Notes under the pieces: generated by a model
What the model saw: the letters and a program-made list of their open reading frames with translations, nothing else
The model's database searches: none
Told to the model about the DNA's origin: nothing
Assembly (NCBI GenBank): GCA_050239825.1
Contig: JBFXGO010000002.1
Location: 817 to 64,816 of the forward strand
DNA from: a bacterium
Lineage (GTDB): Bacteria > Hydrothermota > 32-111
Length of the DNA stretch: 64,000 nt
Direction: 5' to 3'
Shown: piece by piece, positions 1-64,000 of the stretch
How the letters are laid out: each line of letters starts with the position of its first letter
Position numbering within the stretch: position 1 is the first letter of the stretch
Made by a program: the position numbers and the translations under genes

Positions 1-292
1 TATATTTTAAGCCGTCAGCATAAATTTGACAATAAAGGTTTTTGGGCCATCTTCATTAAGATAAATCCGCTCTCCTGAATGAAATTATACTACTATTTTC
101 AGCAACTTTTAAGTGGCTTCAGTATAGTATTAACCCTATTGAAAAATCATACATTTTTTGAAAAAGTATCAGATTTTCTCTCTTATCATTTATTTAGAAC
201 ACATATTTGTCTATTTTAAATCTAAACCAAATGCCCTTCGGGCATGCCGATTATAAATTCAGAACCAAGGGTCAAAGAGCCAAGAACCAAGA

Positions 293-1228
293 TTATTCTG
301 AGGCGGCGCACCGGAACCCGTTACCGTAGTACATGTTGGCCGGATTACCGGAGTTGCGGTAGGCAGTGCGTATGCCGTAGCCATTGCCGCGCCACGAGCT
401 GCCGCGAAAAACTCTATAAGAACCACTGCTCGGGCCCTTTGGATTCTTGTATTCACTGGTTCTGTAATAACTCTCTCCATACCAGTCATTACTCCATTCC
501 CATACATTACCTGACATATCATAACACCCATAAGGACTCCTGCCTCTCTCATAACTCCCTATCGGTGATGTGTATCTGTAGCCATCTTCTGTTCCAGTAT
601 AATTGCATCTGTTTGTCCCAGGTTCTCCATCTCCCCAGGGGTACTTCCGAGAGTCCGTCCCCCTCGCCGCCTTCTCCCATTCCGCCTCTGTGGGTAACCG
701 TAATCCCGCCCAAGCACAATATGCCTTCGCATCATTCCAACTGACATTTACTACCGGATACTCCGGATAATTCGTGAAATAATAACTCGTTCCGTTAAAT
801 CCCGGATCTGGTGGGTAGCTCCTCCCTGTCTCGTCGCAGAACTTCTTATACTGTTTGTTTGTCACCTCATATTTCATCATATAGTACCCGTCAAGGTAAA
901 CTTTATGCACCGGCTTCTCGTCATCTTCTCCGCTCTCGCTTCCCATTGTAAACTCTCCCGCTGGTATGTATATCAAAACACTTCCGTCTTTATTATTTAT
1001 ATATTCTTTATAACCATATTCATTTGTTTTAAGGTATGTTTTTTTATAATAATCTATGATAATATTTCTTAAATCTACAGAAAGGATTACTAATAAAACT
1101 GTTAAAATTACTATCCATTTTACTTTATTAAGTTTCTTCCTTTTCTTATACTCTTCAGATTCTTTATACTTTGTTAACAGCTCGTCGTATATTTTTTGGC
1201 TTTTTGAATTTAAATTTTCTTTTAGCAT
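293..1228 (-). CDS. Membrane protein with a short Lys-rich cytoplasmic N-terminus, one TM helix and an extracytoplasmic non-catalytic FGE-sulfatase (SUMF1-like) domain; paralog A
   Basis: ORF translation carries FGE-sulfatase hallmarks (NVSWNDAKAYCAWAG, GNVWEWSNDWYGESYY, RVFRGSSW). Only one Cys sits near the C-terminus (FRCAASE), so the catalytic Cys pair of true FGE is absent. Hydrophobic stretch KWIVILTVLLVILSV follows a KK-rich N-terminus. Confidence 0.75.
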   Translation of the reverse strand: MLKENLNSKSQKIYDELLTKYKESEEYKKRKKLNKVKWIVILTVLLVILSVDLRNIIIDYYKKTYLKTNEYGYKEYINNKDGSVLIYIPAGEFTMGSESGEDDEKPVHKVYLDGYYMMKYEVTNKQYKKFCDETGRSYPPDPGFNGTSYYFTNYPEYPVVNVSWNDAKAYCAWAGLRLPTEAEWEKAARGTDSRKYPWGDGEPGTNRCNYTGTEDGYRYTSPIGSYERGRSPYGCYDMSGNVWEWSNDWYGESYYRTSEYKNPKGPSSGSYRVFRGSSWRGNGYGIRTAYRNSGNPANMYYGNGFRCAASE

Positions 1229-1234
1229 TTAATC

Positions 1235-4200
1235 TTATTCAAGCATTTTTATTAGTTCACCTGTATTCTTTATTCTCTTTTCTGCATCTTTTGCCAAACA
1301 GCCCTTTATTATATCTTTCATTTTTTGTTCCATATCATCATATTTTGGTTCTTCATATAAAACCTGTGTTGACAAAGCAAAAATATCCTCTCCTTCAAAA
1401 GGTAACCTTCCGGTTGACATTTCATACATCATTACTCCCATCGCCCATATATCCGCCTCTTTTCCTATTTCAATCTTTTCGGTGCGTGACATTGATTTCT
1501 TATATTGCTCTGGTGAAGCATAAGGGAATGTAAAATCGCCGCCTGTCGATGTAGTAGCTCCAAGAGTTTCCAGCTTTGCCGACCCAAAATCCGCTATTTT
1601 AATCATACCTTTTGAATTGAACATTATGTTTTCCGGTTTCAAATCTCGGTGAATCACTCCATTTTCATGTGCATAATTCAACCCCTTCAATATTGGTATT
1701 ATATAATTTTTCATCTGATCATATACCAAGCGCTCATGCTTTTTCAATTTGTTTCTCAAACTTCCATCATTCATATAATCCATTACATAATAGAAAAGAT
1801 CTTTTTCCATTCCTTCTTCAAATATCCTTATTATATTCTCATGATTCATCTTCTTCATCGCCTGTATTTCATTTTTAAAGTGCATAAGCTTTTTTTCGTC
1901 TTCAATTGTGGTATATGAAACTTTTATAGCAACTTCTTTGTTGTCTCTTATGTCTTTGCCAAGATATACTATCGCCTGACCGCCACCTCCCAATTTTTTT
2001 ATCTTGACATAATTACTGCCAAACCTTTCATTTTCCAGCAGAGACAGCCTTTCATTTACATCCTTGTAATTAATATCCACTACAGCAATTTTTTCCAACA
2101 CACCCTTTGCTCTGTCAAAGTCCCCCTTGTTCCATAAATCCAAAGCCAACATGTATTCTGTCTCTATGTTATCCTTCTTATCTTCGTATTTTGATGAAGT
2201 ATTTTCCTTTAAATTGTTTAATTTATTAATTCTTTCGTCTATGTCTTCAAATACAAAATCTATTGATGCGATTTTTTCATACAACCATTTTGCATAAGAA
2301 TATCCTCCATATTCTTCAAACATTCTAGCGATTCTGTAATACTCTTTTTTGTTCTCCTTGAGTGGCAAATGATTATTTAAAAGCATCTTTACATGTTCCA
2401 TTGAAGCTTCCATATATCCAGTCTTCATCAAAGTATTTACAAGCAATTTCCTTGCTTCAATTTTATATTTTTCATTGTCAATTAACTCCTGCAGCAGTAT
2501 GATGGCATTTTTTGTGAATCTAATGTTTTTCATATAGAGTTTCACAAGCTTCATTTTCAACTCTTCTTCCGTCATTTTATTTGCATATTCCATCTCATCC
2601 CTATCAAGATTACTCTCTTTTACAGGAGAGGCCTCATTAAAGGAATGCCCTGTCACATGCGCAAGTGCTTTGCGATTAATCCAGATTAACATTGATAATA
2701 TCTTCCCTTCTATTGTTTCCTTTAGGCCTAATCCATCTCTATCTGCGGTCATCTCTGCAAATTCTCGCGCTTCATAATAATTTTCATCTTGAATACAAAT
2801 CTTAATATGCAATAGAATGTCATCATATTTTGCACTTTGCCTGTCAACTATCTTCTTTGAGTATTTATACGCGCCGATTATATCTTTGCTTCTAAGTGCT
2901 TCATTCCTCAATATATAGTTTATTTTATGATTTTTAGATTCCTTTTTCTCCAATTCCCTGCACAGCAGTAATGCCATTTTTTTGTATGCCTCTACTTCAG
3001 AATACTTCTCAAGTATTAATTTCACAATGTTTTCCGATGATGCAATGCTATCCAATCTTGTTTCCAACACTGATATGAATGCCATATCTTGAACATTCTT
3101 AGATAAAAGTAAGTATGTTATTCTTTGGAATATAACTTCATTTGAATTACTTTTAATAGACAAATTTTTATGAAACAGAAGAATGAGCTGATTTGGTTGT
3201 AAGACTTTCAATGCGGCTTCATCAAAATATTCCGCATCGAGTTGGTTCTCAAGTGCGATATTCAAATAATTAAATGAGTCATCATCACTAAATCTCATAT
3301 TATTTGCTTTAATTGACTTCATCAATAAAGGCAGATTATTTTTATCCTTTTTTCGGTTAAATTCATTTAAGATATCCATCAATAAGTTAATATCATCCAC
3401 AAATATTCTGCCGACAGGCGAGTCTTTTAGCTTCAATACTTCATTGATAAATTCTCTGTTTTCAGAAAGGATTGATATGTTTTCAGCTATCCATTCATTT
3501 ATATTGTTTGCAAATAATAGTATTTTGATTAGACTTGTCATGTCATTTGTTTTCAGCAATTCATCAGCTATACTCCTGTAGTTTTCATATCTATTATTGT
3601 TTTTTATTATCCTATCTATCAATTCAGAGTAATTTACTTTATTCTTAACTGAAATTTCTGTTGAAAACAAAAGCAATTCATCATCTTCGTCATCAGAATT
3701 TAAGATCCTTTCATTCAACATCTTTATTTTGTTACCATCTTCTGCCTCATCAAATGATTTATACAAATTAATAATTGCTGATTTATTATTTTTTATATCT
3801 ATGATTGATAAATAATTTTCAAGCGTTTTATGTGTCGGAACGCCTCCATCCTTACATTCATAAACAAATTCCACCATAGTTGCTATTTCTTTACGCTTAT
3901 TAAATTTATTGAGAACGTCCAAAAGATTCTTTATACTTTCTTTTGAGAAAGTTTTTATACTGTCAGGTTCAACAACTAAAGCGTCTAATAAATTTTCACA
4001 GATATTGGTATTCTCTGACGATAGAATCGCCTCCAACTGCAGAAGCATTCTATCATCCAACCAAATGTCATCCTTGATTTCATACACATTGCTAAAAATA
4101 AATTTGACATTTCTGTTATCTGATAAAATCTTGTTTATTATTGATATTATCAACGGAGAGTATTTCCTGTTTATGCATTCTTTTAGAATTATCAGTAATG

Positions 4201-4711
4201 TTCTATCCTTGAAATGTAGCGAATTGTCTAAAATACTTTTATTGAATGATTTAAGTTCATCTAAACCTATTTCACTTAAAACCTTTTCTATTTCAATGAA
4301 ATCATTTAATCCGTCAGCGAAACTGATTTTTGCCAAGGTTGTAGTGGGGACAAATGATATACTATTTAAATACTTAAAATCACTTACATTTTTTGCCATT
4401 GAGAAAATATCGTTTTCATAGTAGTCTTTACTTATCCACGATTCCTTTGAAAATAAACGCGTAAGCTTTTCAAAGTTTTTTTCTTCTTTAAGATATTCTA
4501 TCAACCGTGAGAGTGCCTCGATTTTCCATTCAGCGTTCTTTAAATTAGAAATTTGATAGTAAGTGGAAATTGCCTCTTCAACTTTGTTGTCATTAATTTC
4601 TAAGATAAATCGCTTGTGAAGAAAATCGAATGATTTATTTCTATCATACTTACGATTGAAATAGATAATTATTATATAGGTTAAAAACAAAAGGATGGAT
4701 AATATAAGCAT
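1235..4711 (-). CDS. Membrane-anchored Hanks-type Ser/Thr protein kinase. N-terminal TM helix, then about 850 aa of uncharacterised helical region, then a C-terminal kinase domain.
   Basis: C-terminal kinase motifs: GGGGQAIVYLGKD...VAIK (Gly loop and Lys), HRDLKPENIMF (catalytic loop), IADFGSAK (DFG), PYASPEQ (APE-like). N-terminus MLILSILLFLTYIIIIYF is hydrophobic. Confidence 0.85.
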   Translation of the reverse strand: MLILSILLFLTYIIIIYFNRKYDRNKSFDFLHKRFILEINDNKVEEAISTYYQISNLKNAEWKIEALSRLIEYLKEEKNFEKLTRLFSKESWISKDYYENDIFSMAKNVSDFKYLNSISFVPTTTLAKISFADGLNDFIEIEKVLSEIGLDELKSFNKSILDNSLHFKDRTLLIILKECINRKYSPLIISIINKILSDNRNVKFIFSNVYEIKDDIWLDDRMLLQLEAILSSENTNICENLLDALVVEPDSIKTFSKESIKNLLDVLNKFNKRKEIATMVEFVYECKDGGVPTHKTLENYLSIIDIKNNKSAIINLYKSFDEAEDGNKIKMLNERILNSDDEDDELLLFSTEISVKNKVNYSELIDRIIKNNNRYENYRSIADELLKTNDMTSLIKILLFANNINEWIAENISILSENREFINEVLKLKDSPVGRIFVDDINLLMDILNEFNRKKDKNNLPLLMKSIKANNMRFSDDDSFNYLNIALENQLDAEYFDEAALKVLQPNQLILLFHKNLSIKSNSNEVIFQRITYLLLSKNVQDMAFISVLETRLDSIASSENIVKLILEKYSEVEAYKKMALLLCRELEKKESKNHKINYILRNEALRSKDIIGAYKYSKKIVDRQSAKYDDILLHIKICIQDENYYEAREFAEMTADRDGLGLKETIEGKILSMLIWINRKALAHVTGHSFNEASPVKESNLDRDEMEYANKMTEEELKMKLVKLYMKNIRFTKNAIILLQELIDNEKYKIEARKLLVNTLMKTGYMEASMEHVKMLLNNHLPLKENKKEYYRIARMFEEYGGYSYAKWLYEKIASIDFVFEDIDERINKLNNLKENTSSKYEDKKDNIETEYMLALDLWNKGDFDRAKGVLEKIAVVDINYKDVNERLSLLENERFGSNYVKIKKLGGGGQAIVYLGKDIRDNKEVAIKVSYTTIEDEKKLMHFKNEIQAMKKMNHENIIRIFEEGMEKDLFYYVMDYMNDGSLRNKLKKHERLVYDQMKNYIIPILKGLNYAHENGVIHRDLKPENIMFNSKGMIKIADFGSAKLETLGATTSTGGDFTFPYASPEQYKKSMSRTEKIEIGKEADIWAMGVMMYEMSTGRLPFEGEDIFALSTQVLYEEPKYDDMEQKMKDIIKGCLAKDAEKRIKNTGELIKMLE

Positions 4712-4712
4712 C

Positions 4713-6842
4713 TTAAACGCTCTTGAATAATTTACAATTTAACGCATCTTGAACTTCAGCAACATTATCAAATCTTTCTTCTTTTTTCTTGGCAAGGCAT
4801 TTTTTAACTATCATTACCAAATCATCATCCAATTCTGGGTTGATAAGTTTTGGATTCGGAATTTCTGCATCTCTGTGCATTAATGGAAGTTTATACACTT
4901 CATCTGGCACATACGGTGGAAATTTAACCAGCATGAAATACATTATTCCCCCCAGTGCATATATATCTGTCCTGTGGTCAACTTCTTTAGGATTAAAAAA
5001 CTGTTCCGGAGAGGAAAAGTAGGGAGTTCCAATGAAAGCAGTTGATTTTGTAAGTTTCAGAGAGCCGCTTGATGAAGTTGATGAAGCTGAAACTCTTGCA
5101 AGACCAAAATCTGTGATTACTGGAGATAAATCTTTTTTTATTATGATGTTATCCGGTTTTAAATCTCTATGAATGATTCTGTTGGGTTGATTGTGTATAT
5201 AATCCAGAGCACTGCAGATGCCGCAAGTGATTTTCAAAAAATCTTCTCTGTTGATAAAGCCCTGATTCTTTATGAATTCAGACAAAGAGACTCCGTCTAT
5301 GTATTCCATTACAAATAAATATTTATCCTCCCACAGCGCGTCATCGAGAATCTTAATGATGTTGGGATGATTAAGCCCGCTCATAACCTTTACTTCCCTG
5401 CGAAATCTTTCAACTACAATGGGATCTACACTAAGTGATGGCAATATTTCCTTTATGGCTACTTTTTTTCCTGTCTTAATTTCCTCACCCAGGATAACTC
5501 TTCCAATGCTTCCTCCTCCTATTTCTTTCTGAAATTTGTACTTATCCCAAAAGGTTTCCATGAGGCCTGACTTCTTTGGGTTGGAGAGTTCCTTAAATAT
5601 TTTAGAATCTATGGTTTCAGCCCTTTTAAGACAGAGCTTTTCTTTATCAAGCGTTCCTTTACTTATATAGGCCTTCGAGAGATTAACCAGCAATTCTATT
5701 ACTTCCTTAAGTTCGTATTTTTGCAGGTCTTTTTTTAATTCAGCATCTGTTAATTTATCCATCAGAGAAAATGATACATCCAGATTGCCTTTTTCAAAAA
5801 ACACTCTTGCCTTTAAAATTTCTATCTTCAAATTCATCTCTTTCACATCTTTAATCTTTTGCAGACACATAAGGCTTTTATCAAGGGCGCCCTGATTAAG
5901 ATAGATTTCCGCCAACGCATAATTTGCTTTATCATTAGAGTTATTAATCGCCAATGCTTTTATGAAACACTCGCTTGCTTTTTCTATATTTCCTGTCTTT
6001 TGATAGCATAACCCTTTTATAAAATATCCGTCAGAATTATTTTTATCTTCATCCAGAATCGAATCCATGAGCTTTATTACTTCAGAATACATGCCCTTTT
6101 TAAGATAGATATTTACAATCTCCTTTTTAGTTTCTACATTGAGATTACCACTTTCAAGGGCTTTCTTATAAAAATGCAGTTGAAAGCTCTCGTCGAAGGG
6201 ATTGTTTTTTGCTGCTTTTATATAAGCTTCTTGGGCTTTTTTAAAATCTCCTTTCTTTTCATAAAGTTCGCCTATTCTTTCATAGGCAAATCTGTTTGTT
6301 TTATCAATATTTATTGCTCTTTCATAGTATTCTATGGCTTTTGATTCCTGCCCTGTTATATAGAATATATTTGCTATTTTTGCCGATACTTCATGAGAAG
6401 CACCTTCTATCTTTTCCAATTTCAACAGACAATCCAATGCTTCCGAGTATGCCTGTTTTTTAATAAATTCCTCCGAAAGTTTGTCATATACAATTTTTAT
6501 GCTCTCTTCAATTTGCCTTTTGTATATGTTGTCACCCCCTATCAGTTCAATTTCCTCTATGGCATTTTCAAATGCTGTTTTAGCCCTTTCAAAGCTTCCT
6601 GATTGCATTAAATCATTAGCGTTTTTTATTTTTATCTCTATATTTTTCTTTTTCTCGTCATACTCTCTTCTCTTTCTTTCCCGCTCTTCATTAATTGCGG
6701 AAGAATCAATATAGTCTCTGTCGGAATTTGAATGTCCGTCATTTCTATTTTTATTTATCATATTTGAAGCAACTGTTGCTCCTGTGCCGAAAGCGGCTCC
6801 GGCAATTGCATATCCAATTACTACGGCGAGTAATTCCCACAT
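4713..6842 (-). CDS. Membrane-anchored Ser/Thr protein kinase with TPR repeats. N-terminal TM, TPR region, C-terminal kinase domain.
   Basis: Kinase motifs: GGGSIGRVILGEE, VAIKE, HRDLKPDNIII, TDFGLAR, GTPYFSSPEQ. Repeated TPR-like A/Y/F periodicity (AIEYYERAINID, AQEAYIKAAKNN). N-terminal hydrophobic segment WELLAVVIGYAIAGAAFG. Confidence 0.85.
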   Translation of the reverse strand: MWELLAVVIGYAIAGAAFGTGATVASNMINKNRNDGHSNSDRDYIDSSAINEERERKRREYDEKKKNIEIKIKNANDLMQSGSFERAKTAFENAIEEIELIGGDNIYKRQIEESIKIVYDKLSEEFIKKQAYSEALDCLLKLEKIEGASHEVSAKIANIFYITGQESKAIEYYERAINIDKTNRFAYERIGELYEKKGDFKKAQEAYIKAAKNNPFDESFQLHFYKKALESGNLNVETKKEIVNIYLKKGMYSEVIKLMDSILDEDKNNSDGYFIKGLCYQKTGNIEKASECFIKALAINNSNDKANYALAEIYLNQGALDKSLMCLQKIKDVKEMNLKIEILKARVFFEKGNLDVSFSLMDKLTDAELKKDLQKYELKEVIELLVNLSKAYISKGTLDKEKLCLKRAETIDSKIFKELSNPKKSGLMETFWDKYKFQKEIGGGSIGRVILGEEIKTGKKVAIKEILPSLSVDPIVVERFRREVKVMSGLNHPNIIKILDDALWEDKYLFVMEYIDGVSLSEFIKNQGFINREDFLKITCGICSALDYIHNQPNRIIHRDLKPDNIIIKKDLSPVITDFGLARVSASSTSSSGSLKLTKSTAFIGTPYFSSPEQFFNPKEVDHRTDIYALGGIMYFMLVKFPPYVPDEVYKLPLMHRDAEIPNPKLINPELDDDLVMIVKKCLAKKKEERFDNVAEVQDALNCKLFKSV

Positions 6843-7639
6843 TATAGCTCCTTCTTTCTTTTATTAACTGAAAGCAATTTGAACATTCTCCTGAAAGTAG
6901 GAAAATAGTCTTTAGGTTTATCCTTCTTTTCCATTTGGACAACTACTGCAGTGATATTATCTTCCCCTCCGGTTTCATTTGCTAAATCAATCAGATTCTT
7001 GACAGATTCCAAACCATTTTTTGAAACAATCTCCAAAATTTTCTCATCGTCGACCATATTGCTAAGTCCGTCCGAACAGAGCAAGAAAAAATCACCTATA
7101 TCATAATTTTCGATAAGTTTAATTTCACAAGAGTTATTACCCTTTGGATTACCAAAATACTTAGATATTATATGTCGCCAAGGATGCTCTTTTGCCTCTT
7201 CTTCAGTAATTTTCTTGTTTCTCAGCAGTTCGGCAATCATTGTCTGGTCGTGTGTCAATTGAGTTATCTTCCACTTTCTCTTCCTTTTGCTTATCTGGTA
7301 TATTCTGCTGTCGCCTAAATTTAATGTAACGATGCCCTTCATAGATTTCATCAACAGTACAAGCGTAGCACCCATTTTGTGGTATTTAGGATCGCTTTCG
7401 CCAGTTTTTACCAAAAGGTCATTTGTTATCGTACAAATTTGTGACAAATCAGTTTTTTTATTGTCAACTATTTCTTTTATAAACGAATTTATCACCATTT
7501 CACTTGCAACTTCACCCGAGTTGTGTCCTCCCATGCCATCCGAAACCATGTAAAGACAAATATCATCATTGATATAAAATTTGTCTTCATTATTCTCTTT
7601 TATTTTACCGATGTCAGTTAATCCCTTTGCTTTCATCAT
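6842..7639 (-). CDS. PP2C-family (PPM) Ser/Thr protein phosphatase
   Basis: PP2C motifs: LTDIGKIKENNEDKF, VSDGMGGHNSGEVAS, LCSDGLSN, ETGGEDNITAVVV. Start overlaps the stop of the upstream kinase gene by 1 bp. Confidence 0.85.
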   Translation of the reverse strand: MMKAKGLTDIGKIKENNEDKFYINDDICLYMVSDGMGGHNSGEVASEMVINSFIKEIVDNKKTDLSQICTITNDLLVKTGESDPKYHKMGATLVLLMKSMKGIVTLNLGDSRIYQISKRKRKWKITQLTHDQTMIAELLRNKKITEEEAKEHPWRHIISKYFGNPKGNNSCEIKLIENYDIGDFFLLCSDGLSNMVDDEKILEIVSKNGLESVKNLIDLANETGGEDNITAVVVQMEKKDKPKDYFPTFRRMFKLLSVNKRKKEL

Positions 7640-7751
7640 TCTCCTCTTTAATATTATATATTTTACTTTTTTAAATTATAAAGTCAACAATAATTGTGAA
7701 TTGTTTCTAATCTAAATTTAGAATCAATTATCAAAGAGCCAAGGACCAAGA

Positions 7752-8783
7752 TTATTCTGAGGCGGCGCACCGGAACCCGCCACCGTCGATCACGAAGGCC
7801 GGGTCAATGTTGCCGCGGTCGGCAGTGCGCATGTTGCCGACACCGCCGTACCACGAGCCGCCGCGAAGAACTCTTTCTGAGCCGCTATTCGGCCCCTTAG
7901 GATTCTTGTATTTACTGGTTCTGTAATAACTCTCTCCATACCTGTCATTACACCATTCCCATACATTACCTGACATATCATAACAGCCATAAGGACTCCT
8001 TCCATTCTCATAGCTTCCTACTGGGGATGTGTATTTGTAGCCGTCCTCTGTTCCCTCATAATTGCATCTGTTTGTTCCGGGGTTTTCATTACCCCATGGG
8101 TATTCCCTGCCATCCGTTCCCCTTGCCGCCTTCTCCCATTCCGCCTCTGTGGGTAACCTTAAATCCGCCCAATCGCAATATGCCTTCGCATCATTCCAAC
8201 TGACATTAACTACAGGATAATCTGGATAACTTGTAAAATAACTGCTCATTCCGTCAAATCTCGGTTCTGGTGGGTAGCTCCTCCCCGTCTCGTCGCAGAA
8301 CTTCTTATACTGTTTGTTTGTCACCTCATATTTCATTATGTAATACCCGTCAAGGTAAACTTTATGCACGGGTTTTTCGTCATCATAATCCCAGCTCCCC
8401 ATTGTAAACTCTCCGGCTGGTATATATATCAAGACACTCCCGTCTATCGAATTTTCATATTCATCATATCCGTTTGCATTCCTTTTTATTAGTGTTAGTG
8501 TTCTGGTAGAGACATTTAACATTAGATTAATAAATACTATGAATCCAATCAATAAGAGTCCAATAAAAAAACCTATTCTGTCAAACTCAAGAATGTTGAA
8601 CTTTAAAATAACCAGAGATACTAAGATATATAAGACCGGAAATGTAAAATTTATCAACCACTTAATTCTATTTACTTTCATCCTATTTTTAAACTCTTCA
8701 GATTCTTGATATTGAGTCAACAGCTCTTCATATCTTTTTTGGATTTCTTTGTCTAAATTAACTAAGTTTGTCATTTTATCCAT
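7752..8783 (-). CDS. Membrane protein with extracytoplasmic FGE-sulfatase (SUMF1-like) domain; paralog B
   Basis: Same motifs as 293-1228 (NVSWNDAKAYCDWAD, GNVWEWCNDRYGESYY, RVLRGGSW). Has two internal hydrophobic segments rather than one. Conserved cytoplasmic N-terminal motif YEELLTQYQESEEFKNR matches YDELLTKYKESEEYKKR in paralog A. Confidence 0.75.
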   Translation of the reverse strand: MDKMTNLVNLDKEIQKRYEELLTQYQESEEFKNRMKVNRIKWLINFTFPVLYILVSLVILKFNILEFDRIGFFIGLLLIGFIVFINLMLNVSTRTLTLIKRNANGYDEYENSIDGSVLIYIPAGEFTMGSWDYDDEKPVHKVYLDGYYIMKYEVTNKQYKKFCDETGRSYPPEPRFDGMSSYFTSYPDYPVVNVSWNDAKAYCDWADLRLPTEAEWEKAARGTDGREYPWGNENPGTNRCNYEGTEDGYKYTSPVGSYENGRSPYGCYDMSGNVWEWCNDRYGESYYRTSKYKNPKGPNSGSERVLRGGSWYGGVGNMRTADRGNIDPAFVIDGGGFRCAASE

Positions 8784-8988
8784 AAATTTCAGATTGCCAG
8801 GTAATTGTTGTTTTCACTTCTGTTTCCTAAAGTTAAAACTAAAGATAAAGAACTCCACATTGATTTTGGGAAAAAATCTTTCCCCCTATATACCTTTTTA
8901 AAACCTCCAATAATCCCATTTGTCTCCTTATGTTTAAATTGATTTTAATACTTTAATTTAAAAAGTCAATAATGATTAAATAAGTGAA

Positions 8989-9020
8989 TAATGGTTATTG
9001 GCAAAATAAAAGTTAACCGC
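8989..9020. repeat. Copy 1 of a 32-bp direct repeat (TAATGGTTATTGGCAAAATAAAAGTTAACCGC). Copy 2 lies at 9831-9862.
   Basis: 31/32 identical direct repeats about 840 bp apart, bracketing the gene fragment at 9284-9712. Confidence 0.6.
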
Positions 9021-9171
9021 TAATTTGATAGTTTTTCTTTGAATTAGAGTTTATTTTAAACCTCACTTATTTAATTTTTTGTGAGGCTTTATCAATCTCA
9101 TATCTCACGTATAATTTTTCTTTGACAATGTCCCATTCTGCCAGAACAAAGTAATTTATATACGATGACAA

Positions 9172-9241
9172 TAAAAAGGGGGCAGGGTGACAAGAGTTCT
9201 GAGCTTTCGCCCAAACTATGATTTTGAGTCTGCACCTGCCC
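9172..9241 (-). terminator. Possible minus-strand rho-independent terminator with a long interrupted stem (GGGCAGGTG...CACCCTGCCC), followed by a T-run on the minus strand
   Basis: Inverted repeat GGGCAGGGTG / CACCTGCCC. On the minus strand it is followed by CCTTTTTAT. Lies downstream of the minus-strand ORF 9284-9712. Confidence 0.3.
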
Positions 9242-9283
9242 TTATTTATATTTTATTCATTATTAAATAATTTTCAAGAGCAG

Positions 9284-9712
9284 TTATTCAATAATTTCCC
9301 AGTATCCCAATTTATCACTGCCTATTCTTTTTATTTTGCCTTCACTCTTAAGTTTGCTTATGTTCCACTCAATGCCCCTTCGTGAAAGACCTATCACCAC
9401 TTCAAGTTCTTTAATTGTTATATTTGGTTTTTGTCTGATTGCAGAGATGATTTTCTCCACAGTTTTCTCCACAATTTTCTCCGAACTCTGCATATTTTTT
9501 CTTTTGAATGTCACTAAAAAGAAATCTCCAACTTCTTCAAAAGTAGTTTCTGATTCTAATTTCATTATCTTACCGATTCCTGTTCCCCATTTTTCTATAT
9601 ATTTAATTCTATGGAAAATTTCAGAAATTAGTTCATTTCTCCGTATTGAAATCACTGCTTCCTTTAATTGAGTAAGAGACTCTTTGAATTCCAATGTTTC
9701 TGTTTCTTTCAT
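9284..9712 (-). pseudogene. C-terminal fragment (HATPase_c_4-like plus winged-HTH) of a Schlafen/AlbA_2-type putative DNA-binding ATPase. The N-terminal domain is missing.
   Basis: KYIEKWGTGIGKIMKLESETTFEEVGDFFLVTFKRK resembles the C-terminal module of divergent-AAA/AlbA_2 family proteins. Only 142 aa. Flanked by 32-bp direct repeats. Confidence 0.45.
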
Positions 9713-9830
9713 TTAGTTTAAAACCATTTATTATAGATTTAATCTCCTTCTGATCGCCCTAATATTCAATTTATTTTATCACGAAACATACAAAATGCAA
9801 GGAAAAAAACAGTTGGGAGAAAAACATCCC

Positions 9831-9862
9831 TAATGGTTATTGGCAAAATAAAAGTCAACCGC
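9831..9862. repeat. Copy 2 of the 32-bp direct repeat
   Basis: TAATGGTTATTGGCAAAATAAAAGTCAACCGC. One mismatch to copy 1. Confidence 0.6.
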
Positions 9863-9877
9863 GGGGGAATTGATTTT

Positions 9878-10456
9878 TATGCCGAGAAAGCCTAAAATAA
9901 GAGGAATAAAACAGAAAGGAGAGTATGTAAAAAAAAAAGGATTAAAATACGTCAAAGGGATAACGGAATGTATTTTGAGGAAGGGGAAACGAAGTGTTAT
10001 ATAGCGAGGAAAACAGGAATGAGCAAGAACTTTGTGATAAGATGGACCCAATCAAGGGATCAGGATTTTACAGAGGATAACAGAGGGTGGGAGAAGGGCA
10101 AGATGCGTAAAAGGGAGAAAGACACAACTTTTATTATACTCCCCAAAAAGGTATCAAGTTTTATAGGCATAAACTCGGCAATTAAGAAGTCAGGCAAGAG
10201 TGTTAACGGCAATGGCAAAATAAGCAAAATGGGTAACAGTTATGTGAGAAAGATGTTTATGATGGGAGCCAGAACCGCAATAAACTCCAATGTTGGCTGT
10301 AAGGCGATGAACGAACGGTTGACTGCAAAGGATAAAGCATACAGAGTCAGAATGATAGCTGTCGGTCATAAACTTTTAAGACAGGCATTTGCTGTTGCTA
10401 AACAGGGTGTTAAATATAATCTTGATATTTACAATACTGTTATGCGAACCTCTTGA
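9878..10456 (+). mobile_element. Decayed mosaic transposase remnant. IS630/Tc1-like HTH N-terminal pieces in two frames, plus an IS110-family-like C-terminal segment.
   Basis: MPRKPKIRG ORF runs to a stop after about 50 codons. A second frame carries YIARKTGMSKNFVIRWTQ (HTH_Tnp-like). The C-terminus SKMGNSYVRKMFMMGARTAINSN...AKDKAYRVRMIAVGHKLLRQAFAVAKQG resembles the conserved IS110 transposase C-terminal region. No intact transposase is present. Confidence 0.5.
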
Positions 10457-10595
10457 CAAAAAGCACAGTACATGCTGAACGCCTCTATTCATTTCTCTAC
10501 AGTGAAGCAACTATCAATCCGCTAATTGCGATCGGATTTTGTCTTCTCTTCTTCTTCGAACCCGCAACTCGAAACTATTAACTTCCTTTTTGCTT

Positions 10596-10760
10596 TGCCC
10601 GCAGCACACGGTGTGCAAAGCACTCTTGCCCCCGGAATCTTCTTCAACTCTCAACTATAAACCATTAACTGTTTTTTCTTGCTCACAGCTCACGGATTAT
10701 GGCGTCTTCACTGCCCACAGCACAAGGCACATGGTGTGCGAAGCACTCTTGCCCCCGCGG
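10596..10760. repeat. Two direct copies of a GC-rich hairpin-containing motif (GCACACGGTGTGCAAAGCACTCTTGCCCCCG), 117 bp apart
   Basis: 10599-10632 and 10716-10757 share about 30 bp. Each contains the palindrome GCACAC-G-GTGTGC or GCACAT-G-GTGTGC. Confidence 0.45.
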
Positions 10761-10801
10761 CGTTGAATAATGTCATTTATTCCCCGACTGATTTAATCTC
10801 C

Positions 10802-10831
10802 ATTTTATTTTAGTCGCGACCAAAATAAAAT
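10802..10831. promoter_or_regulatory. 30-bp near-perfect palindrome ATTTTATTTTAGTCGCGACCAAAATAAAAT immediately upstream of a consensus promoter. Candidate operator or element end.
   Basis: The reverse complement differs at 2 of 30 positions. The central GTCGCGAC is itself a palindrome. Confidence 0.4.
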
Positions 10832-10847
10832 AAGCTTTAGTTTAGCC

Positions 10848-10875
10848 TTGACATAACCCGACTATTGCATATAAT
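10848..10875 (+). promoter_or_regulatory. Sigma70-type promoter. TTGACA, 16 nt spacer, TATAAT. Only 6 nt separate the -10 element from the ATG, so the transcript is possibly leaderless.
   Basis: Exact consensus hexamers at 10848-10853 and 10870-10875. ATG at 10882. Confidence 0.5.
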
Positions 10876-10881
10876 GAAATC

Positions 10882-12084
10882 ATGAAAAGAAATCTGTATA
10901 CAAATGCGCTTAACAGTATAGTGGATGATAAGAAAATTCTTCTGGTCACGGGAGCTCGTCAGTCAGGAAAGACAACAATAGCCAAACAATTTATGGATAA
11001 TTTTAAGAATGGCATTTATTTTAATTATGATTCAGATAGAAAATACCTCCTTAATAATCCAAGATTCTATGAGGAACAGAACAAAGTTGACGATTCGCCT
11101 CTTCTTGTTGTCTTTGACGAACTGCATAAATATAGAAGTTGGAAGACCTACATGAAGGGAAATTATGACAGAAACAGGGACGATTTCAGATATCTCGTCA
11201 CTGGAAGCGGAGACCTTAACATATCTTATAAAACGAAGGAATCACTGGCGGGAAGATTTGAATTGATTCATGTTTTCCCATTCACATTGAATGAGTTTTT
11301 CAATCGGTGTTCTTATGACGAATTTTTCAGCAATCCGATCGGAATGCCGGGCAGTTTAGGCAGTAGAAATTCATTTGATACAATGAATGGCTTACTTAAT
11401 ATCTCGCCGTTTCCGGAGCCGTTTTTGAAATCATCGAAACAGTTTTATAAGAGATGGTCAAAATCATACTTCCCGCAGATTATAAATATTGACTTAAAAT
11501 ACAGCGCCGTTTTTCATGAACTGGATAAACTGGAGACGCTTTTTGATATTCTTTCATTAAAAGTGTGCTCCGGATTTTCATATAGCAATGTGGCAAATGA
11601 CATTGAAGTCTCGCCGCCTACAGTGAAGCAGTGGATGAAGCTTCTTGAGAGTCATTTTTTGACATTCTCGTTAGCCCCTTACGGCAAATTCTCGCGCACC
11701 ATTAAAAAGCAGAGAAAGGTTTATTTATATGATTACGGAAGAATAGAGAACGAATCATCGAAATATGAGAATTTTGTCGCATTGGAACTTTTTAGGTTTG
11801 TTAAGAATGCAAATGATTTTGGAGAATCCGTAAACATGTTTTATGTTAAGGACAAAGATCAAAGGGAAGTGGATTTCATCATAACTTATAACGGAAAACC
11901 GTTTTTACTTATTGAAGCTAAAGAAAACGATGAGGATACAAAAAATTTAAAACATTTTCAAACTATATTTAAAATTCCTGCAGTTCTTTTGGTAAGAAAA
12001 TCTGGGATTCACAAACTCTTAACCAATGGTGAACACAAAATCACAGTAATATCAGCCGACAAATTCCTTTCAACTCTTCCTTGA
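10882..12084 (+). CDS. AAA-family ATPase with C-terminal DUF4143-like domain (COG1373-type ATP-binding protein)
   Basis: Walker A LVTGARQSGKTT. Walker B-like VVFDELH. Overall architecture typical of the AAA_14/DUF4143 family. Confidence 0.8.
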   Translation: MKRNLYTNALNSIVDDKKILLVTGARQSGKTTIAKQFMDNFKNGIYFNYDSDRKYLLNNPRFYEEQNKVDDSPLLVVFDELHKYRSWKTYMKGNYDRNRDDFRYLVTGSGDLNISYKTKESLAGRFELIHVFPFTLNEFFNRCSYDEFFSNPIGMPGSLGSRNSFDTMNGLLNISPFPEPFLKSSKQFYKRWSKSYFPQIINIDLKYSAVFHELDKLETLFDILSLKVCSGFSYSNVANDIEVSPPTVKQWMKLLESHFLTFSLAPYGKFSRTIKKQRKVYLYDYGRIENESSKYENFVALELFRFVKNANDFGESVNMFYVKDKDQREVDFIITYNGKPFLLIEAKENDEDTKNLKHFQTIFKIPAVLLVRKSGIHKLLTNGEHKITVISADKFLSTLP

Positions 12085-12265
12085 CTCTTTACCTTATTCC
12101 ACCAGTGTACACTTCCGTCATCTTTATGAGCATTTTCAGAAAATCCTTTTCAAGAAACGGTTTTTTTAAAACTATCAGCTTCATTGAATTTATAAAAATA
12201 TTTTCAAAGTCGGCGCAATCATACTCTGTAAGCAGCAGAACCCTATCGGTGCTTCTAATAAGATT

Positions 12266-12460
12266 TTAATTATCGTCCCTGAACATATCAAGGTCGGTTG
12301 CCTGTGCGTCAATCACTATAATCCTCTCCTCATCTTCAGAGTCTCTCAACTCCGACGGGGTCTTGACGGCAACACCGTACCCGTTCTTCTCAAGAATGAA
12401 CTTCAGGGATAACAGGTGCGGGTTATTGCCGTCAATGAGGATTATATTCTTATCTTTCAT
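12266..12460 (-). CDS. Small ORF with weak resemblance to a CheY-like receiver N-terminus. Possibly a degenerate fragment.
   Basis: MKDKNIILIDGNNPHLL resembles MKK.ILIVDDN with D to G substitutions. Only 64 aa. Confidence 0.2.
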   Translation of the reverse strand: MKDKNIILIDGNNPHLLSLKFILEKNGYGVAVKTPSELRDSEDEERIIVIDAQATDLDMFRDDN

Positions 12461-12462
12461 AA

Positions 12463-12621
12463 TTATTCGTTCTGAAAGACCGTGTTGTTTTTATCGATTG
12501 TGTAACTCTCTTTGCTTCCGTTCATAGATCCGTCAAGATAAGTCATTTCTATTATGCTGAGCGCGGCAAGAACATTAAAGAAAGTCAGGGTAATTTCAAT
12601 CTTTCTCATTATCTGTTTCAT
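12463..12621 (-). CDS. Small hypothetical protein (52 aa) with hydrophobic N-terminal half, directly upstream of 12266-12460
   Basis: Manually found. The ATG is preceded by GGAGGAAAAATG (strong SD) on the minus strand. Not in the supplied ORF track because it is under the length cutoff. Confidence 0.25.
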   Translation of the reverse strand: MKQIMRKIEITLTFFNVLAALSIIEMTYLDGSMNGSKESYTIDKNNTVFQNE

Positions 12622-12982
12622 TTTTCCTCCTTATATCGACTGTATTGTTTTAAAATTCTTTTCAGCTCTCATTACCTTGGATACAGAGACCACTGTATTC
12701 ACCTCAACAAAGACAATCGCCAGAACAAAAACCGCAAGAGGATTCCCTGCGCCGCTCTTTGAACTTTCTGTTTCATAAAAACCTCCATTTTTAAAGTTAA
12801 CATACTCTAACGCACTATCCGTGCCACACAAATATATTCGCATAACACGCGTGACAACAACAACTTGCGTTTTATAAAACCTGTTTAGAAGGGAGGAATT
12901 CGGTGCGACAAAAGTTTACATTGTTTTCTCTATAAATATCTGTTTCGCGGAAATTTTTTAAGGGGGGGTCTGTTATATTAAT

Positions 12983-14080
12983 TTAAATTAAAGTAATCTT
13001 TGATGAATAGATGATTTTTTTATTATCAAATATTTTTACAAAATATATCCCGTTATTAAGAAACTTAATTGAAAACTCTTTTGTTTTCACTTCACTTCTA
13101 AGCAAGACTCTTCCTGAAACATCCGTAATTGTTATCTTCACAGATAAATGTTCATCAATAGAATTAATAAAAAGGATTCTCTCCTTCATATCAAATACTG
13201 CGCAGGATTTCCTCTCCTTAGAAGGTTTAAGAGCAAAATCCTCCTGCAGATTCATCCACGGGAAGTAGATTCTTCTGGCAAGAGTTGTATCTATTATGAA
13301 TGGATTCGGTTTATTCTGCTGATAAGTCGCTATTTTGTTTGTGCGCCACAATTCCCTTGCATCAACCGGTTCCCTGTAATGCCATGCAAGAAGAGTATCT
13401 ATCTGTTCTTTCCAGAATGATGTGTCGGAATCAAGGGCGATATACTGGGATTTATACATCGTATAAAAGTAAAACATTGAGCGGGATGCGTTTCCCTTGT
13501 GATCTTCGCGCGGTTCAAACCTCACTCCGGTTAAAAGCTCACTGTAAAAGTTAATGTTTGATGTCGGTATTGAAGTTATATATGAATTATTATAGTACCA
13601 CTTGTTTGTTGATGCGTCGGATATCTCACCGAACGGCAGGTTCCCCCTTGCAGAATTGACATCAATCTCTGTCGGATACAAATGATGAAGATCTCCCTCT
13701 CCAAGACCCGAAGCGCCCAATGACTGTGGCCATGTGTGTTCGCAGTTGATGCCATTATTGTAAGCATATGTGGAGGGGTCCTGACCTGCAACCATATAGA
13801 CCGAGTATGCAGAATAAACACAGGTCAGGTAACCGTCTATCTTGTCTATAACTCCATAGAGAGTGTCCCTTCCTGCATCATATCCCAGATTTGAGCTTGA
13901 CTTATAGTACTTTACAACAGAATCAGCCAAAGCAGAGCCTGTGACTCCCGGAAAGAGTATATCTTCATAAGAGAGGAGAGCCACTAAGAGCAATGATACA
14001 AGAAATATTTTTTTCACATTATATATGATAATGTTTTTTTTCGGTTTGGCAATAGATATGTAAACTAATGTCTCATCCAT
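12983..14080 (-). CDS. Secreted endonuclease I family (EndA/NucM-like) nuclease with a C-terminal type IX secretion sorting domain
   Basis: CEHTWPQSLGASG...DLHHLYPT matches the endonuclease_1 family core. C-terminal ~80 aa (ITITDVSGRVLLRSEV...NGIYFVKIFDNKKIIYSSKITLI) has T9SS CTD character. N-terminal signal-like hydrophobic segment. Confidence 0.7.
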   Translation of the reverse strand: MDETLVYISIAKPKKNIIIYNVKKIFLVSLLLVALLSYEDILFPGVTGSALADSVVKYYKSSSNLGYDAGRDTLYGVIDKIDGYLTCVYSAYSVYMVAGQDPSTYAYNNGINCEHTWPQSLGASGLGEGDLHHLYPTEIDVNSARGNLPFGEISDASTNKWYYNNSYITSIPTSNINFYSELLTGVRFEPREDHKGNASRSMFYFYTMYKSQYIALDSDTSFWKEQIDTLLAWHYREPVDARELWRTNKIATYQQNKPNPFIIDTTLARRIYFPWMNLQEDFALKPSKERKSCAVFDMKERILFINSIDEHLSVKITITDVSGRVLLRSEVKTKEFSIKFLNNGIYFVKIFDNKKIIYSSKITLI

Positions 14081-14287
14081 TCATTCTCTGCTCTGGACTT
14101 AATGTCCCTTCATTCAATGTGTTAACATCTGGCATAGTTTATGATTATGTTAAAAGAAAAACAGGAGGTAAAGATGAAAAAACTTTGTGTACCGTTGGGG
14201 AGGGTTTACACCTCTTCAACATTCCACTTTATCCGTGTCTGTTTTTGATTCTATTGCAAATTTTTCAGGGAGGATTATAGTATTCTT

Positions 14288-15157
14288 ATGGCAAAATTCC
14301 TTATCATTCAAAATCCTGTGGCAGGAAACGGGTCTTCCGTTGAATATCTCCCCGAAATAATTTCAACAATCGAAAGATTGAAAATTCCTTATGTTTTAAA
14401 AAAGACATCTGAGAAGTTTGATGCGCAAAAACATGTCAAAGAGTGGATGACTCCGGATATCACAGATATTGTTGTTGTCGGAGGAGACGGAACTCTAAAT
14501 GAAGTTGTGAATGGGTTATATCCGCATCTGAAGCCGATACGGCTGATAAGCACGGGCACAGGGAATGACCTCGTGAAAAATCTGAAAGATTACACAATGG
14601 ACAATCTATTTCTCACAAATGATTTTCATGCAATAGATTTGTTTACAGTAAATGACACTGTCGGGATAAATGCGCTCGGACTGGGTTTTGACGGAGAGGT
14701 TGTAAGCGAGATGGATGAAAAAAACCTCAAAATAAACGGAATGTTCGCCTACATGATTTTTGTTCTTTCCAAGCTCTTTAAATTCCGCGCTCCGCGGTAT
14801 CATATAACTGCTGATGGTATAGATTACAGGGGAAAATACTACATTACATGCGTGGGAAACGGAAAAGCTGTCGGAGGGGGATTTTTCTTGACTCCCAAAG
14901 CGCACATTGAAGACGGAAATCTTGATATTTGCCTCATCAGTGACATTCCTATGATTTTAAGACCCTATTATCTTATTAAAGTCATGATGAAAATACATCC
15001 CGGAGATAAAAAGGTTATTTATAAACAGTTCAAAGAGATGATTATAAGAAGTTCAAGAAATATTATGGGGCAGGTTGACGGTCAGCTTGTAACAGGCAAA
15101 GAATTTGTTGTGAAGATTGTAAATGAAAAACTTCATATAGTCTCCCACAAACACTGA
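14288..15157 (+). CDS. Diacylglycerol/lipid kinase catalytic-domain protein (DAGK_cat; YegS/BmrU-like)
   Basis: IVVVGGDGTLNEVVNGL motif and overall length and architecture of the DAGK_cat family. Confidence 0.8.
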   Translation: MAKFLIIQNPVAGNGSSVEYLPEIISTIERLKIPYVLKKTSEKFDAQKHVKEWMTPDITDIVVVGGDGTLNEVVNGLYPHLKPIRLISTGTGNDLVKNLKDYTMDNLFLTNDFHAIDLFTVNDTVGINALGLGFDGEVVSEMDEKNLKINGMFAYMIFVLSKLFKFRAPRYHITADGIDYRGKYYITCVGNGKAVGGGFFLTPKAHIEDGNLDICLISDIPMILRPYYLIKVMMKIHPGDKKVIYKQFKEMIIRSSRNIMGQVDGQLVTGKEFVVKIVNEKLHIVSHKH

Positions 15158-15173
15158 TTTTTTCAATCCCCCT

Positions 15174-15672
15174 GTAAAGACAAAATCTTACTCAGCAGTG
15201 TCACCCTGAACGCTTCTATGGTTATGACTATCGTGAAGGGTCTATCAGTTTATTGCTTATTGATAATTGAAGATTGAGCTGGGGCTGCACGCGGGCATAG
15301 CGTCGACTCACACACTCCGCTTCGCCGCTTTATCAAGATGGGAAAGCGGAGCAAGGGGTCGGCCACTTGATGGGCGTCTGCGCGGAGCGTCCTCGCCGAC
15401 TTGTAGCTTTCACTTTCAATAAGTTAATTAATTGATTGTCCTCATGAGAAGCATTGAAAAGACGAGCGCTGTGGACAGGCTTCTCATTCGGAATTGTAAA
15501 GACAAAATATTAATCAGCAGTATATTGAGTTATGACTGTACTGGAATTTTTCCTCGGAACTGTAAAGGCAATTTATTTACTCAGCTCCCCGTATTATGCG
15601 CATGGCACACGGCTCATGGCTCAAGGCTGATTTTGTGGCTGCACGCTGGCATAGCGTCGGCTCACACAACAA
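15174..15672. repeat. Second locus of the mosaic interspersed repeat family. It holds module B, one full GC-rich core, module C and one truncated core.
   Basis: 15174-15420 is near-identical to 54478-54720. 15540-15672 matches 54770-54900. The array starts 17 bp after the dagK-like stop codon. Confidence 0.9.
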
Positions 15673-15883
15673 AGAGAGTTGAAAAGTAAAAGAGTTAAAA
15701 TGTAGAAGGATTAAACAGAAGAAAAGTAAAAAATAAGAAATCAATTTTTAGCTTTTGTACTCTTTTACTCTCTCTTACCTCTTACTTTTCTTTCTTATAC
15801 CTTCACATCTTCTCATTAGGCAAACACAAATCTTGACTGAATCTATTTTTTGCATTATCATTATTTTTTAACAAGGAGTTGAT

Positions 15884-18661
15884 ATGGAGAAAAGAATCTC
15901 TCTTTTGCTTTCTTTTGTTTTGATACTTATTTTCATAAATCTTCACTCTCAAATCAGCGGTTTTGTATTTGATTCCGCAAACGGTCTCCCGCTATACGGA
16001 GTCGAGGTGAAATCAAATGGGAATTTTCTATGCATTAGCGACATCAACGGATATTTTCATGCGGATACACCCGACACAGAAGAGGTATCACTATCATTTT
16101 CAAAGGATGGTTATTCAAAAAAGGTTTTTAAGGAGAATTCTTCTTCAGGTTTCGTCACCATAAAACTTCTTCCCGCCAATGTTGATGTTTATTCTTCATT
16201 TACAAGATATTACAGGGATGCTTCACAGCTGAAATACTTTTCAAGAATGAGCTCAGCTGACAACTTAAACACTCTGCCGGGCAATGTCTCAGGCAGATAC
16301 TCAAGGCTTGGAAGAGATAATTTTATTCTCTATTCCCTCAACTCTGCATCAATTCCATCTTCAAGGGAAATCGCTTTTTTTGACTATGACAGAGCAATCT
16401 ACTCCCCCTCCGGGTATATCAATTCCTTCTCTGACAATTTGAGCGGAAGAGTTGATTTTATAACTGACGACACATTCAACAAAGACGGCTTCAATGCAGA
16501 GCTTGAGGGTTTTCAGAATTATCTCTCATTGGGAAGCGGATTTCGCAGATTTTCTCTCTCTTATCAGAATGCAATCGGACACAAGACATCCTATTCGATA
16601 GACGCATCCATGTTATCATCAGATGAAAAGTCACTTCTCTTCATGAGGCGGCCCTCACATGTTTATGCAAATATTGATACTGAGAATTATGCGTTCAAAT
16701 ACACATTTTATGATTATTTTGTGAACGGAGAGAATGAACTTGATTCTTTACATTCGACTCTTACCTGGACAGAAGATTCTATCCCATTTTTTTCGGAGAG
16801 GATAGAGACTCTCTTTATTAATGACACCCTCTCTGTTGTAAAGAGATCCGCTGTTTTGGATACCGTGATAAGAAACAGATTCACCGATGACTATTTTGAC
16901 AAGACAATGTCTAATCCTCCGCACACTGCGACGAGGGATTATTCTACCACGCTCTCATTAAAGAGCAACATTTTTGAAAATGCTCTCTTGGGAGCATCAT
17001 TATATCTCTTCTCCGAAAATAAAGAACTTTATAGTTCCGCATACAGATACAATGAAGAGGATTTTGCTTCTTCTTTAAGAAATGGCTATTTTTTAAAGGC
17101 ATCAGCCATGATTTACATGGGCGGGTCGCGCTCACTGAGCATCCAAATATCAAACGGATATACTCATGATAAAACAGCGCCATCACATATTGACACAATG
17201 ATTGCCATTCATGATGACGGAACAACCGACACCCTCTTTCCGAAAGTCAATTCTCCTCTTGAGGCAATTCTGGATCCGTTCAACCTCTTCGAATATGATG
17301 ATTTCATGAATCTGGAGTATGACACAACCCCTTACTATAATGATTATCCATATATGACTCTCTATTGTGGTTATGAGGGAAAGTACGGTTATTATATTGA
17401 GAAGAACACAACTACAAATGCACTCTGCGTTGACTATTCGATGAACTTCCTGCAGGGAAACAGAATAACATCGGGAGCCGGAGTCAAGCAGAAGAGTTAC
17501 TCACAGACAAGTGTCTTTCTTCCCTGGGACCCATACTATTTTAAGGATACATATTCGACTTCCTCTCTCTTCGCATACGGCTACATAAGGGATGCATTTG
17601 AAAGAAACGGTGTTTTTCTTGATATGAATATCAAGACAGATTTTGTATCAAGAAGCGGAGTGGCTGTTGAAGATTCTATTGTCGGAGAATCAAATAGCGC
17701 GGTTCTATCATACAGGTTCGGGTTGAGGGATATGCTGAATGAATACTCATCAATCAGATTCTCTGCTGAAAGGGCTATTCAACAGACAGACGAGACATAC
17801 CTCTTCTCCTACAGAACAGATGAAATATTTTCAAACAAACAATACGGAGACCCGCTCATTGCGCCCGCATCCTCCGGTTTATACGATTTTGGATTCGCCT
17901 TTGACCTCCCATCGGGAATATATCTCAATTCAAGCATCTTTTACAGGGAGTTTGAGAACCTTATTAATACAGTGAGAATTGAAACGGTTCCGTCCCCATA
18001 CAATATTTACAAAGCAAACGGTTACCTCTATGGAAAGGGTTTTGAAATTCTCTGCGGTTTAAAAAGAAGATACATTGACATTGAGGGGAGCTACACATTT
18101 TCAACCTGCATCGAATCTGTTGACTCTTTGGATTACATAAGGTCATTCTACCCGGATTACAGTTCAAGACATAAGATAAACATCCTTCACACATTCAAAA
18201 TGCCCTTCTCCAAAGACGATAAAAATGACCTCATTCTATCCGTAAATCACAGCTTCCGTTCGGGAATGCCGGCAAATGAGGGCGATGGAAATTATTACAT
18301 TTTACCGGATCTTTATCTGGCGGATTTGGCTCTCATCAAGCAAATCTTCTTTGAGAACCGTTCCATTCATTTTTATTTTAATGTCTCCAATCTCTTCAAT
18401 GCAGAGACCATGATTAGAGTCTATTCAAATACTCTCGACCCTGACAGGGACTGGACTGAAGAGTTGGATGCCGACACATTTGCCCAGTACAGAATCGGAG
18501 AGACCGGCTATGATGTGAGAAAGGATGCAGACAGAGATGGAATTGTTTCAAGCGAAGAAAATTATGATTTCACTCTCGGAATGTACTATGATAGAGCTTA
18601 TAATCCTTATAATTACACAACACCGAGGGAGTTCTCTTTCGGATTAAGAATAGGTATTTAG
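15884..18661 (+). CDS. Outer-membrane beta-barrel protein with an N-terminal carboxypeptidase-regulatory-like (CarboxypepD_reg) domain. No plug or TonB box recognised.
   Basis: Signal peptide MEKRISLLLSFVLILIFINLHS. GFVFDSANGLPLYGVEVKSNG is typical of CarboxypepD_reg. Long Tyr/Asp/Ser-rich body with alternating pattern. C-terminal residues FSFGLRIGI. Confidence 0.55.
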   Translation: MEKRISLLLSFVLILIFINLHSQISGFVFDSANGLPLYGVEVKSNGNFLCISDINGYFHADTPDTEEVSLSFSKDGYSKKVFKENSSSGFVTIKLLPANVDVYSSFTRYYRDASQLKYFSRMSSADNLNTLPGNVSGRYSRLGRDNFILYSLNSASIPSSREIAFFDYDRAIYSPSGYINSFSDNLSGRVDFITDDTFNKDGFNAELEGFQNYLSLGSGFRRFSLSYQNAIGHKTSYSIDASMLSSDEKSLLFMRRPSHVYANIDTENYAFKYTFYDYFVNGENELDSLHSTLTWTEDSIPFFSERIETLFINDTLSVVKRSAVLDTVIRNRFTDDYFDKTMSNPPHTATRDYSTTLSLKSNIFENALLGASLYLFSENKELYSSAYRYNEEDFASSLRNGYFLKASAMIYMGGSRSLSIQISNGYTHDKTAPSHIDTMIAIHDDGTTDTLFPKVNSPLEAILDPFNLFEYDDFMNLEYDTTPYYNDYPYMTLYCGYEGKYGYYIEKNTTTNALCVDYSMNFLQGNRITSGAGVKQKSYSQTSVFLPWDPYYFKDTYSTSSLFAYGYIRDAFERNGVFLDMNIKTDFVSRSGVAVEDSIVGESNSAVLSYRFGLRDMLNEYSSIRFSAERAIQQTDETYLFSYRTDEIFSNKQYGDPLIAPASSGLYDFGFAFDLPSGIYLNSSIFYREFENLINTVRIETVPSPYNIYKANGYLYGKGFEILCGLKRRYIDIEGSYTFSTCIESVDSLDYIRSFYPDYSSRHKINILHTFKMPFSKDDKNDLILSVNHSFRSGMPANEGDGNYYILPDLYLADLALIKQIFFENRSIHFYFNVSNLFNAETMIRVYSNTLDPDRDWTEELDADTFAQYRIGETGYDVRKDADRDGIVSSEENYDFTLGMYYDRAYNPYNYTTPREFSFGLRIGI

Positions 18662-19665
18662 AGAGAGTCTTTTATTGATTTAATATAAGTCTCTTTTTCT
18701 CTCTCTGAGATGAAACTTGCATTTATTGAATTTTTCGCGAGAGTCAGAATATCTTCTTCCTTCAAATCAAGCGCATCCGAAATTGCCATATAATTTTCAT
18801 TCAGATATCCGCCAAAATATGCCGGGTCATCCGAATTGATTGTTGCGACTACTCCTGCATCGAGAAACTTCTTCAGAGGATGTTTTTTCAAATCTTTTAC
18901 TACTTGAAGCTTCAGATTTGAAAGAGGGCATAAAGTAAGAGGAATCCTTCTCTCGGAGAGTTTTTTCAAAAGAGCCTCATCCTCCGATGATGCATTCCCA
19001 TGGTCAATCCTCGACACATTCAAAAGTTCCATTGCCTCCGTAATATACTCTTTCGGACCCTCTTCACCCGCATGAGCGACCGCAAAGAATCCGTTTTTTA
19101 TGGCTTTTTGAAAGACCCCTCTGAATTTTGAAGGCGGATGTCCGATTTCGCTTGAATCTAACCCCACCGCAGTAATCCACTCTTTAAAAGGAAGCGCCTC
19201 TTCAAGGGTCCTGTATGCATCCAATTCATCCATGTGTCTTAAAAACGACATTATGATTTTCGAACTCACCGAATATCTTTTCCTTCCCTCTTCGAGTGCG
19301 TTTCTAATACCTGTAATAGCAGTTTTAAATTTTACTCCGCGCGACATGTGGGTCTGAGGGTCAAAGAATATTTCCGCGTGGACTATCTTCTCTTGCTTTG
19401 CTTTTGAAATGTAGGCAATTGTGAGGTCATAAAAATCCTCCTCATTTATCAATACACCGGCCCCCTCATAGTATATATCAAGAAACTCTTGCAGGTTTTT
19501 GAATTCATACGCTTTTTTTATTTCATCAACTGTTTTGAATTTCAATTGAATCTTGTTTCTTTTAGCAAGATTGAACATCATATCAGCTTCAAGGGACCCC
19601 TCTATATGCAGATGAAGCTCCGCCTTTGGCATTTTCCGTATCAGATTGTTTTCACTTATTCCCAT
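18658..19665 (-). CDS. add: Adenosine deaminase
   Basis: MPKAELHLHIEGSL (metal-binding HxH) and INSDDPAYFGG (SDDP signature). Confidence 0.9.
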   Translation of the reverse strand: MGISENNLIRKMPKAELHLHIEGSLEADMMFNLAKRNKIQLKFKTVDEIKKAYEFKNLQEFLDIYYEGAGVLINEEDFYDLTIAYISKAKQEKIVHAEIFFDPQTHMSRGVKFKTAITGIRNALEEGRKRYSVSSKIIMSFLRHMDELDAYRTLEEALPFKEWITAVGLDSSEIGHPPSKFRGVFQKAIKNGFFAVAHAGEEGPKEYITEAMELLNVSRIDHGNASSEDEALLKKLSERRIPLTLCPLSNLKLQVVKDLKKHPLKKFLDAGVVATINSDDPAYFGGYLNENYMAISDALDLKEEDILTLAKNSINASFISEREKETYIKSIKDSL

Positions 19666-19725
19666 TATTGTTATTATATGTAAGATTCAAGTAATTTCAA
19701 TCACAATCTCTTCATTTTCTTAAAC

Positions 19726-19754
19726 TTGACAATAATCGTCAGATGTGGTATTCT
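19726..19754 (+). promoter_or_regulatory. Sigma70-type promoter. TTGACA, 17 nt, TATTCT. Upstream of the lipoprotein gene.
   Basis: Hexamers at 19726-19731 and 19749-19754. GGAGG SD and ATG at 19775 follow. Confidence 0.5.
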
Positions 19755-19774
19755 AAAAAGAAAAAGGAGGATTC

Positions 19775-20740
19775 ATGAAAAAAACGCTCGTACTCTTTTT
19801 GACCGCGATGCTTTTGTTGAGTTCCTGCTCTCTCATAGGATTCAACACGATAAAGATCACAATTCCGTCAGAGTATCTTGCTGAAATAGACAAACTAATT
19901 GTTTCAATAGCAAATGGCGACAATGTGACGGAGAAGGAGATTGAAGAGTTGTCCGAAGAGATATCCTTTACGCACATGGGATTTATAGATGTTGTAATGG
20001 CTTATGCATACAATGCGCAGGGAATACTTATTTTCACAGGAAAGGGCGGAAACGGAGATTTGGACATAGAGCTTGATTATGTCGGAGCAAATGCCGCTTC
20101 GCACATTGTGATATTTCAGGACGGACTTCCGTGGAGCACAACTTCAATGGAAGACATGCTCATTTCAGAGGGATTTTCCACAGGAGAGGGTGAAAATCAG
20201 TATGAGTTTATAACTTCTGATAAAATTGAAGATTTCAATCTCAATCCCTATGAAGACCTTCTTATAATAGCAAATGACCAGTCACAGACATTTTATAATG
20301 TGATTGGAGAAAACAATGACAAGATAAATGATTTTATAAATGCGGGCGGAACAATACTGTGGGAAGTGTGTGACAACGGATGGGCAATGGGAGACATAAA
20401 AACCGCAGGCATAGTGCTTCCTGCTGAAGTCGAGATAAATCTCCTTTATGAATATTACAATACGATTATGCAGCCTGAACACAAAATGTTTGACGGTATT
20501 ACTCTGACGGAGCTCTACAACTACTACGCAAGCCATGAGTATTTCACAAACCTTCCGGCATCCGCAAACATACTGATGAACGGGTCTGATTCTGATGAAC
20601 CGACTCTTGTTGTCTATCCTTACGGAGCAGGAATTGTCTTCATGACCGGACAGCCGCTTGAACATGCGTATGTGTACGAATCAGAATCAATGGGACTTAT
20701 TCTTCCCAGACTCGTAAAGCTTGTTTTAGGAAAACTGTAA
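19775..20740 (+). CDS. Hypothetical lipoprotein. Member of a local paralogous secreted-protein family.
   Basis: Lipobox LLLSSCS. Shares GGTILWEVCDNGW-type segments with 20856-22210 and 28733-31015. Confidence 0.55.
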   Translation: MKKTLVLFLTAMLLLSSCSLIGFNTIKITIPSEYLAEIDKLIVSIANGDNVTEKEIEELSEEISFTHMGFIDVVMAYAYNAQGILIFTGKGGNGDLDIELDYVGANAASHIVIFQDGLPWSTTSMEDMLISEGFSTGEGENQYEFITSDKIEDFNLNPYEDLLIIANDQSQTFYNVIGENNDKINDFINAGGTILWEVCDNGWAMGDIKTAGIVLPAEVEINLLYEYYNTIMQPEHKMFDGITLTELYNYYASHEYFTNLPASANILMNGSDSDEPTLVVYPYGAGIVFMTGQPLEHAYVYESESMGLILPRLVKLVLGKL

Positions 20741-20768
20741 ATCCTTATAGCATAAATGCAAATTTATC

Positions 20769-20797
20769 CGGGCGTCTTTTGACGCCCGTTTTTTTTA
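20769..20797 (+). terminator. Rho-independent terminator
   Basis: CGGGCGTC-TTTTG-GACGCCCG followed by T8. Confidence 0.7.
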
Positions 20798-20855
20798 TTT
20801 CACTGTTAACAAAAAGAGCTGTCAGTGTTATCATATAGGTATATTGGAGGTATTA

Positions 20856-22210
20856 TGAAAAAGTTAATTCTTTTGGTATTGGTATTTTCTGCTCTGCCCA
20901 GAGTTTTTACAAAATGAGAATACTTTTGTATGACGGGGATAAAGGCAGAACATTTACGAACCCAGACAATCAGAATAAAATTGGATATGAATATAATTTT
21001 GAAAAGGCATTTAATTATCTTGGTTTTAAAACTGATTCAACCCTTATCAAATCCACTATACTTCCGACATCAATAGCAGGTTATATGCAGTTTGCGGCAG
21101 TATTTTTAGTAATGGGCAACGGAAGCCCCGACATAAAACCTGTTGATATTCAGCTGATGAAGGCATATCTTGATTCCGGAGGATGAATTTTCAATGAGGG
21201 AAACAATGTGCCGTATTACCTCTATCAAACGGATCAGGCATTCTTGGAAAATTATTTCAACAATTCATGCCTTGACAAGTCTCATACTGTTCTGTATCTC
21301 GGAGAGGGGAAGTGGGACCAACATCTTAATCGGCCTTTTCATGACCTATGACTGAAAGGTCTTGTCCACTTCCCTCCGCCATTTATATCTTATGCCTTCT
21401 CTTTTTACTTTGCAATACTATGTGTTTTTAGCATACGATGACACTTTGAGATTTGCTTTAAGCAACCTCGGGATTGATTATGTAAGAAAAACAGTTTTGG
21501 CCAATGCAAGCCGACCTTCATGGATAGAGCTGATGAAATACAATTATGTAATTTGGTTTACCGGCGTCGATACTGCATTAACCCTTACTTCGACGGACAC
21601 AACAAATCTTTCTGTTTATCTTTCGTATGGAGGAAATTTCATTCTTTCCGGAGAGAATATTGCTCAGGATATCTGCGTTCAGGGAGAACAGTCAAACATT
21701 CTTGATGAAAACAGATTCATCTCTCTGCGCCTTCGAATCGATTATCTCGGAAGCACTCTTGATTCAAGAGTATATTATGCAAATGCGGATGGTTATTTTC
21801 ATGGACATTCCGGAACAAAAGTGCGATCCCTCTATGCGGCAACAGTAGGTTCAAATGTTGACAATATCAAGCCATACTTAAGAGGAACTCATGTTGATTC
21901 AACTTACTATTTCATATCAACAAAAACAAAAGCCAATAATCTTGTGGCACTCTCTCATCAGGGAATAATGCACAGAACTCTTTTTTTCGGATACTGCATA
22001 GAAAAACTTTATTACTCGGATATATCCTCAATTCTTTTCTATACATACCTCCAATACTTCACTTCAAATCTCTGGTTTAACCCTCTTGAGTGGGACGGCA
22101 CATCAGATACGAAGGAAAAAAACACGGTAATTTCGCAAAACCTGCGGCGGTTTCGCCGGCGGCTGTCTATTTCGAAAGAAACCTTTATATCAGCGGAATA
22201 TATTTCATAA
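20856..22210 (+). pseudogene. Frameshifted, degraded paralog of the secreted protein family. The signal peptide is in one frame and the body is split over at least three ORFs.
   Basis: MKKLILLVLVFSALPRVF (signal) ends at TGA after 19 codons. The body continues in other frames (20914-21186, 21170-21355, 21362-22210). Confidence 0.45.
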
Positions 22211-22320
22211 GAGGAAAAATTGAAGGTAAAGATTATTCAAAGAGAATTCTTGTAATTTAATATTTTTTTATATTAGTTCTTGTTGAATTCTTTTATGTTT
22301 TGTGTTATCATTTCTTAATT

Positions 22321-24285
22321 ATGAGGAATTTCATACTTTTCATTTGTCTGACATTCTTCCTATCTCTTAATGCAGAGAGATACATGGTTGAATTCAAAGA
22401 TTATTTGCCCGAAAGAAAAGAGTATGGATTCATCAAGGCAAATTCCAAATATAATTTTATAGTTATAGATTCAGATTATGAAAAAATCAAGGCGTCATAT
22501 CCCGATGCTGTAAAAATCTACAAAGAACCCAAGCTTTATGCTTTGTACACTCCCAACGACACATATTTTTCATACCAGTGGTCTCTCTGGGAAGAACATT
22601 ACAATGTTTCATACCTTCTTGACAGGGGCATCCTCGGAAATTCGACAGTTATTATCGGAGTGCTCGATACCGGTGTTTCATTTGAAAACTATCCCATTCC
22701 GGCGAACGAACAGGGGCTTGTCATCTCTGCGACAAACGAGTATGAGATGTACTCTGACTTTGAAGGAATCAATTTCGTGCAGGGTTATGATTTTGTATCG
22801 GACGATGCGCATCCCAATGACATGAACGGACACGGAACGGCTGTCACAAACGTCATCGCCTCAACCATAAACAATTCCCTTGCAACTTCGGGAATAATTT
22901 TCAATGCATCAATAATGCCTCTTAGGGTGCTTGATGAAACAGGAGCCGGAAATCTCACAGACATACTCGATGCGATAGAATACGGAGTTGCAAACGGATG
23001 CAAGGTTCTCAATCTCTCATTAGGAGGAGAACCGGGCGATTCAAACGGATGGGACATACTCCACTCTGCGATAATTGATGCGAGAAACAGCAATGTTATG
23101 GTTCTCGCGGCGGCAGGAAATGACGGAGTCTCAATGCTCTCATACCCTGCAGGATTTGAAGAGGCAATATCTGTCGGAGCAGTGGATTATTTTTTTGAAA
23201 GAACCCCCTATTCACAGTACGGAACAAACCTTGACTTCATGGCTCCGGGAGGATATGTCTATCAGGATATAAACGGAGACGGAGAGGATGAGGGCGGAAT
23301 ACTCTGCCCCATGCCGGAGCAGACAGAGGATGGGGTAAATGTAAATGATTTTTATCTTTACTTTGTCGAGGGAACCTCATTTTCGACACCGCATCTCAGC
23401 GCTCTTGCGGCTTTAATGTACTCTTTGGGATATTCCACTGTTGATGAGATAGTCAACCTTATGATAGACGGCTCAATAGACCTTGGAACGGCAAATTATG
23501 ATAATGAATACGGCTGGGGTTACCCAAAACCCGAATCTCTATTTTCACAGCCTGTTGCAATCAAGACAATAGATTTTGATGTTGCATCCGACATACTCTT
23601 CTTTTCAATGATTGTTTTGAATGACACATTCATGCTTGATTCGATAAACCTCTCATCCCTGCTTGTAAATGAAAAACTCAACTTCATTAGAGAGGGAAGT
23701 CTGATAATGGCGGAGTTCTCCTCTTCAAAATCAGGAATATACTCGGTAACCGCATTTGGCAGGAAGAATGGAGAAGCCTACAAATTCAAAAGAGATTTCG
23801 CTTTAAAGGCAATCACCGACCCTTCAAATGTTGTTTATCACGGAACCATAAAGATGTTTTCTGATTCACCCTTTGTTTTGTTCTTTGATGAAGGAAAAAT
23901 AATCTCTTCTTCACACAATTCTTCAATAACCTTAACAATTCCTGCAGAAGATGCCGCCAGAAAAGAGGTTTTCTGCGGAGATATCTCGGTTCCTGCAAAA
24001 AGATATTCCGACAGAATAGAGTTTTCAATCTCTAAAAAAGGAACATACAGAATTTCCTCACTCTCTTCAAATGCGCACGCTCTTGATGATTCATTCTCAA
24101 AAAAGAGTTTGCTTCTTAAAACAAGCATTCTCAACCTTGAAGGGAAAGAAGGGATGCTCTTCGACAAAAGCGGAAGACTCCTCAAAGAATCTATCAAATC
24201 GCACATTTCATTTGAAGGCCTGCCATCAGGCATATATTTTATTGAATCAGAGAGAATGTTATGGAAAATAATAAAATTGTTTTAA
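22321..24285 (+). CDS. Secreted subtilisin-like serine protease (S8 family) with C-terminal beta-rich extension
   Basis: Catalytic triad motifs VIIGVLDTGV (Asp), NGHGTAVTNVIAS (His), GTSFSTPHLSALAAL (Ser). Signal peptide MRNFILFICLTFFLSLNA. Confidence 0.9.
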   Translation: MRNFILFICLTFFLSLNAERYMVEFKDYLPERKEYGFIKANSKYNFIVIDSDYEKIKASYPDAVKIYKEPKLYALYTPNDTYFSYQWSLWEEHYNVSYLLDRGILGNSTVIIGVLDTGVSFENYPIPANEQGLVISATNEYEMYSDFEGINFVQGYDFVSDDAHPNDMNGHGTAVTNVIASTINNSLATSGIIFNASIMPLRVLDETGAGNLTDILDAIEYGVANGCKVLNLSLGGEPGDSNGWDILHSAIIDARNSNVMVLAAAGNDGVSMLSYPAGFEEAISVGAVDYFFERTPYSQYGTNLDFMAPGGYVYQDINGDGEDEGGILCPMPEQTEDGVNVNDFYLYFVEGTSFSTPHLSALAALMYSLGYSTVDEIVNLMIDGSIDLGTANYDNEYGWGYPKPESLFSQPVAIKTIDFDVASDILFFSMIVLNDTFMLDSINLSSLLVNEKLNFIREGSLIMAEFSSSKSGIYSVTAFGRKNGEAYKFKRDFALKAITDPSNVVYHGTIKMFSDSPFVLFFDEGKIISSSHNSSITLTIPAEDAARKEVFCGDISVPAKRYSDRIEFSISKKGTYRISSLSSNAHALDDSFSKKSLLLKTSILNLEGKEGMLFDKSGRLLKESIKSHISFEGLPSGIYFIESERMLWKIIKLF

Positions 24286-24821
24286 CAACCCTCTTAGTCC
24301 TGTCTTTAATGGCATGTTCCATTCTTGACCCTCTTTCAGAGGACGGATGGACATACCTTAAGCAAGAGAATTTCTCAAAGGCGCATGCAAAATTTTTGCA
24401 GGATTTTTCATCATTTCCTGATTCGCTCGACATAGTCGGAGGATTATCCTACACATTCTTTGCCTTCGGAGAGAGGGATTCGGCGAAATACTATCTCGAC
24501 CTTTCAAGAGAGATTGAAACAGACAACAATATCTCTCTTTTTGTTTCTACAATGTATTTCAGGGATGAACCCGAGAGCGCATCCGGCAGATATAGAACAT
24601 TTGTTTCAAAATACTCTTCATTTCCTCTTTATGCAGTAAGAGATGTTGTCAAGTCAAATACCATTCACAAGCTCGGACTTTCAATTGAAATCCAACGGGA
24701 CAGTTTTGACTATGCATATTCGATTCTTAAAAGGATAACCTCTATCGACGATTCCCTCGATATGAATTCTGATGAGGACAGGTTTTTGATAATAGAATAT
24801 ATAAACTCACTGGAGGAGTGA
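24261..24821 (+). CDS. Hypothetical lipoprotein
   Basis: Lipobox LSLMACS. No recognisable catalytic motif. Confidence 0.45.
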   Translation: MENNKIVLTTLLVLSLMACSILDPLSEDGWTYLKQENFSKAHAKFLQDFSSFPDSLDIVGGLSYTFFAFGERDSAKYYLDLSREIETDNNISLFVSTMYFRDEPESASGRYRTFVSKYSSFPLYAVRDVVKSNTIHKLGLSIEIQRDSFDYAYSILKRITSIDDSLDMNSDEDRFLIIEYINSLEE

Positions 24822-25279
24822 TGCAGGAAAAAATTGCGATAATAATGGGTTCGGATTCCGACAGAGAAGTAATGAGCTCTGCGGAAAGCACCCTTAAAGA
24901 GTTCGAAATAGAATTTGATGTATTGGTTATGTCTGCCCACAGAAATCCAAACAAAGTGCGGGATTTTGCCATGAAGGCAAGAGAGAACGGCTATGCGGCT
25001 ATTATCTGCGGAGCCGGCTATTCGGCGCATCTTGCGGGAGTTGTTGCATCTCACACGACACTTCCGGTTCTTGCAGTGCCGATTGACTCATCTCCTCTTA
25101 AAGGAGTCGATTCCCTCTACTCATCCGTAATGATGCCGTCAGGAATACCGGTCGCAGTATTCACAATAGGAAAGGCTGGAGCAAAGAATGCCGCCATATT
25201 TGCGGTGGAACTGCTCTCTGTCAATTCACCGGATATGGAATCAAAATTAAAGAAGATGAGAGATGGCTGGAACAGGTAA
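24818..25279 (+). CDS. purE: N5-carboxyaminoimidazole ribonucleotide mutase
   Basis: IAIIMGSDSD and GAGYSAHLAGVVASHTTLPVLAVP are PurE signatures. Confidence 0.9.
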   Translation: MMQEKIAIIMGSDSDREVMSSAESTLKEFEIEFDVLVMSAHRNPNKVRDFAMKARENGYAAIICGAGYSAHLAGVVASHTTLPVLAVPIDSSPLKGVDSLYSSVMMPSGIPVAVFTIGKAGAKNAAIFAVELLSVNSPDMESKLKKMRDGWNR

Positions 25280-25862
25280 TATACAAAAGACTGTAGATCT
25301 TTTAAATAAGGGCGGTGTGATTGCATTTTCAACAGATACTGTAAATGGAATGGCGGCTCTCTATGACAATGAGGATGCGATAAACTCTATCTTCCGAATG
25401 AAGAAAAGATGCAAAGACAAACCCTTTGCACTCTTCTTCAGCTCAAAAGAGAGTGTTTTGAAATACTTCCACAACTCTAAGCTACTTAAAATGGTCATTG
25501 ATGAATTTTTGCCGGGACCTCTTACAGTAATTTCAAAACCAAAGAGAAGAGTCAACAAACTTCTATTGAAAGACGGTTTTGCATCATTCAGAATTCCCGA
25601 GAAGAAGGATGTTCTCCTTCTTCTTGAACTCTTAAAGAAACCTCTTGCGGTCACATCTCTGAATGTCTCAGGCGAAAGAGTTTTAACATCAGAATATGGT
25701 GTTGAAAAGGTCTTTGACTCTATAAGCATTTTCAACAAACTCAAGCCCTCCAAAACTCCGTCAACCATTGTCAAGATAAAAAACGGGAAGATAGAGATTT
25801 TGAGGGAGGGCGCAATAAGCAAAGCTGTTTTTTTTGAAAGAATAAATAAACATTTGAAATAA
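25263..25862 (+). CDS. tsaC: L-threonylcarbamoyladenylate synthase (YrdC/Sua5 domain only)
   Basis: GGVIAFSTDTVNGMAAL matches the YrdC family core. Length (199 aa) fits the TsaC type. Confidence 0.8.
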   Translation: MAGTGNIQKTVDLLNKGGVIAFSTDTVNGMAALYDNEDAINSIFRMKKRCKDKPFALFFSSKESVLKYFHNSKLLKMVIDEFLPGPLTVISKPKRRVNKLLLKDGFASFRIPEKKDVLLLLELLKKPLAVTSLNVSGERVLTSEYGVEKVFDSISIFNKLKPSKTPSTIVKIKNGKIEILREGAISKAVFFERINKHLK

Positions 25863-25871
25863 GGAGATTCT

Positions 25872-27212
25872 ATGCTGACCAAAAGCAAGATTCATCAGTT
25901 TACTGACAGGGTCATAAAGGCGTCAGACGCTGACATGACCACAGTCTCCATAGCCGGAGAGAGGGAGGCTTTGACCAGATTTTCAAACAATGAAATAACG
26001 CAGAATGTCGATTCCCTCAGATACACATTCACCATCAGATGCGTTTACAAAGATAAAGTCGGAGTGGTGTCGGGAACATCTCTTGAATCAAAGAATATTA
26101 AGAAATTTCTTGAAAATGCAAAACAGATTGCATTGAACCAAAAAACCGGCAAGAAGGTTTACCCTCTGTTGCCGCCTCAGCAATACACTGCAACAAAGGG
26201 CTATGATAAGACAATGGAGGATGTCAGTCCTCAGGCGAAGGCAGACCTTGTCAAATCGGCAGTGAAGCTATGCGCAAAGGAGAAGATGTCGGCGGCAGGA
26301 ATAATGTCAAACTCCATAGTGGTTTATGCAGTTGCTAATTCCGCAGGGCTCTTTGCCATGCATGAAAATTCAAATGCCACATTCTCAATTACAGCACAGA
26401 CAAAAAATTCATCAGGATGGTCTGAGGATTCACAGACAAGCATTAAAAAACTGAATGTTATTCATGATGCGGAAATTGCAGTAAAAAAGGCGAAGCTGTC
26501 AAAAAATCCTCAATCTCTCGAGGCAGGCAAATATACGGTCATTCTTGAACCATCTGCAGTTGCCGATATTCTTTCGTTTCTCTCCTATACTGTCTTTAAT
26601 GGTTTAAGATATGCCGAGGGACGCACATGTTTATCCGGAAAGATGGGTGAGCGCGTTGCAGATGCTAAGATAAATCTCTACGATGATCCTTTTATAGACG
26701 GCATAGGCGGAATCCCATTTGATATGGAGGGTTATCCGCGCAAAAAACTCGCCCTTATAAAAAACGGCGTATTTCATGAAATTCCCACAGACAGAAAGGT
26801 AGGCGAGATGCTAAAGATGGAAAATAACGGACACTCTTTGGGAGCCGATGACGAGTATGGGCCTCTTCCTCTGAACCTTCATCTTGAAACTGGGAAATCA
26901 TCGGTTGAAGATATGATTAAATCGACAAAAAAGGGAATTCTCGTCACGCAGTTTCATTATGTGAACATACTCGATCCTATGAAAACCATCATAACCGGAA
27001 TGACAAGAAACGGAATATTTCTTGTGGAGAATGGAAGAGTGAAGAATGGTTTGAAGAATTTGAGATTCACACAGTCTATAATGGACGCACTTATGAATAC
27101 GGAGATGATCGGCAACAGAGCCATTGTACAGAATGGTGGATTCGGCGGAGGATTCTCTGTGCCGGCTATGAAGGTGAGAAACTTCCATTTCACAAGCAAA
27201 ACAGAGTTTTAG
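25872..27212 (+). CDS. pmbA: PmbA/TldE-family metalloprotease modulator
   Basis: TldD/PmbA fold. Lacks the HExxxH of TldD. Immediately upstream of tldD. Confidence 0.8.
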   Translation: MLTKSKIHQFTDRVIKASDADMTTVSIAGEREALTRFSNNEITQNVDSLRYTFTIRCVYKDKVGVVSGTSLESKNIKKFLENAKQIALNQKTGKKVYPLLPPQQYTATKGYDKTMEDVSPQAKADLVKSAVKLCAKEKMSAAGIMSNSIVVYAVANSAGLFAMHENSNATFSITAQTKNSSGWSEDSQTSIKKLNVIHDAEIAVKKAKLSKNPQSLEAGKYTVILEPSAVADILSFLSYTVFNGLRYAEGRTCLSGKMGERVADAKINLYDDPFIDGIGGIPFDMEGYPRKKLALIKNGVFHEIPTDRKVGEMLKMENNGHSLGADDEYGPLPLNLHLETGKSSVEDMIKSTKKGILVTQFHYVNILDPMKTIITGMTRNGIFLVENGRVKNGLKNLRFTQSIMDALMNTEMIGNRAIVQNGGFGGGFSVPAMKVRNFHFTSKTEF

Positions 27213-27225
27213 AGCAGGAGGAACA

Positions 27226-28674
27226 ATGTTTAAACTAGGAAATTTGGCTATAGATACCGCAAAGCACTATGGAGCAGATTATGCGGACATCAGAATAATC
27301 GAGACAAAGAATGAGGATTTAGGTGTAAGAAACGGAAAGGTGAATGCGGATTACTCGCAGACATTGGGCTTTGGAATTAGAGTTCTCTGTAAGGGCTCAT
27401 GGGGATTTGCATCAAGCGACACCCTCACAACAGAAGAGATAAAGAGAATAGCAAAACAGGCGGTTCTTATAGCAAAGGCATCAAGCACTCTTCAAACAGC
27501 AAAAGTAAGCTGGGCAAAAGAAGATTCTTACAAAGACCATTGGTTTACGCCGGCTTTGAAGAACCCTTTCAGAATACCTCTTGAAAAAAAGCTCGCTCTC
27601 ATGCTTGAAATAGACGAGGTGCTGAGAAAGAAGCCTGAAATAAAAGTATCAAATGTCGAAATGTCTTTTCAAAACACAAGAAAATGGTTTGTAAATTCAC
27701 AGGGAAGCGAAATTTTGCAGGACCTTCTTAGAAGCGGAGCGGGCTACTCCGTAACATCAGTGGGCAACAATGATATGCAGGTCCGCTCATACCCTGCATC
27801 TTTCGGAGGACAGTATTATTCAGGTGGATATGAAATAATAGAGCAGATGGAGCTTCTGCAGAATGCAGAGAGAGTCAGAGAGGAGGCAATAGCGCTTCTC
27901 ACTGCTGATGAATGTGAAGAGAAGGTCTCGGATTTGATAATCGGCGGCTCTCAAATGGTTCTTCAAATCCATGAATCAGTGGGACATGCAACAGAACTTG
28001 ACAGGGTGTTGGGTTATGAAGCCAATTATGCTGGAACATCATTTGCCACACTTGAAAAGTATAAAAAATTCAGATATGGTTCGCCTATCGTAAATCTTTT
28101 CGCTGATTCGACAATACCATTAGGACTTGCAACGCACGGATATGATGATGACGGAGTAAAAGCCCAGAGATGGGATATTGTGAAAAACGGAATTCTCTCC
28201 GGATACATGACTAACAGGGAATTGTCTCATAAGATAGGAGATTCCCGTTCAAGAGGATGCTCCCGCTCTCAGGGTTTTTCATCAATACCGATTATTAGAA
28301 TAGCAAACCTTTCTCTTGCACCGGGAGAATGGGAGCTTGATGACCTTATAAAAGACACAAAAAACGGAGTCTTCATGGATACAAACAAATCATGGTCTAT
28401 AGACCAGATGAGGCTCAACTTCCAATTCGGATGCGAAATAGGTTATGAGATAAAGAACGGAAAAATAGGAAAGATGCTGAAGAATTGCTCCTATCAGGAT
28501 ATTACCCCAAACTTCTGGGGAAAATGCGATGCAATATGCAATGAAAACCACTGGGATCTCTGGGGAGTAATAAACTGCGGAAAGGGACAGCCCGGACAGA
28601 GAGCCGAGATGTCTCACGGCTCTGCTCCCGCAAGATTCAAAAAAGTCCCCATAGGAATTGGAAACAAAAAGTAA
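27226..28674 (+). CDS. tldD: TldD-family zinc metalloprotease
   Basis: QIHESVGHATELDRV contains the TldD HExxxH motif. Glycine-rich segment. Confidence 0.9.
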   Translation: MFKLGNLAIDTAKHYGADYADIRIIETKNEDLGVRNGKVNADYSQTLGFGIRVLCKGSWGFASSDTLTTEEIKRIAKQAVLIAKASSTLQTAKVSWAKEDSYKDHWFTPALKNPFRIPLEKKLALMLEIDEVLRKKPEIKVSNVEMSFQNTRKWFVNSQGSEILQDLLRSGAGYSVTSVGNNDMQVRSYPASFGGQYYSGGYEIIEQMELLQNAERVREEAIALLTADECEEKVSDLIIGGSQMVLQIHESVGHATELDRVLGYEANYAGTSFATLEKYKKFRYGSPIVNLFADSTIPLGLATHGYDDDGVKAQRWDIVKNGILSGYMTNRELSHKIGDSRSRGCSRSQGFSSIPIIRIANLSLAPGEWELDDLIKDTKNGVFMDTNKSWSIDQMRLNFQFGCEIGYEIKNGKIGKMLKNCSYQDITPNFWGKCDAICNENHWDLWGVINCGKGQPGQRAEMSHGSAPARFKKVPIGIGNKK

Positions 28675-28689
28675 TTTAAAAAATCATAA

Positions 28690-28719
28690 AGAGGCGCGCC
28701 TCTCGCGCCTCTTTTATTT
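28690..28719 (+). terminator. Rho-independent terminator after tldD
   Basis: GAGGCGCG-CCTCT-CGCGCCTC followed by TTTTATTT. Lies inside the 5' end of the longest ORF (28658), so the real start of the next gene is the ATG at 28733. Confidence 0.7.
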
Positions 28720-28732
28720 ACAAGGAGGTTTT

Positions 28733-31015
28733 ATGAAAAGATTAGTGGTATTTTTAATTCTGTCACTTGCATTTTTGTCTGTTCTTGCTGATTCCGGAGG
28801 AGACCCAAGTAGAAATACTTACGGAATCAATGCTGTTTCCGGTATTGATTCGGTAATCGACACAATGAATACAGGGAGAACACTCTCAAATGGAGTGGAA
28901 TTTGACGGAAGACAATTCTTTATCATAAACAATGAAAGCGCAAGAATGTATAAGATGGATTACATTTACGGTCTCATTGATTCTTTTGCAATGCCTGTTG
29001 CCGGATATCACATGGGTATAGGAATAGTGAATGACATACTCTATGTTTCAAATTTGACAACAGGAAATATTGACAAAATGACAAAAGCCGGAGTCTCTGT
29101 TACTTCTATTGCCTCACCCGGAGGCACAGGAGCACGAGGAGTTACAAGCGACGGAATTCATCTTTACATTGCCACAACAGACGGATTTATATGCGTCACC
29201 GATACTCTCATGAACATAATAGATACGATTCATATTTCTTCAGTAATCGGATGGCCCATGGATATGGCTTTCTGCTCTGAAGATTCAACATTGTGGGTAC
29301 TCGACGATGTTACACAGTTCGTAAAAAAACTAGATATTTCAATTGACCCACCGGTAGTTTTGGACAGCATTGCTGTTTTAAACGGCGCAACAAATACCGG
29401 CGAGGGTGTTGCCTTTGATGGGAATGATATATGGATAAGCACCTATACTGACCCTCAGATATTCAGATACGATGTCGGATATGCAAAGACGAGGGTTGCT
29501 TATTTTGAGGATCATGCTCCCTGGGGATCTTGGGCAAATGAGGATGTTCTCTGCAGAAACAGAGTGGCATACCATTATTTTTCCGTTCTTGACTTGCCGA
29601 CAATGGACCTTTCAAAATTTCAGAAGGCAATATTCGCAAGCCAGCAGGAACTTTCATTCTATCAGGCAATTGCAGATAACAGAACAAAGATAGAGACGTG
29701 GATTTCAAGTGGTGGAATATTCCAGCTCAATGGAGCGACTTTCTCATCAGATGCATGGGACGGACTTGTGATGCCCGGAGGATTCTCAATGACCTTTCAG
29801 CAGATTGATACTGCCACAATTGTAAGCGCTTGGCATCCGCTTCTTAACGAACCTGTGACGATGGATTCTTCTATGCTTGTCGATTGGGGAACAGTCTTCC
29901 ACGGACGCCTTACAGGACTTCCTGCAGACGCTTATAATATTCTTTTGACGGGTGACTCACTCAACCCCTCTCTATCTGTTTTCAGAATGGGAAAGGGAGG
30001 CGTAATTGCAACAACGCTTACTGCAGAGTATGCCTTTGATAATGCTCTTTCGGAAATTATAGAAAACATTGACATGTACTGGTTGTACGGGTGCTCTCCC
30101 AATGTGCTTTGGGCAGTAGCAGAGCCCAACTCTCCTGTAATGATAAAGGAAATTGAAGAGTATCCTGATTTCGGAAATATTGATTATATGGATGCAGGAA
30201 TTTTTATTCCAAATCAGCAAGATATGTCTCTTTATGATGTTATTTTGACTTATCCGGATTATCCTTATGCAGATCCCGAATCAATTGGAGATTCACTTTT
30301 TGAACATGTTGCAAACGGCAAGTGGGTTATCACATGCGGATGGTCATGGTTCACAACCGGACATTACCTCGGAGGAGAAATAATGAAAAATACATACAAT
30401 CCATTCTCTCCCCTTGACGGTAACAACCACTTTTCAACTGCCAACCTCGGTGCATTTGTCGCAGGACATGAGTTCATGAATAATGTCTCCTCTCTTTCTT
30501 CTTATTACAGGGATTATCTCGTTCTCAATTCCGGAGCAGACACTGTGGCAAGATGGGATGATGATGAATGGCTCCTCGGTTACAGAAATCTTCCCGGAAT
30601 ACTCGGAGGAATAGTCGGTCTCAATATAGTTCCAACAGATCAGTATGTCATTTCCGGAGAACTCGGAGGCGATTATATTCAGCTTTTACATAATGTTCTG
30701 CTTGTTTCGGAGCTTACTCCGGTTGAAGAGGTTGCTCTTGACGGAAAAACAAATGCATTCAAAACCGAAATAACCTCAATTACATCGGGCATTTTCAAGG
30801 CATCATTCTCTCAGCCCGTAACGGAACCTGTCAAACTTTCAGTTTATGACAAGACCGGTAGAGAGATTTCAGTGAAAACATTCTTCAAGTCTTCGGGCAT
30901 CAAAGAGGCATCCTTTGACGCCAAAAAGACAGGAATTTCATCGGGAGTATATTTCTTCAAGATTGAATCCGGAAAGAATCTCGTCAGCGGAAAATTTTTA
31001 TACATTTCAAAATAA
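28733..31015 (+). CDS. Large secreted protein of the local paralogous family with a C-terminal T9SS sorting domain
   Basis: Signal peptide MKRLVVFLILSLAFLSVLA after a GGAGG SD. C-terminal KLSVYDKTGREISVKTFF...GVYFFKIESGKNLVSGKFLYISK has T9SS CTD character. Segments SGGIFQLNGATF and NGKWVITCGWSW echo the 19775 and 20856 paralogs. Confidence 0.6.
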   Translation: MKRLVVFLILSLAFLSVLADSGGDPSRNTYGINAVSGIDSVIDTMNTGRTLSNGVEFDGRQFFIINNESARMYKMDYIYGLIDSFAMPVAGYHMGIGIVNDILYVSNLTTGNIDKMTKAGVSVTSIASPGGTGARGVTSDGIHLYIATTDGFICVTDTLMNIIDTIHISSVIGWPMDMAFCSEDSTLWVLDDVTQFVKKLDISIDPPVVLDSIAVLNGATNTGEGVAFDGNDIWISTYTDPQIFRYDVGYAKTRVAYFEDHAPWGSWANEDVLCRNRVAYHYFSVLDLPTMDLSKFQKAIFASQQELSFYQAIADNRTKIETWISSGGIFQLNGATFSSDAWDGLVMPGGFSMTFQQIDTATIVSAWHPLLNEPVTMDSSMLVDWGTVFHGRLTGLPADAYNILLTGDSLNPSLSVFRMGKGGVIATTLTAEYAFDNALSEIIENIDMYWLYGCSPNVLWAVAEPNSPVMIKEIEEYPDFGNIDYMDAGIFIPNQQDMSLYDVILTYPDYPYADPESIGDSLFEHVANGKWVITCGWSWFTTGHYLGGEIMKNTYNPFSPLDGNNHFSTANLGAFVAGHEFMNNVSSLSSYYRDYLVLNSGADTVARWDDDEWLLGYRNLPGILGGIVGLNIVPTDQYVISGELGGDYIQLLHNVLLVSELTPVEEVALDGKTNAFKTEITSITSGIFKASFSQPVTEPVKLSVYDKTGREISVKTFFKSSGIKEASFDAKKTGISSGVYFFKIESGKNLVSGKFLYISK

Positions 31016-31029
31016 TTTTCAAATTCTCA

Positions 31030-31058
31030 GGGGAGCGCTCAAGGCGCTCCCCATTTTA
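31030..31058 (+). terminator. Rho-independent terminator
   Basis: GGGGAGCGC-TCAAG-GCGCTCCCC followed by ATTTTA. Confidence 0.6.
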
Positions 31059-31175
31059 CATCTTGACTTATCTTTTTTATTGATATAAAATAAATAAAAA
31101 AAAGGAGGTATTTGGGAATTGCATAAATCTGTTAATAATAAGTTATTTGTAACAATCAAAACAAAGGAGGAAAGG

Positions 31176-32801
31176 ATGACTTTTAAGAGAGTTTTATTTT
31201 TACTCACTCTCTCTGTTCTCTGCATCTCTCTTTCGGCTCAATTTGTATCATTCAGGTCTCTGTCAACAGCAGGACTTATTGATGACAATATTGAAGCGAT
31301 ACTTGCAGTGACCGAGATGACTTATGTTGACGGGTTCAATGTTTTTACGAACCTTTCAAATTTCAACTATCTGTCGGAAGATATTTTTGACGGATACTCT
31401 GACAATTATCTTGTGGGTTTCAAGGGATCAATGATGGATATGCTTCATCTTGGATTCCTCTCTGTCTCCAACGGCTACTCTGAGGGATATGCGGACACGA
31501 CTATCGCAACAGAGTATATAGACAACAACAATGACGAGCAGTATGACGAGTTGGTTAGCGAGACAAATAACTACTCCGATTTGGAGGCTGATAACTGGTC
31601 AACAAATTACCTTGCATTCACTTTTGGCAAACCGGAAGGCCTGAAGGCAGGATTCTCCTATACAAACAACAGGGGCGCCTATACCTATGATGAGATTTAC
31701 AATGACGAGATTATGGATTCAAACATAATCTCAGGCGACCTCATGAGACTATACAATGAGTGGTATGATTACACTTATGAAAATTTGTATACTGACAACT
31801 ATTACACTCTCAATGGAGCATTCTCTGCGGGCGCAATGGAATTTGCACTGAGCATCGGTCTTGATTTCTTCAAAGAGGTTTATTTTGGATACGATGTCGA
31901 ATCTATTTATGAAAACCTCTCTCCTTCAGACCCATCCATCGTGAACTTTTGGAGTGAAGATTTCAATGATTCTTCTGACTACATAACAAACGGATTCGGA
32001 TGGAACATTGGTTTAAAGGGCTATTACCGCACAACAAATCAGGATTCAGTAGAATTCGGCGGATACTTCTCAAATACAAACTACGGACGAACAAACGTTA
32101 CAGAATATTATATATACAATTACAACGAAGTTCTTCCCGGAGTGGTTGATGAAGAAAGGTATAGTTTTTCATACAGAGATTCATACGGCGACTCTGTCAG
32201 CATGTACTCCGAAACATATCTGTCATGGGGCATGGGCGGAAAATTTGTAAAGAAGCTTGAAAAAGCGCACTTTGCAATGGGCGCCTTCTTCGGACAGTCA
32301 AAGGATTCTTACATTGACACAGTTATCTATGATTACAGGTATGATGAGTCCTATGACGATGGAAACGGAGTAGATGACGCAGGAGATTATGTATATCTTG
32401 AAACAGGTTCATACTCCGGAGAGTATGTCTATAACAGTCTCTCGACCTATCTCCAAATGCCGGTAGGAATAGAGTATAACTTCTGGGGACCCCTTACAGG
32501 TCGTCTTGGAGCGAACACACAGCTGAGCTGGAGAAATTCATACAATTCAAGCAAATACTTTGCATTTGACCCGGGAACATACACAGTCACTTATGGAGAC
32601 GGCTCTGTTTATGAATATCTCAATGACTGGGATACATACAGGGAGGATTATTCGTACGGATATTCATCATTCTATCGCGAGACCTACTTTGAATACGGAA
32701 TAGGCTGGGAGATTTCAAAGAATGTCAAGATTGACCTTATGGGATTCTCCGATTTGACGGATTTGACAGACTGGTCAATTTCAGCCAATGTCAAGTTTTA
32801 A
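31176..32801 (+). CDS. Tyr/Asp/Asn-rich outer-membrane beta-barrel-like protein (hypothetical)
   Basis: The ATG at 31176 follows AAAGGAGG. Signal peptide MTFKRVLFLLTLSVLCISLSA. Alternating aromatic pattern. C-terminal ISANVKF (terminal Phe). Confidence 0.5.
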   Translation: MTFKRVLFLLTLSVLCISLSAQFVSFRSLSTAGLIDDNIEAILAVTEMTYVDGFNVFTNLSNFNYLSEDIFDGYSDNYLVGFKGSMMDMLHLGFLSVSNGYSEGYADTTIATEYIDNNNDEQYDELVSETNNYSDLEADNWSTNYLAFTFGKPEGLKAGFSYTNNRGAYTYDEIYNDEIMDSNIISGDLMRLYNEWYDYTYENLYTDNYYTLNGAFSAGAMEFALSIGLDFFKEVYFGYDVESIYENLSPSDPSIVNFWSEDFNDSSDYITNGFGWNIGLKGYYRTTNQDSVEFGGYFSNTNYGRTNVTEYYIYNYNEVLPGVVDEERYSFSYRDSYGDSVSMYSETYLSWGMGGKFVKKLEKAHFAMGAFFGQSKDSYIDTVIYDYRYDESYDDGNGVDDAGDYVYLETGSYSGEYVYNSLSTYLQMPVGIEYNFWGPLTGRLGANTQLSWRNSYNSSKYFAFDPGTYTVTYGDGSVYEYLNDWDTYREDYSYGYSSFYRETYFEYGIGWEISKNVKIDLMGFSDLTDLTDWSISANVKF

Positions 32802-32816
32802 TTTTAGGAGGAAACA

Positions 32817-34070
32817 ATGAAAAGATTTATACCATTGATTCTTGCAATACTGCTCATTGCAGCCGGCTGCACATTTAAACCGTATGACGGAGCCGACTAT
32901 TCGGCAAATTTTGAACCGGCATTAACCGGAGTGAAACCAATGAACATCACAGGGTCAACACCCGCCAATGAGGGCAATATTCAGGACACAGATGGGGACA
33001 CCGGAGATGTCGAAGGCATCATCTATGTTTATTTCAACGACTATCTCTCTTCAAGCGTTGTGAATGCAACAAATTTCGAACTTATGGAGAACAACTCCGA
33101 CGGAAGCATTGAGGATATCACTGTTAAATATGAGAAGAATTTCAAGAGAGTAAAGATAACAGCTACATTTGCAAACGGAGCAACATACTCTCTTAGAATT
33201 TCAGGAGACCTTGTATCTGACGGAGGATGTTTCCTTGACGGCAATGGAAATGATATAGACGATGATTCTCCATACGATGATGTTTACTTTCAGTTTAGAA
33301 CCGGAGGAGCATCTGACTGGGCAGACCACAAACACCCTGAATTGAATACACTGATTCCCAACGGAGGAGATGTCAATGTTGATGATATGTTCTTAGTCTC
33401 TTTCGACGAATATGTGGACTCGGAAGCGCTTGTAGAAAATGTCTCACTCATCCGCGAAAGCAATGAAAATGAGGAAGACCTTGAGCTTCTACTTTATTTC
33501 GGAAATGGAGCGATATTCGGAGTAGAAGGCGGAGATTCTCTTGCAGAGAGACAGGCATATACTCTTACAGTAAAATGCAGTGAAATTACAGACACTTTTG
33601 GAAATGTCGCGCTTCCACCAGACTACCCTTATTCTGCGAAGATTCCGGATTTCAGCTCAAGATTCATGACAAACTCGTTCAGCGGTGATGATTACACCCC
33701 GCCGACGGCAAATGTTTCATTCTCGGGGGGCGCACCATTCCTTACAATAAACTTCAGTGAAGCAATGAACATCACAACTTTGACATCAGCAAACATAAAA
33801 TTTTACGCTGATTTCGGAAACGGTCCTGTATATGTGCCGGGTGAACTTTCAATACATCCGGACACTTCAGCTGTCGACTATTCTCTGATAAATTTGAACT
33901 GGGATGATTTCAATCAGGGACTTATAGTAATACAGAAAGAGGTGACAGACAATTCAGACAAGAACTGGCAGCTTGATGCAAATGGAAACGGCATAGGCGG
34001 AGAAGATGCTGACCTTAACAGGGAGTTTTTCAATTCAGAAGAATCTGACATCTATTATGAATGGTTTTAA
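32817..34070 (+). CDS. Hypothetical lipoprotein with Ig-like beta-sandwich repeats
   Basis: Lipobox LIAAGCT. Repeated NxT/DG-rich beta segments. Directly downstream of the OMP gene, so a likely OMP-lipoprotein pair. Confidence 0.45.
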   Translation: MKRFIPLILAILLIAAGCTFKPYDGADYSANFEPALTGVKPMNITGSTPANEGNIQDTDGDTGDVEGIIYVYFNDYLSSSVVNATNFELMENNSDGSIEDITVKYEKNFKRVKITATFANGATYSLRISGDLVSDGGCFLDGNGNDIDDDSPYDDVYFQFRTGGASDWADHKHPELNTLIPNGGDVNVDDMFLVSFDEYVDSEALVENVSLIRESNENEEDLELLLYFGNGAIFGVEGGDSLAERQAYTLTVKCSEITDTFGNVALPPDYPYSAKIPDFSSRFMTNSFSGDDYTPPTANVSFSGGAPFLTINFSEAMNITTLTSANIKFYADFGNGPVYVPGELSIHPDTSAVDYSLINLNWDDFNQGLIVIQKEVTDNSDKNWQLDANGNGIGGEDADLNREFFNSEESDIYYEWF

Positions 34071-34085
34071 TTAACCGCACCAAAT

Positions 34086-34115
34086 AAAAAGGGGGCTTCA
34101 AGCCCCCTTTTTTTA
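34086..34115. terminator. Bidirectional rho-independent terminator between convergent genes
   Basis: AAAAAGGGGGCTT-CA-AGCCCCCTTTTTTT. A-run on one side and T-run on the other. Confidence 0.75.
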
Positions 34116-34127
34116 TTCTCTGTTTTG

Positions 34128-36887
34128 CTATTTAACTATCGCCACTTTCTTCAAATACCTCTTATCTGAAAATTCAACATTCACAAAATAGACTCCCGCC
34201 AATAACTCTTTCCCGAAAGAGATTCTCTGGGATCCGCCGTTTACCAAGATATCTTTTTTTACTATAACTCTGCCTGCGATGTCTATTAAAGAGATTTTTG
34301 CAAGACCTTTCTTTTCACCCGAAAAAGCAACATTGACATTGTTCATGTTTGATGTTACCGAAAAGAAGAGTTCAGGTTGAATCTCCCTATCTATGCAGAC
34401 GGATGAGATGTCTCCAAACATCTGAAGAATGTTTTTCACGAGATTTTTGGCATCAGCGGTATTCATGTAAAAAAGCGGAGCCGCAACTATTACAACTGAT
34501 GTATCTGCGGTGGCTATAATCAAAGGCTTTCCTCCAAAGAGAGTATCTCCGGAAAATGAATGGTAAAAACCTTTTGCCTGCGAACCAGATGTAAGAGAGA
34601 AGATTCCTCCATAGTACATCTTCCCCTCTCCCCTCGGAAGTTTTGTCTCTAAAAACCTAATTGTATCAGTCTCGCCATTCATTGTATAGTTTATAAAGTC
34701 AAGGTCATACAGAGTATTTCTGTTGTAAGAATCTATTCCGAGAAGAGTTCTTGCCTTTGAATTGGAATCAGAGTATGCGGGAAATGATACCGGATATTCC
34801 AATATAGATTTTCCTATATTCCATCCGGCAAGTGCAACTCTTCCTCCCGCTTCAACATACCTGTAAAGGTCTTCATAATCGATTTTATTGAGGCTGAGAT
34901 CATCATCAATATAAAGAATCCTCTTGTAGAGTGCGAATTCCACAAGAGTCGTCTTTGCCAGAGAATCAGCGTCGATAATATCAAATGCAAAATTACCCAT
35001 AATTGAATCGTAGAAGGCATCCGTTGCTCCGTCAAGAGCTGTTCCTCCGTTATTTGTTTCGTCAATAACCAGAAGCTCCTTCACCCTGCTCACAATCCTG
35101 GTTTCCAGTGTATCAGAGAAGGCGGACTCGTAGCCGTCCGTATCAACAGCTGTCACTGTATATCTGAAAACGGAAGTATCCGAGAGCATCAAATCAATGT
35201 AGAGTGTGTCCGCAGTCGTATCTATTTCAGAGAATGAAGAATTGTTGATACTTCTGTATATTCTATAAAAAGATATATCTCCTGCATTTGATTTATGGAA
35301 TGAGAGATATATGTTTGAACTGTCTCCGTATGCGTCTATACATTTTATTCTGTTGGGGACAAATGACGGCCGCACAGTATCTGTTGCCTCCGAGAAGGCT
35401 TCTATACCGGTTGTGTCAATCGGAGATATTCTGAATGTATAAAGAGCTCCGGGTACAAGAGATAACACTGTGTAGTCGTTCGTATCCGGCGCATCCGAGA
35501 ATTGCTCAGAGGTGTCTCCCTCCTTTTTATAGTAAATTCTGTATGATTCTATGTCTGTGTTTATGGTCTTTGTCCATGACACATCAATCGAAGAATCTCC
35601 ATTGTCCAAAAGAGTGAATTCGGTTACAGGAAGAGGCATCTGCGAAAGATAATAGACTGTTGCAGTTCCCGCCTGCACAAGCTCCTTCATGTAGTCAAAA
35701 TTCAAAAGCCCTATTGAATCCATGGGTGAATGATATACGGGAGAAAAATCATACTCTATTGCAAATGCAGATTTGAAGCCAGCCATGTCAAAAGGATAGT
35801 GGTCGCTTCCGGAACTTGAACCCAAAACGTGAGTCGTAAGTGTCGTGAATGTGTCTGCCATCATTGCAAATATATTTTTCAACGGTAAGGAGTGCGCCAT
35901 GCCATAAAGGTCATAGTGGTATGATGCAGAGGGATTGTACCCTATCATGTCAAAGTTGACCATTCCGAGAACATGCATGTTGTTCGGTATGATAAAGTCA
36001 TTGACAAAATAATCTGAACCGTAGAGACCCCACTCTTCTGCCGTAAAAAGCACAAAGTAAATGTCATAATCGCTCTCTATACCCATCAATGCTCTCGCCG
36101 CCTCCAAGACACCGGCGGAACCTGATGCATTGTCATCCGCTCCCGGGGCAATATTGTAATTTGAAGAGTAATCATCATAGTGTGCGCCAATCACTATGCA
36201 AGTATCATGGGAAATCAAACCTCTTTTAAGACCAACAACATTCTTTACATAGTATGTTGAGACAAAAAAGTCCTGTCCATAAACCGAATCAAATCCCATT
36301 GAGTCCATTACTCCTTTAAGATAGATATAGGCAGTATCAAGCCACGTTGTTACCATCACTCTTGATTTGCTGTATGTGCCCTGCGGATATGCATCTTCAC
36401 CGCTTAAAACAGCGACATAATCATAGAGGGTGTCCGAAGAGATTATATTTATTATAGAATCTATTTCACTCATAATTGATTTTTCACTGTCAAGATTTGC
36501 AGTATATAGGTAATCCAAAGTTTTTTTAGATGGTCTGGCAAAGGAGAGCTTGTATAGCTCCCATAATCCTCTTTCTCCCTGTAAAGGCATTCTGTCAAGA
36601 AGAAGAACCGAACTTTCAAAATCAGCATAGAGAAAATCCGGAACATATTTCACGCTTCTATCTTTTCCTACAGTAGCAATATAATACTCTTTATCTTTTT
36701 CATAAGGAATCTTTTTTATGATTTCTTTTCCTTCTACCGCGCCTGATGAAATACCTATTTTGAAAGTTTCAAGGTCATAATATTCTGTGACTCCTTCAAC
36801 AACTCCCCTGTAAATAACTATCTCATCCGCTGAGAGAAAAAAGATTGAAAAGAACAAGAGAAAAATCGGCAGTATTTTTTTCATCAA
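34128..36887 (-). CDS. Secreted M28-family aminopeptidase with fibronectin type III-like repeats and C-terminal T9SS sorting domain
   Basis: M28 zinc-site motifs HYDDYSSNYNIAPGADDNASG and FTAEEWGLYGS. FN3-like segments (PLPVTEFTLLDNGDSSIDVSWT). C-terminal ISLIDIAGRVIVKKDI...GVYFVNVEFSDKRYLKKVAIVK. Confidence 0.85.
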   Translation of the reverse strand: MMKKILPIFLLFFSIFFLSADEIVIYRGVVEGVTEYYDLETFKIGISSGAVEGKEIIKKIPYEKDKEYYIATVGKDRSVKYVPDFLYADFESSVLLLDRMPLQGERGLWELYKLSFARPSKKTLDYLYTANLDSEKSIMSEIDSIINIISSDTLYDYVAVLSGEDAYPQGTYSKSRVMVTTWLDTAYIYLKGVMDSMGFDSVYGQDFFVSTYYVKNVVGLKRGLISHDTCIVIGAHYDDYSSNYNIAPGADDNASGSAGVLEAARALMGIESDYDIYFVLFTAEEWGLYGSDYFVNDFIIPNNMHVLGMVNFDMIGYNPSASYHYDLYGMAHSLPLKNIFAMMADTFTTLTTHVLGSSSGSDHYPFDMAGFKSAFAIEYDFSPVYHSPMDSIGLLNFDYMKELVQAGTATVYYLSQMPLPVTEFTLLDNGDSSIDVSWTKTINTDIESYRIYYKKEGDTSEQFSDAPDTNDYTVLSLVPGALYTFRISPIDTTGIEAFSEATDTVRPSFVPNRIKCIDAYGDSSNIYLSFHKSNAGDISFYRIYRSINNSSFSEIDTTADTLYIDLMLSDTSVFRYTVTAVDTDGYESAFSDTLETRIVSRVKELLVIDETNNGGTALDGATDAFYDSIMGNFAFDIIDADSLAKTTLVEFALYKRILYIDDDLSLNKIDYEDLYRYVEAGGRVALAGWNIGKSILEYPVSFPAYSDSNSKARTLLGIDSYNRNTLYDLDFINYTMNGETDTIRFLETKLPRGEGKMYYGGIFSLTSGSQAKGFYHSFSGDTLFGGKPLIIATADTSVVIVAAPLFYMNTADAKNLVKNILQMFGDISSVCIDREIQPELFFSVTSNMNNVNVAFSGEKKGLAKISLIDIAGRVIVKKDILVNGGSQRISFGKELLAGVYFVNVEFSDKRYLKKVAIVK

Positions 36888-36945
36888 ATCTCCTTTTTTT
36901 ATTATTTATAATATAATCACAATTGTACTTATTTCAATATTGAAA

Positions 36946-39375
36946 TCAATAAAAACCGCACTCCTTTATTCCATTATACCCTTCTTTAATAACATCTTCT
37001 CCAAATATCATATATTCAGTCATATAAACTCCGGAGGAGAGCGGAAGAAAGAGTGTTGCTCTGGACTGTGCCTCTCTTGTCTGTCCTATGAATCCTGCTA
37101 TAAGATTATTGTTTTTTGTCTTCTTGCAGAAGATCATAGAGGTGTTTGTTGTTATAAATCGCTTCCCTTCATCAACTATCAGGTCATCCGTCATTTTAAC
37201 CGAGAGTTTTTCAAAGATTTTCCTTGCTTCCGTGCCCTCTTTGGGGATACCTATAAATACAATGTTTTTGCTTTCTTTTTCATCAACCATTGAATCGGCC
37301 ATCAAATTTAAAATTCCTCTGCATTTTACGGCAAACAGATTGCTTATATATGCCGCCTGAGATTCTGTTATATCCGAAATTGAATCATTTGTTGAATAAA
37401 CTAAAATAAAGGGTCTTTGGAACGCATAGTTTATCAGGGTATAATCATGACTCTCTATGGGTTTTTTACACAATGTGAATCTGTCATTCTTCATACAAAA
37501 AGAGATTTTTTTAGCAGGGGTCACAGAAAACTCATCTTTGTCTATGACAATTTTCACTTTGCCGCTGTAGGCTTTATCAACATTTAAAAGAGTGAATCCC
37601 TCGACATTATTTGTTTTTATGACAATTTCATTCAGATTAAGCTCTGCATCAATGCGCGATTTGTGATATTTTTTCTTTTGTCTGTCTATCCTCACAAAAT
37701 CAGAGGAATCCGAAACAAAGAGCGAGTATGTTGCAAAACTCATACTCCTTGATAAAACCGCTTTCTTTGATTGCTCAATAAAGTGTTTAATTTTATCGGA
37801 ATCAACGCAGTCAATGCCTGCCGTAGAGTCTAAGTCAAACCAGTGCTTTTCTTGAGGATATTCAAGGATCTGAGTTTCATTATTTTCTGCCTTAACTGCA
37901 TTGTAAAAGATTCTCGACTGATACACAGGCACATTGTCATCCGACTCTCCGTGAACGAGAAGAACATCCGTATTCCTCAGGTTTTCTATAAAACAGAGTG
38001 GATTTTCAAAATCCTTCAAGAGGTCTATGTTTTCCCTCACACTGCTGTTGCCGAACATATTCAGCCTCTGCATGTTTTGAGGCATGTATGTATTGAAATT
38101 GATCCATCCGGCAGAGGGAACTATCCCGGAAAAGATGTGCGCATAGAGAGCTCCGAGATACATTGCGCCATGCCCCCCCATGGAGTGTCCCGTCAGGGTA
38201 ATTCTACTCTCGTCAATTAAATATTTCTCCTTTATTTTCTCAAGAACTTCAAGAAAATCTATCCTTCCAAAATCCTGCCAGTCAAAACCGTATTCTCCCC
38301 TGTTTGTCGGGCAGACAAGGATTCCATTCTCCATCTCTCTGTATGAAGATGCCTGCCCCTCAGCTTTAACTCCAGCCCCGTGGAGAGAGAGAGTCAATGG
38401 GGCGGGCTTATTGTCTGAAAAATTTTTCGGAAGTCTTATAGCATAATATTGAATTGAAGAATCCATTGCAGAAATAAAAGTTTCACGCCTGACATCTTTT
38501 AGTTTTTTAACCTGAAGATTCAAACTCTCATTGTAAACCGTTTCACACGCTTCTATGGTCATTTGCACAACCTGGAGATTCTTCTCTTTGTGAACTCTCC
38601 TCATTTCGAGTTTTATAGGTATGTTCTTTACTCCGAGAGAAGGGATTGTATCAAAAATTGTTTGAAAAAAGAATGTAGAATCATTCTCATTATGAGAAAT
38701 TTCAATATCCATCCGAGTCAGTCCCGCATTCATCACTTGAACAGAGACCCAGCCGAGCATCAAAGAATCTTCAATTATATCAAACACGACAGAGGCAGAA
38801 TCATTGAAAATAAATGGTGTTTCCGCTGAATATACTTCAATATATGCATCGGCATAGCCATAGTAACCGCTTAATATAAAAGAAAATTTATTGATTCCCT
38901 TTTCAAGTAGAACGGGAGTTAAGATCTTCCGATTGCTGTATGGAGATGCCTGATACTTGATTGAATTTACAAAAAAATTCGAAACCCCTCCGGCATAAAT
39001 GAGAGCAATCCTCCTTTCATCAGATTCAATAGAAGAGAAGGCATAATATAAGGATAGAATCCCCGGGAACCCCATAGCTTCGTAAGCATTACTGAAAGCA
39101 AGAGTGTCGTGACTCAGGTGGATTTCATTATTTTTTGACTTATAATCCCAAAAATACAAATCTTTCGGTTCATAAAATCTGTAAGAGGAAGTCCATTCTT
39201 CATACATTTCAATCTCCGGATAGAATGGAATCTCTGCAACACCCTCTTTGGGGGCAAAATTCAAAGGACCGAGAATCTTCCACTCCCTTAAACCCGAAAT
39301 GTTTGATAGTTCCACACCCTGCAAAGATAAAAGCAGAAAGAGAAAAACTACGGAAAGAATGAGTATTCTGTTCAC
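36946..39375 (-). CDS. Secreted alpha/beta-hydrolase (S9 prolyl-oligopeptidase/esterase-like) with large N-terminal beta-rich region
   Basis: Nucleophile elbow GHSMGGHG. Upstream HG motif LSLHGAG. Signal peptide MNRILILSVVFLFLLLSLQG. Confidence 0.7.
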   Translation of the reverse strand: MNRILILSVVFLFLLLSLQGVELSNISGLREWKILGPLNFAPKEGVAEIPFYPEIEMYEEWTSSYRFYEPKDLYFWDYKSKNNEIHLSHDTLAFSNAYEAMGFPGILSLYYAFSSIESDERRIALIYAGGVSNFFVNSIKYQASPYSNRKILTPVLLEKGINKFSFILSGYYGYADAYIEVYSAETPFIFNDSASVVFDIIEDSLMLGWVSVQVMNAGLTRMDIEISHNENDSTFFFQTIFDTIPSLGVKNIPIKLEMRRVHKEKNLQVVQMTIEACETVYNESLNLQVKKLKDVRRETFISAMDSSIQYYAIRLPKNFSDNKPAPLTLSLHGAGVKAEGQASSYREMENGILVCPTNRGEYGFDWQDFGRIDFLEVLEKIKEKYLIDESRITLTGHSMGGHGAMYLGALYAHIFSGIVPSAGWINFNTYMPQNMQRLNMFGNSSVRENIDLLKDFENPLCFIENLRNTDVLLVHGESDDNVPVYQSRIFYNAVKAENNETQILEYPQEKHWFDLDSTAGIDCVDSDKIKHFIEQSKKAVLSRSMSFATYSLFVSDSSDFVRIDRQKKKYHKSRIDAELNLNEIVIKTNNVEGFTLLNVDKAYSGKVKIVIDKDEFSVTPAKKISFCMKNDRFTLCKKPIESHDYTLINYAFQRPFILVYSTNDSISDITESQAAYISNLFAVKCRGILNLMADSMVDEKESKNIVFIGIPKEGTEARKIFEKLSVKMTDDLIVDEGKRFITTNTSMIFCKKTKNNNLIAGFIGQTREAQSRATLFLPLSSGVYMTEYMIFGEDVIKEGYNGIKECGFY

Positions 39376-41027
39376 AAACTCCTCTTTCTGAGAGATTTCA
39401 GGGCGGCAGAGTAAAGAAATACAAAAAGAATCATGGTAATAATAAATACAACAGCTATTGCATAAAAAAAGTTGACATTGTTGAATTCAATTCTTTTGAA
39501 TGCATACTCAAAATATGTTTTTGTCGGATTTGAGAGAATTCCGAGGGTGAGACCTATATATGCAAGAGATGATATAGCGGATATTATTCCTCCGAATCCA
39601 CTAGCTATCTTTGAAGGGTTTGTCTCTGTAAACTCCGGAAGAAGGGCTCCTATGCCTGTATTTATTATCGTTATTCCAAATGATACAATAAAGGTGACAA
39701 CCATTGAAACAAGAACGACAATTCTGTCTATAGACAAAAACGCATTTGTCCCCACGATAAGAATCTGTCCTAAAACGCTTATCACTATGAAATTAAAAAC
39801 AAGCTTCGCATTAAAATAATCCCTTATATTCACACTGCTCTTTATAAGAGAGAATGTCCGTCCCTCAAGCGATATCAATGGAAATATGAATCTGACCGAG
39901 AGAGTCGCCATTATGTATGTCGAAAATCCTATGTTAGCAAATGCCAGAATGTAGGTATAGAATGGCGTCTTAAAATAAATGGGGCTTCTCACAATGCTTA
40001 TGCCGTAAAAAAGGAGAAGCAGAAGAAAGGTTACGGACTGCCCCCACTGAGACGGGTCCCTAAGAAAGACAAGCATGTCCTTCTGCATAAGAAGGGCAAT
40101 GCGGTTCTCTCTGAATACGGTTGGAAAGTCCATTCGGTTTTTGTGTTTGACGCTTCTTCTGCTTGTTTTTTCATACGACACATATTTACTGCTGTACAGT
40201 TTCATGAATATAAAAGTTGCCGCTATCGTCGGAATGAGATAAGCCGTCAGAAGCATGAGATAAAAGAGGTTGCTCCTATCCATTCTCTTGTTAAATATCA
40301 TCTCTATGACTATTCCGGAGGGCAGATACTTGAATTGCTCTACTTCAAGAGATGAAATGAACCTTTCTGCTTCGTAAAGGTCTGCATTTCTCGGAAGATT
40401 GAACAAATCGGAGGATTTCATGAAAAATATAGCTATAATTATAATAACCAATACAAGAACAACCGTTATGATTATGTTGCCTATTGATTTTTTTCTGAAA
40501 AATTCGGAGAGCATGAATGAGATAAACACTCCGACCGAGACTGCGATGAAGACCATTGTGAGAAAGAGAGCTGTTGACTTCAAGGTAAACCCGGCGCCGA
40601 AAGCAAACGCGCGGCTGAGAGCAAGCATGAGGGGTATCGAAATCATAAGAGTCGCCCATGATGCAAAAATTCCGTTTTCGATAAGCTTTATAATGAAGAT
40701 TTTCTTCGGATTTATCGGTGTCGTGAACAAAAACTCAAGTTCCGGCGTGCGGAAGAATGTTGTTACGGATGTCACAACGCTTGACATCATAAGCATAATA
40801 AAGAATGTGGAAAACATTATAGAGACAAGCCTCTGTGTTATGCTGTACCCTATTTCCGGATCCGACTGCAGGAGAAATGAAAATATCTTGTAAAAAATGA
40901 AATAGTTGAAATATAAAAATACTGAAATAACGCAGAAATATGTGAGAAGCCTGACGAAAGACTTTAAGTCGTGCGCTATGATTGACCTGAAAAATGTTTT
41001 CAGTCGTATAAGAATTATTTCATTCAT
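39372..41027 (-). CDS. ABC-2 type exporter permease with multiple TM helices
   Basis: Highly hydrophobic 551 aa with at least 10 predicted TM segments. Overlaps the start of the ATPase gene by 8 bp. Confidence 0.7.
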   Translation of the reverse strand: MNEIILIRLKTFFRSIIAHDLKSFVRLLTYFCVISVFLYFNYFIFYKIFSFLLQSDPEIGYSITQRLVSIMFSTFFIMLMMSSVVTSVTTFFRTPELEFLFTTPINPKKIFIIKLIENGIFASWATLMISIPLMLALSRAFAFGAGFTLKSTALFLTMVFIAVSVGVFISFMLSEFFRKKSIGNIIITVVLVLVIIIIAIFFMKSSDLFNLPRNADLYEAERFISSLEVEQFKYLPSGIVIEMIFNKRMDRSNLFYLMLLTAYLIPTIAATFIFMKLYSSKYVSYEKTSRRSVKHKNRMDFPTVFRENRIALLMQKDMLVFLRDPSQWGQSVTFLLLLLFYGISIVRSPIYFKTPFYTYILAFANIGFSTYIMATLSVRFIFPLISLEGRTFSLIKSSVNIRDYFNAKLVFNFIVISVLGQILIVGTNAFLSIDRIVVLVSMVVTFIVSFGITIINTGIGALLPEFTETNPSKIASGFGGIISAISSLAYIGLTLGILSNPTKTYFEYAFKRIEFNNVNFFYAIAVVFIITMILFVFLYSAALKSLRKRSL

Positions 41028-41763
41028 TGTTCTTCGTTATCTCCAGAAAAATATCTTCAAGATTATTCTTCTTTATTTTGTTTTTCAAATCCTTTATCTC
41101 TCCAAAATAAACAAGCTTTCCCCTGTCCATGATTCCTATCTTATTGCATATCTCCTCCGCAAGAGAGAGCGTGTGTGTCGACACAAAGAGAATCCTGTCC
41201 TCCTGAGCAACACGTTTGAAGAGGTCTTTGACTATTCTGCTTGATTTCGGGTCAAGACCAACCATAGGTTCATCTACAAGAAGTATGTTCGGATTGTGTA
41301 TGAAAGCCGATGCTATCACTATCCTTTGTTTCATCCCATGCGAATACTCTTCGGTTCTCGCATCCATATAATCCGCAAACTCCATCTCTCTGGAATAGAA
41401 TTCTATCTTCTTCTCAATGTCCGCCTCTTTCATTCCATATATTCTTCCGACAAAATAAAGAAACTCCCTTCCTGTAAGTTTGTCGTAGAGAAACGGAGTA
41501 TCAGGCACATACCCTATTCTTTTTTTGCTTATATCCGAATAGTTTTCGGCATTCCGATTATTTATTTCTATTGTCCCGCTTTGATAGTTGAGAAGCCCCG
41601 AAATGCACTTTATTGTAGTTGTCTTGCCTGCCCCATTTGGTCCGATAAATCCGAAAATGTCGCCCCCTTCAATAAATAGATTAAGGTCTTCAACCGCGGT
41701 CGTTTTTCCGTATTTTTTTGTAAGATGTTCAATCTTCAGCGATATTTTTTCTTTCTCTTCCAT
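41020..41763 (-). CDS. ABC transporter ATP-binding protein
   Basis: Walker A GPNGAGKTTT. Walker B LLVDEPMVGLD. Signature-like region LSGG-equivalent in HGMKQR. Confidence 0.9.
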   Translation of the reverse strand: MEEKEKISLKIEHLTKKYGKTTAVEDLNLFIEGGDIFGFIGPNGAGKTTTIKCISGLLNYQSGTIEINNRNAENYSDISKKRIGYVPDTPFLYDKLTGREFLYFVGRIYGMKEADIEKKIEFYSREMEFADYMDARTEEYSHGMKQRIVIASAFIHNPNILLVDEPMVGLDPKSSRIVKDLFKRVAQEDRILFVSTHTLSLAEEICNKIGIMDRGKLVYFGEIKDLKNKIKKNNLEDIFLEITKNNE

Positions 41764-43324
41764 TTTTCATCTTCTCCATTTTAATTTTTCTCAGTTTGTT
41801 TGCGAATCTGTGCGCCTCATCTCTGATTGATTTTATAAGAGTTGCTCCCGAAGTTCTTCCGTTAAGCATTATCTCTCTTCCTTCCGAATCATATAGAATA
41901 TCAAATCTTTTAGCCAGAGCGAAAACATCCAAATCCCTGCCTGTCTCTTTTACAATCTTCATGCAGGAGGAGAGCTGTCCGAGTCCTCCGTCAATAATTA
42001 TCATGTCAACAGGATGTTTTTCGAGATACCTGAAAAGCATTCTGCTCAAAGCAAGATAATCATTGTTGCCTATTTCTTCGAGATTATAGTACCTGTAAAG
42101 ACTCTTATAGGGTTTCCCGTCTTTGAATGCGACAACAGCTCCGGATGTCCACTCTCCGTTTACATGAGATATGTCGATGCCAACAATGTACTCCGGAATT
42201 CTTTTGAGATGCAGGTCTTCCCGTAGCTGTAAAACCGCCTTTGAAACAAACCTTTTGTTTATCGAAAAATAGAGTTCATTCTTTGCATTTTCAAGCGCTG
42301 TCTCATACAATCCATATTCATAAGATTTTTTTCCAACCTCTTTAACCTCAATATCCCTTTCTCTCATAACATCTTTTTTCACATCCTCTACAGATGCTCC
42401 CTCAACAAATATAACTTTAAAATCAAAATCCGTTGTTGTCATGTAGTATTCGGAGAGTATCTCTATCGCTACGGTTTCATCATCAAGTAGCGGATTGGCT
42501 GAAAATCTTTTTGTTATTATCTCATGTACTGTTCCGTTCCTCAGCTTCAAAACAGAAAATGCTCCCGAACTTTTTTCTCTCGCCATGGCGAAAATATCGG
42601 CATTTTTTCCTTTTAAGCCGGTCTTCTTTCCCCGTCTCATCTCTCGTTTGATAAAAGAAATGGTATCCCGTATCAATGCCGCAGATTCAAAATCCTCTGA
42701 ATCCGCATTCTTCTTCATCTCCTCTTCAAGCTCTTTAAGTATCTCCCTTGTGCCTCCGTTGAGAATTCTGCGTATTTTCTGCATCTTCTCCGGATATACA
42801 GCCTGCTCCTCCCCGAATTCACAGACCCCTGCACAATTGCCCATTTGATGCTCTATGCACGCCTTCTTGGGCAATTTTTTCTTGCATGTTCTGAGTTTAT
42901 AAATCTTGTTGATGTTTTCAACAAGAGTCTTTACATAGAGTCCGGAGGTGAAGGGCCCGAAAAACAGCCCTTCCTTCTCTGCGGCATAAGTATAAGAGAG
43001 GCGCGGATACTCTTCCTTTGAGAGCATTATGTAGGGATATTTGCTTGAATCTTTCAGTTTTACATTATACTTCGGCTTGTTTGCGGAAATAAGATTGTAT
43101 TCAAGTATAAGAGCCTGCTGTTCCGATTCCGTTATGCTGAATTCTATTTTTTTCGTCTCTCTTTTTATGAATTCAATCTGAGGGCGGGTGTCTTGATTGC
43201 CTGTGAAATACTGCTTGACTCTCTGTTTCAGCGAGTTGGCTTTCCCTATATAAATTATTTTACCTTCACTATTTTTAAATATATAGACGCCGGTTTTGTC
43301 TGGAACAGCTTCAAAATCAATCAT
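41729..43324 (-). CDS. uvrC: Excinuclease ABC subunit C. Apparently lacks a C-terminal (HhH)2 domain.
   Basis: GIY-YIG motif GVYIFKNSEGKIIYIGKANSLKQRVKQYF. EAHRFA motif near the C-terminus. 531 aa. Confidence 0.9.
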   Translation of the reverse strand: MIDFEAVPDKTGVYIFKNSEGKIIYIGKANSLKQRVKQYFTGNQDTRPQIEFIKRETKKIEFSITESEQQALILEYNLISANKPKYNVKLKDSSKYPYIMLSKEEYPRLSYTYAAEKEGLFFGPFTSGLYVKTLVENINKIYKLRTCKKKLPKKACIEHQMGNCAGVCEFGEEQAVYPEKMQKIRRILNGGTREILKELEEEMKKNADSEDFESAALIRDTISFIKREMRRGKKTGLKGKNADIFAMAREKSSGAFSVLKLRNGTVHEIITKRFSANPLLDDETVAIEILSEYYMTTTDFDFKVIFVEGASVEDVKKDVMRERDIEVKEVGKKSYEYGLYETALENAKNELYFSINKRFVSKAVLQLREDLHLKRIPEYIVGIDISHVNGEWTSGAVVAFKDGKPYKSLYRYYNLEEIGNNDYLALSRMLFRYLEKHPVDMIIIDGGLGQLSSCMKIVKETGRDLDVFALAKRFDILYDSEGREIMLNGRTSGATLIKSIRDEAHRFANKLRKIKMEKMKNGRERKNIAED

Positions 43325-44411
43325 AGTATTCGTTTATTTTTTCTATTACAAAATTCTGCTCTTTTGTATCAAGCTCCGGATAAATCGGAAGAGATAAAAC
43401 CATTTTTGACATCTGCTCTGAAACAGGCATACTCTCAATGTTAATATAAGGACTAAGAGCGGTTTGAAGGTGGAGGGGCACCGGATAATAAACAACAGAA
43501 TCTATGTCATTCTTTTTAAGATGCTCCATAAGAGAATCCCTATCCTTTACTGCTATCGTATACTGATGAAAGACATGTTTGGACAAACTGCCGGTTTGAG
43601 GTTTTACAACCTTCTTCGTGAGTCCCTCAAAGTATCTTTCCGCAAGAAAAATTCTTCTCTCGTTTTTCTCATCAAGATGTTTCAATTTTGCGTCAAGTAT
43701 TTCCGCATGCAGTGAATCAAGTCTTGAGTTGAATCCTATCTCTGAATGGACATATTTTTTTACGGCACCGTGTACTCTCAACAGCCGCACCTTTCTGTTT
43801 ATTTCGTCATCATTTGTAACAATTGCGCCGCCGTCCCCAGCGGCTCCAAGATTCTTTGTGGGAAAGAAGCTTATTGTTCCGGCTACTCCGAATGAACCTG
43901 TTTTTCTGCCTTTAAACTCCGCTCCGATAGCCTGCGCGCAATCCTCTATCACAATGAGATTGTTCTTCTTGGCTATTTCGGTTATCCTGCCCATATCTGC
44001 CGGATTTCCGTAAAGATGCACGGGAAGTATCGCCTTTGTTTTCTTTGTTATCTTTTTCTCTATCTCTTTCGGATTTATGTTGTATGTCTCTTCATCTATG
44101 TCTGCAAAAACCGGCTTAGCCCCTGCCTGCACTATTGTCTCGCCTGTTGCAAAAAAAGTGAATGGAGTTGTTATAACCTCGTCTCCCTCTTTCACTCCCG
44201 CGGCAATCATGGATATTAGAAGCGCATCCGTGCCGTTTGCAACACCTATGGCATGTTTGACTTTGAGATACTCTGCAAGATTGTTCTCAAAATTTTCAAC
44301 AGGTCTGCCGAGGATGAATGACCCTTCGTCAAATATTCTGTTTACTGCTTCAAGGTACTCTCTTCTGTAAAGCGAATACTCCCTTCTCGGGTCAAGCATC
44401 TTCACTCTCAT
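43317..44411 (-). CDS. DegT/DnrJ/EryC1/StrS-family PLP-dependent sugar aminotransferase
   Basis: FILGRPVENFE...AIGVANGTDAL and overall family architecture. Confidence 0.9.
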   Translation of the reverse strand: MRVKMLDPRREYSLYRREYLEAVNRIFDEGSFILGRPVENFENNLAEYLKVKHAIGVANGTDALLISMIAAGVKEGDEVITTPFTFFATGETIVQAGAKPVFADIDEETYNINPKEIEKKITKKTKAILPVHLYGNPADMGRITEIAKKNNLIVIEDCAQAIGAEFKGRKTGSFGVAGTISFFPTKNLGAAGDGGAIVTNDDEINRKVRLLRVHGAVKKYVHSEIGFNSRLDSLHAEILDAKLKHLDEKNERRIFLAERYFEGLTKKVVKPQTGSLSKHVFHQYTIAVKDRDSLMEHLKKNDIDSVVYYPVPLHLQTALSPYINIESMPVSEQMSKMVLSLPIYPELDTKEQNFVIEKINEYYD

Positions 44412-45004
44412 TTTTGAATGACTCCTTCGCGGGTTTTTTCATATACTCTTCCGCACTTAAAACATCTGTATGATGATTCATAGGAAGATATGTCGAATTT
44501 GTTTTTCATTTTTTCTCCGCATTCGCACATGTATCCGACTATTCTCGCAGGATTTCCGACAACCACGGCAAAATCCGGAACATCCTTTGTGACAACCGAG
44601 CCGGCTCCGACAAATGCCCACATTCCGATAGTTGTCCCGCAGACAATTGTCGCGTTTGCTCCGATTGATGCTCCGCGCCTTACGAGAGTCGCCACCCAAT
44701 CCCCATGCTTCGGATATGGAGCCCTCGGATTGAGGTCATTTGTAAATACCATAGACGGACCGAGAAAAACATCATCTTCAACAGTCACCATTCCGTATAT
44801 CGAAACATTGTTCTGAATTTTAACTCTCTCTCCCACAACCGCTCTGTTTTCTACGGTAACGGACTGCCCAATCACGCACATCTTTCCGATTTTTGCTCCG
44901 GATAAAATATGCGAAAAATGCCATATTTTTGTTCCATCTCCCACTTCAGCTCCATCGTCAACATAGGAAGATTCGTGAACAAAGTATTTTTTTTCTAACA
45001 TCAT
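44408..45004 (-). CDS. Hexapeptide-repeat (left-handed beta-helix) sugar N-acetyltransferase with a C-terminal CxxC...CxxC zinc-ribbon tail
   Basis: Repeated [LIV]G-x4 hexapeptides. C-terminus GYMCECGEKMKNKFDISSYESSYRCFKCGRVYEK. Confidence 0.8.
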   Translation of the reverse strand: MMLEKKYFVHESSYVDDGAEVGDGTKIWHFSHILSGAKIGKMCVIGQSVTVENRAVVGERVKIQNNVSIYGMVTVEDDVFLGPSMVFTNDLNPRAPYPKHGDWVATLVRRGASIGANATIVCGTTIGMWAFVGAGSVVTKDVPDFAVVVGNPARIVGYMCECGEKMKNKFDISSYESSYRCFKCGRVYEKTREGVIQK

Positions 45005-45918
45005 AAACTCCTGAAATATTCTGCCGTCTTTTTCAATCCCTCTTCAATTTCCACAAAACTAATTCCGTAATCTTTTTTTATCTTATCAGAGGAGACTACA
45101 CTGTTTACAACTTCTCCCATTCTTCTCTCTTTCAGCTCCGGCTCCAAAGTATACTCCGGATAATTCTTTTTTAAAAGATCATATATTCTCTTGACGCTTG
45201 TCTTTATTCCGGTCCCGACATTGTAGATTTCTCTGTCTCCGCTTGATGCTGATATAAGATTGGCGTTCGCAACATCTCCTACAAAGACATAATCTCTGTA
45301 CATCTCTCCGAATCCGTACAGAATGGATTTTTTCGAACTCTTCATGTTGTTTGCAAATATAGCCACGACGCCCGCCTCTCCCTTAACCGACTGTCTCGGT
45401 CCGTAAACGTTGGCATACCTTAAAATAGTATAATTTATGTTGAAGTTTTCAGAAAAGAACTGAATGTAAAGTTCTGACGCCAGTTTGGATATTCCGTATG
45501 GCGCCTTGGGATTCTTATCGAAATTCTCTTTCGCCGGAGATTCGGCCTCTCCGTACAGAGCACCGCCGGTTGATGAAAAAATTATTTTATTTGCTTTATG
45601 TTTTTTCATTGCATTAAGAATGTTTATAGTCCCGATGACATTTATTCTTGCATCCTTTTCCGGCTCCTCTGTTGAAATTCTTACATCTATCTGAGCCGCA
45701 AGATGAAAGACTCTCTCTATGCCGCAGGAGGCGAAGAGACTCTCCACATTTTCTTCATTTGAAATGTCTCCTCTGACAAATTGCGCCTTTGGATTTATGT
45801 TTTCCTCGCATCCGGTTGAAAGATTGTCAAAGACAACAACCTGATGGCCTGCTTCAACGAGTTTATCAACAACATGAGAACCTATAAACCCGGCTCCTCC
45901 GGTTACAAGCATTTTCAT
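45001..45918 (-). CDS. NAD-dependent nucleotide-sugar epimerase/dehydratase (SDR family)
   Basis: MKMLVTGGAGFIGSHVV Rossmann motif. 305 aa. Confidence 0.9.
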   Translation of the reverse strand: MKMLVTGGAGFIGSHVVDKLVEAGHQVVVFDNLSTGCEENINPKAQFVRGDISNEENVESLFASCGIERVFHLAAQIDVRISTEEPEKDARINVIGTINILNAMKKHKANKIIFSSTGGALYGEAESPAKENFDKNPKAPYGISKLASELYIQFFSENFNINYTILRYANVYGPRQSVKGEAGVVAIFANNMKSSKKSILYGFGEMYRDYVFVGDVANANLISASSGDREIYNVGTGIKTSVKRIYDLLKKNYPEYTLEPELKERRMGEVVNSVVSSDKIKKDYGISFVEIEEGLKKTAEYFRSL

Positions 45919-47378
45919 ATTACCACCTTCAATTTTCCTGTTAAATTTAAAACACCCCTGTTTGATATCTCTTCTCCGCTCTCCTCATACCCGTTCAGAA
46001 GCGATGCCAGAGCCGATATTTCAAAGCTTAATATTTTGTTGAATTTATACCCCATTCCTATTTCAGAGGAGATTATCCGGTCTATTGTTCCGGACGGAAA
46101 CGCAAGGTCGGAATCGGGCATCTCTGATTCCCATGAGTTTGTCAATTTCCCGTCACCTTGCCTCAAATAAGAAATGTCAAGATAAACTTCAAGATTCTTT
46201 GCTTGAATGGTTTTCACTCCAAATGAAATATTGTCCATGTCTGTGCCGGACATATATGACATCGGAGCATTGTAATAAGAGTATGACAGAGAGGTATATT
46301 GGTGGGTGTTTGTATATGTGTTTATAAAACAGTATTCTCCGTAAAATATGGGATTCATTCTGATGTTTAAGGAGAGAGAGCCGTTCAGAAGGAGTCCTAT
46401 TTTGTGCGGCACATACTCATAATCTTTGTCATACTGAAAATCATCTATAAAAAACTCTCCTGATAACAAGAGACCCTCTATTCTTTTATTGGAAATCTCC
46501 AATGACCAGAAAATATTGTCATCCGAGTGTGAATTGTGCTGTATCACATAATAGAACATCGCCGGATTGAGATAATACATCTGAGGCAGATTTGACCTGT
46601 AGAGGACAGTCTCTTTAAATGAGAGTGTTGTTTTAAAAGGAAGCTTGAATGACAGCTTGTGGCTTGACATGTAAGCATTGTCGACAGTTCTTTTGTTTGC
46701 ATGGTGATATTCTGATTTGTTGGCGGCAAAGAAGGAGAAGCTTCCGCTCTCCCAATAAATCTCTGCAAGCAAACCATCCATAGGCAGAATTTTTCTTGAA
46801 AAGAATATGTCATCCTTTATGCCCTGACCCCACGCAGGAAGAATCCTTCCGAACAAAATGCTCCATGCATCACCGAAAACAGCCGCATAGGTGTTGCGAC
46901 AATCGCTTCCTGTATTTTTCCACTCATCCATGCGAAATGATGTTGAATCGGTGTTTTCAAACGGAGCTTCGGTGAGAATTTCAAATACAAGAATTCCGTG
47001 CGGAATATTTTTTTTCGCATATAGAATGTTTTTAAAAAGATAGTCAACGGAATCGGAATATGAAACAAGGAAAGACGCGTCATCCTCTATGACAAGGTCA
47101 TCTCTTCTTGAGTATCTTTCAAGAATAGAGTTGATCGCTATAAGCTCCTCCTGTGAAAAACCGTTTTCTTTGTTCATCTTCTCAATCCATGCTGACTCTA
47201 TGGCGAGAATGACCTTATCCGACCTCATCGGAAGGTTAAGAAAGTCAATATCAATAATGTCTCTTCTCACAAGAAATTCTATTTCATCATAGAGAGGATC
47301 ATCCCTGAATATGAACTCCTGCGGAAATAATGTTAAAAAAGAGAGTGCCGCAAGAATTATTGCGGTAAAGATTTTCAT
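45915..47378 (-). CDS. Hypothetical secreted or outer-membrane protein embedded in the glycan cluster
   Basis: Signal peptide MKIFTAIILAALSFLTLF. Beta-rich. No catalytic motif recognised. Confidence 0.45.
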   Translation of the reverse strand: MKIFTAIILAALSFLTLFPQEFIFRDDPLYDEIEFLVRRDIIDIDFLNLPMRSDKVILAIESAWIEKMNKENGFSQEELIAINSILERYSRRDDLVIEDDASFLVSYSDSVDYLFKNILYAKKNIPHGILVFEILTEAPFENTDSTSFRMDEWKNTGSDCRNTYAAVFGDAWSILFGRILPAWGQGIKDDIFFSRKILPMDGLLAEIYWESGSFSFFAANKSEYHHANKRTVDNAYMSSHKLSFKLPFKTTLSFKETVLYRSNLPQMYYLNPAMFYYVIQHNSHSDDNIFWSLEISNKRIEGLLLSGEFFIDDFQYDKDYEYVPHKIGLLLNGSLSLNIRMNPIFYGEYCFINTYTNTHQYTSLSYSYYNAPMSYMSGTDMDNISFGVKTIQAKNLEVYLDISYLRQGDGKLTNSWESEMPDSDLAFPSGTIDRIISSEIGMGYKFNKILSFEISALASLLNGYEESGEEISNRGVLNLTGKLKVVI

Positions 47379-48766
47379 TATATGCCCCCTCCCTTTAAAA
47401 CTATCGGAATTGTCTTTACAACAATCGCAAAATCATATATAAGAGACCATTTATCTATATACTCCATATCCTTATACATCCAGTCCGTAAAATCAATTTC
47501 ATTCCTTCCGGAAATCTGCCAAAGGCATGTGAGTCCGGGTTTCATGGAGAGGCGTCTTCTGTGCCAGAACTCATACTCTTTTACTTCACTTAGAAGCGGT
47601 GGCCTCGGTCCGACAAAAGACATCTCCCCTTTTAGAATATTTAAAAACTGAGGTATCTCGTCAAGACTATACTTTCTTAAAAATCTGCCAAGCCTTGTCA
47701 CCCTCGGGTCTTCCACTATTTTAAAGACCGGTCCGCTCATTTCATTCTTCTCAACAAGCTTCTCCTTCATCTCCTCGGCTCCTTTTACCATAGTGCGGAA
47801 TTTAATCATTTTAAATGCTTTTCCGTTCATCCCCACCCTCTCCTGAATAAAGAGTATGGGTCTGCCCATGAAAACAAGTATCAAAAGAGTCACAAGCAGA
47901 TAAATCGGCATCATGAGAATAATAAGAATCAAAGAAAAGATTTTGTCAAAAAAATATTTAAGATAAATCGGCATCGGTTTTTCGTTGGTATCGGAGAATT
48001 CAAGAAAATCAAATCCAAAGACTGTCTGGGTTGAAACAAAGTTGTTTTTCTTGACATTGAATATTGTGTCAATGTTCACCATTGTTTTTATGCCCGACTC
48101 TGCAAAGAGGTTCAGGTATTCTTCTATTTTCTCGGAATCTTTCTTTTCACCGGCAAAAATTACAAGGTCGATAGGCATTGATTTTATTTTATCAGCCGTC
48201 TTTTTGTCAAATCCGTCTATATCATACTCATTTGCAAGAGTTATCCCCCAGTCTCTGTGAGAACGTATCAGCTGGGTTATCTGCTTGAATGCGGCGCCTC
48301 TTCCGATGATGACTATGTCGCTCAGCCCTTTATTGCTTCTGAATTTTGAGATTTTATAAAACTGATACAGCTTTCTCTCTGCTACAAGAAAAATGACATT
48401 TATCGCAGAAAAAAGCAGAATGAAGATTCTTGAAATTATAAATCCCTTTATAAGAAATGTAATCGAGAGTATGAGAATGGTGCCTACAAAGACAATCTTT
48501 GTCACATCGTATGCAATTTCTTTAAATGATTTATTCGGCAGAATCTGAACTTCGCGGCTGCCGGAAAGAAGTATCGTCCACACGAGCAGAATAAGAATAA
48601 AGAGGAGGGCATAATACTGTATATCGACAAGAAAGCTGTTGTTGTCTATAACAAGAAAGCTTCTTATGAAGAATGCAAGGGCGAATGCCAAAACAGTGAC
48701 AAGCAGGTCAAGAAACACAAGGGATATCCTCGTGTGTTCCCTTTTACTCCCCAGAAGCATCTTCAA
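47378..48766 (-). CDS. Polyprenyl-phosphate glycosyl-1-phosphate transferase (Bac_transf/WbaP-PglC type) with N-terminal TM bundle
   Basis: RPILFIQERVGMNGKAFKMIKFRTM and DEIPQFLNILKGEMSFVGPRP are bacterial sugar transferase signatures. Confidence 0.85.
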   Translation of the reverse strand: MKMLLGSKREHTRISLVFLDLLVTVLAFALAFFIRSFLVIDNNSFLVDIQYYALLFILILLVWTILLSGSREVQILPNKSFKEIAYDVTKIVFVGTILILSITFLIKGFIISRIFILLFSAINVIFLVAERKLYQFYKISKFRSNKGLSDIVIIGRGAAFKQITQLIRSHRDWGITLANEYDIDGFDKKTADKIKSMPIDLVIFAGEKKDSEKIEEYLNLFAESGIKTMVNIDTIFNVKKNNFVSTQTVFGFDFLEFSDTNEKPMPIYLKYFFDKIFSLILIILMMPIYLLVTLLILVFMGRPILFIQERVGMNGKAFKMIKFRTMVKGAEEMKEKLVEKNEMSGPVFKIVEDPRVTRLGRFLRKYSLDEIPQFLNILKGEMSFVGPRPPLLSEVKEYEFWHRRRLSMKPGLTCLWQISGRNEIDFTDWMYKDMEYIDKWSLIYDFAIVVKTIPIVLKGGGI

Positions 48767-49793
48767 TTCTCCTGTAATTTTTCAGCATTTTAAGAAGAGA
48801 GTATACAAAAATCATTGCTGTAAAAATTCCGTATAATACAAATACTGCCGGCGATGGGAAAAGAAATGAGAGCACTGAAAATGCCGCAAATATTATGTTT
48901 ATTCCATATATTAAAAGCACAACCGTATTGTGTTTCGTCCTACCGCCCATAAGAATGTGATGAATGTGATTTTTGTCAGGCGCGAAGAGCGGTCTTCGGG
49001 CAATAACTCTTCTTACAACAGAAAGAACAAGGTCAAGGAATGGATATGTGAAAAGCACTATAAATGCATACCATGACTCTGTAAGATGGTATGAGAGAAG
49101 CATTATCATCATGGAAAACATACTGCCGAGGAAGAGACTCCCGGTATCGCCCATAAAAATCTTCGCCGGATAAAAATTAAAGACAAGAAACCCTCCCAGA
49201 GCCCCCATAAGAGAGAGTGTGAGAAAGACAAGGTACGCCTTGCCGGTAAGCACTGAAAAGAAGAGAAGAACCGACGAGAGTATGAATGATACTCCTCCGC
49301 ATAGTCCGTCAAGCCCGTCAACAAAATTGATTCCGTTTATAACAGTTGCAAAAAGAACTGCTGAGAGTATTGTAAGAGTTGCATTTGTAAAAATTATATT
49401 GTTGAAAAGAATCGCTAGGTCGTTTCTGTTCCAAAGAAAAAAGAATGCCCCAGCCAGTAGTTGAAACATAAATTTTGATTTCGCAGATACTCCATGCACA
49501 TCATCGATGAGTCCGATTACAAAAAACAGAGTGCTTGTCGAAAGAAGCTTAAGGGTGGAGCTGTCCGCTTCAATTATTCCAACGGCATTCAGGACTATCA
49601 TGGTTATCCAGGTGGCTCCGAACAAACCGATGCCGCCCAGGGTCGGAATCTTCTCAGTGTGAACCTTTCTTTGATTTGGAATATCATGAAAACCAAAATC
49701 TATCGCAAGCCTCTTTATTATATTGACAAGAAGCGCAGAGAGCATTCCCGAGAGAAGTATTATTGGTAATATTAATTTATTCATATTTTTCAA
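48744..49793 (-). CDS. MraY/WecA-family (glycosyltransferase family 4) UDP-HexNAc:polyprenyl-phosphate HexNAc-1-phosphate transferase
   Basis: FNFYPAKIFMGDTGSLFLG and DGLDGL motifs. Multi-TM. Confidence 0.85.
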   Translation of the reverse strand: MKNMNKLILPIILLSGMLSALLVNIIKRLAIDFGFHDIPNQRKVHTEKIPTLGGIGLFGATWITMIVLNAVGIIEADSSTLKLLSTSTLFFVIGLIDDVHGVSAKSKFMFQLLAGAFFFLWNRNDLAILFNNIIFTNATLTILSAVLFATVINGINFVDGLDGLCGGVSFILSSVLLFFSVLTGKAYLVFLTLSLMGALGGFLVFNFYPAKIFMGDTGSLFLGSMFSMMIMLLSYHLTESWYAFIVLFTYPFLDLVLSVVRRVIARRPLFAPDKNHIHHILMGGRTKHNTVVLLIYGINIIFAAFSVLSFLFPSPAVFVLYGIFTAMIFVYSLLKMLKNYRRIEDASGE

Positions 49794-49925
49794 TCCTTAT
49801 AATATTCATAGCAAAATATTATATATCTAATTAATCATATTGTCAAGAAATCACAACTTCTGCAGGTGTTTGTTGTTGATTTTTTTTAATATATGCTTAA
49901 AATAGCTTTTTTTAAAGGAGGTTTA

Positions 49926-51689
49926 ATGAACAAGCGGTGGAATCTCGACGCCCTATATCCTTCGTTTGAATCAAATGAATTTCTTGAAGATATCAAGACT
50001 CTGGATTTGGAGATTGCCGAGCTGATTGAGTTCGGAAATTCTGATTTTTCGGCAGACAAGAGGGCGGCTATTGAAAAATATATAGGGCTGGCGGAAAAAT
50101 TTTATAACACACTTTACCGCCTCTTCGCCTTCTGTTCTCTCACCCTTGCAGTTGATACATCAAACAGTAGCGGAATGAATTTTAAGGATCTTCTTCTCAA
50201 GAAATCAAATTCGGCAACGGTTCCTTTCACAAAATTCCGCCTCTTTATAAAAGATTTAAACGACCTTGAAAAACTCGCAGAAGAGAGCGCCACTATAAAC
50301 TCCCACCTGTTTCATCTTAAAGAGATGCGCACATCTGCAAAACGCCTCTTCTCTCCGGAAATAGAGGAGATGGTATCAGACCTTCAGCGCACCGGCTCTT
50401 CGGCTTTCTCATCTCTCCAGAGTCAGCTCACGAGCAACCTCATCGTGAATGTAGAGGTTGACGGAAAAGTCAAGCCGATGTCCTTGGCGCAGGCAAGAAA
50501 TCTCTACTATGAAAAAGACAAAGATCTTAGAAAGAGGGCATACGATGCAGAAATTTCTTCCTACTCACTTATTGAGACTCCATCATCTGCCTGCCTCAGT
50601 GCCATAAAGGGGGAGGTCATAACTCTCTCAAAGAGGCGCGGCTATTCATCCGCCCTTGAAATGACTCTTGAAGAGAGCAGAATGGATATGGATACTCTTG
50701 ATGCCCTTCTTGGTTCAATGAGAACATCTCTCCCAATGTTCAGAAAATATTACAGACACAAGGCAAAGCTTCTTGGAAATAATGATAAATTGCCGTTTTA
50801 TGACCTTGTTGCTCCGGTTGGACAAAGCAGAATCTTTTTCACCTATGAAGAGGCTGCCGATTATATTCTGAAGGCGGAGAGGAAATTCTCTCCGGAGATA
50901 GCTGATTTCATGAAGAATGCCTTCGATAATTCTTGGCTCGACATTGAGCCGAGAAAGGGAAAGCGCGGAGGCGCATTCTGCAGCACGATTTATTCAGTGC
51001 GCCAGTCAAGGATACTCGCAAATTTCAACGGCTCCTTCGATAATATGACAACTCTCGCGCATGAGCTGGGACATGCCTATCATGGGTATGTTCTAATGGA
51101 TGAAACCATTTTGAATTCTGATTATCCGATGCCTCTTGCAGAGACGGCTTCCATTTTTTCGGAGACTGTGGTTATGGATTATTCTTTCAGGAATATGTCT
51201 GACGACAATCTTCTGACGATTCTTGAAAATGATATTTCAAGCGCCGCAACCGTTATTGTTGACATATATTCAAGGTATCTCTTTGAAACAGAGCTTTTCA
51301 GGCAGAGAGAATCATCCGTTCTTTCCGCAGACAAGCTGAAAGAGCTAATGTCAAAGGCTCAGATTGAAGCATACGGAGACATTCTTAACGAAAAATTTCT
51401 GCATCCTTACATGTGGGCAAACAAACCTCACTACTATTATCCGGGAGCCAACTTCTACAATTTCCCCTATGCATTCGGATTTCTCTTTGCGAAAGGTCTG
51501 TATGCCATATACAAAAAAAATCCTATAAATTTCACTGAAAAGTACAAAACTCTTCTCAGAGAGACCGGAAAGAACACAATATACAATGTCGGTCTCTCAG
51601 CCGGCATAGACCTTCATAATAGGAAGTTTTATGACGACACATTTGAAATGATATCAGGCGACATTGAAAGGTTCTTGACAATGAAATGA
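49926..51689 (+). CDS. pepF: Oligoendopeptidase F (M3B family)
   Basis: HELGHAYH zinc motif. The ATG at 49926 follows AAAGGAGG. Confidence 0.9.
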   Translation: MNKRWNLDALYPSFESNEFLEDIKTLDLEIAELIEFGNSDFSADKRAAIEKYIGLAEKFYNTLYRLFAFCSLTLAVDTSNSSGMNFKDLLLKKSNSATVPFTKFRLFIKDLNDLEKLAEESATINSHLFHLKEMRTSAKRLFSPEIEEMVSDLQRTGSSAFSSLQSQLTSNLIVNVEVDGKVKPMSLAQARNLYYEKDKDLRKRAYDAEISSYSLIETPSSACLSAIKGEVITLSKRRGYSSALEMTLEESRMDMDTLDALLGSMRTSLPMFRKYYRHKAKLLGNNDKLPFYDLVAPVGQSRIFFTYEEAADYILKAERKFSPEIADFMKNAFDNSWLDIEPRKGKRGGAFCSTIYSVRQSRILANFNGSFDNMTTLAHELGHAYHGYVLMDETILNSDYPMPLAETASIFSETVVMDYSFRNMSDDNLLTILENDISSAATVIVDIYSRYLFETELFRQRESSVLSADKLKELMSKAQIEAYGDILNEKFLHPYMWANKPHYYYPGANFYNFPYAFGFLFAKGLYAIYKKNPINFTEKYKTLLRETGKNTIYNVGLSAGIDLHNRKFYDDTFEMISGDIERFLTMK

Positions 51690-51734
51690 TTTTGATTAGA
51701 ATGATTTTCCCTTGAGTTGTATTTAAAAAAGAAA

Positions 51735-53078
51735 ATGAAAACATTAAATGATCAGTTGCACAAAATCCTTTCAGAGAAAGTGTCATCCGCCGATTACAGC
51801 CGCTGGCTCTCTTCTCTCCGCATAAAGGAGCTTGACGAAAGAAGCATTACGCTTATTGTTCCGACCAATGTTATAAAAGAGATGATAGAGGATGATTTGT
51901 TTCAGGAGCTTGTGGATTCCATCCGCTCTATTATGGATAGGGACCTTCAGATAAGAATCGTTGCAGAGAAGGACATTCATGACATCCCAAAGGAGCTCAA
52001 CCCGTTTAAAAACAATGATTTTGGAATAATAGACACATCATCTCTCAACACAAAATATACTTTCGAAGAATTTGTCGTGGGAAAATCAAACGAACTCGCT
52101 TATGCCGCATCTTTCTCCTTGACAAAGACTCCTGGCGACCAGTACAATCCGTTATTTATATACGGTTCGAGCGGGCTCGGAAAGACGCATCTGTTAAATG
52201 CGATAGGAAATCAGATTAAGCAGAATGACCCGAGAAAGAAGATCTATTACCTTTCAACGGAGAGATTTCTCAACGAATATGTCTTTGCCATTCAAGAGAA
52301 GAAAATTCTTGATTTCAGAAACAAATACAGGGAGATGGATGTTCTGCTGCTTGATGATATTCATTTCCTGAATAAAAAAGAGGGAACGCAGGAGGAGATT
52401 TTTCACACATTCAACGCACTGTATGAAAACAACAGTCAGATTGTTTTAACATCAGACAGACCTCCCAATGAAATTCAATCTCTTGAACAGCGGCTTGTTA
52501 CAAGATTTCAGTCAGGACTCGTAGTCGACATACAGCCGCCCGATTTTGAAACAAGATTGGCGATACTAAGAAAGAAGGTGGAGAGCGACAACATACAGAT
52601 AGGCGATGATTGTCTTATCTACATCGCCAATAACATTAAAAATAATGTCAGGCTTTTAATTTCAGTCATTATAAACATACTCGCGCACTCTTCTCTTCTT
52701 AAAAAGAATGTCGATATAAATCTGGTGAGAGAGGTCGTAACAGGAATAGTGAAGCCGACCCATGATTCTGTTTTTTACAGTAAAAAAATTATGCCTGCGG
52801 ATATTTTGAAGACAGTCTCTGAATATTATAAAATTCCCGAATCCCAGATAACAGGAAAAAAGCGCACTGCATCACTGGTTATACCCAGACAGATATCGGC
52901 ATTCCTTATGAAGAAGTTCACTCAACTCTCCTTAAAGGAGATAGCAGAAAAACTGGGAAAGAAGGACCACTCGACAATCATACACGCTGTAAAAAAGATT
53001 GAAGAGCTCTCCAAAAGGAATGACAGCAGAGTAAAAGAGGATATTGAGAGCATAATCAGTTTATTGAATATTGATTAG
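51735..53078 (+). CDS. dnaA: Chromosomal replication initiator protein DnaA
   Basis: GSSGLGKTHLL Walker A. LLLDDIHFL. C-terminal DNA-binding region KKFTQLSLKEIAEKLGKKDHSTIIHAVKKI. The ATG at 51735 is preferred over the TTG at 51717. Confidence 0.95.
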   Translation: MKTLNDQLHKILSEKVSSADYSRWLSSLRIKELDERSITLIVPTNVIKEMIEDDLFQELVDSIRSIMDRDLQIRIVAEKDIHDIPKELNPFKNNDFGIIDTSSLNTKYTFEEFVVGKSNELAYAASFSLTKTPGDQYNPLFIYGSSGLGKTHLLNAIGNQIKQNDPRKKIYYLSTERFLNEYVFAIQEKKILDFRNKYREMDVLLLDDIHFLNKKEGTQEEIFHTFNALYENNSQIVLTSDRPPNEIQSLEQRLVTRFQSGLVVDIQPPDFETRLAILRKKVESDNIQIGDDCLIYIANNIKNNVRLLISVIINILAHSSLLKKNVDINLVREVVTGIVKPTHDSVFYSKKIMPADILKTVSEYYKIPESQITGKKRTASLVIPRQISAFLMKKFTQLSLKEIAEKLGKKDHSTIIHAVKKIEELSKRNDSRVKEDIESIISLLNID

Positions 53079-53079
53079 C

Positions 53080-53147
53080 TGTGGATAATATAAGAACAAC
53101 TTTGGTTTTTCCACATCAACTTCGGTTAACAACATAATTGTGAATAT
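53080..53147. promoter_or_regulatory. DnaA-box cluster in the dnaA-dnaN intergenic region. Candidate oriC or DnaA autoregulatory site.
   Basis: TGTGGATAA at 53080-53088 is a perfect reverse-complement of TTATCCACA. TTTTCCACA at 53107-53115 has 1 mismatch. TGTGAATAT at 53139-53147 is degenerate. AT-rich 177-bp spacer. Confidence 0.5.
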
Positions 53148-53254
53148 GTCTGTTGATTTTAAGGTGTAATTTTGATATAATTTAATACGGTTATGAACAT
53201 ATGGACACTTAATAATAGAAGTAATAAGAAAATTAATACTATAAAGGAGGAGAG

Positions 53255-54364
53255 ATGAAATTTCACGTTGACAAACAAGAGTTTTTGAAAAACCTCAATA
53301 CAATATCAAGCATTGTTCCTGCAAAACCCATTGTAACAATAATCTCCAATATTATGATTGAAGCGAAAAAAGAGACATTGTCATTTTCCTCTACTGATTT
53401 TGAAATAACAATGCATTCAGAGATGCCTGCAACAGTCACTGAGGACGGAGTGATTGTTATAAATGCAAAGACAATAGTTGAACTTGTAAGAAAACTTCCT
53501 GAAGGCGAACTCTCAATATCTCTCTCCAATGATGAAGTATCTATAAAATCAAAGTCAGGCATTTATAAAATGCCTGTAATCAAGAAAGATGATTATGTGG
53601 AAATTTCAAGAATAGAAAAAAACAAGATGTTCAATGTTGATTCTCTTCCATTGAAATCTGCAATAGACAATTCAGTATTTGCAGTTTCCAAAGATGCCGT
53701 AAAAGTTGCAATAACCGGAGTTCTTCTTGAAGGAGCCGGAAAGAATCTGACATTTGTTGGAACAGACGGACACAGGTTGGCATTTTATTCAATCAAAGAT
53801 ATTTTTGAAAAACCCATATCAAATTCTGTTATAATTCCTCCAAAGGTTTTGACGATTCTTAGAGACCTTATTGATGATGTGGATGAATTCAGCATGGGTT
53901 TTGATGAAAAGAGAATTATGTTCAAAGTCAAGACAATAGAAGTCTGGGCAAAACTCATAGAGGGTACATATCCTGATTACAAACGAGTCATACCAACGGA
54001 TAACAATAAAGTCATGATTGTCAAAAAGGATGACCTTATAAATTCTCTTAACATAATAAATGTGTTTACAAATCCAAATACGAGGCTTGTCAAATTTGAA
54101 ATAGAGAGCGGCAAGCTTATAATAAATGCGTATCAGAATCAGACAGGAGAGGGGACGGAGTTTATCGAAGTCGACTATGAAGATAAAGAGAAGCTTGTGA
54201 TAGGATTCAACAATAACTATCTTCTTGAAATACTAAAACGGATAGAGACTGAGAATGTAAAGTTTAAATTCAAGGGAGAGATGTTTGCTGTGATAGTTGA
54301 AAACGAAATGAGCAAGGTTGATCAGGAGGCAATTTATATTATAATGCCTCTCAGATTAAAGTAA
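53255..54364 (+). CDS. dnaN: DNA polymerase III beta sliding clamp
   Basis: Three-domain beta-clamp architecture. MKFHVDKQEFLKNLNTISSIVP start. Follows dnaA. Confidence 0.95.
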   Translation: MKFHVDKQEFLKNLNTISSIVPAKPIVTIISNIMIEAKKETLSFSSTDFEITMHSEMPATVTEDGVIVINAKTIVELVRKLPEGELSISLSNDEVSIKSKSGIYKMPVIKKDDYVEISRIEKNKMFNVDSLPLKSAIDNSVFAVSKDAVKVAITGVLLEGAGKNLTFVGTDGHRLAFYSIKDIFEKPISNSVIIPPKVLTILRDLIDDVDEFSMGFDEKRIMFKVKTIEVWAKLIEGTYPDYKRVIPTDNNKVMIVKKDDLINSLNIINVFTNPNTRLVKFEIESGKLIINAYQNQTGEGTEFIEVDYEDKEKLVIGFNNNYLLEILKRIETENVKFKFKGEMFAVIVENEMSKVDQEAIYIIMPLRLK

Positions 54365-54390
54365 AAACAGATTTATATTATTGAGTGCAA

Positions 54391-54420
54391 AGAGGCGGGG
54401 TAACTCCCGCCTCTTTTATT
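54391..54420 (+). terminator. Rho-independent terminator after dnaN
   Basis: AGAGGCGGG-GTAACT-CCCGCCTCT followed by TTTATT. Confidence 0.7.
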
Positions 54421-54477
54421 GAAAATGTAAAAGAGTGAAAATATAGGAAGGTTAGAATGTGAGGGAGATTGAGTAAA

Positions 54478-56330
54478 GCTAAAATCTTACTCAGCGGTGT
54501 CACCCTGAACGCCTCTATGGTTATGACTATCGTGAAGGGTCTATCAGTTTATTGCTTATTGATAATTGAAGATTGAACTGGGGCTGCACGCAGGCGTAGC
54601 GTCGGCTCACACACTCCGCTTCGTCGCTTTATCAAGATGGGATAGCGTAGCGAGGGGTCGCCCACTTGATGGGCGTCTGCGCGGAGCGTCCTCGCCGACT
54701 TTGAGCTTTCATTTTCAATAAGAATTGATTTGCTTGTCCTCGGAAAAACATTGAATAGCAGTGCGGAGATGCACTGGAATTTTTCCTCGGAAATGTAAAG
54801 ACAAAATCTTACTCAGCTCCCCGTATTTTGCTCAAGGCACATGGCTCACGGCTCATGGCTGATTTTGGGGGCTGCACGCGGGTGTAGCGTCGGCTCACAC
54901 ACTCCGCTTCGCCGCTTAATCAAGATGGGATAGCGTAGCAAGGGGAGAACCACTTGATGGGCGTCTGCGCGGAGCGTCCTCGCCGACTTGTAGCTTTCGT
55001 GTATCAATAAGTTAATTAATTGATTGAATCTTCACAAAGCATTGGCGAGGGTGTAATGTGCGCGAGCGCACATGATAGACGCCTCGGGCTGCACCAGAAC
55101 TTTGTGAAGATTACTGTAAAGACAAAATCTTACTCAGCGGTGTCACCCTGAACGCCTCTATAGTTATGACTATCGTGAAGGGTCTATCAGTTTATTGGTT
55201 ATTGATAATTGAAGATTGTTCTGGGGCTGCACGCGGGTGTAGCGTCGGCTCACACACTCCGCTTCGCCGCTTAATCAAGATGGGTTAGCGGAGCAAGGGG
55301 ACAACCACTTGATGGGCGTCTTCGCGGAGCGTCCTCGCCGACTTTGAGCTTTCACTTTCAATAAGTTAATTAATTGAATGAATCTTCTAAAACCATTGGC
55401 TGGGGTGTAATGGACGCGAGCGCACATGATAGACACTTCGGGTTGCACCAGAACTTTGTGAAGATTATTGTAAAGACAAAATCTTACTCAGCAGTATCAC
55501 CCTGAACGCCTCTATGGTTATGACTATAGTGAAGGGTCTATCAGTTTATTGTTAATTGATTATTGAAGATTGTTCTGGGGCTGCTGGCGGGCTTAGCGTC
55601 GGCTCGCACACTTCGCTTCGCCGCTTAATCAAGATGGGATAGCGGAGCAAGAGGTCGCCCACTTGATGGGCGTCTGCGCGGAGCGTCCTCGCCGACTTGT
55701 AGCTTTCGTGTATCAATAAGTTAATTAATTGCCTGAATCTTCTAAAACCATTGGCGCGGGTGTAATGGACGCGAGCGTCCATGATAGAAAAAACGGGTTG
55801 CACCAGAAGTTTTAGAAGATTATTGAAAAGAATAAATATTAATCAGCAGTATATTGAGTGATGACTGCACTGGAATTTTTCCTCGGAAATGTAAAGACAA
55901 GTTATTTACTCAACTCCCCGCATTAAGCTCAAGGCACATGGCTCACGGCTCATGGCTGATTTTGGGGCTGCACGCGGGTGTAGCGTCGGCTCACACACTC
56001 TGCTTCGCCGCTTAATCAAGATGGGTTAGCGGAGCAAGGGGACAACCACTTGATGGGCGTCTGCGCGGAGCGTCCTCGCCGACTTGTAGCTTACACTCTC
56101 AATAAGAATTGATTTGCTTGTCCTCGGAAAAACATTGAATAGCAGTGCGGAGATGCACTGGAATTTTTCCTCGGAAATGTAAAGACAAAATCTTACTCAG
56201 CGGTGTCACCCTGAACGCCTCTATGGTTATGACTATCGTGAAGGGTCTATCAGTTTATTGTTAATTGATTATTGAAGATTGTTCTGGGGCTGCACGCGGG
56301 TGTAGCGTCGGCTCACACACTCCGCTTTTG
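54478..56330. repeat. Array of a mosaic GC-rich interspersed repeat family. Five full and one truncated ~130-bp cores (GGGGCTGCACGCGGGTGTAGCGTCGGCTCACACACTCCGCTTCGCCGCTTAATCAAGATGGG...GTCCTCGCCGACTTGTAGCTTTC) are joined by three alternative flanking modules.
   Basis: Core copies start at about 54580, 54867, 55223, 55577, 55964 and 56286 (truncated). Spacing is irregular (about 290-390 bp) and the linker modules repeat among themselves, so this is not a CRISPR array. The ORFs called inside (such as 55552-55803) are artefacts. Confidence 0.9.
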
Positions 56331-56373
56331 CTCCTATTGACAATATTGTTTAAATATTATATATTGAAATATT

Positions 56374-58512
56374 ATGGTTAAAAAAGCATTTAAAAATTTT
56401 AAAAAGAGCAAGAAGACCAAAAAAACAGTAAACACCGCGATATTTGTTTTTGGACTTATTGTTTTTATTGCTGTCTTTGCGGCAGTGGGCTTTGCAGTTA
56501 CAATGTATTTCAGTCTTCAGAAAGAGATTCCAACCATGACAGATATGTTCATATACTCGGCTCCTTCAGCCACTTTGATATATGATGACAACAACAGAAA
56601 AGTGACGGAACTCTTCCTTGAGAAAAGGATGCCGATTAAACTCAAAGAGCTACCTCAATACTCGATAGACGCAGTCATATCGCTTGAAGATCAGCAATTT
56701 TACTCGCATTGGGGAATAAATGTAGCGAGATTTTTTGTGGTTTTGACAAAGAATATGCTGACATTAAAAAAAGGAGCGGGAGCATCTACCATAACACAAC
56801 AGCTTGCAAGGAACATGTTCCTCACAATGGAGAAGACATGGACAAGGAAGATAAAAGAGGCTCTCATAACCATAAATCTTGAGCGCAACTTTTCAAAGGA
56901 TGAAATTCTTGAAATGTATTTCAACCAGATAAACTATGGCTCGGGAGCTTACGGCATAGAGGCCGCATCAAACATGTATTTCAATAAATCTGCGCGGGAG
57001 CTCACTCTTGCAGAGGCAGCAATGCTTGCGGGAATTCCGCAGATTCCGGAAAAATTCAATCTTTTCAGGCATTATGACAATGCCAAAAAACGCCAGAAGC
57101 TATGTCTAAGCAATATGCTTCAAGAAGGATACATATCAAAGGAAGAGTATGAGGATGCCGTTGATGACAGTGTGATAGTGATAAAAGGCTCCAAAGATGC
57201 AGAGTATGGAAGATACTTTATAGAGGAGGTCAGAAAAGAGGTCATATCAAGGTTTGGCATGAATACTCTCTATAAGGGCGGTCTGAAAATCTATACAACA
57301 ATGAATTCCGATATGCAGAGAGAGTCAGAAAAAGTTGTGGAAAAAAAGATGCTCTATTTTGAAAAAATGTACAAATTCAAAAATACAAAAGAAAAGTATG
57401 ATGAAATATTTTCAAAAGACACGGCAATAACTGTTCCCCCGCAGTATCTTCAGGCAAGTATGGTAATAATTGAAAATGAGACAGGAGAGGTCAAGGCAAT
57501 AGTCGGAGGCAGGGATTTTGAACAGTCCGAATACAACAGGGTCTTACAATCGAAGAGGCAGCCCGGTTCAATTTTTAAAATATTCCTCTTTTCAGCCGCA
57601 ATAGAGAGCGGGATGAATCCGGGAGACATAATTATGGATACTCCGGTGGTTCTTGACGACGGAAGTGACACCCCGTATAAACCGAGAAATTTCGACGGGG
57701 ATTTTTTGGGGCCTATACCTTTGCGCAAAGCTCTTGCACTTTCAAGAAATGTAACGGCTATTAGGCTTATAAAGAGCATAGGACCCGGAACTGTAGTAAA
57801 ACACGCAAAGAAGCTGGGAGTTGAATCGCAGTTGACTCCGGTGCTCTCTCTGGCTCTCGGTTCAAGTGATGTCACTCTCTTTGAAATGGTGAGGGCATTC
57901 TCCGTATTTCCAAACAAAGGAATACTCAGAAAGACGAGCATGATACGATATATTGAGGATGCTCAGGGAAATGTGATTTTTGAAAATGACAATCTTGAAT
58001 CAAGAGTGATGGATGACGATGACGCATACATAGTGACAAACATGCTTGAAAGCGTTGTAAAAGAAGGCACTGCGGCTGGGCTTAAATATTACAAGTTCAA
58101 TGTGCATATAGGCGGAAAGACGGGAACTACCGATGATTATTCGAATACATGGTTTGTTGGTTTTACAAAAGAGTATACCGCTGGTGTCTGGGTGGGCTTC
58201 GACAAACTCCGCACAATAGCCGATAAGGCAACCGGAGCGGTGCTTGCGCTTCCGATATGGGCTGAGACAATGAAGCCCTTTGTCAACAATGCCGATTCTC
58301 TGCCGTTTCCTCAGACAGACAGTATAATCCATGTGACAGTATGCCGCGAATCCGGGCAGATAGCAACGAAATACTGCAAGTTCATACGGGATGAAATATA
58401 TAAAAAAGGTCACGAACCCAAGGTGAGTTGTGAAAAGCATATAAAGGGCTACTCAACCAATCAGGATTTTGATTTTTCAAAACAGGACATTCTCAAAGAT
58501 GATGACCTGTGA
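56374..58512 (+). CDS. mrcA: Bifunctional class A penicillin-binding protein (PBP1A; transglycosylase plus transpeptidase)
   Basis: GT51 motif SLEDQQFYSHWGINV. Transpeptidase SxxK (RQPGSIFKIF), SRN, KTGTT. Confidence 0.9.
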   Translation: MVKKAFKNFKKSKKTKKTVNTAIFVFGLIVFIAVFAAVGFAVTMYFSLQKEIPTMTDMFIYSAPSATLIYDDNNRKVTELFLEKRMPIKLKELPQYSIDAVISLEDQQFYSHWGINVARFFVVLTKNMLTLKKGAGASTITQQLARNMFLTMEKTWTRKIKEALITINLERNFSKDEILEMYFNQINYGSGAYGIEAASNMYFNKSARELTLAEAAMLAGIPQIPEKFNLFRHYDNAKKRQKLCLSNMLQEGYISKEEYEDAVDDSVIVIKGSKDAEYGRYFIEEVRKEVISRFGMNTLYKGGLKIYTTMNSDMQRESEKVVEKKMLYFEKMYKFKNTKEKYDEIFSKDTAITVPPQYLQASMVIIENETGEVKAIVGGRDFEQSEYNRVLQSKRQPGSIFKIFLFSAAIESGMNPGDIIMDTPVVLDDGSDTPYKPRNFDGDFLGPIPLRKALALSRNVTAIRLIKSIGPGTVVKHAKKLGVESQLTPVLSLALGSSDVTLFEMVRAFSVFPNKGILRKTSMIRYIEDAQGNVIFENDNLESRVMDDDDAYIVTNMLESVVKEGTAAGLKYYKFNVHIGGKTGTTDDYSNTWFVGFTKEYTAGVWVGFDKLRTIADKATGAVLALPIWAETMKPFVNNADSLPFPQTDSIIHVTVCRESGQIATKYCKFIRDEIYKKGHEPKVSCEKHIKGYSTNQDFDFSKQDILKDDDL

Positions 58513-58521
58513 GGAGGCAAA

Positions 58522-59172
58522 ATGAAATTCTTGGCAGTAATGCTTCTTATGATAATAATTGCGATGTCAATCTATGGCATTTACTACTATTATCAGTCAT
58601 ATAAACCGGCGTTAGACAAGTACTCTGAACTGGTAAGTGAAAACAAGACACTTGCAGAGTATATAAGCAAGCTGAGGTCTGAGCAGATGAAGAAGGACAG
58701 CGTACTCTCCATTCTTGCCAATTCAAAGAGTGATGTGGATACTCAGATAATTTTTGACAACATAACCGGAACAAGAATAACTCTGGAATCGGAAAATCTC
58801 TTTGAATCCGGAGGATACACTCTCAATAAAAAAGGAAAGGGTCTTCTGAAAAAGACCGCAGAGGTGCTTCTTACAATGTCTGATGCGGAGATTGTCATAG
58901 AGGGACACACAGACAATCAGAAGATAGGACCCTCAATAAAAAATGTCATTCCGTCAAACTGGGAATTATCTGCGCTGAGGGCGATAAATGTGATGAAGTA
59001 TCTGAGGGATTCAATAGGAATTGAGGAGAAGAGAATGTATGTTGCGGCATACGGCGAGACAAGACCCATTGCAGATAACAGCACCGAAGAGGGAAAGAAA
59101 AAGAACCGCAGAATTGAAATATTTCTTAAAGGTTCATCCTTCAACAAGATTGTTGAGGATACTCTAGAGTGA
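58522..59172 (+). CDS. OmpA/MotB-family peptidoglycan-binding protein with N-terminal TM and coiled coil
   Basis: C-terminal IEGHTDNQ...LSALRAINVMKYL...NRRIEIFL. N-terminal hydrophobic MKFLAVMLLMIIIAMSIYGIYYYY. Confidence 0.75.
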   Translation: MKFLAVMLLMIIIAMSIYGIYYYYQSYKPALDKYSELVSENKTLAEYISKLRSEQMKKDSVLSILANSKSDVDTQIIFDNITGTRITLESENLFESGGYTLNKKGKGLLKKTAEVLLTMSDAEIVIEGHTDNQKIGPSIKNVIPSNWELSALRAINVMKYLRDSIGIEEKRMYVAAYGETRPIADNSTEEGKKKNRRIEIFLKGSSFNKIVEDTLE

Positions 59173-60047
59173 AGCGCAGAATACTGCATCTCTTTTCAGG
59201 CGGTCTGGACTCAATACTCTCATATAAAATACTTGAAAGAGCGGGACATGATGTTACCGCCATCTGTTTTGAAACTCCATTCTTTCCATCCGCAAAAAGT
59301 GTTGAGTACGGAGATAAAAATAAAATAAAAGTAAGAGTATTGAATATTTTTAAAGAGTATGTTTATATGCTTGCTCGACCTAAGTATGGATACGGCAAGA
59401 ACTTAAACCCATGCATTGACTGCAAGGCGATGATGATAAACAAAGCGTGCAGAATCGCGATTGACGAAGGGTATGATTTTGTTTCCACAGGAGAGGTTCT
59501 CGGACAGAGGCCTATGTCACAGACAAAAGGAGGGTTCATCAAGCAAAAAAAATTGCTTGAACATCCGGAAATGGTGATAAGAGTTCTGTCGAGAGAGGAT
59601 GGAGAGAACAACCTTGAGGGAATGAAAAGAATTGAAATTGTCGGAAGAGAGAGAGCGGCTCAGATGAAGATGAGCGAAGAGATTGGGATAACAGAGTATC
59701 AAACACCATCCGGAGGATGCTTTCTCACATATAAAGAGTTTTCCTTAAAGGCGAAAGTTCTTCTGAAAAAGAATCTGACAGAGGAAAGATATTTTTACAT
59801 GATTAAAGAGGGGCGGTTCAAAGAGTACTCCTGCGGAGTTGCTGTGATTGGAAGATGCGAGGAGGATAATGAGAAGCTTTTATCGCGAAGAAATGGAGAG
59901 GTTTGCTATCAGGTGATTGATGGAAAGGGTCCGGTAGGAATTGTGTTGGGAAAACTGAATGATGAAGAAGAAAATGATTTGAAAGAGACTCTTTTGAAAT
60001 ATTCAAAGAGAGATATAAATGAAAAAGATTCTATTCACCCTGTTTAG
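59169..60047 (+). CDS. PP-loop superfamily ATP pyrophosphatase (ThiI/MnmA/LarE-like) with CxxC motif. Putative tRNA-thiolation or sulfur-transfer enzyme.
   Basis: PP-loop HLFSGGLDS. Cys pair CIDCK. Exact subfamily not resolved from sequence alone. Confidence 0.5.
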   Translation: MKRRILHLFSGGLDSILSYKILERAGHDVTAICFETPFFPSAKSVEYGDKNKIKVRVLNIFKEYVYMLARPKYGYGKNLNPCIDCKAMMINKACRIAIDEGYDFVSTGEVLGQRPMSQTKGGFIKQKKLLEHPEMVIRVLSREDGENNLEGMKRIEIVGRERAAQMKMSEEIGITEYQTPSGGCFLTYKEFSLKAKVLLKKNLTEERYFYMIKEGRFKEYSCGVAVIGRCEEDNEKLLSRRNGEVCYQVIDGKGPVGIVLGKLNDEEENDLKETLLKYSKRDINEKDSIHPV

Positions 60048-60354
60048 CTTATTTGTCTTAATCCACCTCAACGCAGAAGATCTCTGGGTTCCGCCGGTTC
60101 TCTCTCTAATATTTCCGGGAGGCGGACAGGTGTATAACAAAGATTATTTAAAGGCGGGAATATTTGCGGCTGCAGAGATAACAACTGCCGCAGTTTTATA
60201 CAAAGAATTTAAATCCGAAGGAGAAAGAACCCTGCTATACAGGGATATTCTTGCAGGAGTCATTCTCTTTTCAATTCTTGACGCATATGTTTCCAAAGAA
60301 CTTAAAGAGATAAAAGAAGGGGAGGTTCTATCAGATACACTGCCGAAGAAATAA
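60019..60354 (+). CDS. Small secreted or membrane protein, DUF5683-like
   Basis: Signal-like N-terminus. FPGGGQVYNKDYLKAGIFAAAE resembles the PGLGQIYN motif of DUF5683 proteins. Confidence 0.45.
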   Translation: MKKILFTLFSLFVLIHLNAEDLWVPPVLSLIFPGGGQVYNKDYLKAGIFAAAEITTAAVLYKEFKSEGERTLLYRDILAGVILFSILDAYVSKELKEIKEGEVLSDTLPKK

Positions 60355-60893
60355 GAGAATGCTTTAAATCCAGTAAGATAGATATTTCAAAAAAACAAGC
60401 GGAATCATTTGAATTATACCTCAACCTCATAGTTAAATGGAACAAGAGTGTCTCCCTCGTTTCTCACAGAGATGAGATATCTCTGATTGAAAAACACCTT
60501 CTTGATTCTGCCGCAGGTTTGGTTTCCTCGGGGATAGAAGACAAAGAAAAGATAACGGATTTGGGTTCCGGTAATGGATTTCCTGCAATCCCGATAAAAA
60601 TTCTGCTTCCCGATACGATTGTGGATATGGTTGAAGTAAACCAGAGAAAAGCTGCGTTTTTGAAAGAGGCTGTAAGAGTTCTTGAAATACAAAACATCAA
60701 TGTCCTATGTGAAAGAGTTGAGGATTATGAATTCTCTTTCACAGAAAAAATTACAGCGAGGGCTTTTAAACCCATAGAAGAAATTAAAAAGATTCTTTTG
60801 CCCTCAAGGTTCTGCGGAGAGATTATTGTCTGGGAAAAGAGAAGTGGCGCAAGAGTCGCAAAATACCCGTTCTGTAATGTGGAAAAGATGTGA
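60330..60893 (+). CDS. rsmG: 16S rRNA (guanine527-N7)-methyltransferase RsmG (GidB). The 5' boundary is uncertain because there is no in-frame ATG, GTG or TTG before 60519.
   Basis: The frame open from 60306 encodes FELYLNLIVKWNKSVSLVSHRDEISLIEKHLLDSAAG (RsmG N-terminus) and DLGSGNGFPAIPIKILLPD (SAM-binding motif). The supplied ORF (60519-60893) starts at an internal TTG. Candidate non-canonical starts are ATC at 60330 and ATA at 60351. Confidence 0.7.
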   Translation: MRYTAEEIRECFKSSKIDISKKQAESFELYLNLIVKWNKSVSLVSHRDEISLIEKHLLDSAAGLVSSGIEDKEKITDLGSGNGFPAIPIKILLPDTIVDMVEVNQRKAAFLKEAVRVLEIQNINVLCERVEDYEFSFTEKITARAFKPIEEIKKILLPSRFCGEIIVWEKRSGARVAKYPFCNVEKM

Positions 60894-60895
60894 AA

Positions 60896-60911
60896 TGTTC
60901 CACGTGGAACA
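60896..60911. promoter_or_regulatory. parS centromere site TGTTCCACGTGGAACA (perfect 16-bp palindrome)
   Basis: Matches the parS consensus TGTTNCACGTGNAACA. Overlaps the rsmG stop. Confidence 0.7.
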
Positions 60912-61003
60912 TTTGCAACCGAAATATTATTCCGCTAAGTTATTGTAAATAAGATACATTTGATTTTTCCGTACAAAATAGTTTTCCACAAAACAAATTT
61001 CAT

Positions 61004-61019
61004 TGTTCCACGTGGAACA
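61004..61019. promoter_or_regulatory. Second parS site TGTTCCACGTGGAACA, 49 bp upstream of parA. A DnaA-box-like TTTTCCACA lies at 60982-60990.
   Basis: Identical 16-bp palindrome. Confidence 0.7.
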
Positions 61020-61067
61020 AAAAAAATGCTTGAAATATTTTCTTCTTTGTGGTAATATTGCCCTCTG

Positions 61068-61856
61068 ATGAAAAGAATAATTGCAATTGCAAATCAAAAG
61101 GGCGGAGTCGGAAAAACAACCACCGCCGTAAATCTTGGAGCGGCTCTCGGGGTGGCTGAAAAGAAGACACTGCTTATTGACATAGACCCTCAGGCAAATG
61201 CCACATCCTCTTTGGGATATTATGACAAGAATTTTCTCGGAAGAAGCGTTTATGATGTTCTTGCTAACAAAGTTTCAATTGAGGATACGATTGTACACAC
61301 AGAGCTTGAGTATCTTGACCTTCTGCCGTCAGACATATCTCTTGCCGCAACGGATGTTGAGCTTGTCGGGCTTGAAAGAAAAGAGCATCTGTTAAAGCAT
61401 TCTCTCAGCCCCATTTTAAACAGGTATGAATATATTCTTATTGATTGTCCGCCCTCTCTTCAAATTCTGACTCTCAATGCGCTTGTGGCGGCTCATTCGA
61501 TATTGATTCCGGTTCAGGCGGAGTTTTACGCTGTTGAGGGGTTGGCGAAACTTCTCAATACGATTAACAGCGTGCGTCAGGCTTTGAATGACGACCTTGA
61601 AATAGAGGGTGTTTTGATTACAATGTATGATTCCCGTCTCACATTGGCTCGGCAGGTTGCGGACGAGGTTCTCAACTATTTCAAGAGTTCTGTTTATAAG
61701 ACATACATTCCGAGAAATGTGCGTCTTGCCGAAGCACCGTCATTCGGAAAACCAATTATAATTTTTGATCCGGTTTCAAACGGCTCAAAGGCTTATTTGG
61801 AGCTGGCAAAGGAGTTGATTGAAAAGCATGAAAAAGGCGTTGGGTCGAGGTCTTGA
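61068..61856 (+). CDS. parA: Chromosome partitioning ATPase ParA/Soj
   Basis: Deviant Walker A NQKGGVGKTTT. Full-length ParA architecture. Confidence 0.95.
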   Translation: MKRIIAIANQKGGVGKTTTAVNLGAALGVAEKKTLLIDIDPQANATSSLGYYDKNFLGRSVYDVLANKVSIEDTIVHTELEYLDLLPSDISLAATDVELVGLERKEHLLKHSLSPILNRYEYILIDCPPSLQILTLNALVAAHSILIPVQAEFYAVEGLAKLLNTINSVRQALNDDLEIEGVLITMYDSRLTLARQVADEVLNYFKSSVYKTYIPRNVRLAEAPSFGKPIIIFDPVSNGSKAYLELAKELIEKHEKGVGSRS

Positions 61857-62670
61857 ATCTCTGATTTCGGGAACCGAGCAGAGAGAGATTAGGCAGATAT
61901 CTATTAAGCAGGTCAAACCCAATCCGTTTCAGCCAAGAAAGACCTTTGTAGAAGAGGACCTTTCGGAACTGACGGAATCAATCAGAGCAAATGGTGTGCT
62001 TCAGCCGATAACAGTAAGAAGAAAGAATGATTTCTTTGAAATTGTCGCCGGAGAGAGGCGGTTCAGAGCATCTGTCTCTGCAGGTCTTAAAGAGATTCCC
62101 GCAGTGATAAAAGAGATTCCTGACGAAAAAATGCTTGAGTTCGCTCTTGTCGAAAACATACAGAGGGAAAATCTGAATGCTCTTGATGAGGCGATGGGAT
62201 ACAGAGATCTGTCAGACAAGTTTCACCTTACGCACGAAGTTATTTCGGAAAGAATGGGAAAATCCCGTTCGCACATATCAAATATGCTGAGAATCCTTGA
62301 GCTTGAAACTCACATAAGAAAGATGATTTCGGAAAATACACTCTCATTCGGTCATGCAAAGGTTCTCTTATCCATAAAAGACAAAAACCGTCGTCTTTTA
62401 ATAGCGCAGAAAATTGTAAGAGAAAAACTCTCGGTAAGAGATGTTGAAAACCTTCTCTCCTCAAAGCAAAAAAGTCTTCCTGTTAAAGAGAAGAGAGTCG
62501 ACCATAAATCAAGCCACATAAAGAATCTCGAAAACAGAATCTCTGAGCAGTTTTCAAGAAAAGCAGAGATTTCATATAAAAAAGGAAAGGGAAAGGTCTC
62601 TCTTGAATTTTATTCGGATGATGATTTCAAAGTTCTTTTAGAGAAACTTGGGCTTAAAAATTTTGATTAG
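61819..62670 (+). CDS. parB: Chromosome partitioning protein ParB/Spo0J
   Basis: GERRFRAS arginine patch. HTH region. Overlaps parA by 38 bp. Confidence 0.9.
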   Translation: MKSMKKALGRGLESLISGTEQREIRQISIKQVKPNPFQPRKTFVEEDLSELTESIRANGVLQPITVRRKNDFFEIVAGERRFRASVSAGLKEIPAVIKEIPDEKMLEFALVENIQRENLNALDEAMGYRDLSDKFHLTHEVISERMGKSRSHISNMLRILELETHIRKMISENTLSFGHAKVLLSIKDKNRRLLIAQKIVREKLSVRDVENLLSSKQKSLPVKEKRVDHKSSHIKNLENRISEQFSRKAEISYKKGKGKVSLEFYSDDDFKVLLEKLGLKNFD

Positions 62671-62678
62671 GAGTATAG

Positions 62679-63716
62679 ATGAAAAACATGCTTGAAACAG
62701 TCAAATCCCTCACTATGGCTATAGGTCCTTCAGGCGCCGAAGATTCTCTGTTTAAGGTTGTGAAGAATCTTGTCAGAGGGTTTGATGTGAGTGTCGAAAA
62801 GGACAGAATGGGAAATATAATTGTAATGAAAAAAGGAAACAGAAAGGGAAGAGTCGCCTTTTTCACACACAATGATGAAATAGGTCTTATAGTGACTAAG
62901 ATAGATAAGGATTACCTTCGCTTTACAGAGGTGGGCGGATACGATGAAAAAGTTCTTTTGGGGCAAGAGGTCATTGTTTATGGAAAGAAAGAGATAAAGG
63001 GTATAATAGGAGCAAAACCACCGCACCTTCAGACAAAAGGAGAAAGCGATAAGTTCCTTAAATTCGAGGACTTATACATAGATATCGCAATGAAAAACAA
63101 GGATATAGTTAAATATATATCAGTTGGAGACAGGGTGGTAATAAGAAGCGACTTTGCAGAAATGAAGCAAAATTCAGTATGTGTGAAGGCTCTCGACAAT
63201 CGTTCCTGCGGAGCAATAATACTTTACATGCTCAAGTACCTTGAGAATGTTAAGAGTCATCCGGACATTTACCTTGTTTTGAACTCTCAGGAGGAGACAA
63301 CTATGACCGGGTCTAAAACCTCCGCATATAAATTGAATCCGGATGTAGCATTTGTTCTTGATGTGACATTTGCCAAACAAACCGGATATGAACAGGGATA
63401 TGCTCTCGACAAAATAGGATTCGGAATGGGAGCAAATATCTGCAAGAGAATCTTTGATTTTGTCAGAAAAAGCGCAGATGAAAACAATATCCAGTATTTT
63501 ATAGAGCCGCTTCCTTCAATGTCAGGCACTGACGCCTATGCTGTGCAGACTGTAAAGAGGGGAGTGACCACAATGCTGATATCTCTTCCCATAAGAAATA
63601 TGCACTCTCCTGTTGAAATAGCCAGCACCAAGACAATGGAGGATGCTTCAAAATTCCTCTCACTTCTTATGGCAACAATCAAGACGGAAGATTTCAAAGA
63701 AAGAATATTAAAATAA
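62679..63716 (+). CDS. M42-family (FrvX/YsdC-like) aminopeptidase
   Basis: TMAIGPSGAEDSL start. M42 metal-site region FFTHNDEIGLIV. Family-typical length. Confidence 0.85.
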   Translation: MKNMLETVKSLTMAIGPSGAEDSLFKVVKNLVRGFDVSVEKDRMGNIIVMKKGNRKGRVAFFTHNDEIGLIVTKIDKDYLRFTEVGGYDEKVLLGQEVIVYGKKEIKGIIGAKPPHLQTKGESDKFLKFEDLYIDIAMKNKDIVKYISVGDRVVIRSDFAEMKQNSVCVKALDNRSCGAIILYMLKYLENVKSHPDIYLVLNSQEETTMTGSKTSAYKLNPDVAFVLDVTFAKQTGYEQGYALDKIGFGMGANICKRIFDFVRKSADENNIQYFIEPLPSMSGTDAYAVQTVKRGVTTMLISLPIRNMHSPVEIASTKTMEDASKFLSLLMATIKTEDFKERILK

Positions 63717-63725
63717 GGAAAAAAA

Positions 63726-64000
63726 ATGAACATCCTACTTAAAAAACTCACAGAAGCAAGCGGAGTCTCCGGATGCGAGGATTCTGTGCGCGATATAATC
63801 ATTGAAGAGATTAAACCATTCTGCGATTCCCTTAAAATAGATAAGATGGGAAACCTTATAGCATTCAAAAAAGGGGCTCTTTCAAAGAAAAAGAAAATAA
63901 TGCTCGGAGCGCACATGGATGAGGTCGGATTCATGATAAAATCGATTGATGAAAACGGAGCTCTTAAGTTCATGACCGCAGGTTCAATAGACCGGAGGGT
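63726..64000 (+). CDS. Second M42-family aminopeptidase paralog. Partial, runs off the window end.
   Basis: MNILLKKLTEASGVSGCEDSVRDII...LGAHMDEVGFMIKSID parallels the N-terminus of the preceding gene. No stop before the window end. Confidence 0.7.
   Translation, partial: MNILLKKLTEASGVSGCEDSVRDIIIEEIKPFCDSLKIDKMGNLIAFKKGALSKKKKIMLGAHMDEVGFMIKSIDENGALKFMTAGSIDRR

Follow-up and report, generated by a model that had tools for sequence, protein, structure and literature searches.

Two Ser/Thr kinases and a PP2C phosphatase encoded between lectin-like genes that carry a retroelement variable-region signature

Five minus-strand genes near one end of a 64,000-nt stretch of bacterial DNA (hereafter the window) encode two Ser/Thr kinases and a PP2C-type phosphatase, with a membrane protein containing an FGE-sulfatase domain on either side. 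The locus raises the question of what the two FGE-domain proteins do and whether they communicate with the kinases that they enclose. An earlier note on this DNA read the cluster as a phospho-signalling operon with ordinary FGE-like sensors acting in trans. All five ORFs were found exactly where that note had put them (293-8783), and its gene order, domains and junctions agree with the coordinates, the profile matches and our direct reading of the junctions (Table 1).

Table 1. Positions of genes and other sequence features in the window
Feature	Position	Strand	Remarks
FGE-A	293-1228	-	311 aa; membrane protein, FGE-sulfatase domain
Giant kinase	1235-4711	-	1158 aa; Pkinase
TPR-kinase	4713-6842	-	709 aa; Pkinase + TPR
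PP2C-type Ser/Thr phosphatase	6842-7639	-	265 aa
FGE-B	7752-8783	-	343 aa; membrane protein, FGE-sulfatase domain
FGE-A variable codons 277-303	320-400	-	within variable-region-like stretch 293-406
FGE-B variable codons 309-335	7779-7859	-	within variable-region-like stretch 7752-7865; backbone identical to that of FGE-A
Conserved non-coding element after FGE-B stop	7713-7751	-	TCTTGGTCCTTGGCTCTTTGA...TTCTAAATTTA; common to FGE-A and WOR-3 gene P0010
Conserved non-coding element after FGE-A stop	254-292	-	TCTTGGTTCTTGGCTCTTTGACCCTTGGTTCTGAATTTA; counterpart of 7713-7751
Terminator-like hairpin	231-245	-	ATGCCCGAAGGGCAT then T-rich run; after FGE-A
Promoter-like site upstream of FGE-B	8942-8969	-	TTGACT-16-TAAAAT; consensus match only
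Promoter-like site in FGE-B/PP2C gap	7660-7687	-	TTGACT-16-TAAAAT; consensus match only

The PP2C, TPR-kinase, giant kinase and FGE-A genes are tightly coupled. The first two overlap by 1 nt in the sequence TAATG, and the following spacers are 1 and 6 nt. Throughout the cluster, the minus strand has no terminator-like site other than the hairpin after FGE-A, and the operon call is reasonable. The gap between FGE-B and PP2C is 112 nt and contains a possible internal promoter, so FGE-B may have its own transcription. Just upstream of the cluster lies mobile-element debris, consisting of an IS110 fragment and a truncated AlbA_2-type gene. An AAA_14/DUF4143 gene that matches the candidate defence family PDC-S01 also adjoins the cluster.

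Both kinases match the Pkinase profile (E 1e-57 for the giant kinase and 2e-48 for the TPR-kinase), and both have the hydrophobic N-termini expected from the membrane anchors claimed for them earlier. The 709-aa TPR-kinase, which also matches TPR families, consists of a conserved anchor (residues 1-22), TPRs spanning about 130-400 and, at 435-692, a Hanks kinase domain that has the full set of catalytic motifs and an activation loop rich in Ser/Thr. Its hydrophobic N-terminus is almost invariant in the orthologue P0180, which supports the long ORF over the shorter NCBI start call. In the giant kinase the N-terminal anchor (1-19) is followed by an all-helical orphan region of about 870 aa and a Hanks domain (901-1148; window 1268-2011) in which every catalytic motif is present. 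The phosphatase matches PP2C_2 (E 3e-14) and Stp1/IreP (201.7 bits), and its metal-binding motifs are intact (DGMGGH, LGDSR, CSDGL, GEDN). Its basic/aromatic C-terminal tail is kept in an orthologue at locus L166.

FGE-A and FGE-B match the FGE-sulfatase profile (E 6e-61 and 2.5e-63) and share 65% identity over their whole length and about 80% within the FGE domain. As had been claimed, their short N-terminal tails are conserved between the two. FGE-A consists of a charged tail of about 38 aa, one TM helix (39-57) and a non-catalytic FGE/C-type-lectin (CLec) domain (85-308), and its AF2 model has a pLDDT of 92.6. The tail of FGE-B is likewise charged (about 42 aa) and precedes a pair of TM helices, at about 42-63 and 70-90, and a non-catalytic FGE/CLec domain (118-340). 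The catalytic Cys pair is indeed absent: in an alignment, the human FGE stretch containing C336 and C341 (MCHRSYCYRYR) is replaced by RGNGYGIR, and the view of these domains as non-catalytic binding modules is supported. Topology was estimated by hand from hydropathy and the positive-inside rule rather than with a trained predictor, and on this basis FGE-A probably faces outward, whereas the lectin domain of FGE-B is probably cytoplasmic because of the two TM helices. An extracytoplasmic position, proposed earlier for both proteins, is thus not established for FGE-B.

Treating the two paralogues as ordinary sensors overlooked a feature of their C-terminal ligand-binding loops. We compared the last 37 codons (275-311 in FGE-A numbering) of FGE-A and FGE-B with the rest of the domain. 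Seventeen of the 37 codons differ, all nonsynonymously, and 26 of the 28 base changes fall at codon positions 1 and 2, whereas elsewhere in the domain only 35 of 87 do (binomial p = 7e-9). Changes at the two positions are paired in 10 codons, and placing an adenine at every variable site yields 12 AAY codons. None of the 37 codons in this stretch differs synonymously, whereas 34 of the 170 codons upstream do (Fisher p = 0.001), which indicates that the backbone was homogenised since the paralogues split, as a single template repeat (TR) serving both would predict. A single difference among the 28 (codon 295, third position, T/C) is not explicable by adenine mutagenesis. The variable sites also coincide with the TR adenines of verified diversity-generating retroelements (DGRs) at two related loci, L001 and L095, each of which gives 18 of 26 variable at A sites and 9 of 61 at other sites (p = 1.3e-6). 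From this paralogue comparison and these heterologous TRs, we conclude that the C-terminal stretch bears the hallmark of a DGR variable region (VR).

The similarity extends beyond the reading frames. For about 40 nt past the stop codon the two FGE genes are almost the same, including a 33-nt exact match where none is expected by chance, and the element is also kept after P0010, a gene of another organism (WOR-3). The flanks of verified VRs at L001, L095 and L131 are similar and TCTG(R)-periodic. This makes the element a candidate DGR target-recognition (IMH-side) sequence. No TR, reverse transcriptase or Avd gene was found in the 64-kb window or in viral contigs.

Of the relatives for which genomic context is available, the closest is L001 (WOR-3), with an FGE domain 64% identical to those described here. 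It has a complete DGR with Avd, a TR, a YMDD reverse transcriptase and two VRs, in which 25 of 26 and 17 of 19 mismatches are A-specific. Its targets are a Pkinase-TM-FGE fusion (5513-7459) and a standalone FGE protein. A kinase is present in 16 of 160 related FGE loci and absent from the other 144; in 13 of the 16 it is a Pkinase-TM-FGE fusion in one ORF. These Rosetta-stone fusions support the proposal that FGE domains of this clade are functionally linked to Hanks kinases. Unfused FGE genes next to kinases occur at L082 and L086, and at the latter an FGE gene beside a PASTA kinase carries a DGR-type VR. The nearest FGE relative, P0010, is in a restriction-modification/AlbA_2 context with no kinase, PP2C or DGR nearby, and 8 contigs from several samples encode the same protein, with no visible diversification. 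PP2C is found in none of the 160 loci. The five-gene neighbourhood is therefore not conserved as such. Only the core trio recurs, as genes for PP2C, the TPR-kinase and a TM-anchored helical protein (57%, 61% and 25% identity) at L166, a 3.5-kb contig with cut flanks from one other organism. It was also too strong to call the arrangement undescribed, given these unfused clusters and the published kinase-CLec DGR targets and standalone CLec paralogues (PMC7517822, PMC5758913).

The reading that we favor, with confidence only a little above even, is that hypervariable, DGR-written lectin receptors bracket and signal to a two-kinase/PP2C cassette. The phosphatase and the two Hanks kinases would form a Ser/Thr phospho-signalling cassette, each kinase being held at the membrane by its N-terminal anchor and bearing a large cytoplasmic helical-repeat scaffold. 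The enclosing pair of membrane-anchored, catalytically dead FGE/CLec paralogues would serve as hypervariable ligand receptors whose C-terminal binding loops were written by a DGR. We infer that ligand occupancy could be relayed through the conserved cytoplasmic tails or the TM segments to the TPR/helical scaffolds, leading to autophosphorylation and substrate phosphorylation by the kinases, and that PP2C would reset the system. The retroelement (reverse transcriptase, Avd and TR) would lie outside the window and act in trans, or may have been lost since it last wrote both VRs.

Another account, which we consider unlikely, is that FGE-A and FGE-B are, like the Treponema lipoprotein TvpA, DGR-diversified surface or ligand binders, for adhesion or capture, that merely neighbor an unrelated kinase/phosphatase operon in a variable part of the genome. 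The kinase-free surroundings of P0010, the lack of a kinase in 144 and of PP2C in all 160 related loci, and the mobile-element debris upstream are consistent with this, as is the view that cellular DGR targets are mostly membrane-anchored binders of external substrates (bioRxiv 10.1101/2020.04.01.020958). However, only 6 nt separate the giant kinase from FGE-A, no terminator precedes position 245, two FGE copies bracket the cassette, and this clade is repeatedly fused to Hanks kinases, including at the nearest DGR, L001. Additionally, a pure adhesin would have no need of conserved cytoplasmic tails. It is also very improbable that signalling runs only from the inside out, with the kinases and PP2C acting on the Ser/Thr/Tyr-rich FGE tails to control surface binding or clustering. 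The conserved tails do contain several such residues (SKSQKIYDELLTKYKESEEY in FGE-A) and the FGE genes are probably co-transcribed with the kinase/phosphatase pair, but the Pkinase-TM-FGE fusions of relatives have the classical receptor-kinase layout.

A role in conflict or defence is a distinctly unlikely alternative. In this view the hypervariable lectins, one in the periplasm and the other in the cytoplasm, would sense antigens of phage or other invaders, the kinases would be effectors whose mass phosphorylation causes growth arrest or abortive infection, and PP2C would be a safety catch. DGR-diversified CLec/FGE sensors have been proposed in kinase- or NTPase-regulated conflict systems, including target pairs of opposite topology (PMC7159879, PMC10907252); the AAA_14/DUF4143 gene matches PDC-S01, and the surroundings of P0010 are a restriction-modification island. 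Both kinases match the defence kinase models PD-T4-6 and mad6 in PADLOC, but over the generic kinase domain only. A profile search of the cluster found no vWA, MoxR, STAND NTPase, caspase, TIR or effector-associated domain, a toxin-like effector is absent, and the organism is not known to be multicellular. Least probable of all, and hardly credible, is ordinary diversifying selection acting on the binding loop once the gene had duplicated, perhaps together with gene conversion at the 3' end. The absence of a TR and reverse transcriptase from the window and the misfit at codon 295 would favor it. However, selection on point mutations does not predict the paired changes in 10 codons, the zero synonymous change, the inferred ancestral run of AAY codons, the match to the A positions of related TRs or a conserved non-coding 3' element common to different organisms.

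Among known systems, SUMF1 and bacterial FGE share the fold (33-36% identity in a structural alignment) but have the copper-binding Cys pair, in a stretch that is the variable region here. The T9SS ring lipoprotein PorK/GldK belongs to the same superfamily. However, the FGE proteins lack a lipoprotein signal, match it less well in structure and score 100-108 bits with TIGR03525 (cut-off 350), which rules out this identity; T9SS cargo is present in this organism. PknB/Stk1-Stp1 operons similarly encode a Hanks kinase together with a PP2C, and the phosphatase is most similar to Stp1/IreP, although below its cut-off of 230 bits. The kinases here have an N-terminal anchor, a C-terminal kinase domain and no PASTA domains, and score 209-224 bits with NF033483 (cut-off 450).

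FGE-sulfatase CLec proteins are the largest class of DGR targets; remote targets and a class containing kinases are also described (PMC5758913). TvpA of Treponema denticola (variable protein 1, PDB 2Y3C), whose DGR has remote targets (PMC5758913), is like FGE-A a standalone FGE-fold protein without the catalytic cysteines; the predicted structure of FGE-A matches it with a TM score of 0.71, while in sequence TvpA (E 7e-17) is less similar than true FGEs (E 2e-41). Unlike FGE-A and FGE-B, TvpA is a lipoprotein with neither a cytoplasmic tail nor linked kinases. Thiohalocapsa PB-PSB1 has paralogous DGR targets in pairs whose CLec domains lie across the membrane from each other (PMC10907252); as here, the number of TM helices predicts one cytoplasmic and one periplasmic sensor, and one target bears a Pkinase domain (L074). 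However, those pairs form part of MoxR/vWA or STAND NTPase conflict systems with an adjacent DGR.

The kinase-CLec DGR targets, namely the cyanobacterial STK-CLec proteins (PMC7517822), class b12 (PMC5758913) and the fusion at L001, belong to the same FGE/CLec clade. In them, too, the VR lies at the very C-terminus and shows an AAY-type pattern, the signalling partner is a Hanks kinase, the layout spans the membrane, and standalone CLec paralogues are found alongside, as in cyanobacteria (PMC7517822). In contrast, here the reverse transcriptase, Avd and TR are absent within 64 kb, the kinases and lectins are encoded as separate proteins, with a lectin gene on either side of the cassette, and the cassette comprises two distinct N-terminally anchored kinases with TPR/helical scaffolds and a PP2C. 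The locus looks like an unfused version of this known kind of kinase-lectin DGR system.

Five open reading frames occupy window positions 293-8783 on the minus strand, as the earlier note had described, and the FGE-sulfatase, Pkinase, TPR and PP2C domains it named were confirmed by Pfam and NCBIfam. Two paralogous membrane proteins with an FGE/C-type-lectin (CLec) domain, FGE-A and FGE-B, bracket the genes for two kinases and a phosphatase. Read directly, the junctions consist of a 112-nt gap between FGE-B and PP2C, a one-base overlap (TAATG) between PP2C and the TPR-kinase, a 1-nt spacer between the two kinases, and a 6-nt spacer between the giant kinase and FGE-A. The only terminator-like hairpin on the minus strand of the cluster (245-231) lies beyond FGE-A, while one promoter-like site is found upstream of FGE-B and one within the 112-nt gap. 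Based on these junctions and positions, PP2C through FGE-A form a tightly coupled unit. FGE-B probably belongs to this unit, and its transcription could be separate from that of the other genes.

Genes of the cluster in the window, and retroelement components of locus L001, a relative from a WOR-3 genome
Feature	Sequence	Position	Strand	Length
FGE-A	window	293-1228	minus	311 aa
Giant kinase	window	1235-4711	minus	1158 aa
TPR-kinase	window	4713-6842	minus	709 aa
PP2C	window	6842-7639	minus	265 aa
FGE-B	window	7752-8783	minus	343 aa
Accessory protein (Avd)	L001	7545-7895		
Template repeat (TR)	L001	7911-8041		
Reverse transcriptase (RT), YMDD	L001	8621-9691		

The earlier interpretation of the locus is only partly supported. 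It treated the FGE paralogues as ordinary sensors and overlooked at their C-termini the signature of a variable region (VR) of the kind written by diversity-generating retroelements (DGRs). Identity between the two proteins is 65% overall and rises to about 80% within the FGE domain; their variable codons sit in the last ~35 residues. Within the last 37 codons 17 differ, all nonsynonymously; synonymous codon differences are absent from this stretch, compared with 34/170 upstream (p = 0.001). Base changes fall at codon positions 1 and 2 in 26/28 cases here versus 35/87 elsewhere in the domain (p = 7e-9). Zero synonymous change alongside these nonsynonymous sites points to a backbone that was homogenised while selected sites were scrambled, and such a homogenised backbone suggests that the retroelement acted on both genes after their divergence. 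Placing A at every variable site yields 12 AAY codons, which implies an AAY-rich ancestor. Adenine mutagenesis is compatible with 27/28 of the paralogue differences. The cognate TR is absent from the window, and heterologous TRs served as a proxy for it. On the TRs of two relatives, L001 and L095, the variable sites of the window coincide with 18/26 A sites versus 9/61 non-A sites (p = 1.3e-6).

The similarity of the two genes extends beyond their coding regions. Both have a 33-nt exact repeat, with 0 expected by chance, across the end of the VR and the stop codon, and near-identity runs from the last codons through ~40 nt of non-coding sequence past the stop. This ~40-nt flank is also kept downstream of the closest homologue, P0010, in a different WOR-3 organism. 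The 3' element in the window, TCTTGG/TCTGAA, resembles TCTG(R)-periodic flanks that follow verified VRs in three relatives (L001, L095 and L131), and the periodic flank may be a clade-specific DGR target-site element. Taken together, these C-terminal sequence features are the hallmark of a candidate DGR variable region with its 3' recognition element, and FGE-A and FGE-B are probably DGR targets, either now or in the past. Non-coding DNA 3' of verified or likely VRs of this FGE clade has short TCTG(R)/TCTTGG motifs arranged periodically, at L001 7457-7530 and 10748-10820, L095 1115-1190, L131 4707-4780, L086 about 7321-7390 and L082 about 10888-10950. The FGE genes of the window and P0010 are followed by flanks of this kind as well.

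Pattern scoring, a scan for YxDD motifs, and tblastn with the L001 RT and Avd identified no TR, RT or Avd anywhere in the 64 kb of the window. The TR backbone expected from the VRs is ...CGCGGC(A/G)GCTCGTGG AAC NNC AAT GAC AAC AAC ATA CGC ACT GCC AAC CGC AAC AAC AAT AAY CCG GCC AAC ATG AAC AAC NNT AAC GGGTTCCGGTGC. Relaxed blastn found no TR in the window, and position-weighted scoring of 104 fixed sites gave a best non-self match of 45/104. A degenerate TR/VR pattern returned 0 matches against viral contigs. The window begins only 292 nt beyond the FGE-A stop, on a 77,489-nt contig of an NCBI MAG that encodes proteins MGE3062126-MGE3062130, and the absence of RT, Avd and TR holds for the window alone; the retroelement would therefore lie elsewhere in the genome or have been lost. 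Remote DGR targets, more than 100 kb from the RT, are documented (PMC5758913). Looking up VR variants of P0010 by cluster gave the identical protein, start-codon call aside, with no sign of ongoing diversification there.

The surroundings of the cluster contain several further features. The 500-nt leader upstream of FGE-B includes a possibly spurious 26-codon ORF (MGLLEVLKRYIGGKIFSQNQCGVLYL; 8839-8919, minus strand) with an AAGGAG ribosome-binding site. The region directly upstream of FGE-B (9284-12084) looks like a variable or mobile-element-scarred region, and carries a truncated gene of the AlbA_2 type (HATPase_c_4/HTH), a fragment of an IS110-family transposase, and an ATPase (AAA_14/DUF4143) with a match to PDC-S01, a PADLOC candidate family. 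Neither the Rfam nor the tRNA scan gave a match in the window. Several families of ~240-300-nt non-coding direct repeats (5-6 copies, 60-93% identity) are located at 15062-15668 and 54361-56366. They have a common core, CATGGCTCA(C/T)GGCTCATGGC, and no Rfam match, and may be lineage-specific intergenic repeat elements. In L161, a similar 84-nt repeat containing CCATGAGCC is present on either side of P0010, at about 3902-3985 and 5992-6075. An Endonuclease I homologue (12983-14080, minus strand) has a T9SS C-terminal sorting domain; the organism therefore possesses type IX secretion, in line with an FCB-group/WOR-3-like origin.

Both FGE proteins match Pfam FGE-sulfatase (E 6e-61 for FGE-A, 2.5e-63 for FGE-B). 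The AF2 model of FGE-A (pLDDT 92.6) was matched by Foldseek to FGE structures (TM 0.70-0.75) and to TvpA, a DGR variable protein of Treponema denticola (TM 0.71), with a weaker match to PorK. In alignments the stretch holding the copper-binding cysteine pair (human C336 and C341; CxxxxC) reads RGNGYG in FGE-A and YGGVGN in FGE-B. Neither is therefore an enzyme of the FGE kind, and identity as a catalytic formylglycine-generating enzyme is excluded by the missing pair. The source record labels both genes 'formylglycine-generating enzyme family protein', which is misleading for these proteins and matters for annotation. The earlier note had named identity with the GldK/PorK component of T9SS as a finding that would count against it. 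This identity is excluded by scores of 100.3 and 107.9 bits against TIGR03525 (cut-off 350) and by the missing lipoprotein signal peptide; the N-termini are charged tails followed by transmembrane (TM) helices, with no lipobox.

FGE-A has one TM helix and FGE-B two, the second made by a ~30-residue insertion, and both tails are strongly basic beside the first helix. From the basic tails and the number of helices, the positive-inside rule, a simple estimate used here in place of a trained predictor, puts the lectin domain of FGE-A outside and that of FGE-B inside. An extracytoplasmic position for both domains, as proposed earlier, is thus not established, because the second helix of FGE-B predicts a cytoplasmic domain. 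In the public annotation FGE-B begins at Met35 (309 aa), which removes an N-terminus conserved in the FGE-A tail.

The kinases match Pfam Pkinase (E 1e-57 for the giant kinase, 2e-48 for the TPR-kinase), and in translation every Hanks catalytic motif is present in both (LGGGGQ/VAIK/HRDLKPEN/DFG/SPE and IGGGSIG/VAIK/HRDLKPDN/DFG/SPE, respectively), which identifies them as Hanks-type Ser/Thr protein kinases. Identity as Stk1/PknB PASTA kinases was rejected, as there is no PASTA match and the NF033483 scores are 209 and 224 bits versus a cut-off of 450. At the N-terminus of each kinase a hydrophobic segment precedes basic residues, and the remainder of the protein is therefore predicted to be cytoplasmic. 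The public (NCBI) annotation starts the TPR-kinase at Met28 (682 aa), losing the hydrophobic anchor conserved in its orthologue P0180. This shorter start is likely wrong because the N-terminus is nearly invariant in P0180, the sole true orthologue.

A word-indexed homologue search with the N-terminus of the giant kinase matched kinase domains alone, and exhaustive searching of 1.84 billion representatives yielded nothing beyond weak matches to residues 687-889. By these searches residues 1-890 are an orphan among the representatives, aside from a fragment in the relative L166. The ~670 residues from about 20 to 690 have no detectable homologue in this set except the partial L166 gene, and are predicted to consist of short helices throughout. 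For residues 1-890, single-sequence AF2 gave an all-helical model, which was left out of the fold search due to its low confidence (pLDDT 50.7). The phosphatase exceeds the Pfam cut-offs for PP2C_2 (53.3 bits vs 24) and PP2C (36.7 vs 20.3), and its sequence contains the metal-binding motifs DGMGGH, GDSR, SDGL and EDN. Its score against the Stp1/IreP equivalog (201.7 bits) is under the cut-off of 230, and it is therefore considered a family member and not called an equivalog. At its C-terminus (6842-6930) PP2C has a basic/aromatic tail, KDYFPTF(R/N)(R/K)(M/L)F, whose conservation extends to the L166 orthologue and which may be a membrane- or partner-binding helix.

Using FGE-A, 160 loci were fetched from species-representative genomes and metagenomes. 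The best match with context, L001 from a WOR-3 MAG (FGE domain 64% identical), is a textbook DGR. Its two VRs show adenine-specific mismatches of 25/26 and 17/19, and its targets are a 648-aa Pkinase-TM-FGE fusion and a zinc-ribbon-FGE protein. A Hanks kinase occurs within the flanks of 16 of the 160 loci, and in 13 of those the kinase and FGE domain share one ORF. Unfused arrangements are found in L082, where a PASTA kinase precedes a PEGA-FGE protein, and in L086, with the order FGE, PASTA kinase, four-helix-bundle protein, FGE, FGE, uncharacterised gene, kinase. The unfused L086 FGE gene adjoining a kinase has a DGR-type VR. PP2C, homologues of the N-terminus of the giant kinase, and window-type FGE tails were each found at 0/160 loci.

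The WOR-3-type relatives L001 (581-10750), L082 (237-10888) and L086 (4197-15444) have a recurring neighbourhood in common. It contains PASTA/LEA_2 proteins, a PASTA kinase, PEGA-FGE proteins, an FHA-FHA-ABC transporter, a 23S_rRNA_IVP four-helix-bundle protein, and kinase-TM-FGE fusions. In these relatives too, FGE-domain proteins thus sit within clusters for Ser/Thr phospho-signalling. Only one real orthologue of the TPR-kinase was found, P0180 (61% identity), on the 3.5-kb contig L166 (SRR13007709). A PP2C orthologue (57%) precedes it, and the product of the gene that follows has a TM anchor at its N-terminus and is weakly but collinearly similar to the N-terminus of the giant kinase (25%, E 1e-9). 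Conservation of the PP2C/TPR-kinase/giant-kinase core therefore extends to at least one other organism, on a contig cut at its flanks.

We lean slightly towards a composite receptor/kinase/phosphatase model. The two hypervariable lectin proteins would serve as receptors and, through their conserved cytoplasmic tails or TM segments, engage the TPR/helical scaffolds of both membrane-anchored kinases, and PP2C would erase the signal. Coupling of the FGE proteins to the kinases is suggested by the fusions in relatives and by the operon structure. The same fusions speak against a reading in which the lectins are independent, adhesin-like DGR targets that merely neighbour kinases. We consider this unlikely, even with P0010, which adjoins a restriction-modification pair and an AlbA_2-type gene and no kinase; in loci L161-L165 the neighbouring AlbA_2/HATPase_c_4 gene is full-length. 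Inside-out control, with the kinases regulating the lectins, would fit the same gene order and appears very unlikely. The extremely improbable case is that there is no retroelement: the window, which yielded no TR, RT or Avd, would agree with it, and the homogenised backbone and adenine-biased sites argue against it.

A defence or abortive-infection role is doubtful. PADLOC and NCBIfam matches to the PD-T4-6 and MADS mad6 defence kinases are confined to the kinase domain, the mad6 scores are 130-134 bits versus a cut-off of 460, and no MADS partner genes are located near the cluster. The PADLOC matches, being generic kinase-domain matches only, were rejected as evidence for defence-system membership. 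The five proteins and those encoded immediately around them have neither vWA with MoxR nor a STAND/GTPase core, and the NTP-dependent ternary and STAND conflict systems that use FGS sensors (Kaur et al. 2020) were rejected on this basis.

An extension of the composite model, which we regard as quite unlikely, is a two-sided receptor pair that shares one kinase/phosphatase module via the conserved tails and has its specificity rewritten in trans by a remote retroelement. FGE-A would show its DGR-written site outside, and FGE-B, by its extra TM helix, in the cytoplasm. A bacterium would then have a modular, split system of the 'antigen-receptor plus signalling kinase' type. If the opposite topology is true, programmable receptors would let one signalling module monitor both compartments, an arrangement conceptually near receptor-kinase immunity in eukaryotes.

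In the literature we found genomics catalogues only, and no experimental tests of DGR-diversified lectin-Ser/Thr kinase fusions. To our knowledge nobody has shown an effect of the variable domain on the kinase. The natural split of receptor, kinases and phosphatase into separate small genes makes this question tractable, as interactions of the parts can be tested, receptors swapped or deleted, and kinase output read directly. The interest of the locus lies mostly in this tractability and in the possible two-sided topology. Opposite topologies have been published for DGR target pairs of Thiohalocapsa (PMC10907252), and those predicted for FGE-A and FGE-B are parallel to them. FGE-sulfatase CLec domains are the largest DGR target class, and a kinase-bearing class has been described (PMC5758913). 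Cyanobacterial targets most often have the STK-CLec architecture, with standalone CLec paralogues beside it (PMC7517822). The locus is an unfused, PP2C-containing, two-kinase version of this kinase-CLec DGR-target theme and not a categorically new system.

Follow-up and report, generated by a model that had tools for sequence, protein, structure and literature searches.

A mosaic array of structured, non-coding repeats between dnaN and mrcA in a candidate phylum without cultured members

Introduction

What is the array of GC-rich repeats that separates dnaN from mrcA in this bacterial genome? It lies in a neighborhood that includes dnaA, dnaN and a gene for a class A PBP, and its source belongs to a candidate phylum without cultured members. 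The original prediction placed six copies (one truncated) of a ~130-bp core between the dnaN terminator and mrcA, and offered three interpretations: a new small-RNA family, a MITE-like element, or origin-associated iterons. We analyzed the window (the whole 64-kb stretch of DNA in which the array lies) together with related sequences. For now, the array looks most like a selfish mosaic repeat akin to BIME, NIME or MITE, of a kind that is rarely met but comes as no surprise, and with no demonstrated cellular role.

Layout of the dnaN-mrcA Array

Inspection of the sequence, a repeat search, TRF and pattern searches all identified five full cores and one truncated core in the dnaN-mrcA array, all on the + strand, in agreement with the count originally proposed. 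TRF described the array as 2.8 copies of a 354-nt period with 89% matches, and two core pattern searches of the window returned 7 and 6 matches against 0 expected. The cores had a GC content of 0.64-0.65, compared with 0.39 for the window, confirming that they are far more GC-rich than their surroundings. The predicted recurrence of linker modules in varying order was also borne out: the linkers comprise modules A, C and X, and there are two types of post-core hairpin.

All features of the array are on the + strand. To its left lies the intact intrinsic dnaN terminator (54392-54420), in which a T-run comes after GAGGCGGGGTAACTCCCGCCTC. The array starts at 54473-54495 with a first box (GTAAAGCTAAAATCTTACTCAGC) that has two bases unlike the internal boxes (GTAAAGACAAAATC...). 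The first copy of the pre-core linker module A (54496-54579) contains CTGAACGCCTCTAT-N13-GTGAAG-N5-ATCA, and the post-core TCAATAAG region recurs, inverted, in its 3' part. Unit 1 (54580-54817) consists of a core hairpin (54580-54699), a post-core motif, a type-1 second hairpin and a box, and is followed by the first copy of pre-core linker module C (54818-54867), which has 8-nt periodic GGCTCANG repeats. Unit 2 (54868-55138, core 54868-54987) ends with a type-2 second hairpin and a box; this hairpin has the stem AATCTTCACAAAG/CTTTGTGAAGATT and the inner hairpin ATG-TGCGC-GA-GCGCA-CAT. A second copy of module A (55139-55222) leads into unit 3 (55223-55492, core 55223-55342), which has a chimeric type-2 hairpin and a box, and a third (55493-55576) into unit 4 (55577-55847, core 55577-55696). 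The core of unit 4 carries CUUCGC, as had been reported for the copy at 55577. After it come a type-2 hairpin, whose stem AATCTTCTAAAAC/GTTTTAGAAGATT is compensated, and a variant box, TTGAAAAGAATAAATATTAATCAGC.

Module X (55848-55914) is a partial unit in which a short spacer leads into the 3' half of a type-1 second hairpin, with a box at the end; it gave a partial profile match at 55865-55913. It is followed by the second copy of module C (55915-55963) and by unit 5 (55964-56201, core 55964-56083), which has a type-1 second hairpin and a box and shares 93% identity with unit 1 across 239 nt. The array closes with a fourth copy of module A (56202-56285) and the truncated core 6 (56286-56327, ending ...CACACACTCCGCTT). 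A promoter-like site of mrcA (TTGACA, 17 nt, TATATT; 56337-56365), which is kept in array-free relatives, is intact beyond this end.

Architecture of the Repeat Unit

The ~130-bp core originally taken as the repeat is real, at 120 nt, but the conserved unit is longer, about 250 nt (~245-280 nt), and extends through a second hairpin to a box. In order, the unit comprises the core hairpin, an AT-rich linker (TATCAATAAG), a second hairpin around an invariant CATTG, and a box of ~23 nt (TGTAAAGAYAAR..TTAATCA). Units are arranged head to tail and are separated by a few linker modules, which are A, C and X in the window; relatives use further modules, among them a REP-like hairpin with a GTAG tag. 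In the window arrays, the same ~23-nt box bounds every module, units included.

The core is a GC-rich interrupted hairpin with an exchangeable tip, and ranges from 98 to 120 nt across copies, with tip variants that differ by 22 nt. It starts with (G/A)TAG-CGTC at the foot of the outer stem: CGTC, which overlaps the stem, was present in 17 of 17 typical cores, preceded by GTAG in nine, ATAG in five and other tetranucleotides in three. The 5' end of the unit (GGCNGCA..TAGCGTCGGC) is not complementary to the 3' box; the inverted repeats found are internal, with none at the ends. No target-site duplication was seen at either window array, the available empty sites being too diverged for base-by-base alignment. 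With neither feature in evidence, no known transposition chemistry could be assigned to the unit.

A small 5' hairpin (GCTGCAC/GTGTAGC) was predicted in the window copies, but is not maintained in relatives and was rejected as a conserved helix. A coding reading of the core was likewise rejected: a minus-strand frame is open across four of the six window cores, but a profile of its translation had no match among 5.8 billion proteins, and the frame does not survive the 22-nt indel of the tip. The unpaired motifs CATTG, AATAG and GCGGAG and the symmetric TC/TC loop are invariant; together with exchangeable tips, these are features typical of functional RNAs too.

A Second Array and Copies in Related Genomes

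The window contains a second array (15173-15668, + strand), which consists of a box, module A, a full unit that runs to 15518 (core 15281-15400), a module X' with box (15519-15585), a module C' (15586-15635) and a truncated core ending ...CACACA (15636-15668). A 176-nt multi-module block (box-X-box-C-core start) is common to both window loci at 88.6% identity.

The related DNA examined came to ~250 kb, in which nhmmer recovered all copies. In total, 18 full units were found in five sources, all from close relatives in candidate division WOR-3. Where DnaN was on record, it was at least 89% identical to that of the window, and one source is named as candidate division WOR-3. The repeat is thus present at several loci in several assemblies and not, as the original prediction had considered, at one locus in one assembly. 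Eight of 11 arrays were co-directional with their flanking genes and three were antisense. A scan of species genomes with a 20-mer gave 19 chance matches in GC-rich genomes and one true relative, and a scan with the pattern of invariant columns found five contigs. There was no match to a 22-mer including GCGGAG in JGI metagenomes, none in two scans of viral contigs, and none by distant-mode blastn in phage and plasmid collections.

The dnaN-mrcA spacer itself is polymorphic. It is filled in the window and in the relative L033, which has a 1.6-kb array with a different module set, and it is 27-380 nt long and unit-free in six relatives. One of these six, the MAG STE_119, carries units elsewhere. 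The genomes with empty sites differ in DnaN by 7-40%, and the closest of these sites may reflect loss of units instead of gain.

Copies were more alike within a genome than between genomes at the same locus, as the core arms of the two window loci were 95% identical compared with 87% identity to the orthologous-locus array of L033. Gene conversion alone, as concerted evolution without transposition, could explain this similarity. Partial units and solo 5' core fragments exist, and the hairpin of unit 3 is a chimera, with a left arm like that of unit 4 and a right arm like that of unit 2, giving three mismatches.

Based on these observations, we consider it moderately probable that the array is a lineage-specific, non-autonomous, non-coding mosaic repeat that has been spreading and recombining within genomes of a small WOR-3 clade. 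Of the three options first put forward, the MITE-like one is closest to the evidence. The empty sites, within-genome likeness, partial and chimeric copies and assembly breaks agree with it, whereas terminal inverted repeats and a target-site duplication, which would complete the likeness, were not found. A trans-acting enzyme, recognizing the box and the hairpins, would add copies of the mosaic repeat to "safe" intergenic sites, from a terminator to the next promoter. Thereafter the arrays would be reshaped as copies recombine unequally and convert one another, and we propose that these processes produced the 354-nt tandem period, the multi-module blocks common to different loci, the chimeric copies and the truncated terminal cores. 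The repeat structure, its distribution, the empty sites, the homogeneity within genomes and the conserved helices are observed; mobility in trans, the enzyme behind it, and DNA, not RNA, as the relevant structure are what we infer.

Helices, Covariation and the Small-RNA Alternative

The predicted fold of the core contained all three helices originally described, GUCGGC/GCCGAC, CUCCGC/GCGGAG and AUCAAG/CUUGAU. Across copies, 90% of the cells in the core helices were paired, and four pairs (10 cells) had changed on both sides, which none of 500 shuffles matched. The second stem occurred in 12 distinct arm combinations with 91% pairing, compared with 56% for mismatched arm combinations, and the small inner hairpin, in four sequence variants, was fully complementary in all copies except the chimeric unit 3.

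Such conservation raises the alternative that the units are structured non-coding RNA genes in a tandem sRNA array, with a cellular or element-encoded function and with hairpins that act as RNA helices. We regard this as unlikely, although a number of features speak for it. Tandem sRNA arrays are a known arrangement, and the unit has several domains, compensatory changes, conserved unpaired motifs, and tips that are swapped while the base of the helix is kept. In addition, GC-rich cores stand out from an otherwise AT-rich genome, the 354-nt repeat folds better than its shuffles (z = -3.3), the type-1 second hairpins resemble terminators, and most arrays are co-directional with their neighbors.

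The pairs themselves speak against it. The original prediction had read a G-U wobble in the copy with CUUCGC as a hint of transcribed RNA, an argument that fails, as the core helices also carry A.C mismatches, which are G.U on the opposite strand, and the second stem, the best-covarying one, had 208 Watson-Crick pairs and no G-U among 229 positions. Counting G.U against A.C pairs leaves the strand undecided: overall, pairing in the core is as good on one strand as on the other, with P1 and P2 better on the minus strand and P3 better on the plus strand. The core alone was not clearly more stable than its shuffles (plus strand, z = -1.7; minus strand, z = -2.7). Judged by these pairing patterns, the second stem without G-U and the strand-neutral pairing of the core, an inverted DNA repeat fits better than a strand-selected RNA.

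The surroundings of the units also tell against RNA genes. A scan for sigma-70-type promoters found none inside the array beyond chance, with sites only at mrcA and two within dnaN, and the strong dnaN terminator lies upstream. Rfam yielded no known family at any threshold, with 0 matches at the gathering score in the window and seven related loci and none on the repeats at E <= 10 in the array; searches for tRNA and tmRNA found none. Moreover, units are missing at the same loci in close relatives, chimeric and truncated copies are common, and a minority of arrays run antisense to their neighbors. The small-RNA option thus retains its compensatory changes, but neither the wobble argument nor an array promoter.

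The IS110-Family Fragment and Possible Mobilization

A second alternative, which we judge doubtful and somewhat less probable than RNA genes, is that the modules are tied to a recombinase of the IS110/IS1111 family (DEDD). They might be circle-mobilized passengers, box-delimited with circular intermediates, like ssr9 with ISPpu9, and possibly encoding a guide RNA, or they might be insertion targets, as REPs are for ISPpu9, ISPpu10 and IS621.

This alternative draws on the sole mobile-element gene found in the 64-kb window, a truncated IS110-family transposase gene (9968-10456, + strand) that lacks its 5' part and encodes a C-terminal Pfam Transposase_20 domain and an unrelated N-terminal stretch. 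Fifteen nt past its stop codon, a region of mosaic pieces (10472-10770, + strand) begins with an A-like module (CATGCTGAACGCCTCTAT-N13-GTGAAG-N5-ATCA), after which there are 8-nt periodic repeats, a AACTATAAACCATTAACTG piece and a 31-nt duplicate. The A-like module has the same block spacing as module A and scored 31 against it, compared with a shuffle maximum of 29, and the A-like copy in the relative L039 aligned to it with a score of 41. The ~23-nt box that flanks modules A, C, X and the units is, moreover, formally like the A/B boxes of ISPpu9, which mark off its tnp and ssr9 modules (PMC12288879).

The fragment is a possible but unproven partner of the repeat. No unit adjoins it, and no full-length IS110-family gene was seen in the window and the related loci examined; a word-based protein homology search returned the fragment alone, and tblastn of all related loci gave nothing further. 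No transposase, integrase or RAYT gene was found beside any unit. The core has conserved internal loops of just 4-5 nt, and by inspection no loop was complementary to the box or flanks, as bridge and seek RNAs need. The A-like match is short, and one fragment in one window could be a coincidence. The non-coding RNA of IS110-family elements comes from a long non-coding region beside tnp (PMC11187229), whereas here only the A-like linker, and no unit, follows the truncated gene at 9968-10456.

Comparison with ssr9 of ISPpu9 in Pseudomonas putida KT2440 is instructive in both directions. It is a selfish element that borrows a transposase, with boxes shown to support circle formation (PMC12288879), and like the modules described here it consists of small, non-coding, box-bounded modules that are transposase-free at several loci; an IS110-family gene remnant likewise lies beside related sequence in the window. 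However, ssr9 adjoins intact tnp copies, while we found no intact gene, circle, or adjacency of unit and tnp, and the arrays here hold many tandem modules. More doubtful again is the bolder proposal that the unit is a new selfish structured module, copied as box-delimited circles by an IS110-family or other hairpin-recognizing recombinase, with tips and stems as exchangeable "slots". Should it hold, the mosaic arrays would stand as a record, in an uncultured phylum, of modular recombination guided by RNA or hairpins, and a guide or scaffold RNA distinct from the known bridge and seek RNAs could come from the unit. If the IS110 lead is true, box-delimited modular mobilization would extend beyond Pseudomonas.

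Integron-Like Sites, Iterons and Assembly Artefact

It is very improbable that the cores are attC-like sites of an integron-type system, in an integrase-less cluster with linkers as cassettes. The layout of the core resembles the general attC architecture: it is a 100-120-nt imperfect palindrome whose outer stem (6 bp) is separated by a 4x4 unpaired spacer from an inner stem, in which one mismatched base is invariant, and it has a variable terminal structure and one orientation per array. However, GTCGGC and GCCGAC form the feet of the core, and there are no RYYYAAC/GTTRRRY boxes; the mosaic breakpoints are at the 5' end of the core and at the box that follows the second hairpin, not at the 3' foot of the core; the "cassettes" are 50-260 nt, non-coding and reused; and the scanned ORFs of the window encoded no tyrosine recombinase.

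We find it hardly credible that the units serve replication initiation, as iterons (an option of the original prediction) or DnaA-binding arrays: the array is directly after dnaA-dnaN, and a second array in L033, between gidB and parA, is beside DnaA-box-like sequences, but no DnaA-box-like 9-mer (TTATCCACA-like, with at most one mismatch) was present at 54473-56327 or 15173-15668 (such 9-mers were found elsewhere in the window, at 53080, 53107 and 60620-60982), units also lie ~40 kb away and between unrelated genes, and the origin region of six relatives is free of units.

It is just as hard to believe that the array is an assembly artefact, a mis-joined or over-expanded repeat. Short-read assemblies do break at the repeat, and the related contig L034, which diverges after a shared module, could be a chimera. 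However, the copies in the array are 7-14% apart, the module order is fixed and non-periodic, and four further data sets yielded comparable arrays in assemblies of their own. Both array ends, including the junction at the truncated core 6, reappeared when the same sample was assembled independently from short reads, which indicates that the array is real. The contigs of that short-read assembly break inside the repeat, as expected of a multi-copy element, and the array explains the assembly breaks next to dnaN in these genomes.

Relationship to Known Repeat Families

The mosaic repeat has much in common with BIMEs (bacterial interspersed mosaic elements), the REP-based elements of Enterobacteria and Pseudomonas. 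Both are intergenic mosaics of GC-rich palindromic units and a few linker motifs, placed after terminators and between unidirectional genes, and relatives of the window repeat have a GTAG-tagged hairpin of ~30 nt (GTAGGGGCGGACCTGTGTGTCCGCCC) directly after the unit, with the GTAG/CGTC tags of REPs being those defined in PMC3733652. The differences are that the unit here is ~250 nt with two complex hairpins, compared with a palindrome of 20-40 nt; that all copies of an array are on one strand, while BIMEs alternate; and that GTAG is not invariant (9/17). No RAYT (Y1 transposase) gene was seen among the window ORFs of at least 120 aa scanned against Pfam, a scan that covered all but the four ORFs at 60519-63716.

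The repeat is like MITEs in being non-coding, structured and multi-copy, with presence/absence among relatives and assembly breaks, but no terminal inverted repeats at the unit ends, target-site duplication or end-sharing parent IS were found. NIMEs (neisserial intergenic mosaic elements) are repeat modules of 50-150 nt that vary in order and number and are separated by the short conserved dRS3, and the pneumococcal BOX is a modular A-B(n)-C element with a stable predicted structure. The arrays here are similarly modular, with variable order and number and a short conserved separator, but there is no sequence similarity to either family, the separator is a direct box and not an inverted repeat, and the unit is much longer and conserved across genomes of the lineage (both families are reviewed in PMC3184786 and PMC3049150). 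CRISPR arrays differ in having identical repeats of 24-48 nt between unique spacers, compared with repeats of 120-280 nt here, where the would-be "spacers" recur and the scanned window ORFs encoded no cas domains.

With this array, the short list of mosaic repeat families (BIME, NIME, BOX) gains a large, well-defined and unusually structured member. Its clean compensatory changes in several hairpins, together with wholesale swapping of tips, make it a test case for the maintenance of DNA palindromes. One further parallel with BIMEs concerns the conserved AT-rich motif between the two hairpins (TATCAATAAGTTA), which fits the IHF consensus (WATCAANNNNTTR), as does a BIME linker.

Repeat Arrays in the Window

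Between the dnaN stop codon at 54364 and the start of mrcA at 56374, a gene that Pfam assigns to the class A penicillin-binding proteins, there were 2009 non-coding bases. The dnaN intrinsic terminator was intact, and the array that comes after it (54473 to 56327) contained five full copies of a 120-nt core (54580-54699, 54868-54987, 55223-55342, 55577-55696 and 55964-56083) and one truncated copy (56286-56327), all on the plus strand. Two core patterns had seven and six matches in the window and none in shuffled sequences, TRF identified a 354-nt period across 54868-55852, and the GC content of the cores was 0.64-0.65 compared to 0.39 for the window. Together, these data confirmed the GC-rich core repeats that the original prediction had placed after dnaN. 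The module order was box-A-U1-C-U2-A-U3-A-U4-X-C-U5-A-truncated core, in which U1 to U5 are repeat units, A, C and X are linkers and the box was present at every module boundary.

A second array, overlooked in the original prediction, was located at 15173-15668, with a diacylglycerol-kinase-like gene on one side and a 925-aa gene on the other; its order was box-A-U-X-C-truncated core. Both loci shared a 176-nt multi-module block, and their core arms were 95% identical, compared to 87% for the window against the related contig L033, whose array has the equivalent position after dnaN.

Anatomy of the Unit and Its Linkers

When 18 full copies, taken from the window and from relatives, were aligned, the conserved unit proved to be about twice the core length (245-280 nt), which the original prediction had missed. 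The core comprised an outer stem (GTCGGC/GCCGAC) followed by a 4x4 internal loop, a second stem of nine positions that includes an invariant A.C (ACACTCCGC/GCGGAGCGT), a third stem (CGCTT.ATC/GATGGGCG) and an exchangeable tip found in three forms: AAGATGGG..21 nt..CCACTTG, a short hairpin TC-GG-NNGA-CC-TC, and TGGGGACAC..GTGTCCCCA. On the 3' side of the core were TTGYAGCTTTCGTGTATCAATAAG, an AT-rich stretch and a second hairpin, whose 12-13-bp stem closed on an invariant CATTG. Its interior was either AATAG and a 6-bp hairpin whose loop is GGAGNN, or 45-60 nt in length with an ATG-N5-N2-N5-CAT hairpin in 7 of 10 copies. The unit ended in a box that read TGTAAAGACAAAATCTTACTCAGC in window copies and TGYAAAGMTAAGAWATTTAATCAAATG in those of relatives. 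A conserved post-core motif, TATCAATAAGTTA (54990-55010, with an equivalent in most units), fits the IHF consensus, WATCAANNNNTTR, and module A carries TATCAGTTTATTG; this hints at a candidate site for a DNA-bending protein between the two hairpins of the unit.

Three linkers separated the units in the window: module A (84 nt, containing CTGAACGCCTCTAT-N13-GTGAAG-N5-ATCA), module C (50 nt, in which GGCTCANG recurs with an 8-nt period) and module X, a partial unit. Tandem runs of 8-nt period were also seen just 5' of many cores (window 54835-54860 and 15600-15630; L018 690-715; L033 11815-11845; L041 and L022), with copy number and sequence varying by genome (GGCTCANG, GGCACAAG, CGGCAYAC, ACCAGCGT, AACTATNA and CTCGTAAC). 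A diverged core paralogue, module F (..GCGCTCATTCGCACATCA...GACGTCCTCATTCGCTTT), was present in L033 (11190-11345 and 11670-11825) and L041 (1080-1195); its outer stem was non-complementary, and a short tip hairpin was retained with compensatory changes (AAC-TC-GG-CAGA-CC-TC-GTT). A palindromic module of about 140 nt, with ends GTCATTSCGAGC..GCTCGCAATGAC, occurred in opposite orientations in L033 (12385-12535) and L034 (11330-11480), which are of one lineage. Beyond a module common to both contigs, the genes of L034 differ from those of L033; either the repeat was the site of a rearrangement or the assembly is chimeric.

Distribution among Relatives

The window DnaN had only about a dozen close homologues, one of them named candidate division WOR-3, before identity dropped to 34%. 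Units were found in five sources: the window's organism, MAG STE_119 (L018), the ENA contig L033 of the HAV93037 lineage (with one array following dnaN and a second between gidB and parA), contigs from JGI sample Ga0074195 and a contig from JGI sample Ga0172375. None were found in the viral contigs, phage genomes or plasmids searched. The dnaN-mrcA spacer was unit-free in six relatives, L044 (27 nt), L045 (113 nt), L046 (135 nt), L030 (141 nt; from STE_119, which has units at other loci), L022 (270 nt) and L023 (380 nt), and the mrcA promoter-like site was kept in filled and empty spacers alike.

The best explanation, and in our judgment a somewhat probable one, is a lineage-specific, non-autonomous mosaic repeat that would colonize gaps between terminator and promoter and whose modules would be reshuffled by recombination. 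Its large unit and modular hairpin architecture are what make the family notable.

Helix Conservation and Strand

Core arms were compared by joining both arms of 17 copies, with tips replaced by GAAA, into a gapless alignment. On the plus strand 90.0% of cells were paired, and in four pairs and 10 cells both sides had changed; no shuffle out of 500 matched this, and slid controls gave 30-45% pairing. The second stem was far more variable than the core, with 12 distinct arm combinations, and paired at 91% compared to 56% when arms were combined across copies; its 208 paired positions were all Watson-Crick, with no G-U. Each of the four sequence variants of the small ATG..CAT hairpin was fully complementary. 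Thus, the helices are real and maintained across subfamilies. In the short tip, the symmetric TC/TC loop was constant while the closing pairs varied (ATC/GAT, GTC/GAC and AAC/GTT). Unit 3 had mismatched stems because it is a chimera, its left arm and left inner-hairpin half coming from unit 4 and its right halves from unit 2.

A G-U wobble had been thought to hint at a transcribed RNA. However, the reverse complement of the core arms paired almost equally (89.7%), and the plus strand had an invariant A.C, and C.A in other copies, as well as U.G in some; the G-U argument therefore identifies no RNA strand. For the two outer core stems the minus strand gave the better pairing (99% and 97% versus 96% and 85%), and for the third stem the plus strand did (91% versus 77%). 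This pattern suits co-travelling DNA inverted repeats at least as well as RNA. The repeats had no Rfam family match, no tRNAs were found, and a scan of 54300-56450 for sigma-70-like promoters gave three sites (3.3 expected), all outside the array. We consider a structured RNA role for the units unlikely; it would, like the IS110-linked mechanism discussed below, be compatible with the mosaic-repeat reading.

A Possible Mobilizing Partner

IS110-family elements insert into REP-type repeats. Among window ORFs of at least 120 aa scanned with Pfam up to 60047 (four ORFs at 60519-63716 lay outside the scan), one was a mobile-element gene, a chimeric 162-aa ORF (9968-10456) with an unrelated N-terminal stretch and a C-terminal IS110-family transposase domain. 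Fifteen nucleotides past its stop was a module A-like sequence that shares the blocks of module A and their spacing (local alignment score 31 against module A, shuffle maximum 29; 41 against an A-like module upstream of a core in L039), followed by more mosaic pieces at 10520-10770. The 9968-10770 region is a third mosaic patch in the window, without units. Its 10457-10770 part also has 8-nt periodic repeats, a AACTATAAACCATTAACTG piece of the kind found in L033 arrays and a 31-nt stretch that is duplicated in direct orientation (10604-10634 and 10727-10757).

In ISPpu9, a box-flanked small-RNA module is mobilized without the transposase gene (PMC12288879), and the guide RNAs of IS110-family elements derive from a long non-coding stretch that adjoins tnp (PMC11187229). 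The fragment followed by a module A relative is a lead only: no unit adjoins it, no intact IS110-family gene was found in the window or the related loci searched, and guide loops would be expected to be longer and less conserved than the loops of the core. A specific IS110-linked mechanism for the family is, in our weighing, unlikely, slightly more so than the RNA role.

Relatives had, directly after the box of the unit, a REP-like hairpin (GTAGGGGCGGACCTGTGTGTCCGCCC) with a GTAG tag, as tags are defined in PMC3733652 (L033 11599-11630, 12095-12126 and 17901-17932; L040, L042 and L043; L022 6669); it was absent from the window. This hairpin points as much to a candidate RAYT-type enzyme as the fragment does to an IS110-family one. 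One hairpin in L040 had an inverted loop, and in L041 a near-identical hairpin with a T-run formed a gene terminator.

Other Readings and Features

The suggestion of origin-associated iterons was not borne out, as there was no DnaA box inside either array, and this reading is unlikely. It is also unlikely that the array is an assembly artefact: same-sample short-read contigs end 146 nt past dnaN and begin 30 nt into the last core, reproducing both array-flank junctions. Features of CRISPR and of attC were absent, and attC sites are an unlikely reading of the cores. Coding sequence was rejected, as there is a 22-nt difference between tip variants and no homologue was found for the one frame open in some copies.

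DnaA-box-like 9-mers clustered at 53080-53107 (dnaA-dnaN spacer) and 60620-60982 (around and downstream of a GidB-like ORF, ahead of parA). These candidate oriC positions do not overlap the arrays; the cumulative GC skew minimum was near 48-52 kb of the window. In a more distant relative (L026 2996-4593; GCA_964544145.1), gene calling recovered no more of DnaA than its last 109 aa, and the 1.6 kb or so upstream had no called gene; either masking of the sequence or disruption of dnaA could account for this.

Elsewhere in the window, a 32-nt direct repeat (8989-9020 and 9831-9862; 97% identical) brackets a minus-strand 142-aa ORF (9284-9712) with HATPase_c_4 and HTH_24 domains, which may be a small inserted cassette. 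Two paralogous FGE-sulfatase-domain genes (254-989 and 7713-8445; 84% identical at the DNA level across 738 nt) lie on either side of a block made up of two genes for Ser/Thr protein kinases and one for a PP2C phosphatase.

Follow-up and report, generated by a model that had tools for sequence, protein, structure and literature searches.

In the spacer between the dnaN and PBP genes, an 18-nt palindrome occurs in three copies, two of them perfect and different from each other and the third mismatched. This raises the questions of what keeps the arms of such a hairpin complementary while their sequence changes, and whether the mismatched copy is a step on the way from one perfect version to the other. 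We examined the palindromes within the window, the whole 64-kb stretch of DNA analysed (64,000 nucleotides), and in related genomes.

Three palindromes within a mosaic repeat array

The three palindromes read exactly as the first-pass annotation gave them. Copy 1 (55056-55073) is ATGTGCGC-GA-GCGCACAT and copy 3 (55765-55782) is ATGGACGC-GA-GCGTCCAT. Each has perfect 8-bp arms, and both arms differ between the two copies at positions 4-5 (T-A to G-C and G-C to A-T). Copy 2 (55410-55427) is ATGGACGC-GA-GCGCACAT and has two mismatches. The 30-nt module pattern is found at three places in the 64-kb window vs none in 100 shuffles, and perfect 8-bp hairpins number 20 in the window vs about 6 in shuffles. 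A lone perfect 8-bp hairpin is common; the non-random part is the presence of two homologous copies, each perfect yet different.

A stem-loop of about 86 nt, here called linker B, has the 8-bp hairpin at its tip and a 13-bp outer stem that encloses it. This outer stem had been overlooked in the first-pass annotation. It has the same three-state pattern as the inner hairpin, at three further base pairs, so that copy 3 differs from copy 1 by 3 bp in the outer stem and 2 bp in the inner hairpin. Copies 1 and 3 fold at -37.8 kcal/mol (z -4.87 against shuffles) and -31.4 kcal/mol (z -4.29), and copy 2 at -19.8 kcal/mol (z -0.38), no better than shuffles. The linker-B stems are pure Watson-Crick, without G.U pairs, and fold equally on either strand. 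Copies 1 and 3 differ at five pairs, four of them by transversion, and the differences lie in clusters.

All three copies belong to array 2, which fills the interval from the dnaN terminator on its left to the PBP promoter on its right (Table 1). It has a repeat period of 354 with 2.8 copies, its internal order being that given by the assembly. Its units differ by about 10% throughout, and a conserved ORF was not found in it. The GC-rich core of the units, which reads (G/A/T)TAG-CGTC-GGC... followed by an imperfect palindrome of about 100 nt, is present in about nine copies in three arrays within the 64 kb, all of them extragenic. In the core 94.7% of cells are paired, but no covariation was found and folding z-scores are ordinary. 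Linker D is an alternative module that takes the same position in the unit as linker B, and a second, identical copy of it lies at 56121-56175. On strand-specific folding the S module does better on the plus strand and linker D on the minus strand, which is uninformative for RNA versus DNA.

Table 1. Coordinates of the arrays, their modules and the bordering signals in the window
Feature	Position	Strand	Remarks
Diverged third array	10457..10800	+	Modules: S-like hairpin, S_short-like; abuts the 3' end of a truncated IS110-family transposase ORF
Array 1, same family	15172..15668	+	15 nt past the stop codon of the lipid-kinase gene (14288-15157)
dnaN intrinsic terminator	54388..54413	+	Left boundary of array 2
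Array 2	54470..56330	+	~2-kb non-coding mosaic, [S-core-linker] x5 then truncated S-core5'; holds the three hairpin copies
Linker-D stem-loop	54737..54791	+	TCC-TC-GGAAAAA / TTTTT-CC-TC-GGA; inner hairpin 54759-54776, then T-run
GC-rich core	54868..54990	+	~123-nt long imperfect palindrome, GTAG-CGTCGGC..CTCCGC....GCGGAG..GCCGAC
Further core copies	54581, 55223, 55577, 55964, 15281		
Truncated 5' core parts	56286-56330, 15637-15668		Close the arrays
Linker-B stem-loop, copy 1	55027..55112	+	Outer stem 55027-39/55100-12, 13 bp perfect; inner 55056-55073, 8 bp perfect
S-module hairpin	55140..55192	+	(A)NNC-TGAA-CG ... CG-TGAA-GNN(T); invariant tandem G.A, ~24-nt loop
Other S-module hairpin starts	54497, 55494, 56203, 15198, 10467		10467 diverged
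Linker-B stem-loop, copy 2	55381..55466	+	Recombinant; outer stem 55381-93/55454-66, 3 mismatches; inner 55410-55427, 2 mismatches
Linker-B stem-loop, copy 3	55736..55821	+	Outer stem 55736-48/55809-21, 13 bp perfect; inner 55765-55782 perfect
PBP promoter-like site	56337..56365	+	TTGACA-17-TATATT; right boundary of array 2; kept in relatives

Covarying stems and the copies that break them

The matched arm changes claimed for the palindrome are borne out and extend to the outer stem. In alignment A4, six pairs of the inner and outer stems have changed on both sides and none on one side only, in a tiny sample of five distinct linker-B versions. A third compensated variant of the outer stem, cttcGcaaag/ctttgCgaag, is found in the copy of MAG STE_119 (GCA_028698175.1). 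Between species, linker D changes from GG/CC to AC/GT, matched on both arms, and linker E has yet another stem upon the same conserved base. In both of these linkers a 2x2 mismatch (TC/TC) at the base is conserved while the neighbouring pairs covary. The S hairpin has three covarying pairs with 11 cells changed on both sides, a score that none of 500 shuffles reaches. Since double changes preserve stems in linker B, in other linker types and in the S module, something keeps the stems complementary.

Uncompensated variation, which the first-pass annotation held would speak against its reading, is found in two copies from elsewhere. The sister-species copy, ATGACTGC-AA-GCAACCAT, has A.C and C.A mismatches exactly at positions 4-5, which leaves 6 of 8 pairs in the inner hairpin, and its outer stem is also lost. 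In the STE_119 linker-B copy the inner hairpin is wholly absent. The inner 8-bp hairpin is not conserved outside array 2. The paired changes had also been taken as the classic signature of selection; the changes are indeed matched, but they do not prove selection, since template-switch errors during replication make matched double changes in one step (PMC8794818).

The mismatched copy is a recombinant

Site by site, all five variable sites on the left side of the copy 2 stems are of the copy-3 type and all five on the right are of the copy-1 type, with the switch point within the eight central bases that the copies share. Copy 2 thus joins copy-3 left arms to copy-1 right arms and is a recombinant, and the proposal that it is a mismatched evolutionary intermediate fails on this clean left/right split over both helices. 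Crossing-over or gene conversion between two perfect hairpins leaves such a signature. Beyond the hairpin, the core of unit 2 is copy-1-like, its core-linker junction is like that of other units, and copy-3-like sites are scattered through it. A single unequal crossover for the whole of unit 2 was rejected; it explains the hybrid hairpin only and is contradicted by the mixed sites, so that several conversion events must be assumed.

Distribution and orientation of the family

The units form arrays at three or more intergenic sites of the window. Array 1 is 82-93% identical to array 2, contains a linker E (stem 15439-52/15479-92) and has a truncated core at its end. The repeat family also occurs in congeners (candidate division WOR-3), and the arrays vary among close relatives in presence, size and composition. 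The dnaN-PBP spacer, about 2 kb long here, holds a diverged solo unit in a relative with a 93%-identical DnaN; it is 135 nt long, with no unit detected, in a 79% relative and 27 nt long in a 60% relative. At the site 3' of the lipid-kinase gene, which has an array here, relatives have a solo unit of about 95 nt, an empty site or a different array. In short-read assemblies of the same strain and of relatives, contigs end at the edges of arrays. Each array has the sense orientation of the gene upstream of it; six independent arrays are flanked by co-directional genes, and all six are sense to both. A canonical unit with GTAG and an 8-bp stem, GTAGGGGCGGAC-ctgtgt-GTCCGCCC, is present in the sister-species and L006 arrays only, and in none of the arrays in the window.

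A scan of genome contigs with a 21-mer of the core recovered the family in one species representative only. Of the two matches in that scan, the one in L002 (Parapontixanthobacter) was judged to be due to chance, from its organism and from its being confined to the 21-mer. The same 21-mer gave only chance matches in metagenome contigs, in GC-rich DNA. Viral contigs scanned with two other conserved motifs had no match, and neither did a plasmid collection. Spurious ORFs spanning the repeat, used as bait, had no matches among 5.8 billion proteins. The literature on repeats in WOR-3 yielded nothing relevant.

Comparison with known repeats and structured elements

Rfam 15 gave no match in the whole window at the gathering threshold, and a permissive Rfam scan gave only chance-level matches (E > 0.3), all over the dnaN terminator. 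No Y1_Tnp domain was found in the 30 window ORFs scanned, and there is no linked transposase or recombinase and no Y1/RAYT protein among the roughly 45 proteins with Pfam information. Repeats of an origin of replication, which form a cluster of DnaA boxes beside dnaA/dnaN, were considered and rejected: no DnaA-box match lies within 54364-56373, and the array is absent at this locus in relatives. A perfect DnaA box and a near-box lie at 53080-53115, in the dnaA-dnaN spacer. Also rejected was an integron attC array. In attC sites, R''/R' core sites (RYYYAAC...GTTRRRY) flank the hairpin and intI is adjacent; here the flanks read ..TTGATT / A.TGTAAAG, without R''/R' boxes, and the neighbours are dnaN and PBP. 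In Ibs/Sib- or Ldr-like type I toxin-antitoxin systems, a small hydrophobic ORF is conserved in every repeat. In the S module the ORF, MVMTIVKGLSVYC.., stops after 13, 13, 19 or 19 codons; in one copy, whose start is moved to the second ATG, it continues for 40 codons and into the core. Because ORF length is not conserved, a small peptide or type I toxin was rejected for the S module.

Genomes with REP or REPIN sequences carry an associated RAYT (Y1 tyrosine transposase) gene flanked by the repeats, and have more than 100 extragenic copies per genome. REPs are palindromes of 20-40 bp, tagged at one end by an unpaired GTAG or CGTC; most are found 3' of genes, and their transcription is plausible (PMC3733652). 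The family described here resembles the REP and BIME sequences of Enterobacteria and Pseudomonas in being extragenic, GC-rich relative to the genome and hairpin-forming. It too is a mosaic of alternative modules whose copy number varies, sits for the most part 3' of genes and is a point at which assemblies break. Its core also begins like a REP, with (G)TAG-CGTC and then a palindrome. However, the modules here are 55-125 nt long, vs 20-40 nt, and the G of the tag varies (GTAG, ATAG, TTAG, GAAG). Every module of every array is direct and none alternates, whereas REPs in BIMEs are regularly spaced and alternating in orientation within the mosaic (PMC2817692).

In REPIN hairpins, compensatory changes are common and tandem clusters are formed (PMC3116915, Bertels and Rainey 2011). 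The repeats share with REPINs a long hairpin with compensatory arm changes, a spacer whose length is kept while its sequence varies, tandem clusters, and a make-up that differs strongly even among close relatives. In contrast, a REPIN is a hairpin of two inverted copies of one REP, with the compensatory changes in its spacer, whereas here several unrelated, module-specific stem-loops are concatenated, the arms are not copies of any REP found elsewhere as a singlet, and the associated tyrosine transposase was not found within the window. The BOX elements of Streptococcus pneumoniae have the structure boxA-boxB(n)-boxC, with modules of 45-60 nt. They are similar in being modular and intergenic, with direct orientation, a variable number of internal modules, predicted stable structure and no transposase of their own. 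Their sequence and phylum are unrelated to those of the arrays here, and we know of no nested double stem-loop of the linker-B kind in BOX elements. Finally, attC sites and the subterminal hairpins of IS200/IS605 elements are recombination sites recognised as structured single-stranded DNA. Here, too, structure is kept while stem sequence varies, the flanks are conserved, and linkers D and E have a conserved mismatch (TC/TC). R''/R' boxes and cassette ORFs are lacking, however, and neither an integrase nor TnpA lies nearby. On the best reading this is a new family, but of a kind of element already known, and no new mechanism is shown, since for REPINs, which are hairpin-forming extragenic repeats, compensatory changes are already on record.

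What maintains the stems

The model first proposed for the locus, a selected functional RNA stem compensated stepwise with the 55410 copy caught in transit, would account for two perfect versions that differ by matched changes, and agrees with the sense orientation of the family relative to upstream genes. We consider it very unlikely, as copy 2 is mismatched at all five differing pairs together, in two separate helices and with a clean split, and five left-arm changes followed by five compensations are far less parsimonious than one crossover. Furthermore, the inner hairpin is not kept in the two copies from other genomes, and the stem has no Rfam family. We likewise give little credence to an assembly artefact, in which mis-assembly of near-identical repeats would have produced the unit order and perhaps the hybrid copy 2 as well. 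Short-read assemblies of the same strain do break at both array edges, and sister-species contigs stop or change partners at arrays. However, the variant sites of the inner arms of copy 2 are 9-11 nt apart, less than any assembly k-mer, so the hybrid inner hairpin must exist in the reads, and the divergence between units gives assemblers unique paths. A double-stranded operator for a dimeric DNA-binding protein, also suggested in the first-pass annotation, would have the typical palindrome length and dyad symmetry, but is extremely unlikely: the half-sites differ at 2 of 8 positions between adjacent copies and are different again in the sister species, the site is nested in a longer stem-loop within a repeat unit, and it is missing from the homologous STE_119 module. 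It also lies between a terminator and the next promoter rather than over or before a promoter, with no adjacent regulator gene or linked DNA-binding gene.

Purely mutational upkeep is in our view unlikely. Here intrastrand template switching during replication (quasipalindrome correction) would transfer a multi-base change from one arm to the other at a single stroke, no function would be selected and copy 2 would be not yet corrected. Template switching is documented and produces multi-base matched arm changes and perfect Watson-Crick stems such as those seen here (Monttinen and Loytynoja 2022, PMC8794818). In each of three stems two adjacent nucleotides have changed: TG to GA in the inner stem, AC to TA in the outer stem and GG to AC in linker D. 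By our own estimate, such adjacency by itself would arise with a probability of roughly 0.02. The changes are mostly transversions without a G.U route. Templated multi-base events leave such clustered changes, as seen between copies 1 and 3, more typically than stepwise selection does, and pure Watson-Crick, strand-symmetric linker-B stems fit DNA-level upkeep as well as function. As a mutational process, however, template switching leaves unexplained the dispersal of the family, its module architecture and its bias towards sense orientation. It also does not explain why stem positions and loop length are kept across diverged sub-families and species, or why the 2x2 mismatch in linkers D and E is conserved beside covarying pairs. 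The segments that separate the stems lack complementarity, so each copy would need two template-switch events, one for the inner and one for the outer stem, to have both corrected in the same direction.

The best explanation, which we hold with middling confidence, is that the 18-nt palindrome is the tip of the linker-B module in a lineage-specific mosaic repeat family of a candidate-division WOR-3 bacterium, similar to REP, BIME, REPIN and BOX sequences, that acts as folded single strands. The modules could act in a sense transcript, where stem-loops in the 3'-UTR might block exonucleases or terminate transcription, as REPs do, or as single-stranded DNA recognised by an enzyme that spreads the element. 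If the modules act in folded form, copy lineages that are still spreading would have intact stems, and old copies would decay. Arrays once in place would grow and be scrambled by unequal crossing-over and gene conversion, and the centre of the palindrome would be one breakpoint, at which the mismatched 55410 copy may have been created. Array 2 lies behind a strong terminator, and an RNA role there is therefore doubtful.

The arrays document a mosaic palindromic repeat family in WOR-3, a candidate phylum that has no cultured model, and they explain why MAG assemblies of WOR-3 organisms break at particular intergenic sites. They also provide a worked example: where a tandem array holds two compensated hairpins and a seeming mismatched intermediate, the latter can be a product of crossing-over. 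Recombination and template switching must therefore be considered whenever covariation in repeat arrays is interpreted. A further reading, to which we assign a low likelihood, is that this is a new WOR-3-specific structured element, sense-oriented and 3' of genes, that may be recognised by a structure-specific protein. The features behind it are the invariant tandem G.A, the fixed loop length, the 2x2 mismatch below upper linker stems that covary freely, and the fixed array ends. If true, it would imply a new class of 3'-UTR RNA regulator or a new non-autonomous mobile system, the latter perhaps tied to an IS110-type recombinase, a remnant of which abuts one array.

Array architecture and surroundings

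The hairpins under study lie in array 2, the repeat array of the spacer between dnaN and a gene for a class-A PBP, with dnaA and dnaN immediately upstream. The array is assembled from the S, core and linker modules of a mosaic extragenic repeat family, whose arrays open with an S module and close with a truncated core (...TAGCGTCGGCTCACACAC). We identified no conserved ORF and no sigma-70-like promoter inside array 2, and no Rfam match for the array. DnaA boxes are likewise absent from array 2 and are found instead in the 177-nt dnaA-dnaN spacer, where a perfect box (TTATCCACA, minus strand) and a one-mismatch box occur at 53080-53115, near the cumulative GC skew minimum (~47-53 kb). This spacer is likely oriC.

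The S module (54512-54571, 15213-15272 and homologues) contains a short hydrophobic ORF, MVMTIVKGLSVYCLLIIED, which is unlikely to be coding: its length varies, with 13 codons in two other copies and a 40-codon form that starts at the second ATG and extends into the core. The arrays are flanked by a purine-rich module (GAAAAGTAAAAGAG...; 15669-15800 and 54416-54470). At 15673-15792 this module forms a large imperfect palindrome, its arms of 28 nt being 79% complementary, immediately ahead of the next gene's promoter-like site. One related copy is found in front of array 2.

Repeat modules, hairpins and orthologous sites in the window and in relatives
Feature	Location	Strand	Description
Array 2	about 54470-56330		non-coding, 1.9 kb; dnaN terminator to class-A PBP promoter-like site
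dnaN intrinsic terminator	54388-54413		
Class-A PBP promoter-like site	56337-56365		TTGACA-17-TATATT
S module			starts GTAAAGACAAAAT; long, short and alternative versions
Core module			~123 nt, GC-rich; long imperfect palindrome, begins (G)TAG-CGTCGGC
Linker module			stem-loop always present, immediately ahead of the next S module; interchangeable types B, D, E
Array 1	15172-15668		15 nt past lipid-kinase stop codon
Diverged third array	10457-10800		directly 3' of 5'-truncated IS110-family transposase ORF
Inner hairpin, copy 1	55056-55073	+	ATGTGCGC-GA-GCGCACAT
Inner hairpin, copy 2	55410-55427	+	ATGGACGC-GA-GCGCACAT
Inner hairpin, copy 3	55765-55782	+	ATGGACGC-GA-GCGTCCAT
Outer stem, copy 1	55027-39 / 55100-12	+	AATCTTCACAAAG / CTTTGTGAAGATT, perfect
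Outer stem, copy 2	55381-93 / 55454-66	+	copy-3 left arm and copy-1 right arm, three mismatches
Outer stem, copy 3	55736-48 / 55809-21	+	AATCTTCTAAAAC / GTTTTAGAAGATT, perfect
Canonical GTAG unit	L018 2328-2351	-	
Canonical GTAG unit	L018 11220-11244	+	
Canonical GTAG unit	L006 6669-6694		
dnaN-PBP spacer	window		2 kb
dnaN-PBP spacer	relative, 93% DnaN identity		270 nt, single diverged S-core5' unit
dnaN-PBP spacer	relative, 89% DnaN identity		380 nt, without the repeat family
dnaN-PBP spacer	relative, 79% DnaN identity		135 nt
dnaN-PBP spacer	relative, 60% DnaN identity		27 nt
Lipid-kinase 3' site	window		array
Lipid-kinase 3' site	L029		solo ~95-nt unit
Lipid-kinase 3' site	STE_119		nothing
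Lipid-kinase 3' site	sister species		different array

Paired changes in linker B

Re-reading the sequence at each site returned the three hairpins at the sequences and positions reported in the first-pass annotation, and confirmed its claim that copies 1 and 3 are both perfect and carry matched differences, at two base pairs. A perfect 8-bp hairpin alone is not unusual (20 in the window, about 6 in shuffles); what departs from chance is that two homologous copies pair perfectly while differing by 2 bp. The window contains the 30-nt module around the hairpin at three places only, and shuffled sequence at none. Each hairpin caps a larger stem-loop, in which a 13-bp outer stem encloses it, and the outer stems of copies 1 and 3 differ at three further pairs. 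Over a 90-nt stretch, copies 1 and 3 fold at -37.8 kcal/mol (z -4.9) and -31.4 kcal/mol (z -4.3), and copy 2 at -19.8 kcal/mol (z -0.4). In an alignment of the three window copies and a single homologue from another genome, six pairs have both sides changed and none is changed on one side, a signal that is lost when the partner is slid by 1-3 columns.

Copy 2 is recombinant rather than an INTERMEDIATE. In a site-by-site comparison, the five variable stem positions on the left side of the loop are without exception of copy-3 type and the five on the right all of copy-1 type, the switch falling inside the eight central bases common to all copies. This clean split does not bear out the earlier reading of the 55410 copy as a mismatched intermediate, and stepwise compensatory evolution is not supported, since it requires five uncompensated changes across two helices followed by five compensations. 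A single crossover, or a tract of conversion that stops at the centre of the palindrome, explains the split. The remainder of unit 2 is a patchwork of a copy-1-like core, a core-linker junction like that of other units and scattered copy-3-like sites, so that repeated conversion among units is evident. Because no more than 9-11 nt separate the variant sites of the inner arms, the hybrid inner hairpin is not a k-mer assembly artefact; this argument covers the inner arms, and the long-range order of the array is as assembled.

Linker B of the related MAG STE_119 retains the outer stem as a third perfect variant (CTTCGCAAAG / CTTTGCGAAG), with an unpaired centre, GGTCGCTATCGCTCC, in place of the inner hairpin. 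The sister-species copy, identical in six full-length sampled contigs, reads ATGACTGC-AA-GCAACCAT and forms six of the eight pairs. One pair is compensated (C-G to T-A), and A.C and C.A mismatches fall precisely at variable positions 4-5, which is the uncompensated variation that the first-pass annotation named as counting against its claim. The outer stem is missing from this copy as well; its folding is no better than that of shuffles, and it looks decayed.

Structure in other modules

Despite the loss of the inner hairpin, structure is maintained at the level of the repeat family. Linkers D and E have a common base (TCC-TC-.. / ..-TC-GGA), a conserved 2x2 mismatch and differing complementary upper stems, and between species GG/CC in linker D becomes AC/GT. 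In the S hairpin, CTGAA...TGAAG (tandem G.A) is invariant, the loop keeps its 24 nt while varying in sequence, and three pairs covary (ATTC/GAAT, ATCC/GGAT, ACCC/GGGT, C-G/G-C); the observed covariation score was reached by 0 of 500 shuffles. The GC-rich core is too conserved for covariation to be seen, and its fold is not exceptional. The linker-D inner hairpin, CAGTGC GGAGAT GCACTG (54759-54789, 56143-56173), has GAATTTTTCC after it, and the site scores as intrinsic-terminator-like; some array units may thus terminate read-through transcription.

Processes that could keep the arms complementary

We weighed three non-exclusive processes, namely constraint on a folded strand, template-switch replication errors and recombination, and commit to folded-single-strand constraint plus recombination. 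Constraint would act on the folded single strand of the stem-loop modules, and recombination shuffles the arms and accounts for copy 2. Constraint is favoured because stem position, loop length and specific mismatches are conserved across diverged sub-families, and because the arrays are biased to the sense orientation (all six independent arrays between co-directional genes; the seventh lies between convergent genes). REPs in general fit this picture: most lie 3' of genes, and a role as RNA is plausible for them (PMC3733652). Template switching, which copies one arm onto the other and yields multi-base matched changes without selection (PMC8794818), is a likely source of some double changes: in three stems the changes affect adjacent dinucleotides; of the five pairs that differ between B1 and B3, four changed by transversion, without a G.U route; and the linker-B stems are purely Watson-Crick and fold equally on either strand.

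For the folded-strand constraint, sense orientation and position right after stop codons point to RNA as the relevant strand, whereas DNA is suggested by the strong terminator ahead of array 2, by the strand symmetry of the stems and by the polymorphism in insertion or absence. The operator for a dimeric protein offered earlier as an alternative to an RNA stem is unlikely and not supported, given that half-sites differ between adjacent copies, the site is nested within a longer stem-loop, no promoter overlaps it and no regulator gene is linked. Constraint is plausible for the whole stem-loop and for the family; as originally proposed for the inner hairpin it is weakened by the STE_119 and sister-species copies.

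Distribution and polymorphism in relatives

A protein annotated as candidate division WOR-3 shares 91% identity with the window's lipid kinase, and relatives of its DnaN form a tight group (n = 12, 59-93% identity) followed by a gap to about 35%. The repeat family is present in STE_119 (lipid kinase 88% identical) and in the sister species, which is sampled in many metagenomes; it was not found in a JGI metagenome scan, viral contigs or plasmids. Orthologous array sites are polymorphic among relatives, and the family is absent near dnaA/dnaN in L007, the relative with an 89%-identical DnaN. L007 carries a different local repeat (TATACTGAGTCCACTTAACAG..GAGAAAAGTAGTAGAATGTT; 7420-7600), of which two copies lie upstream of dnaA and one in the dnaN-PBP spacer.

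Same-strain short-read contigs stop 37 nt into array 2 and 30 nt from its other end, respectively, and many sister-species contigs stop or switch downstream partner at arrays. At about 10870-11520, contigs of one sister species that come from different samples (compare L018/L020, L019 and L021) share a lipid-kinase gene and its array but continue into three different gene sets: TPR/guanylate cyclase, pilin-like N_methyl genes, or a toxin-antitoxin pair (NTP_transf_2/HepT). Another six contigs end about 110-325 nt past the kinase gene, most still within the array. The arrays are hot spots of rearrangement or else points at which assemblies form chimeras.

Comparison with known repeats

Judged by architecture and behaviour, the family is a mosaic extragenic repeat like REP/BIME, REPIN clusters or BOX. 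It is not demonstrably REP: REP modules are 20-40 nt long and alternate in orientation, whereas those of the window are 55-125 nt and direct, and conservation of the GTAG tag is partial. The 64 kb window showed no RAYT, and no prior description of the family was found in Rfam or the literature. A canonical REP-like unit, GTAG plus an 8-bp stem (GTAGGGGCGGAC ctgtgt GTCCGCCC, then AATCAAATCAAATG), occurs in relatives' arrays and is absent from those of the window; its presence in the sister species and L006 hints at a genuine connection with REPs.

Other features of the window

IS110-family elements target REP-like repeats. An IS110-family remnant (9968-10456, plus strand) directly precedes the diverged third array, which belongs to the same repeat super-family. 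It is a 162-aa ORF with only the C-terminal Transposase_20 domain (IS110/IS116/IS902), and is therefore 5'-truncated. Either the IS landed in the array or the modules derive from the IS 3' end.

A region of about 900 nt (12085-12982) is without an ORF of at least 90 aa, Rfam match or tRNA. A 12-nt tandem repeat at 9450-9482 (ATTTTCTCCACA, 2.8 copies) with two DnaA-box-like TTCTCCACA motifs lies inside or adjoins a small HTH_24 gene (9284-9712, minus strand). At 293-8783, a minus-strand cluster resembling a eukaryote-like signalling module encodes a PP2C phosphatase, two large Ser/Thr protein kinases, one of which has TPR repeats, and two proteins with FGE-sulfatase domains.
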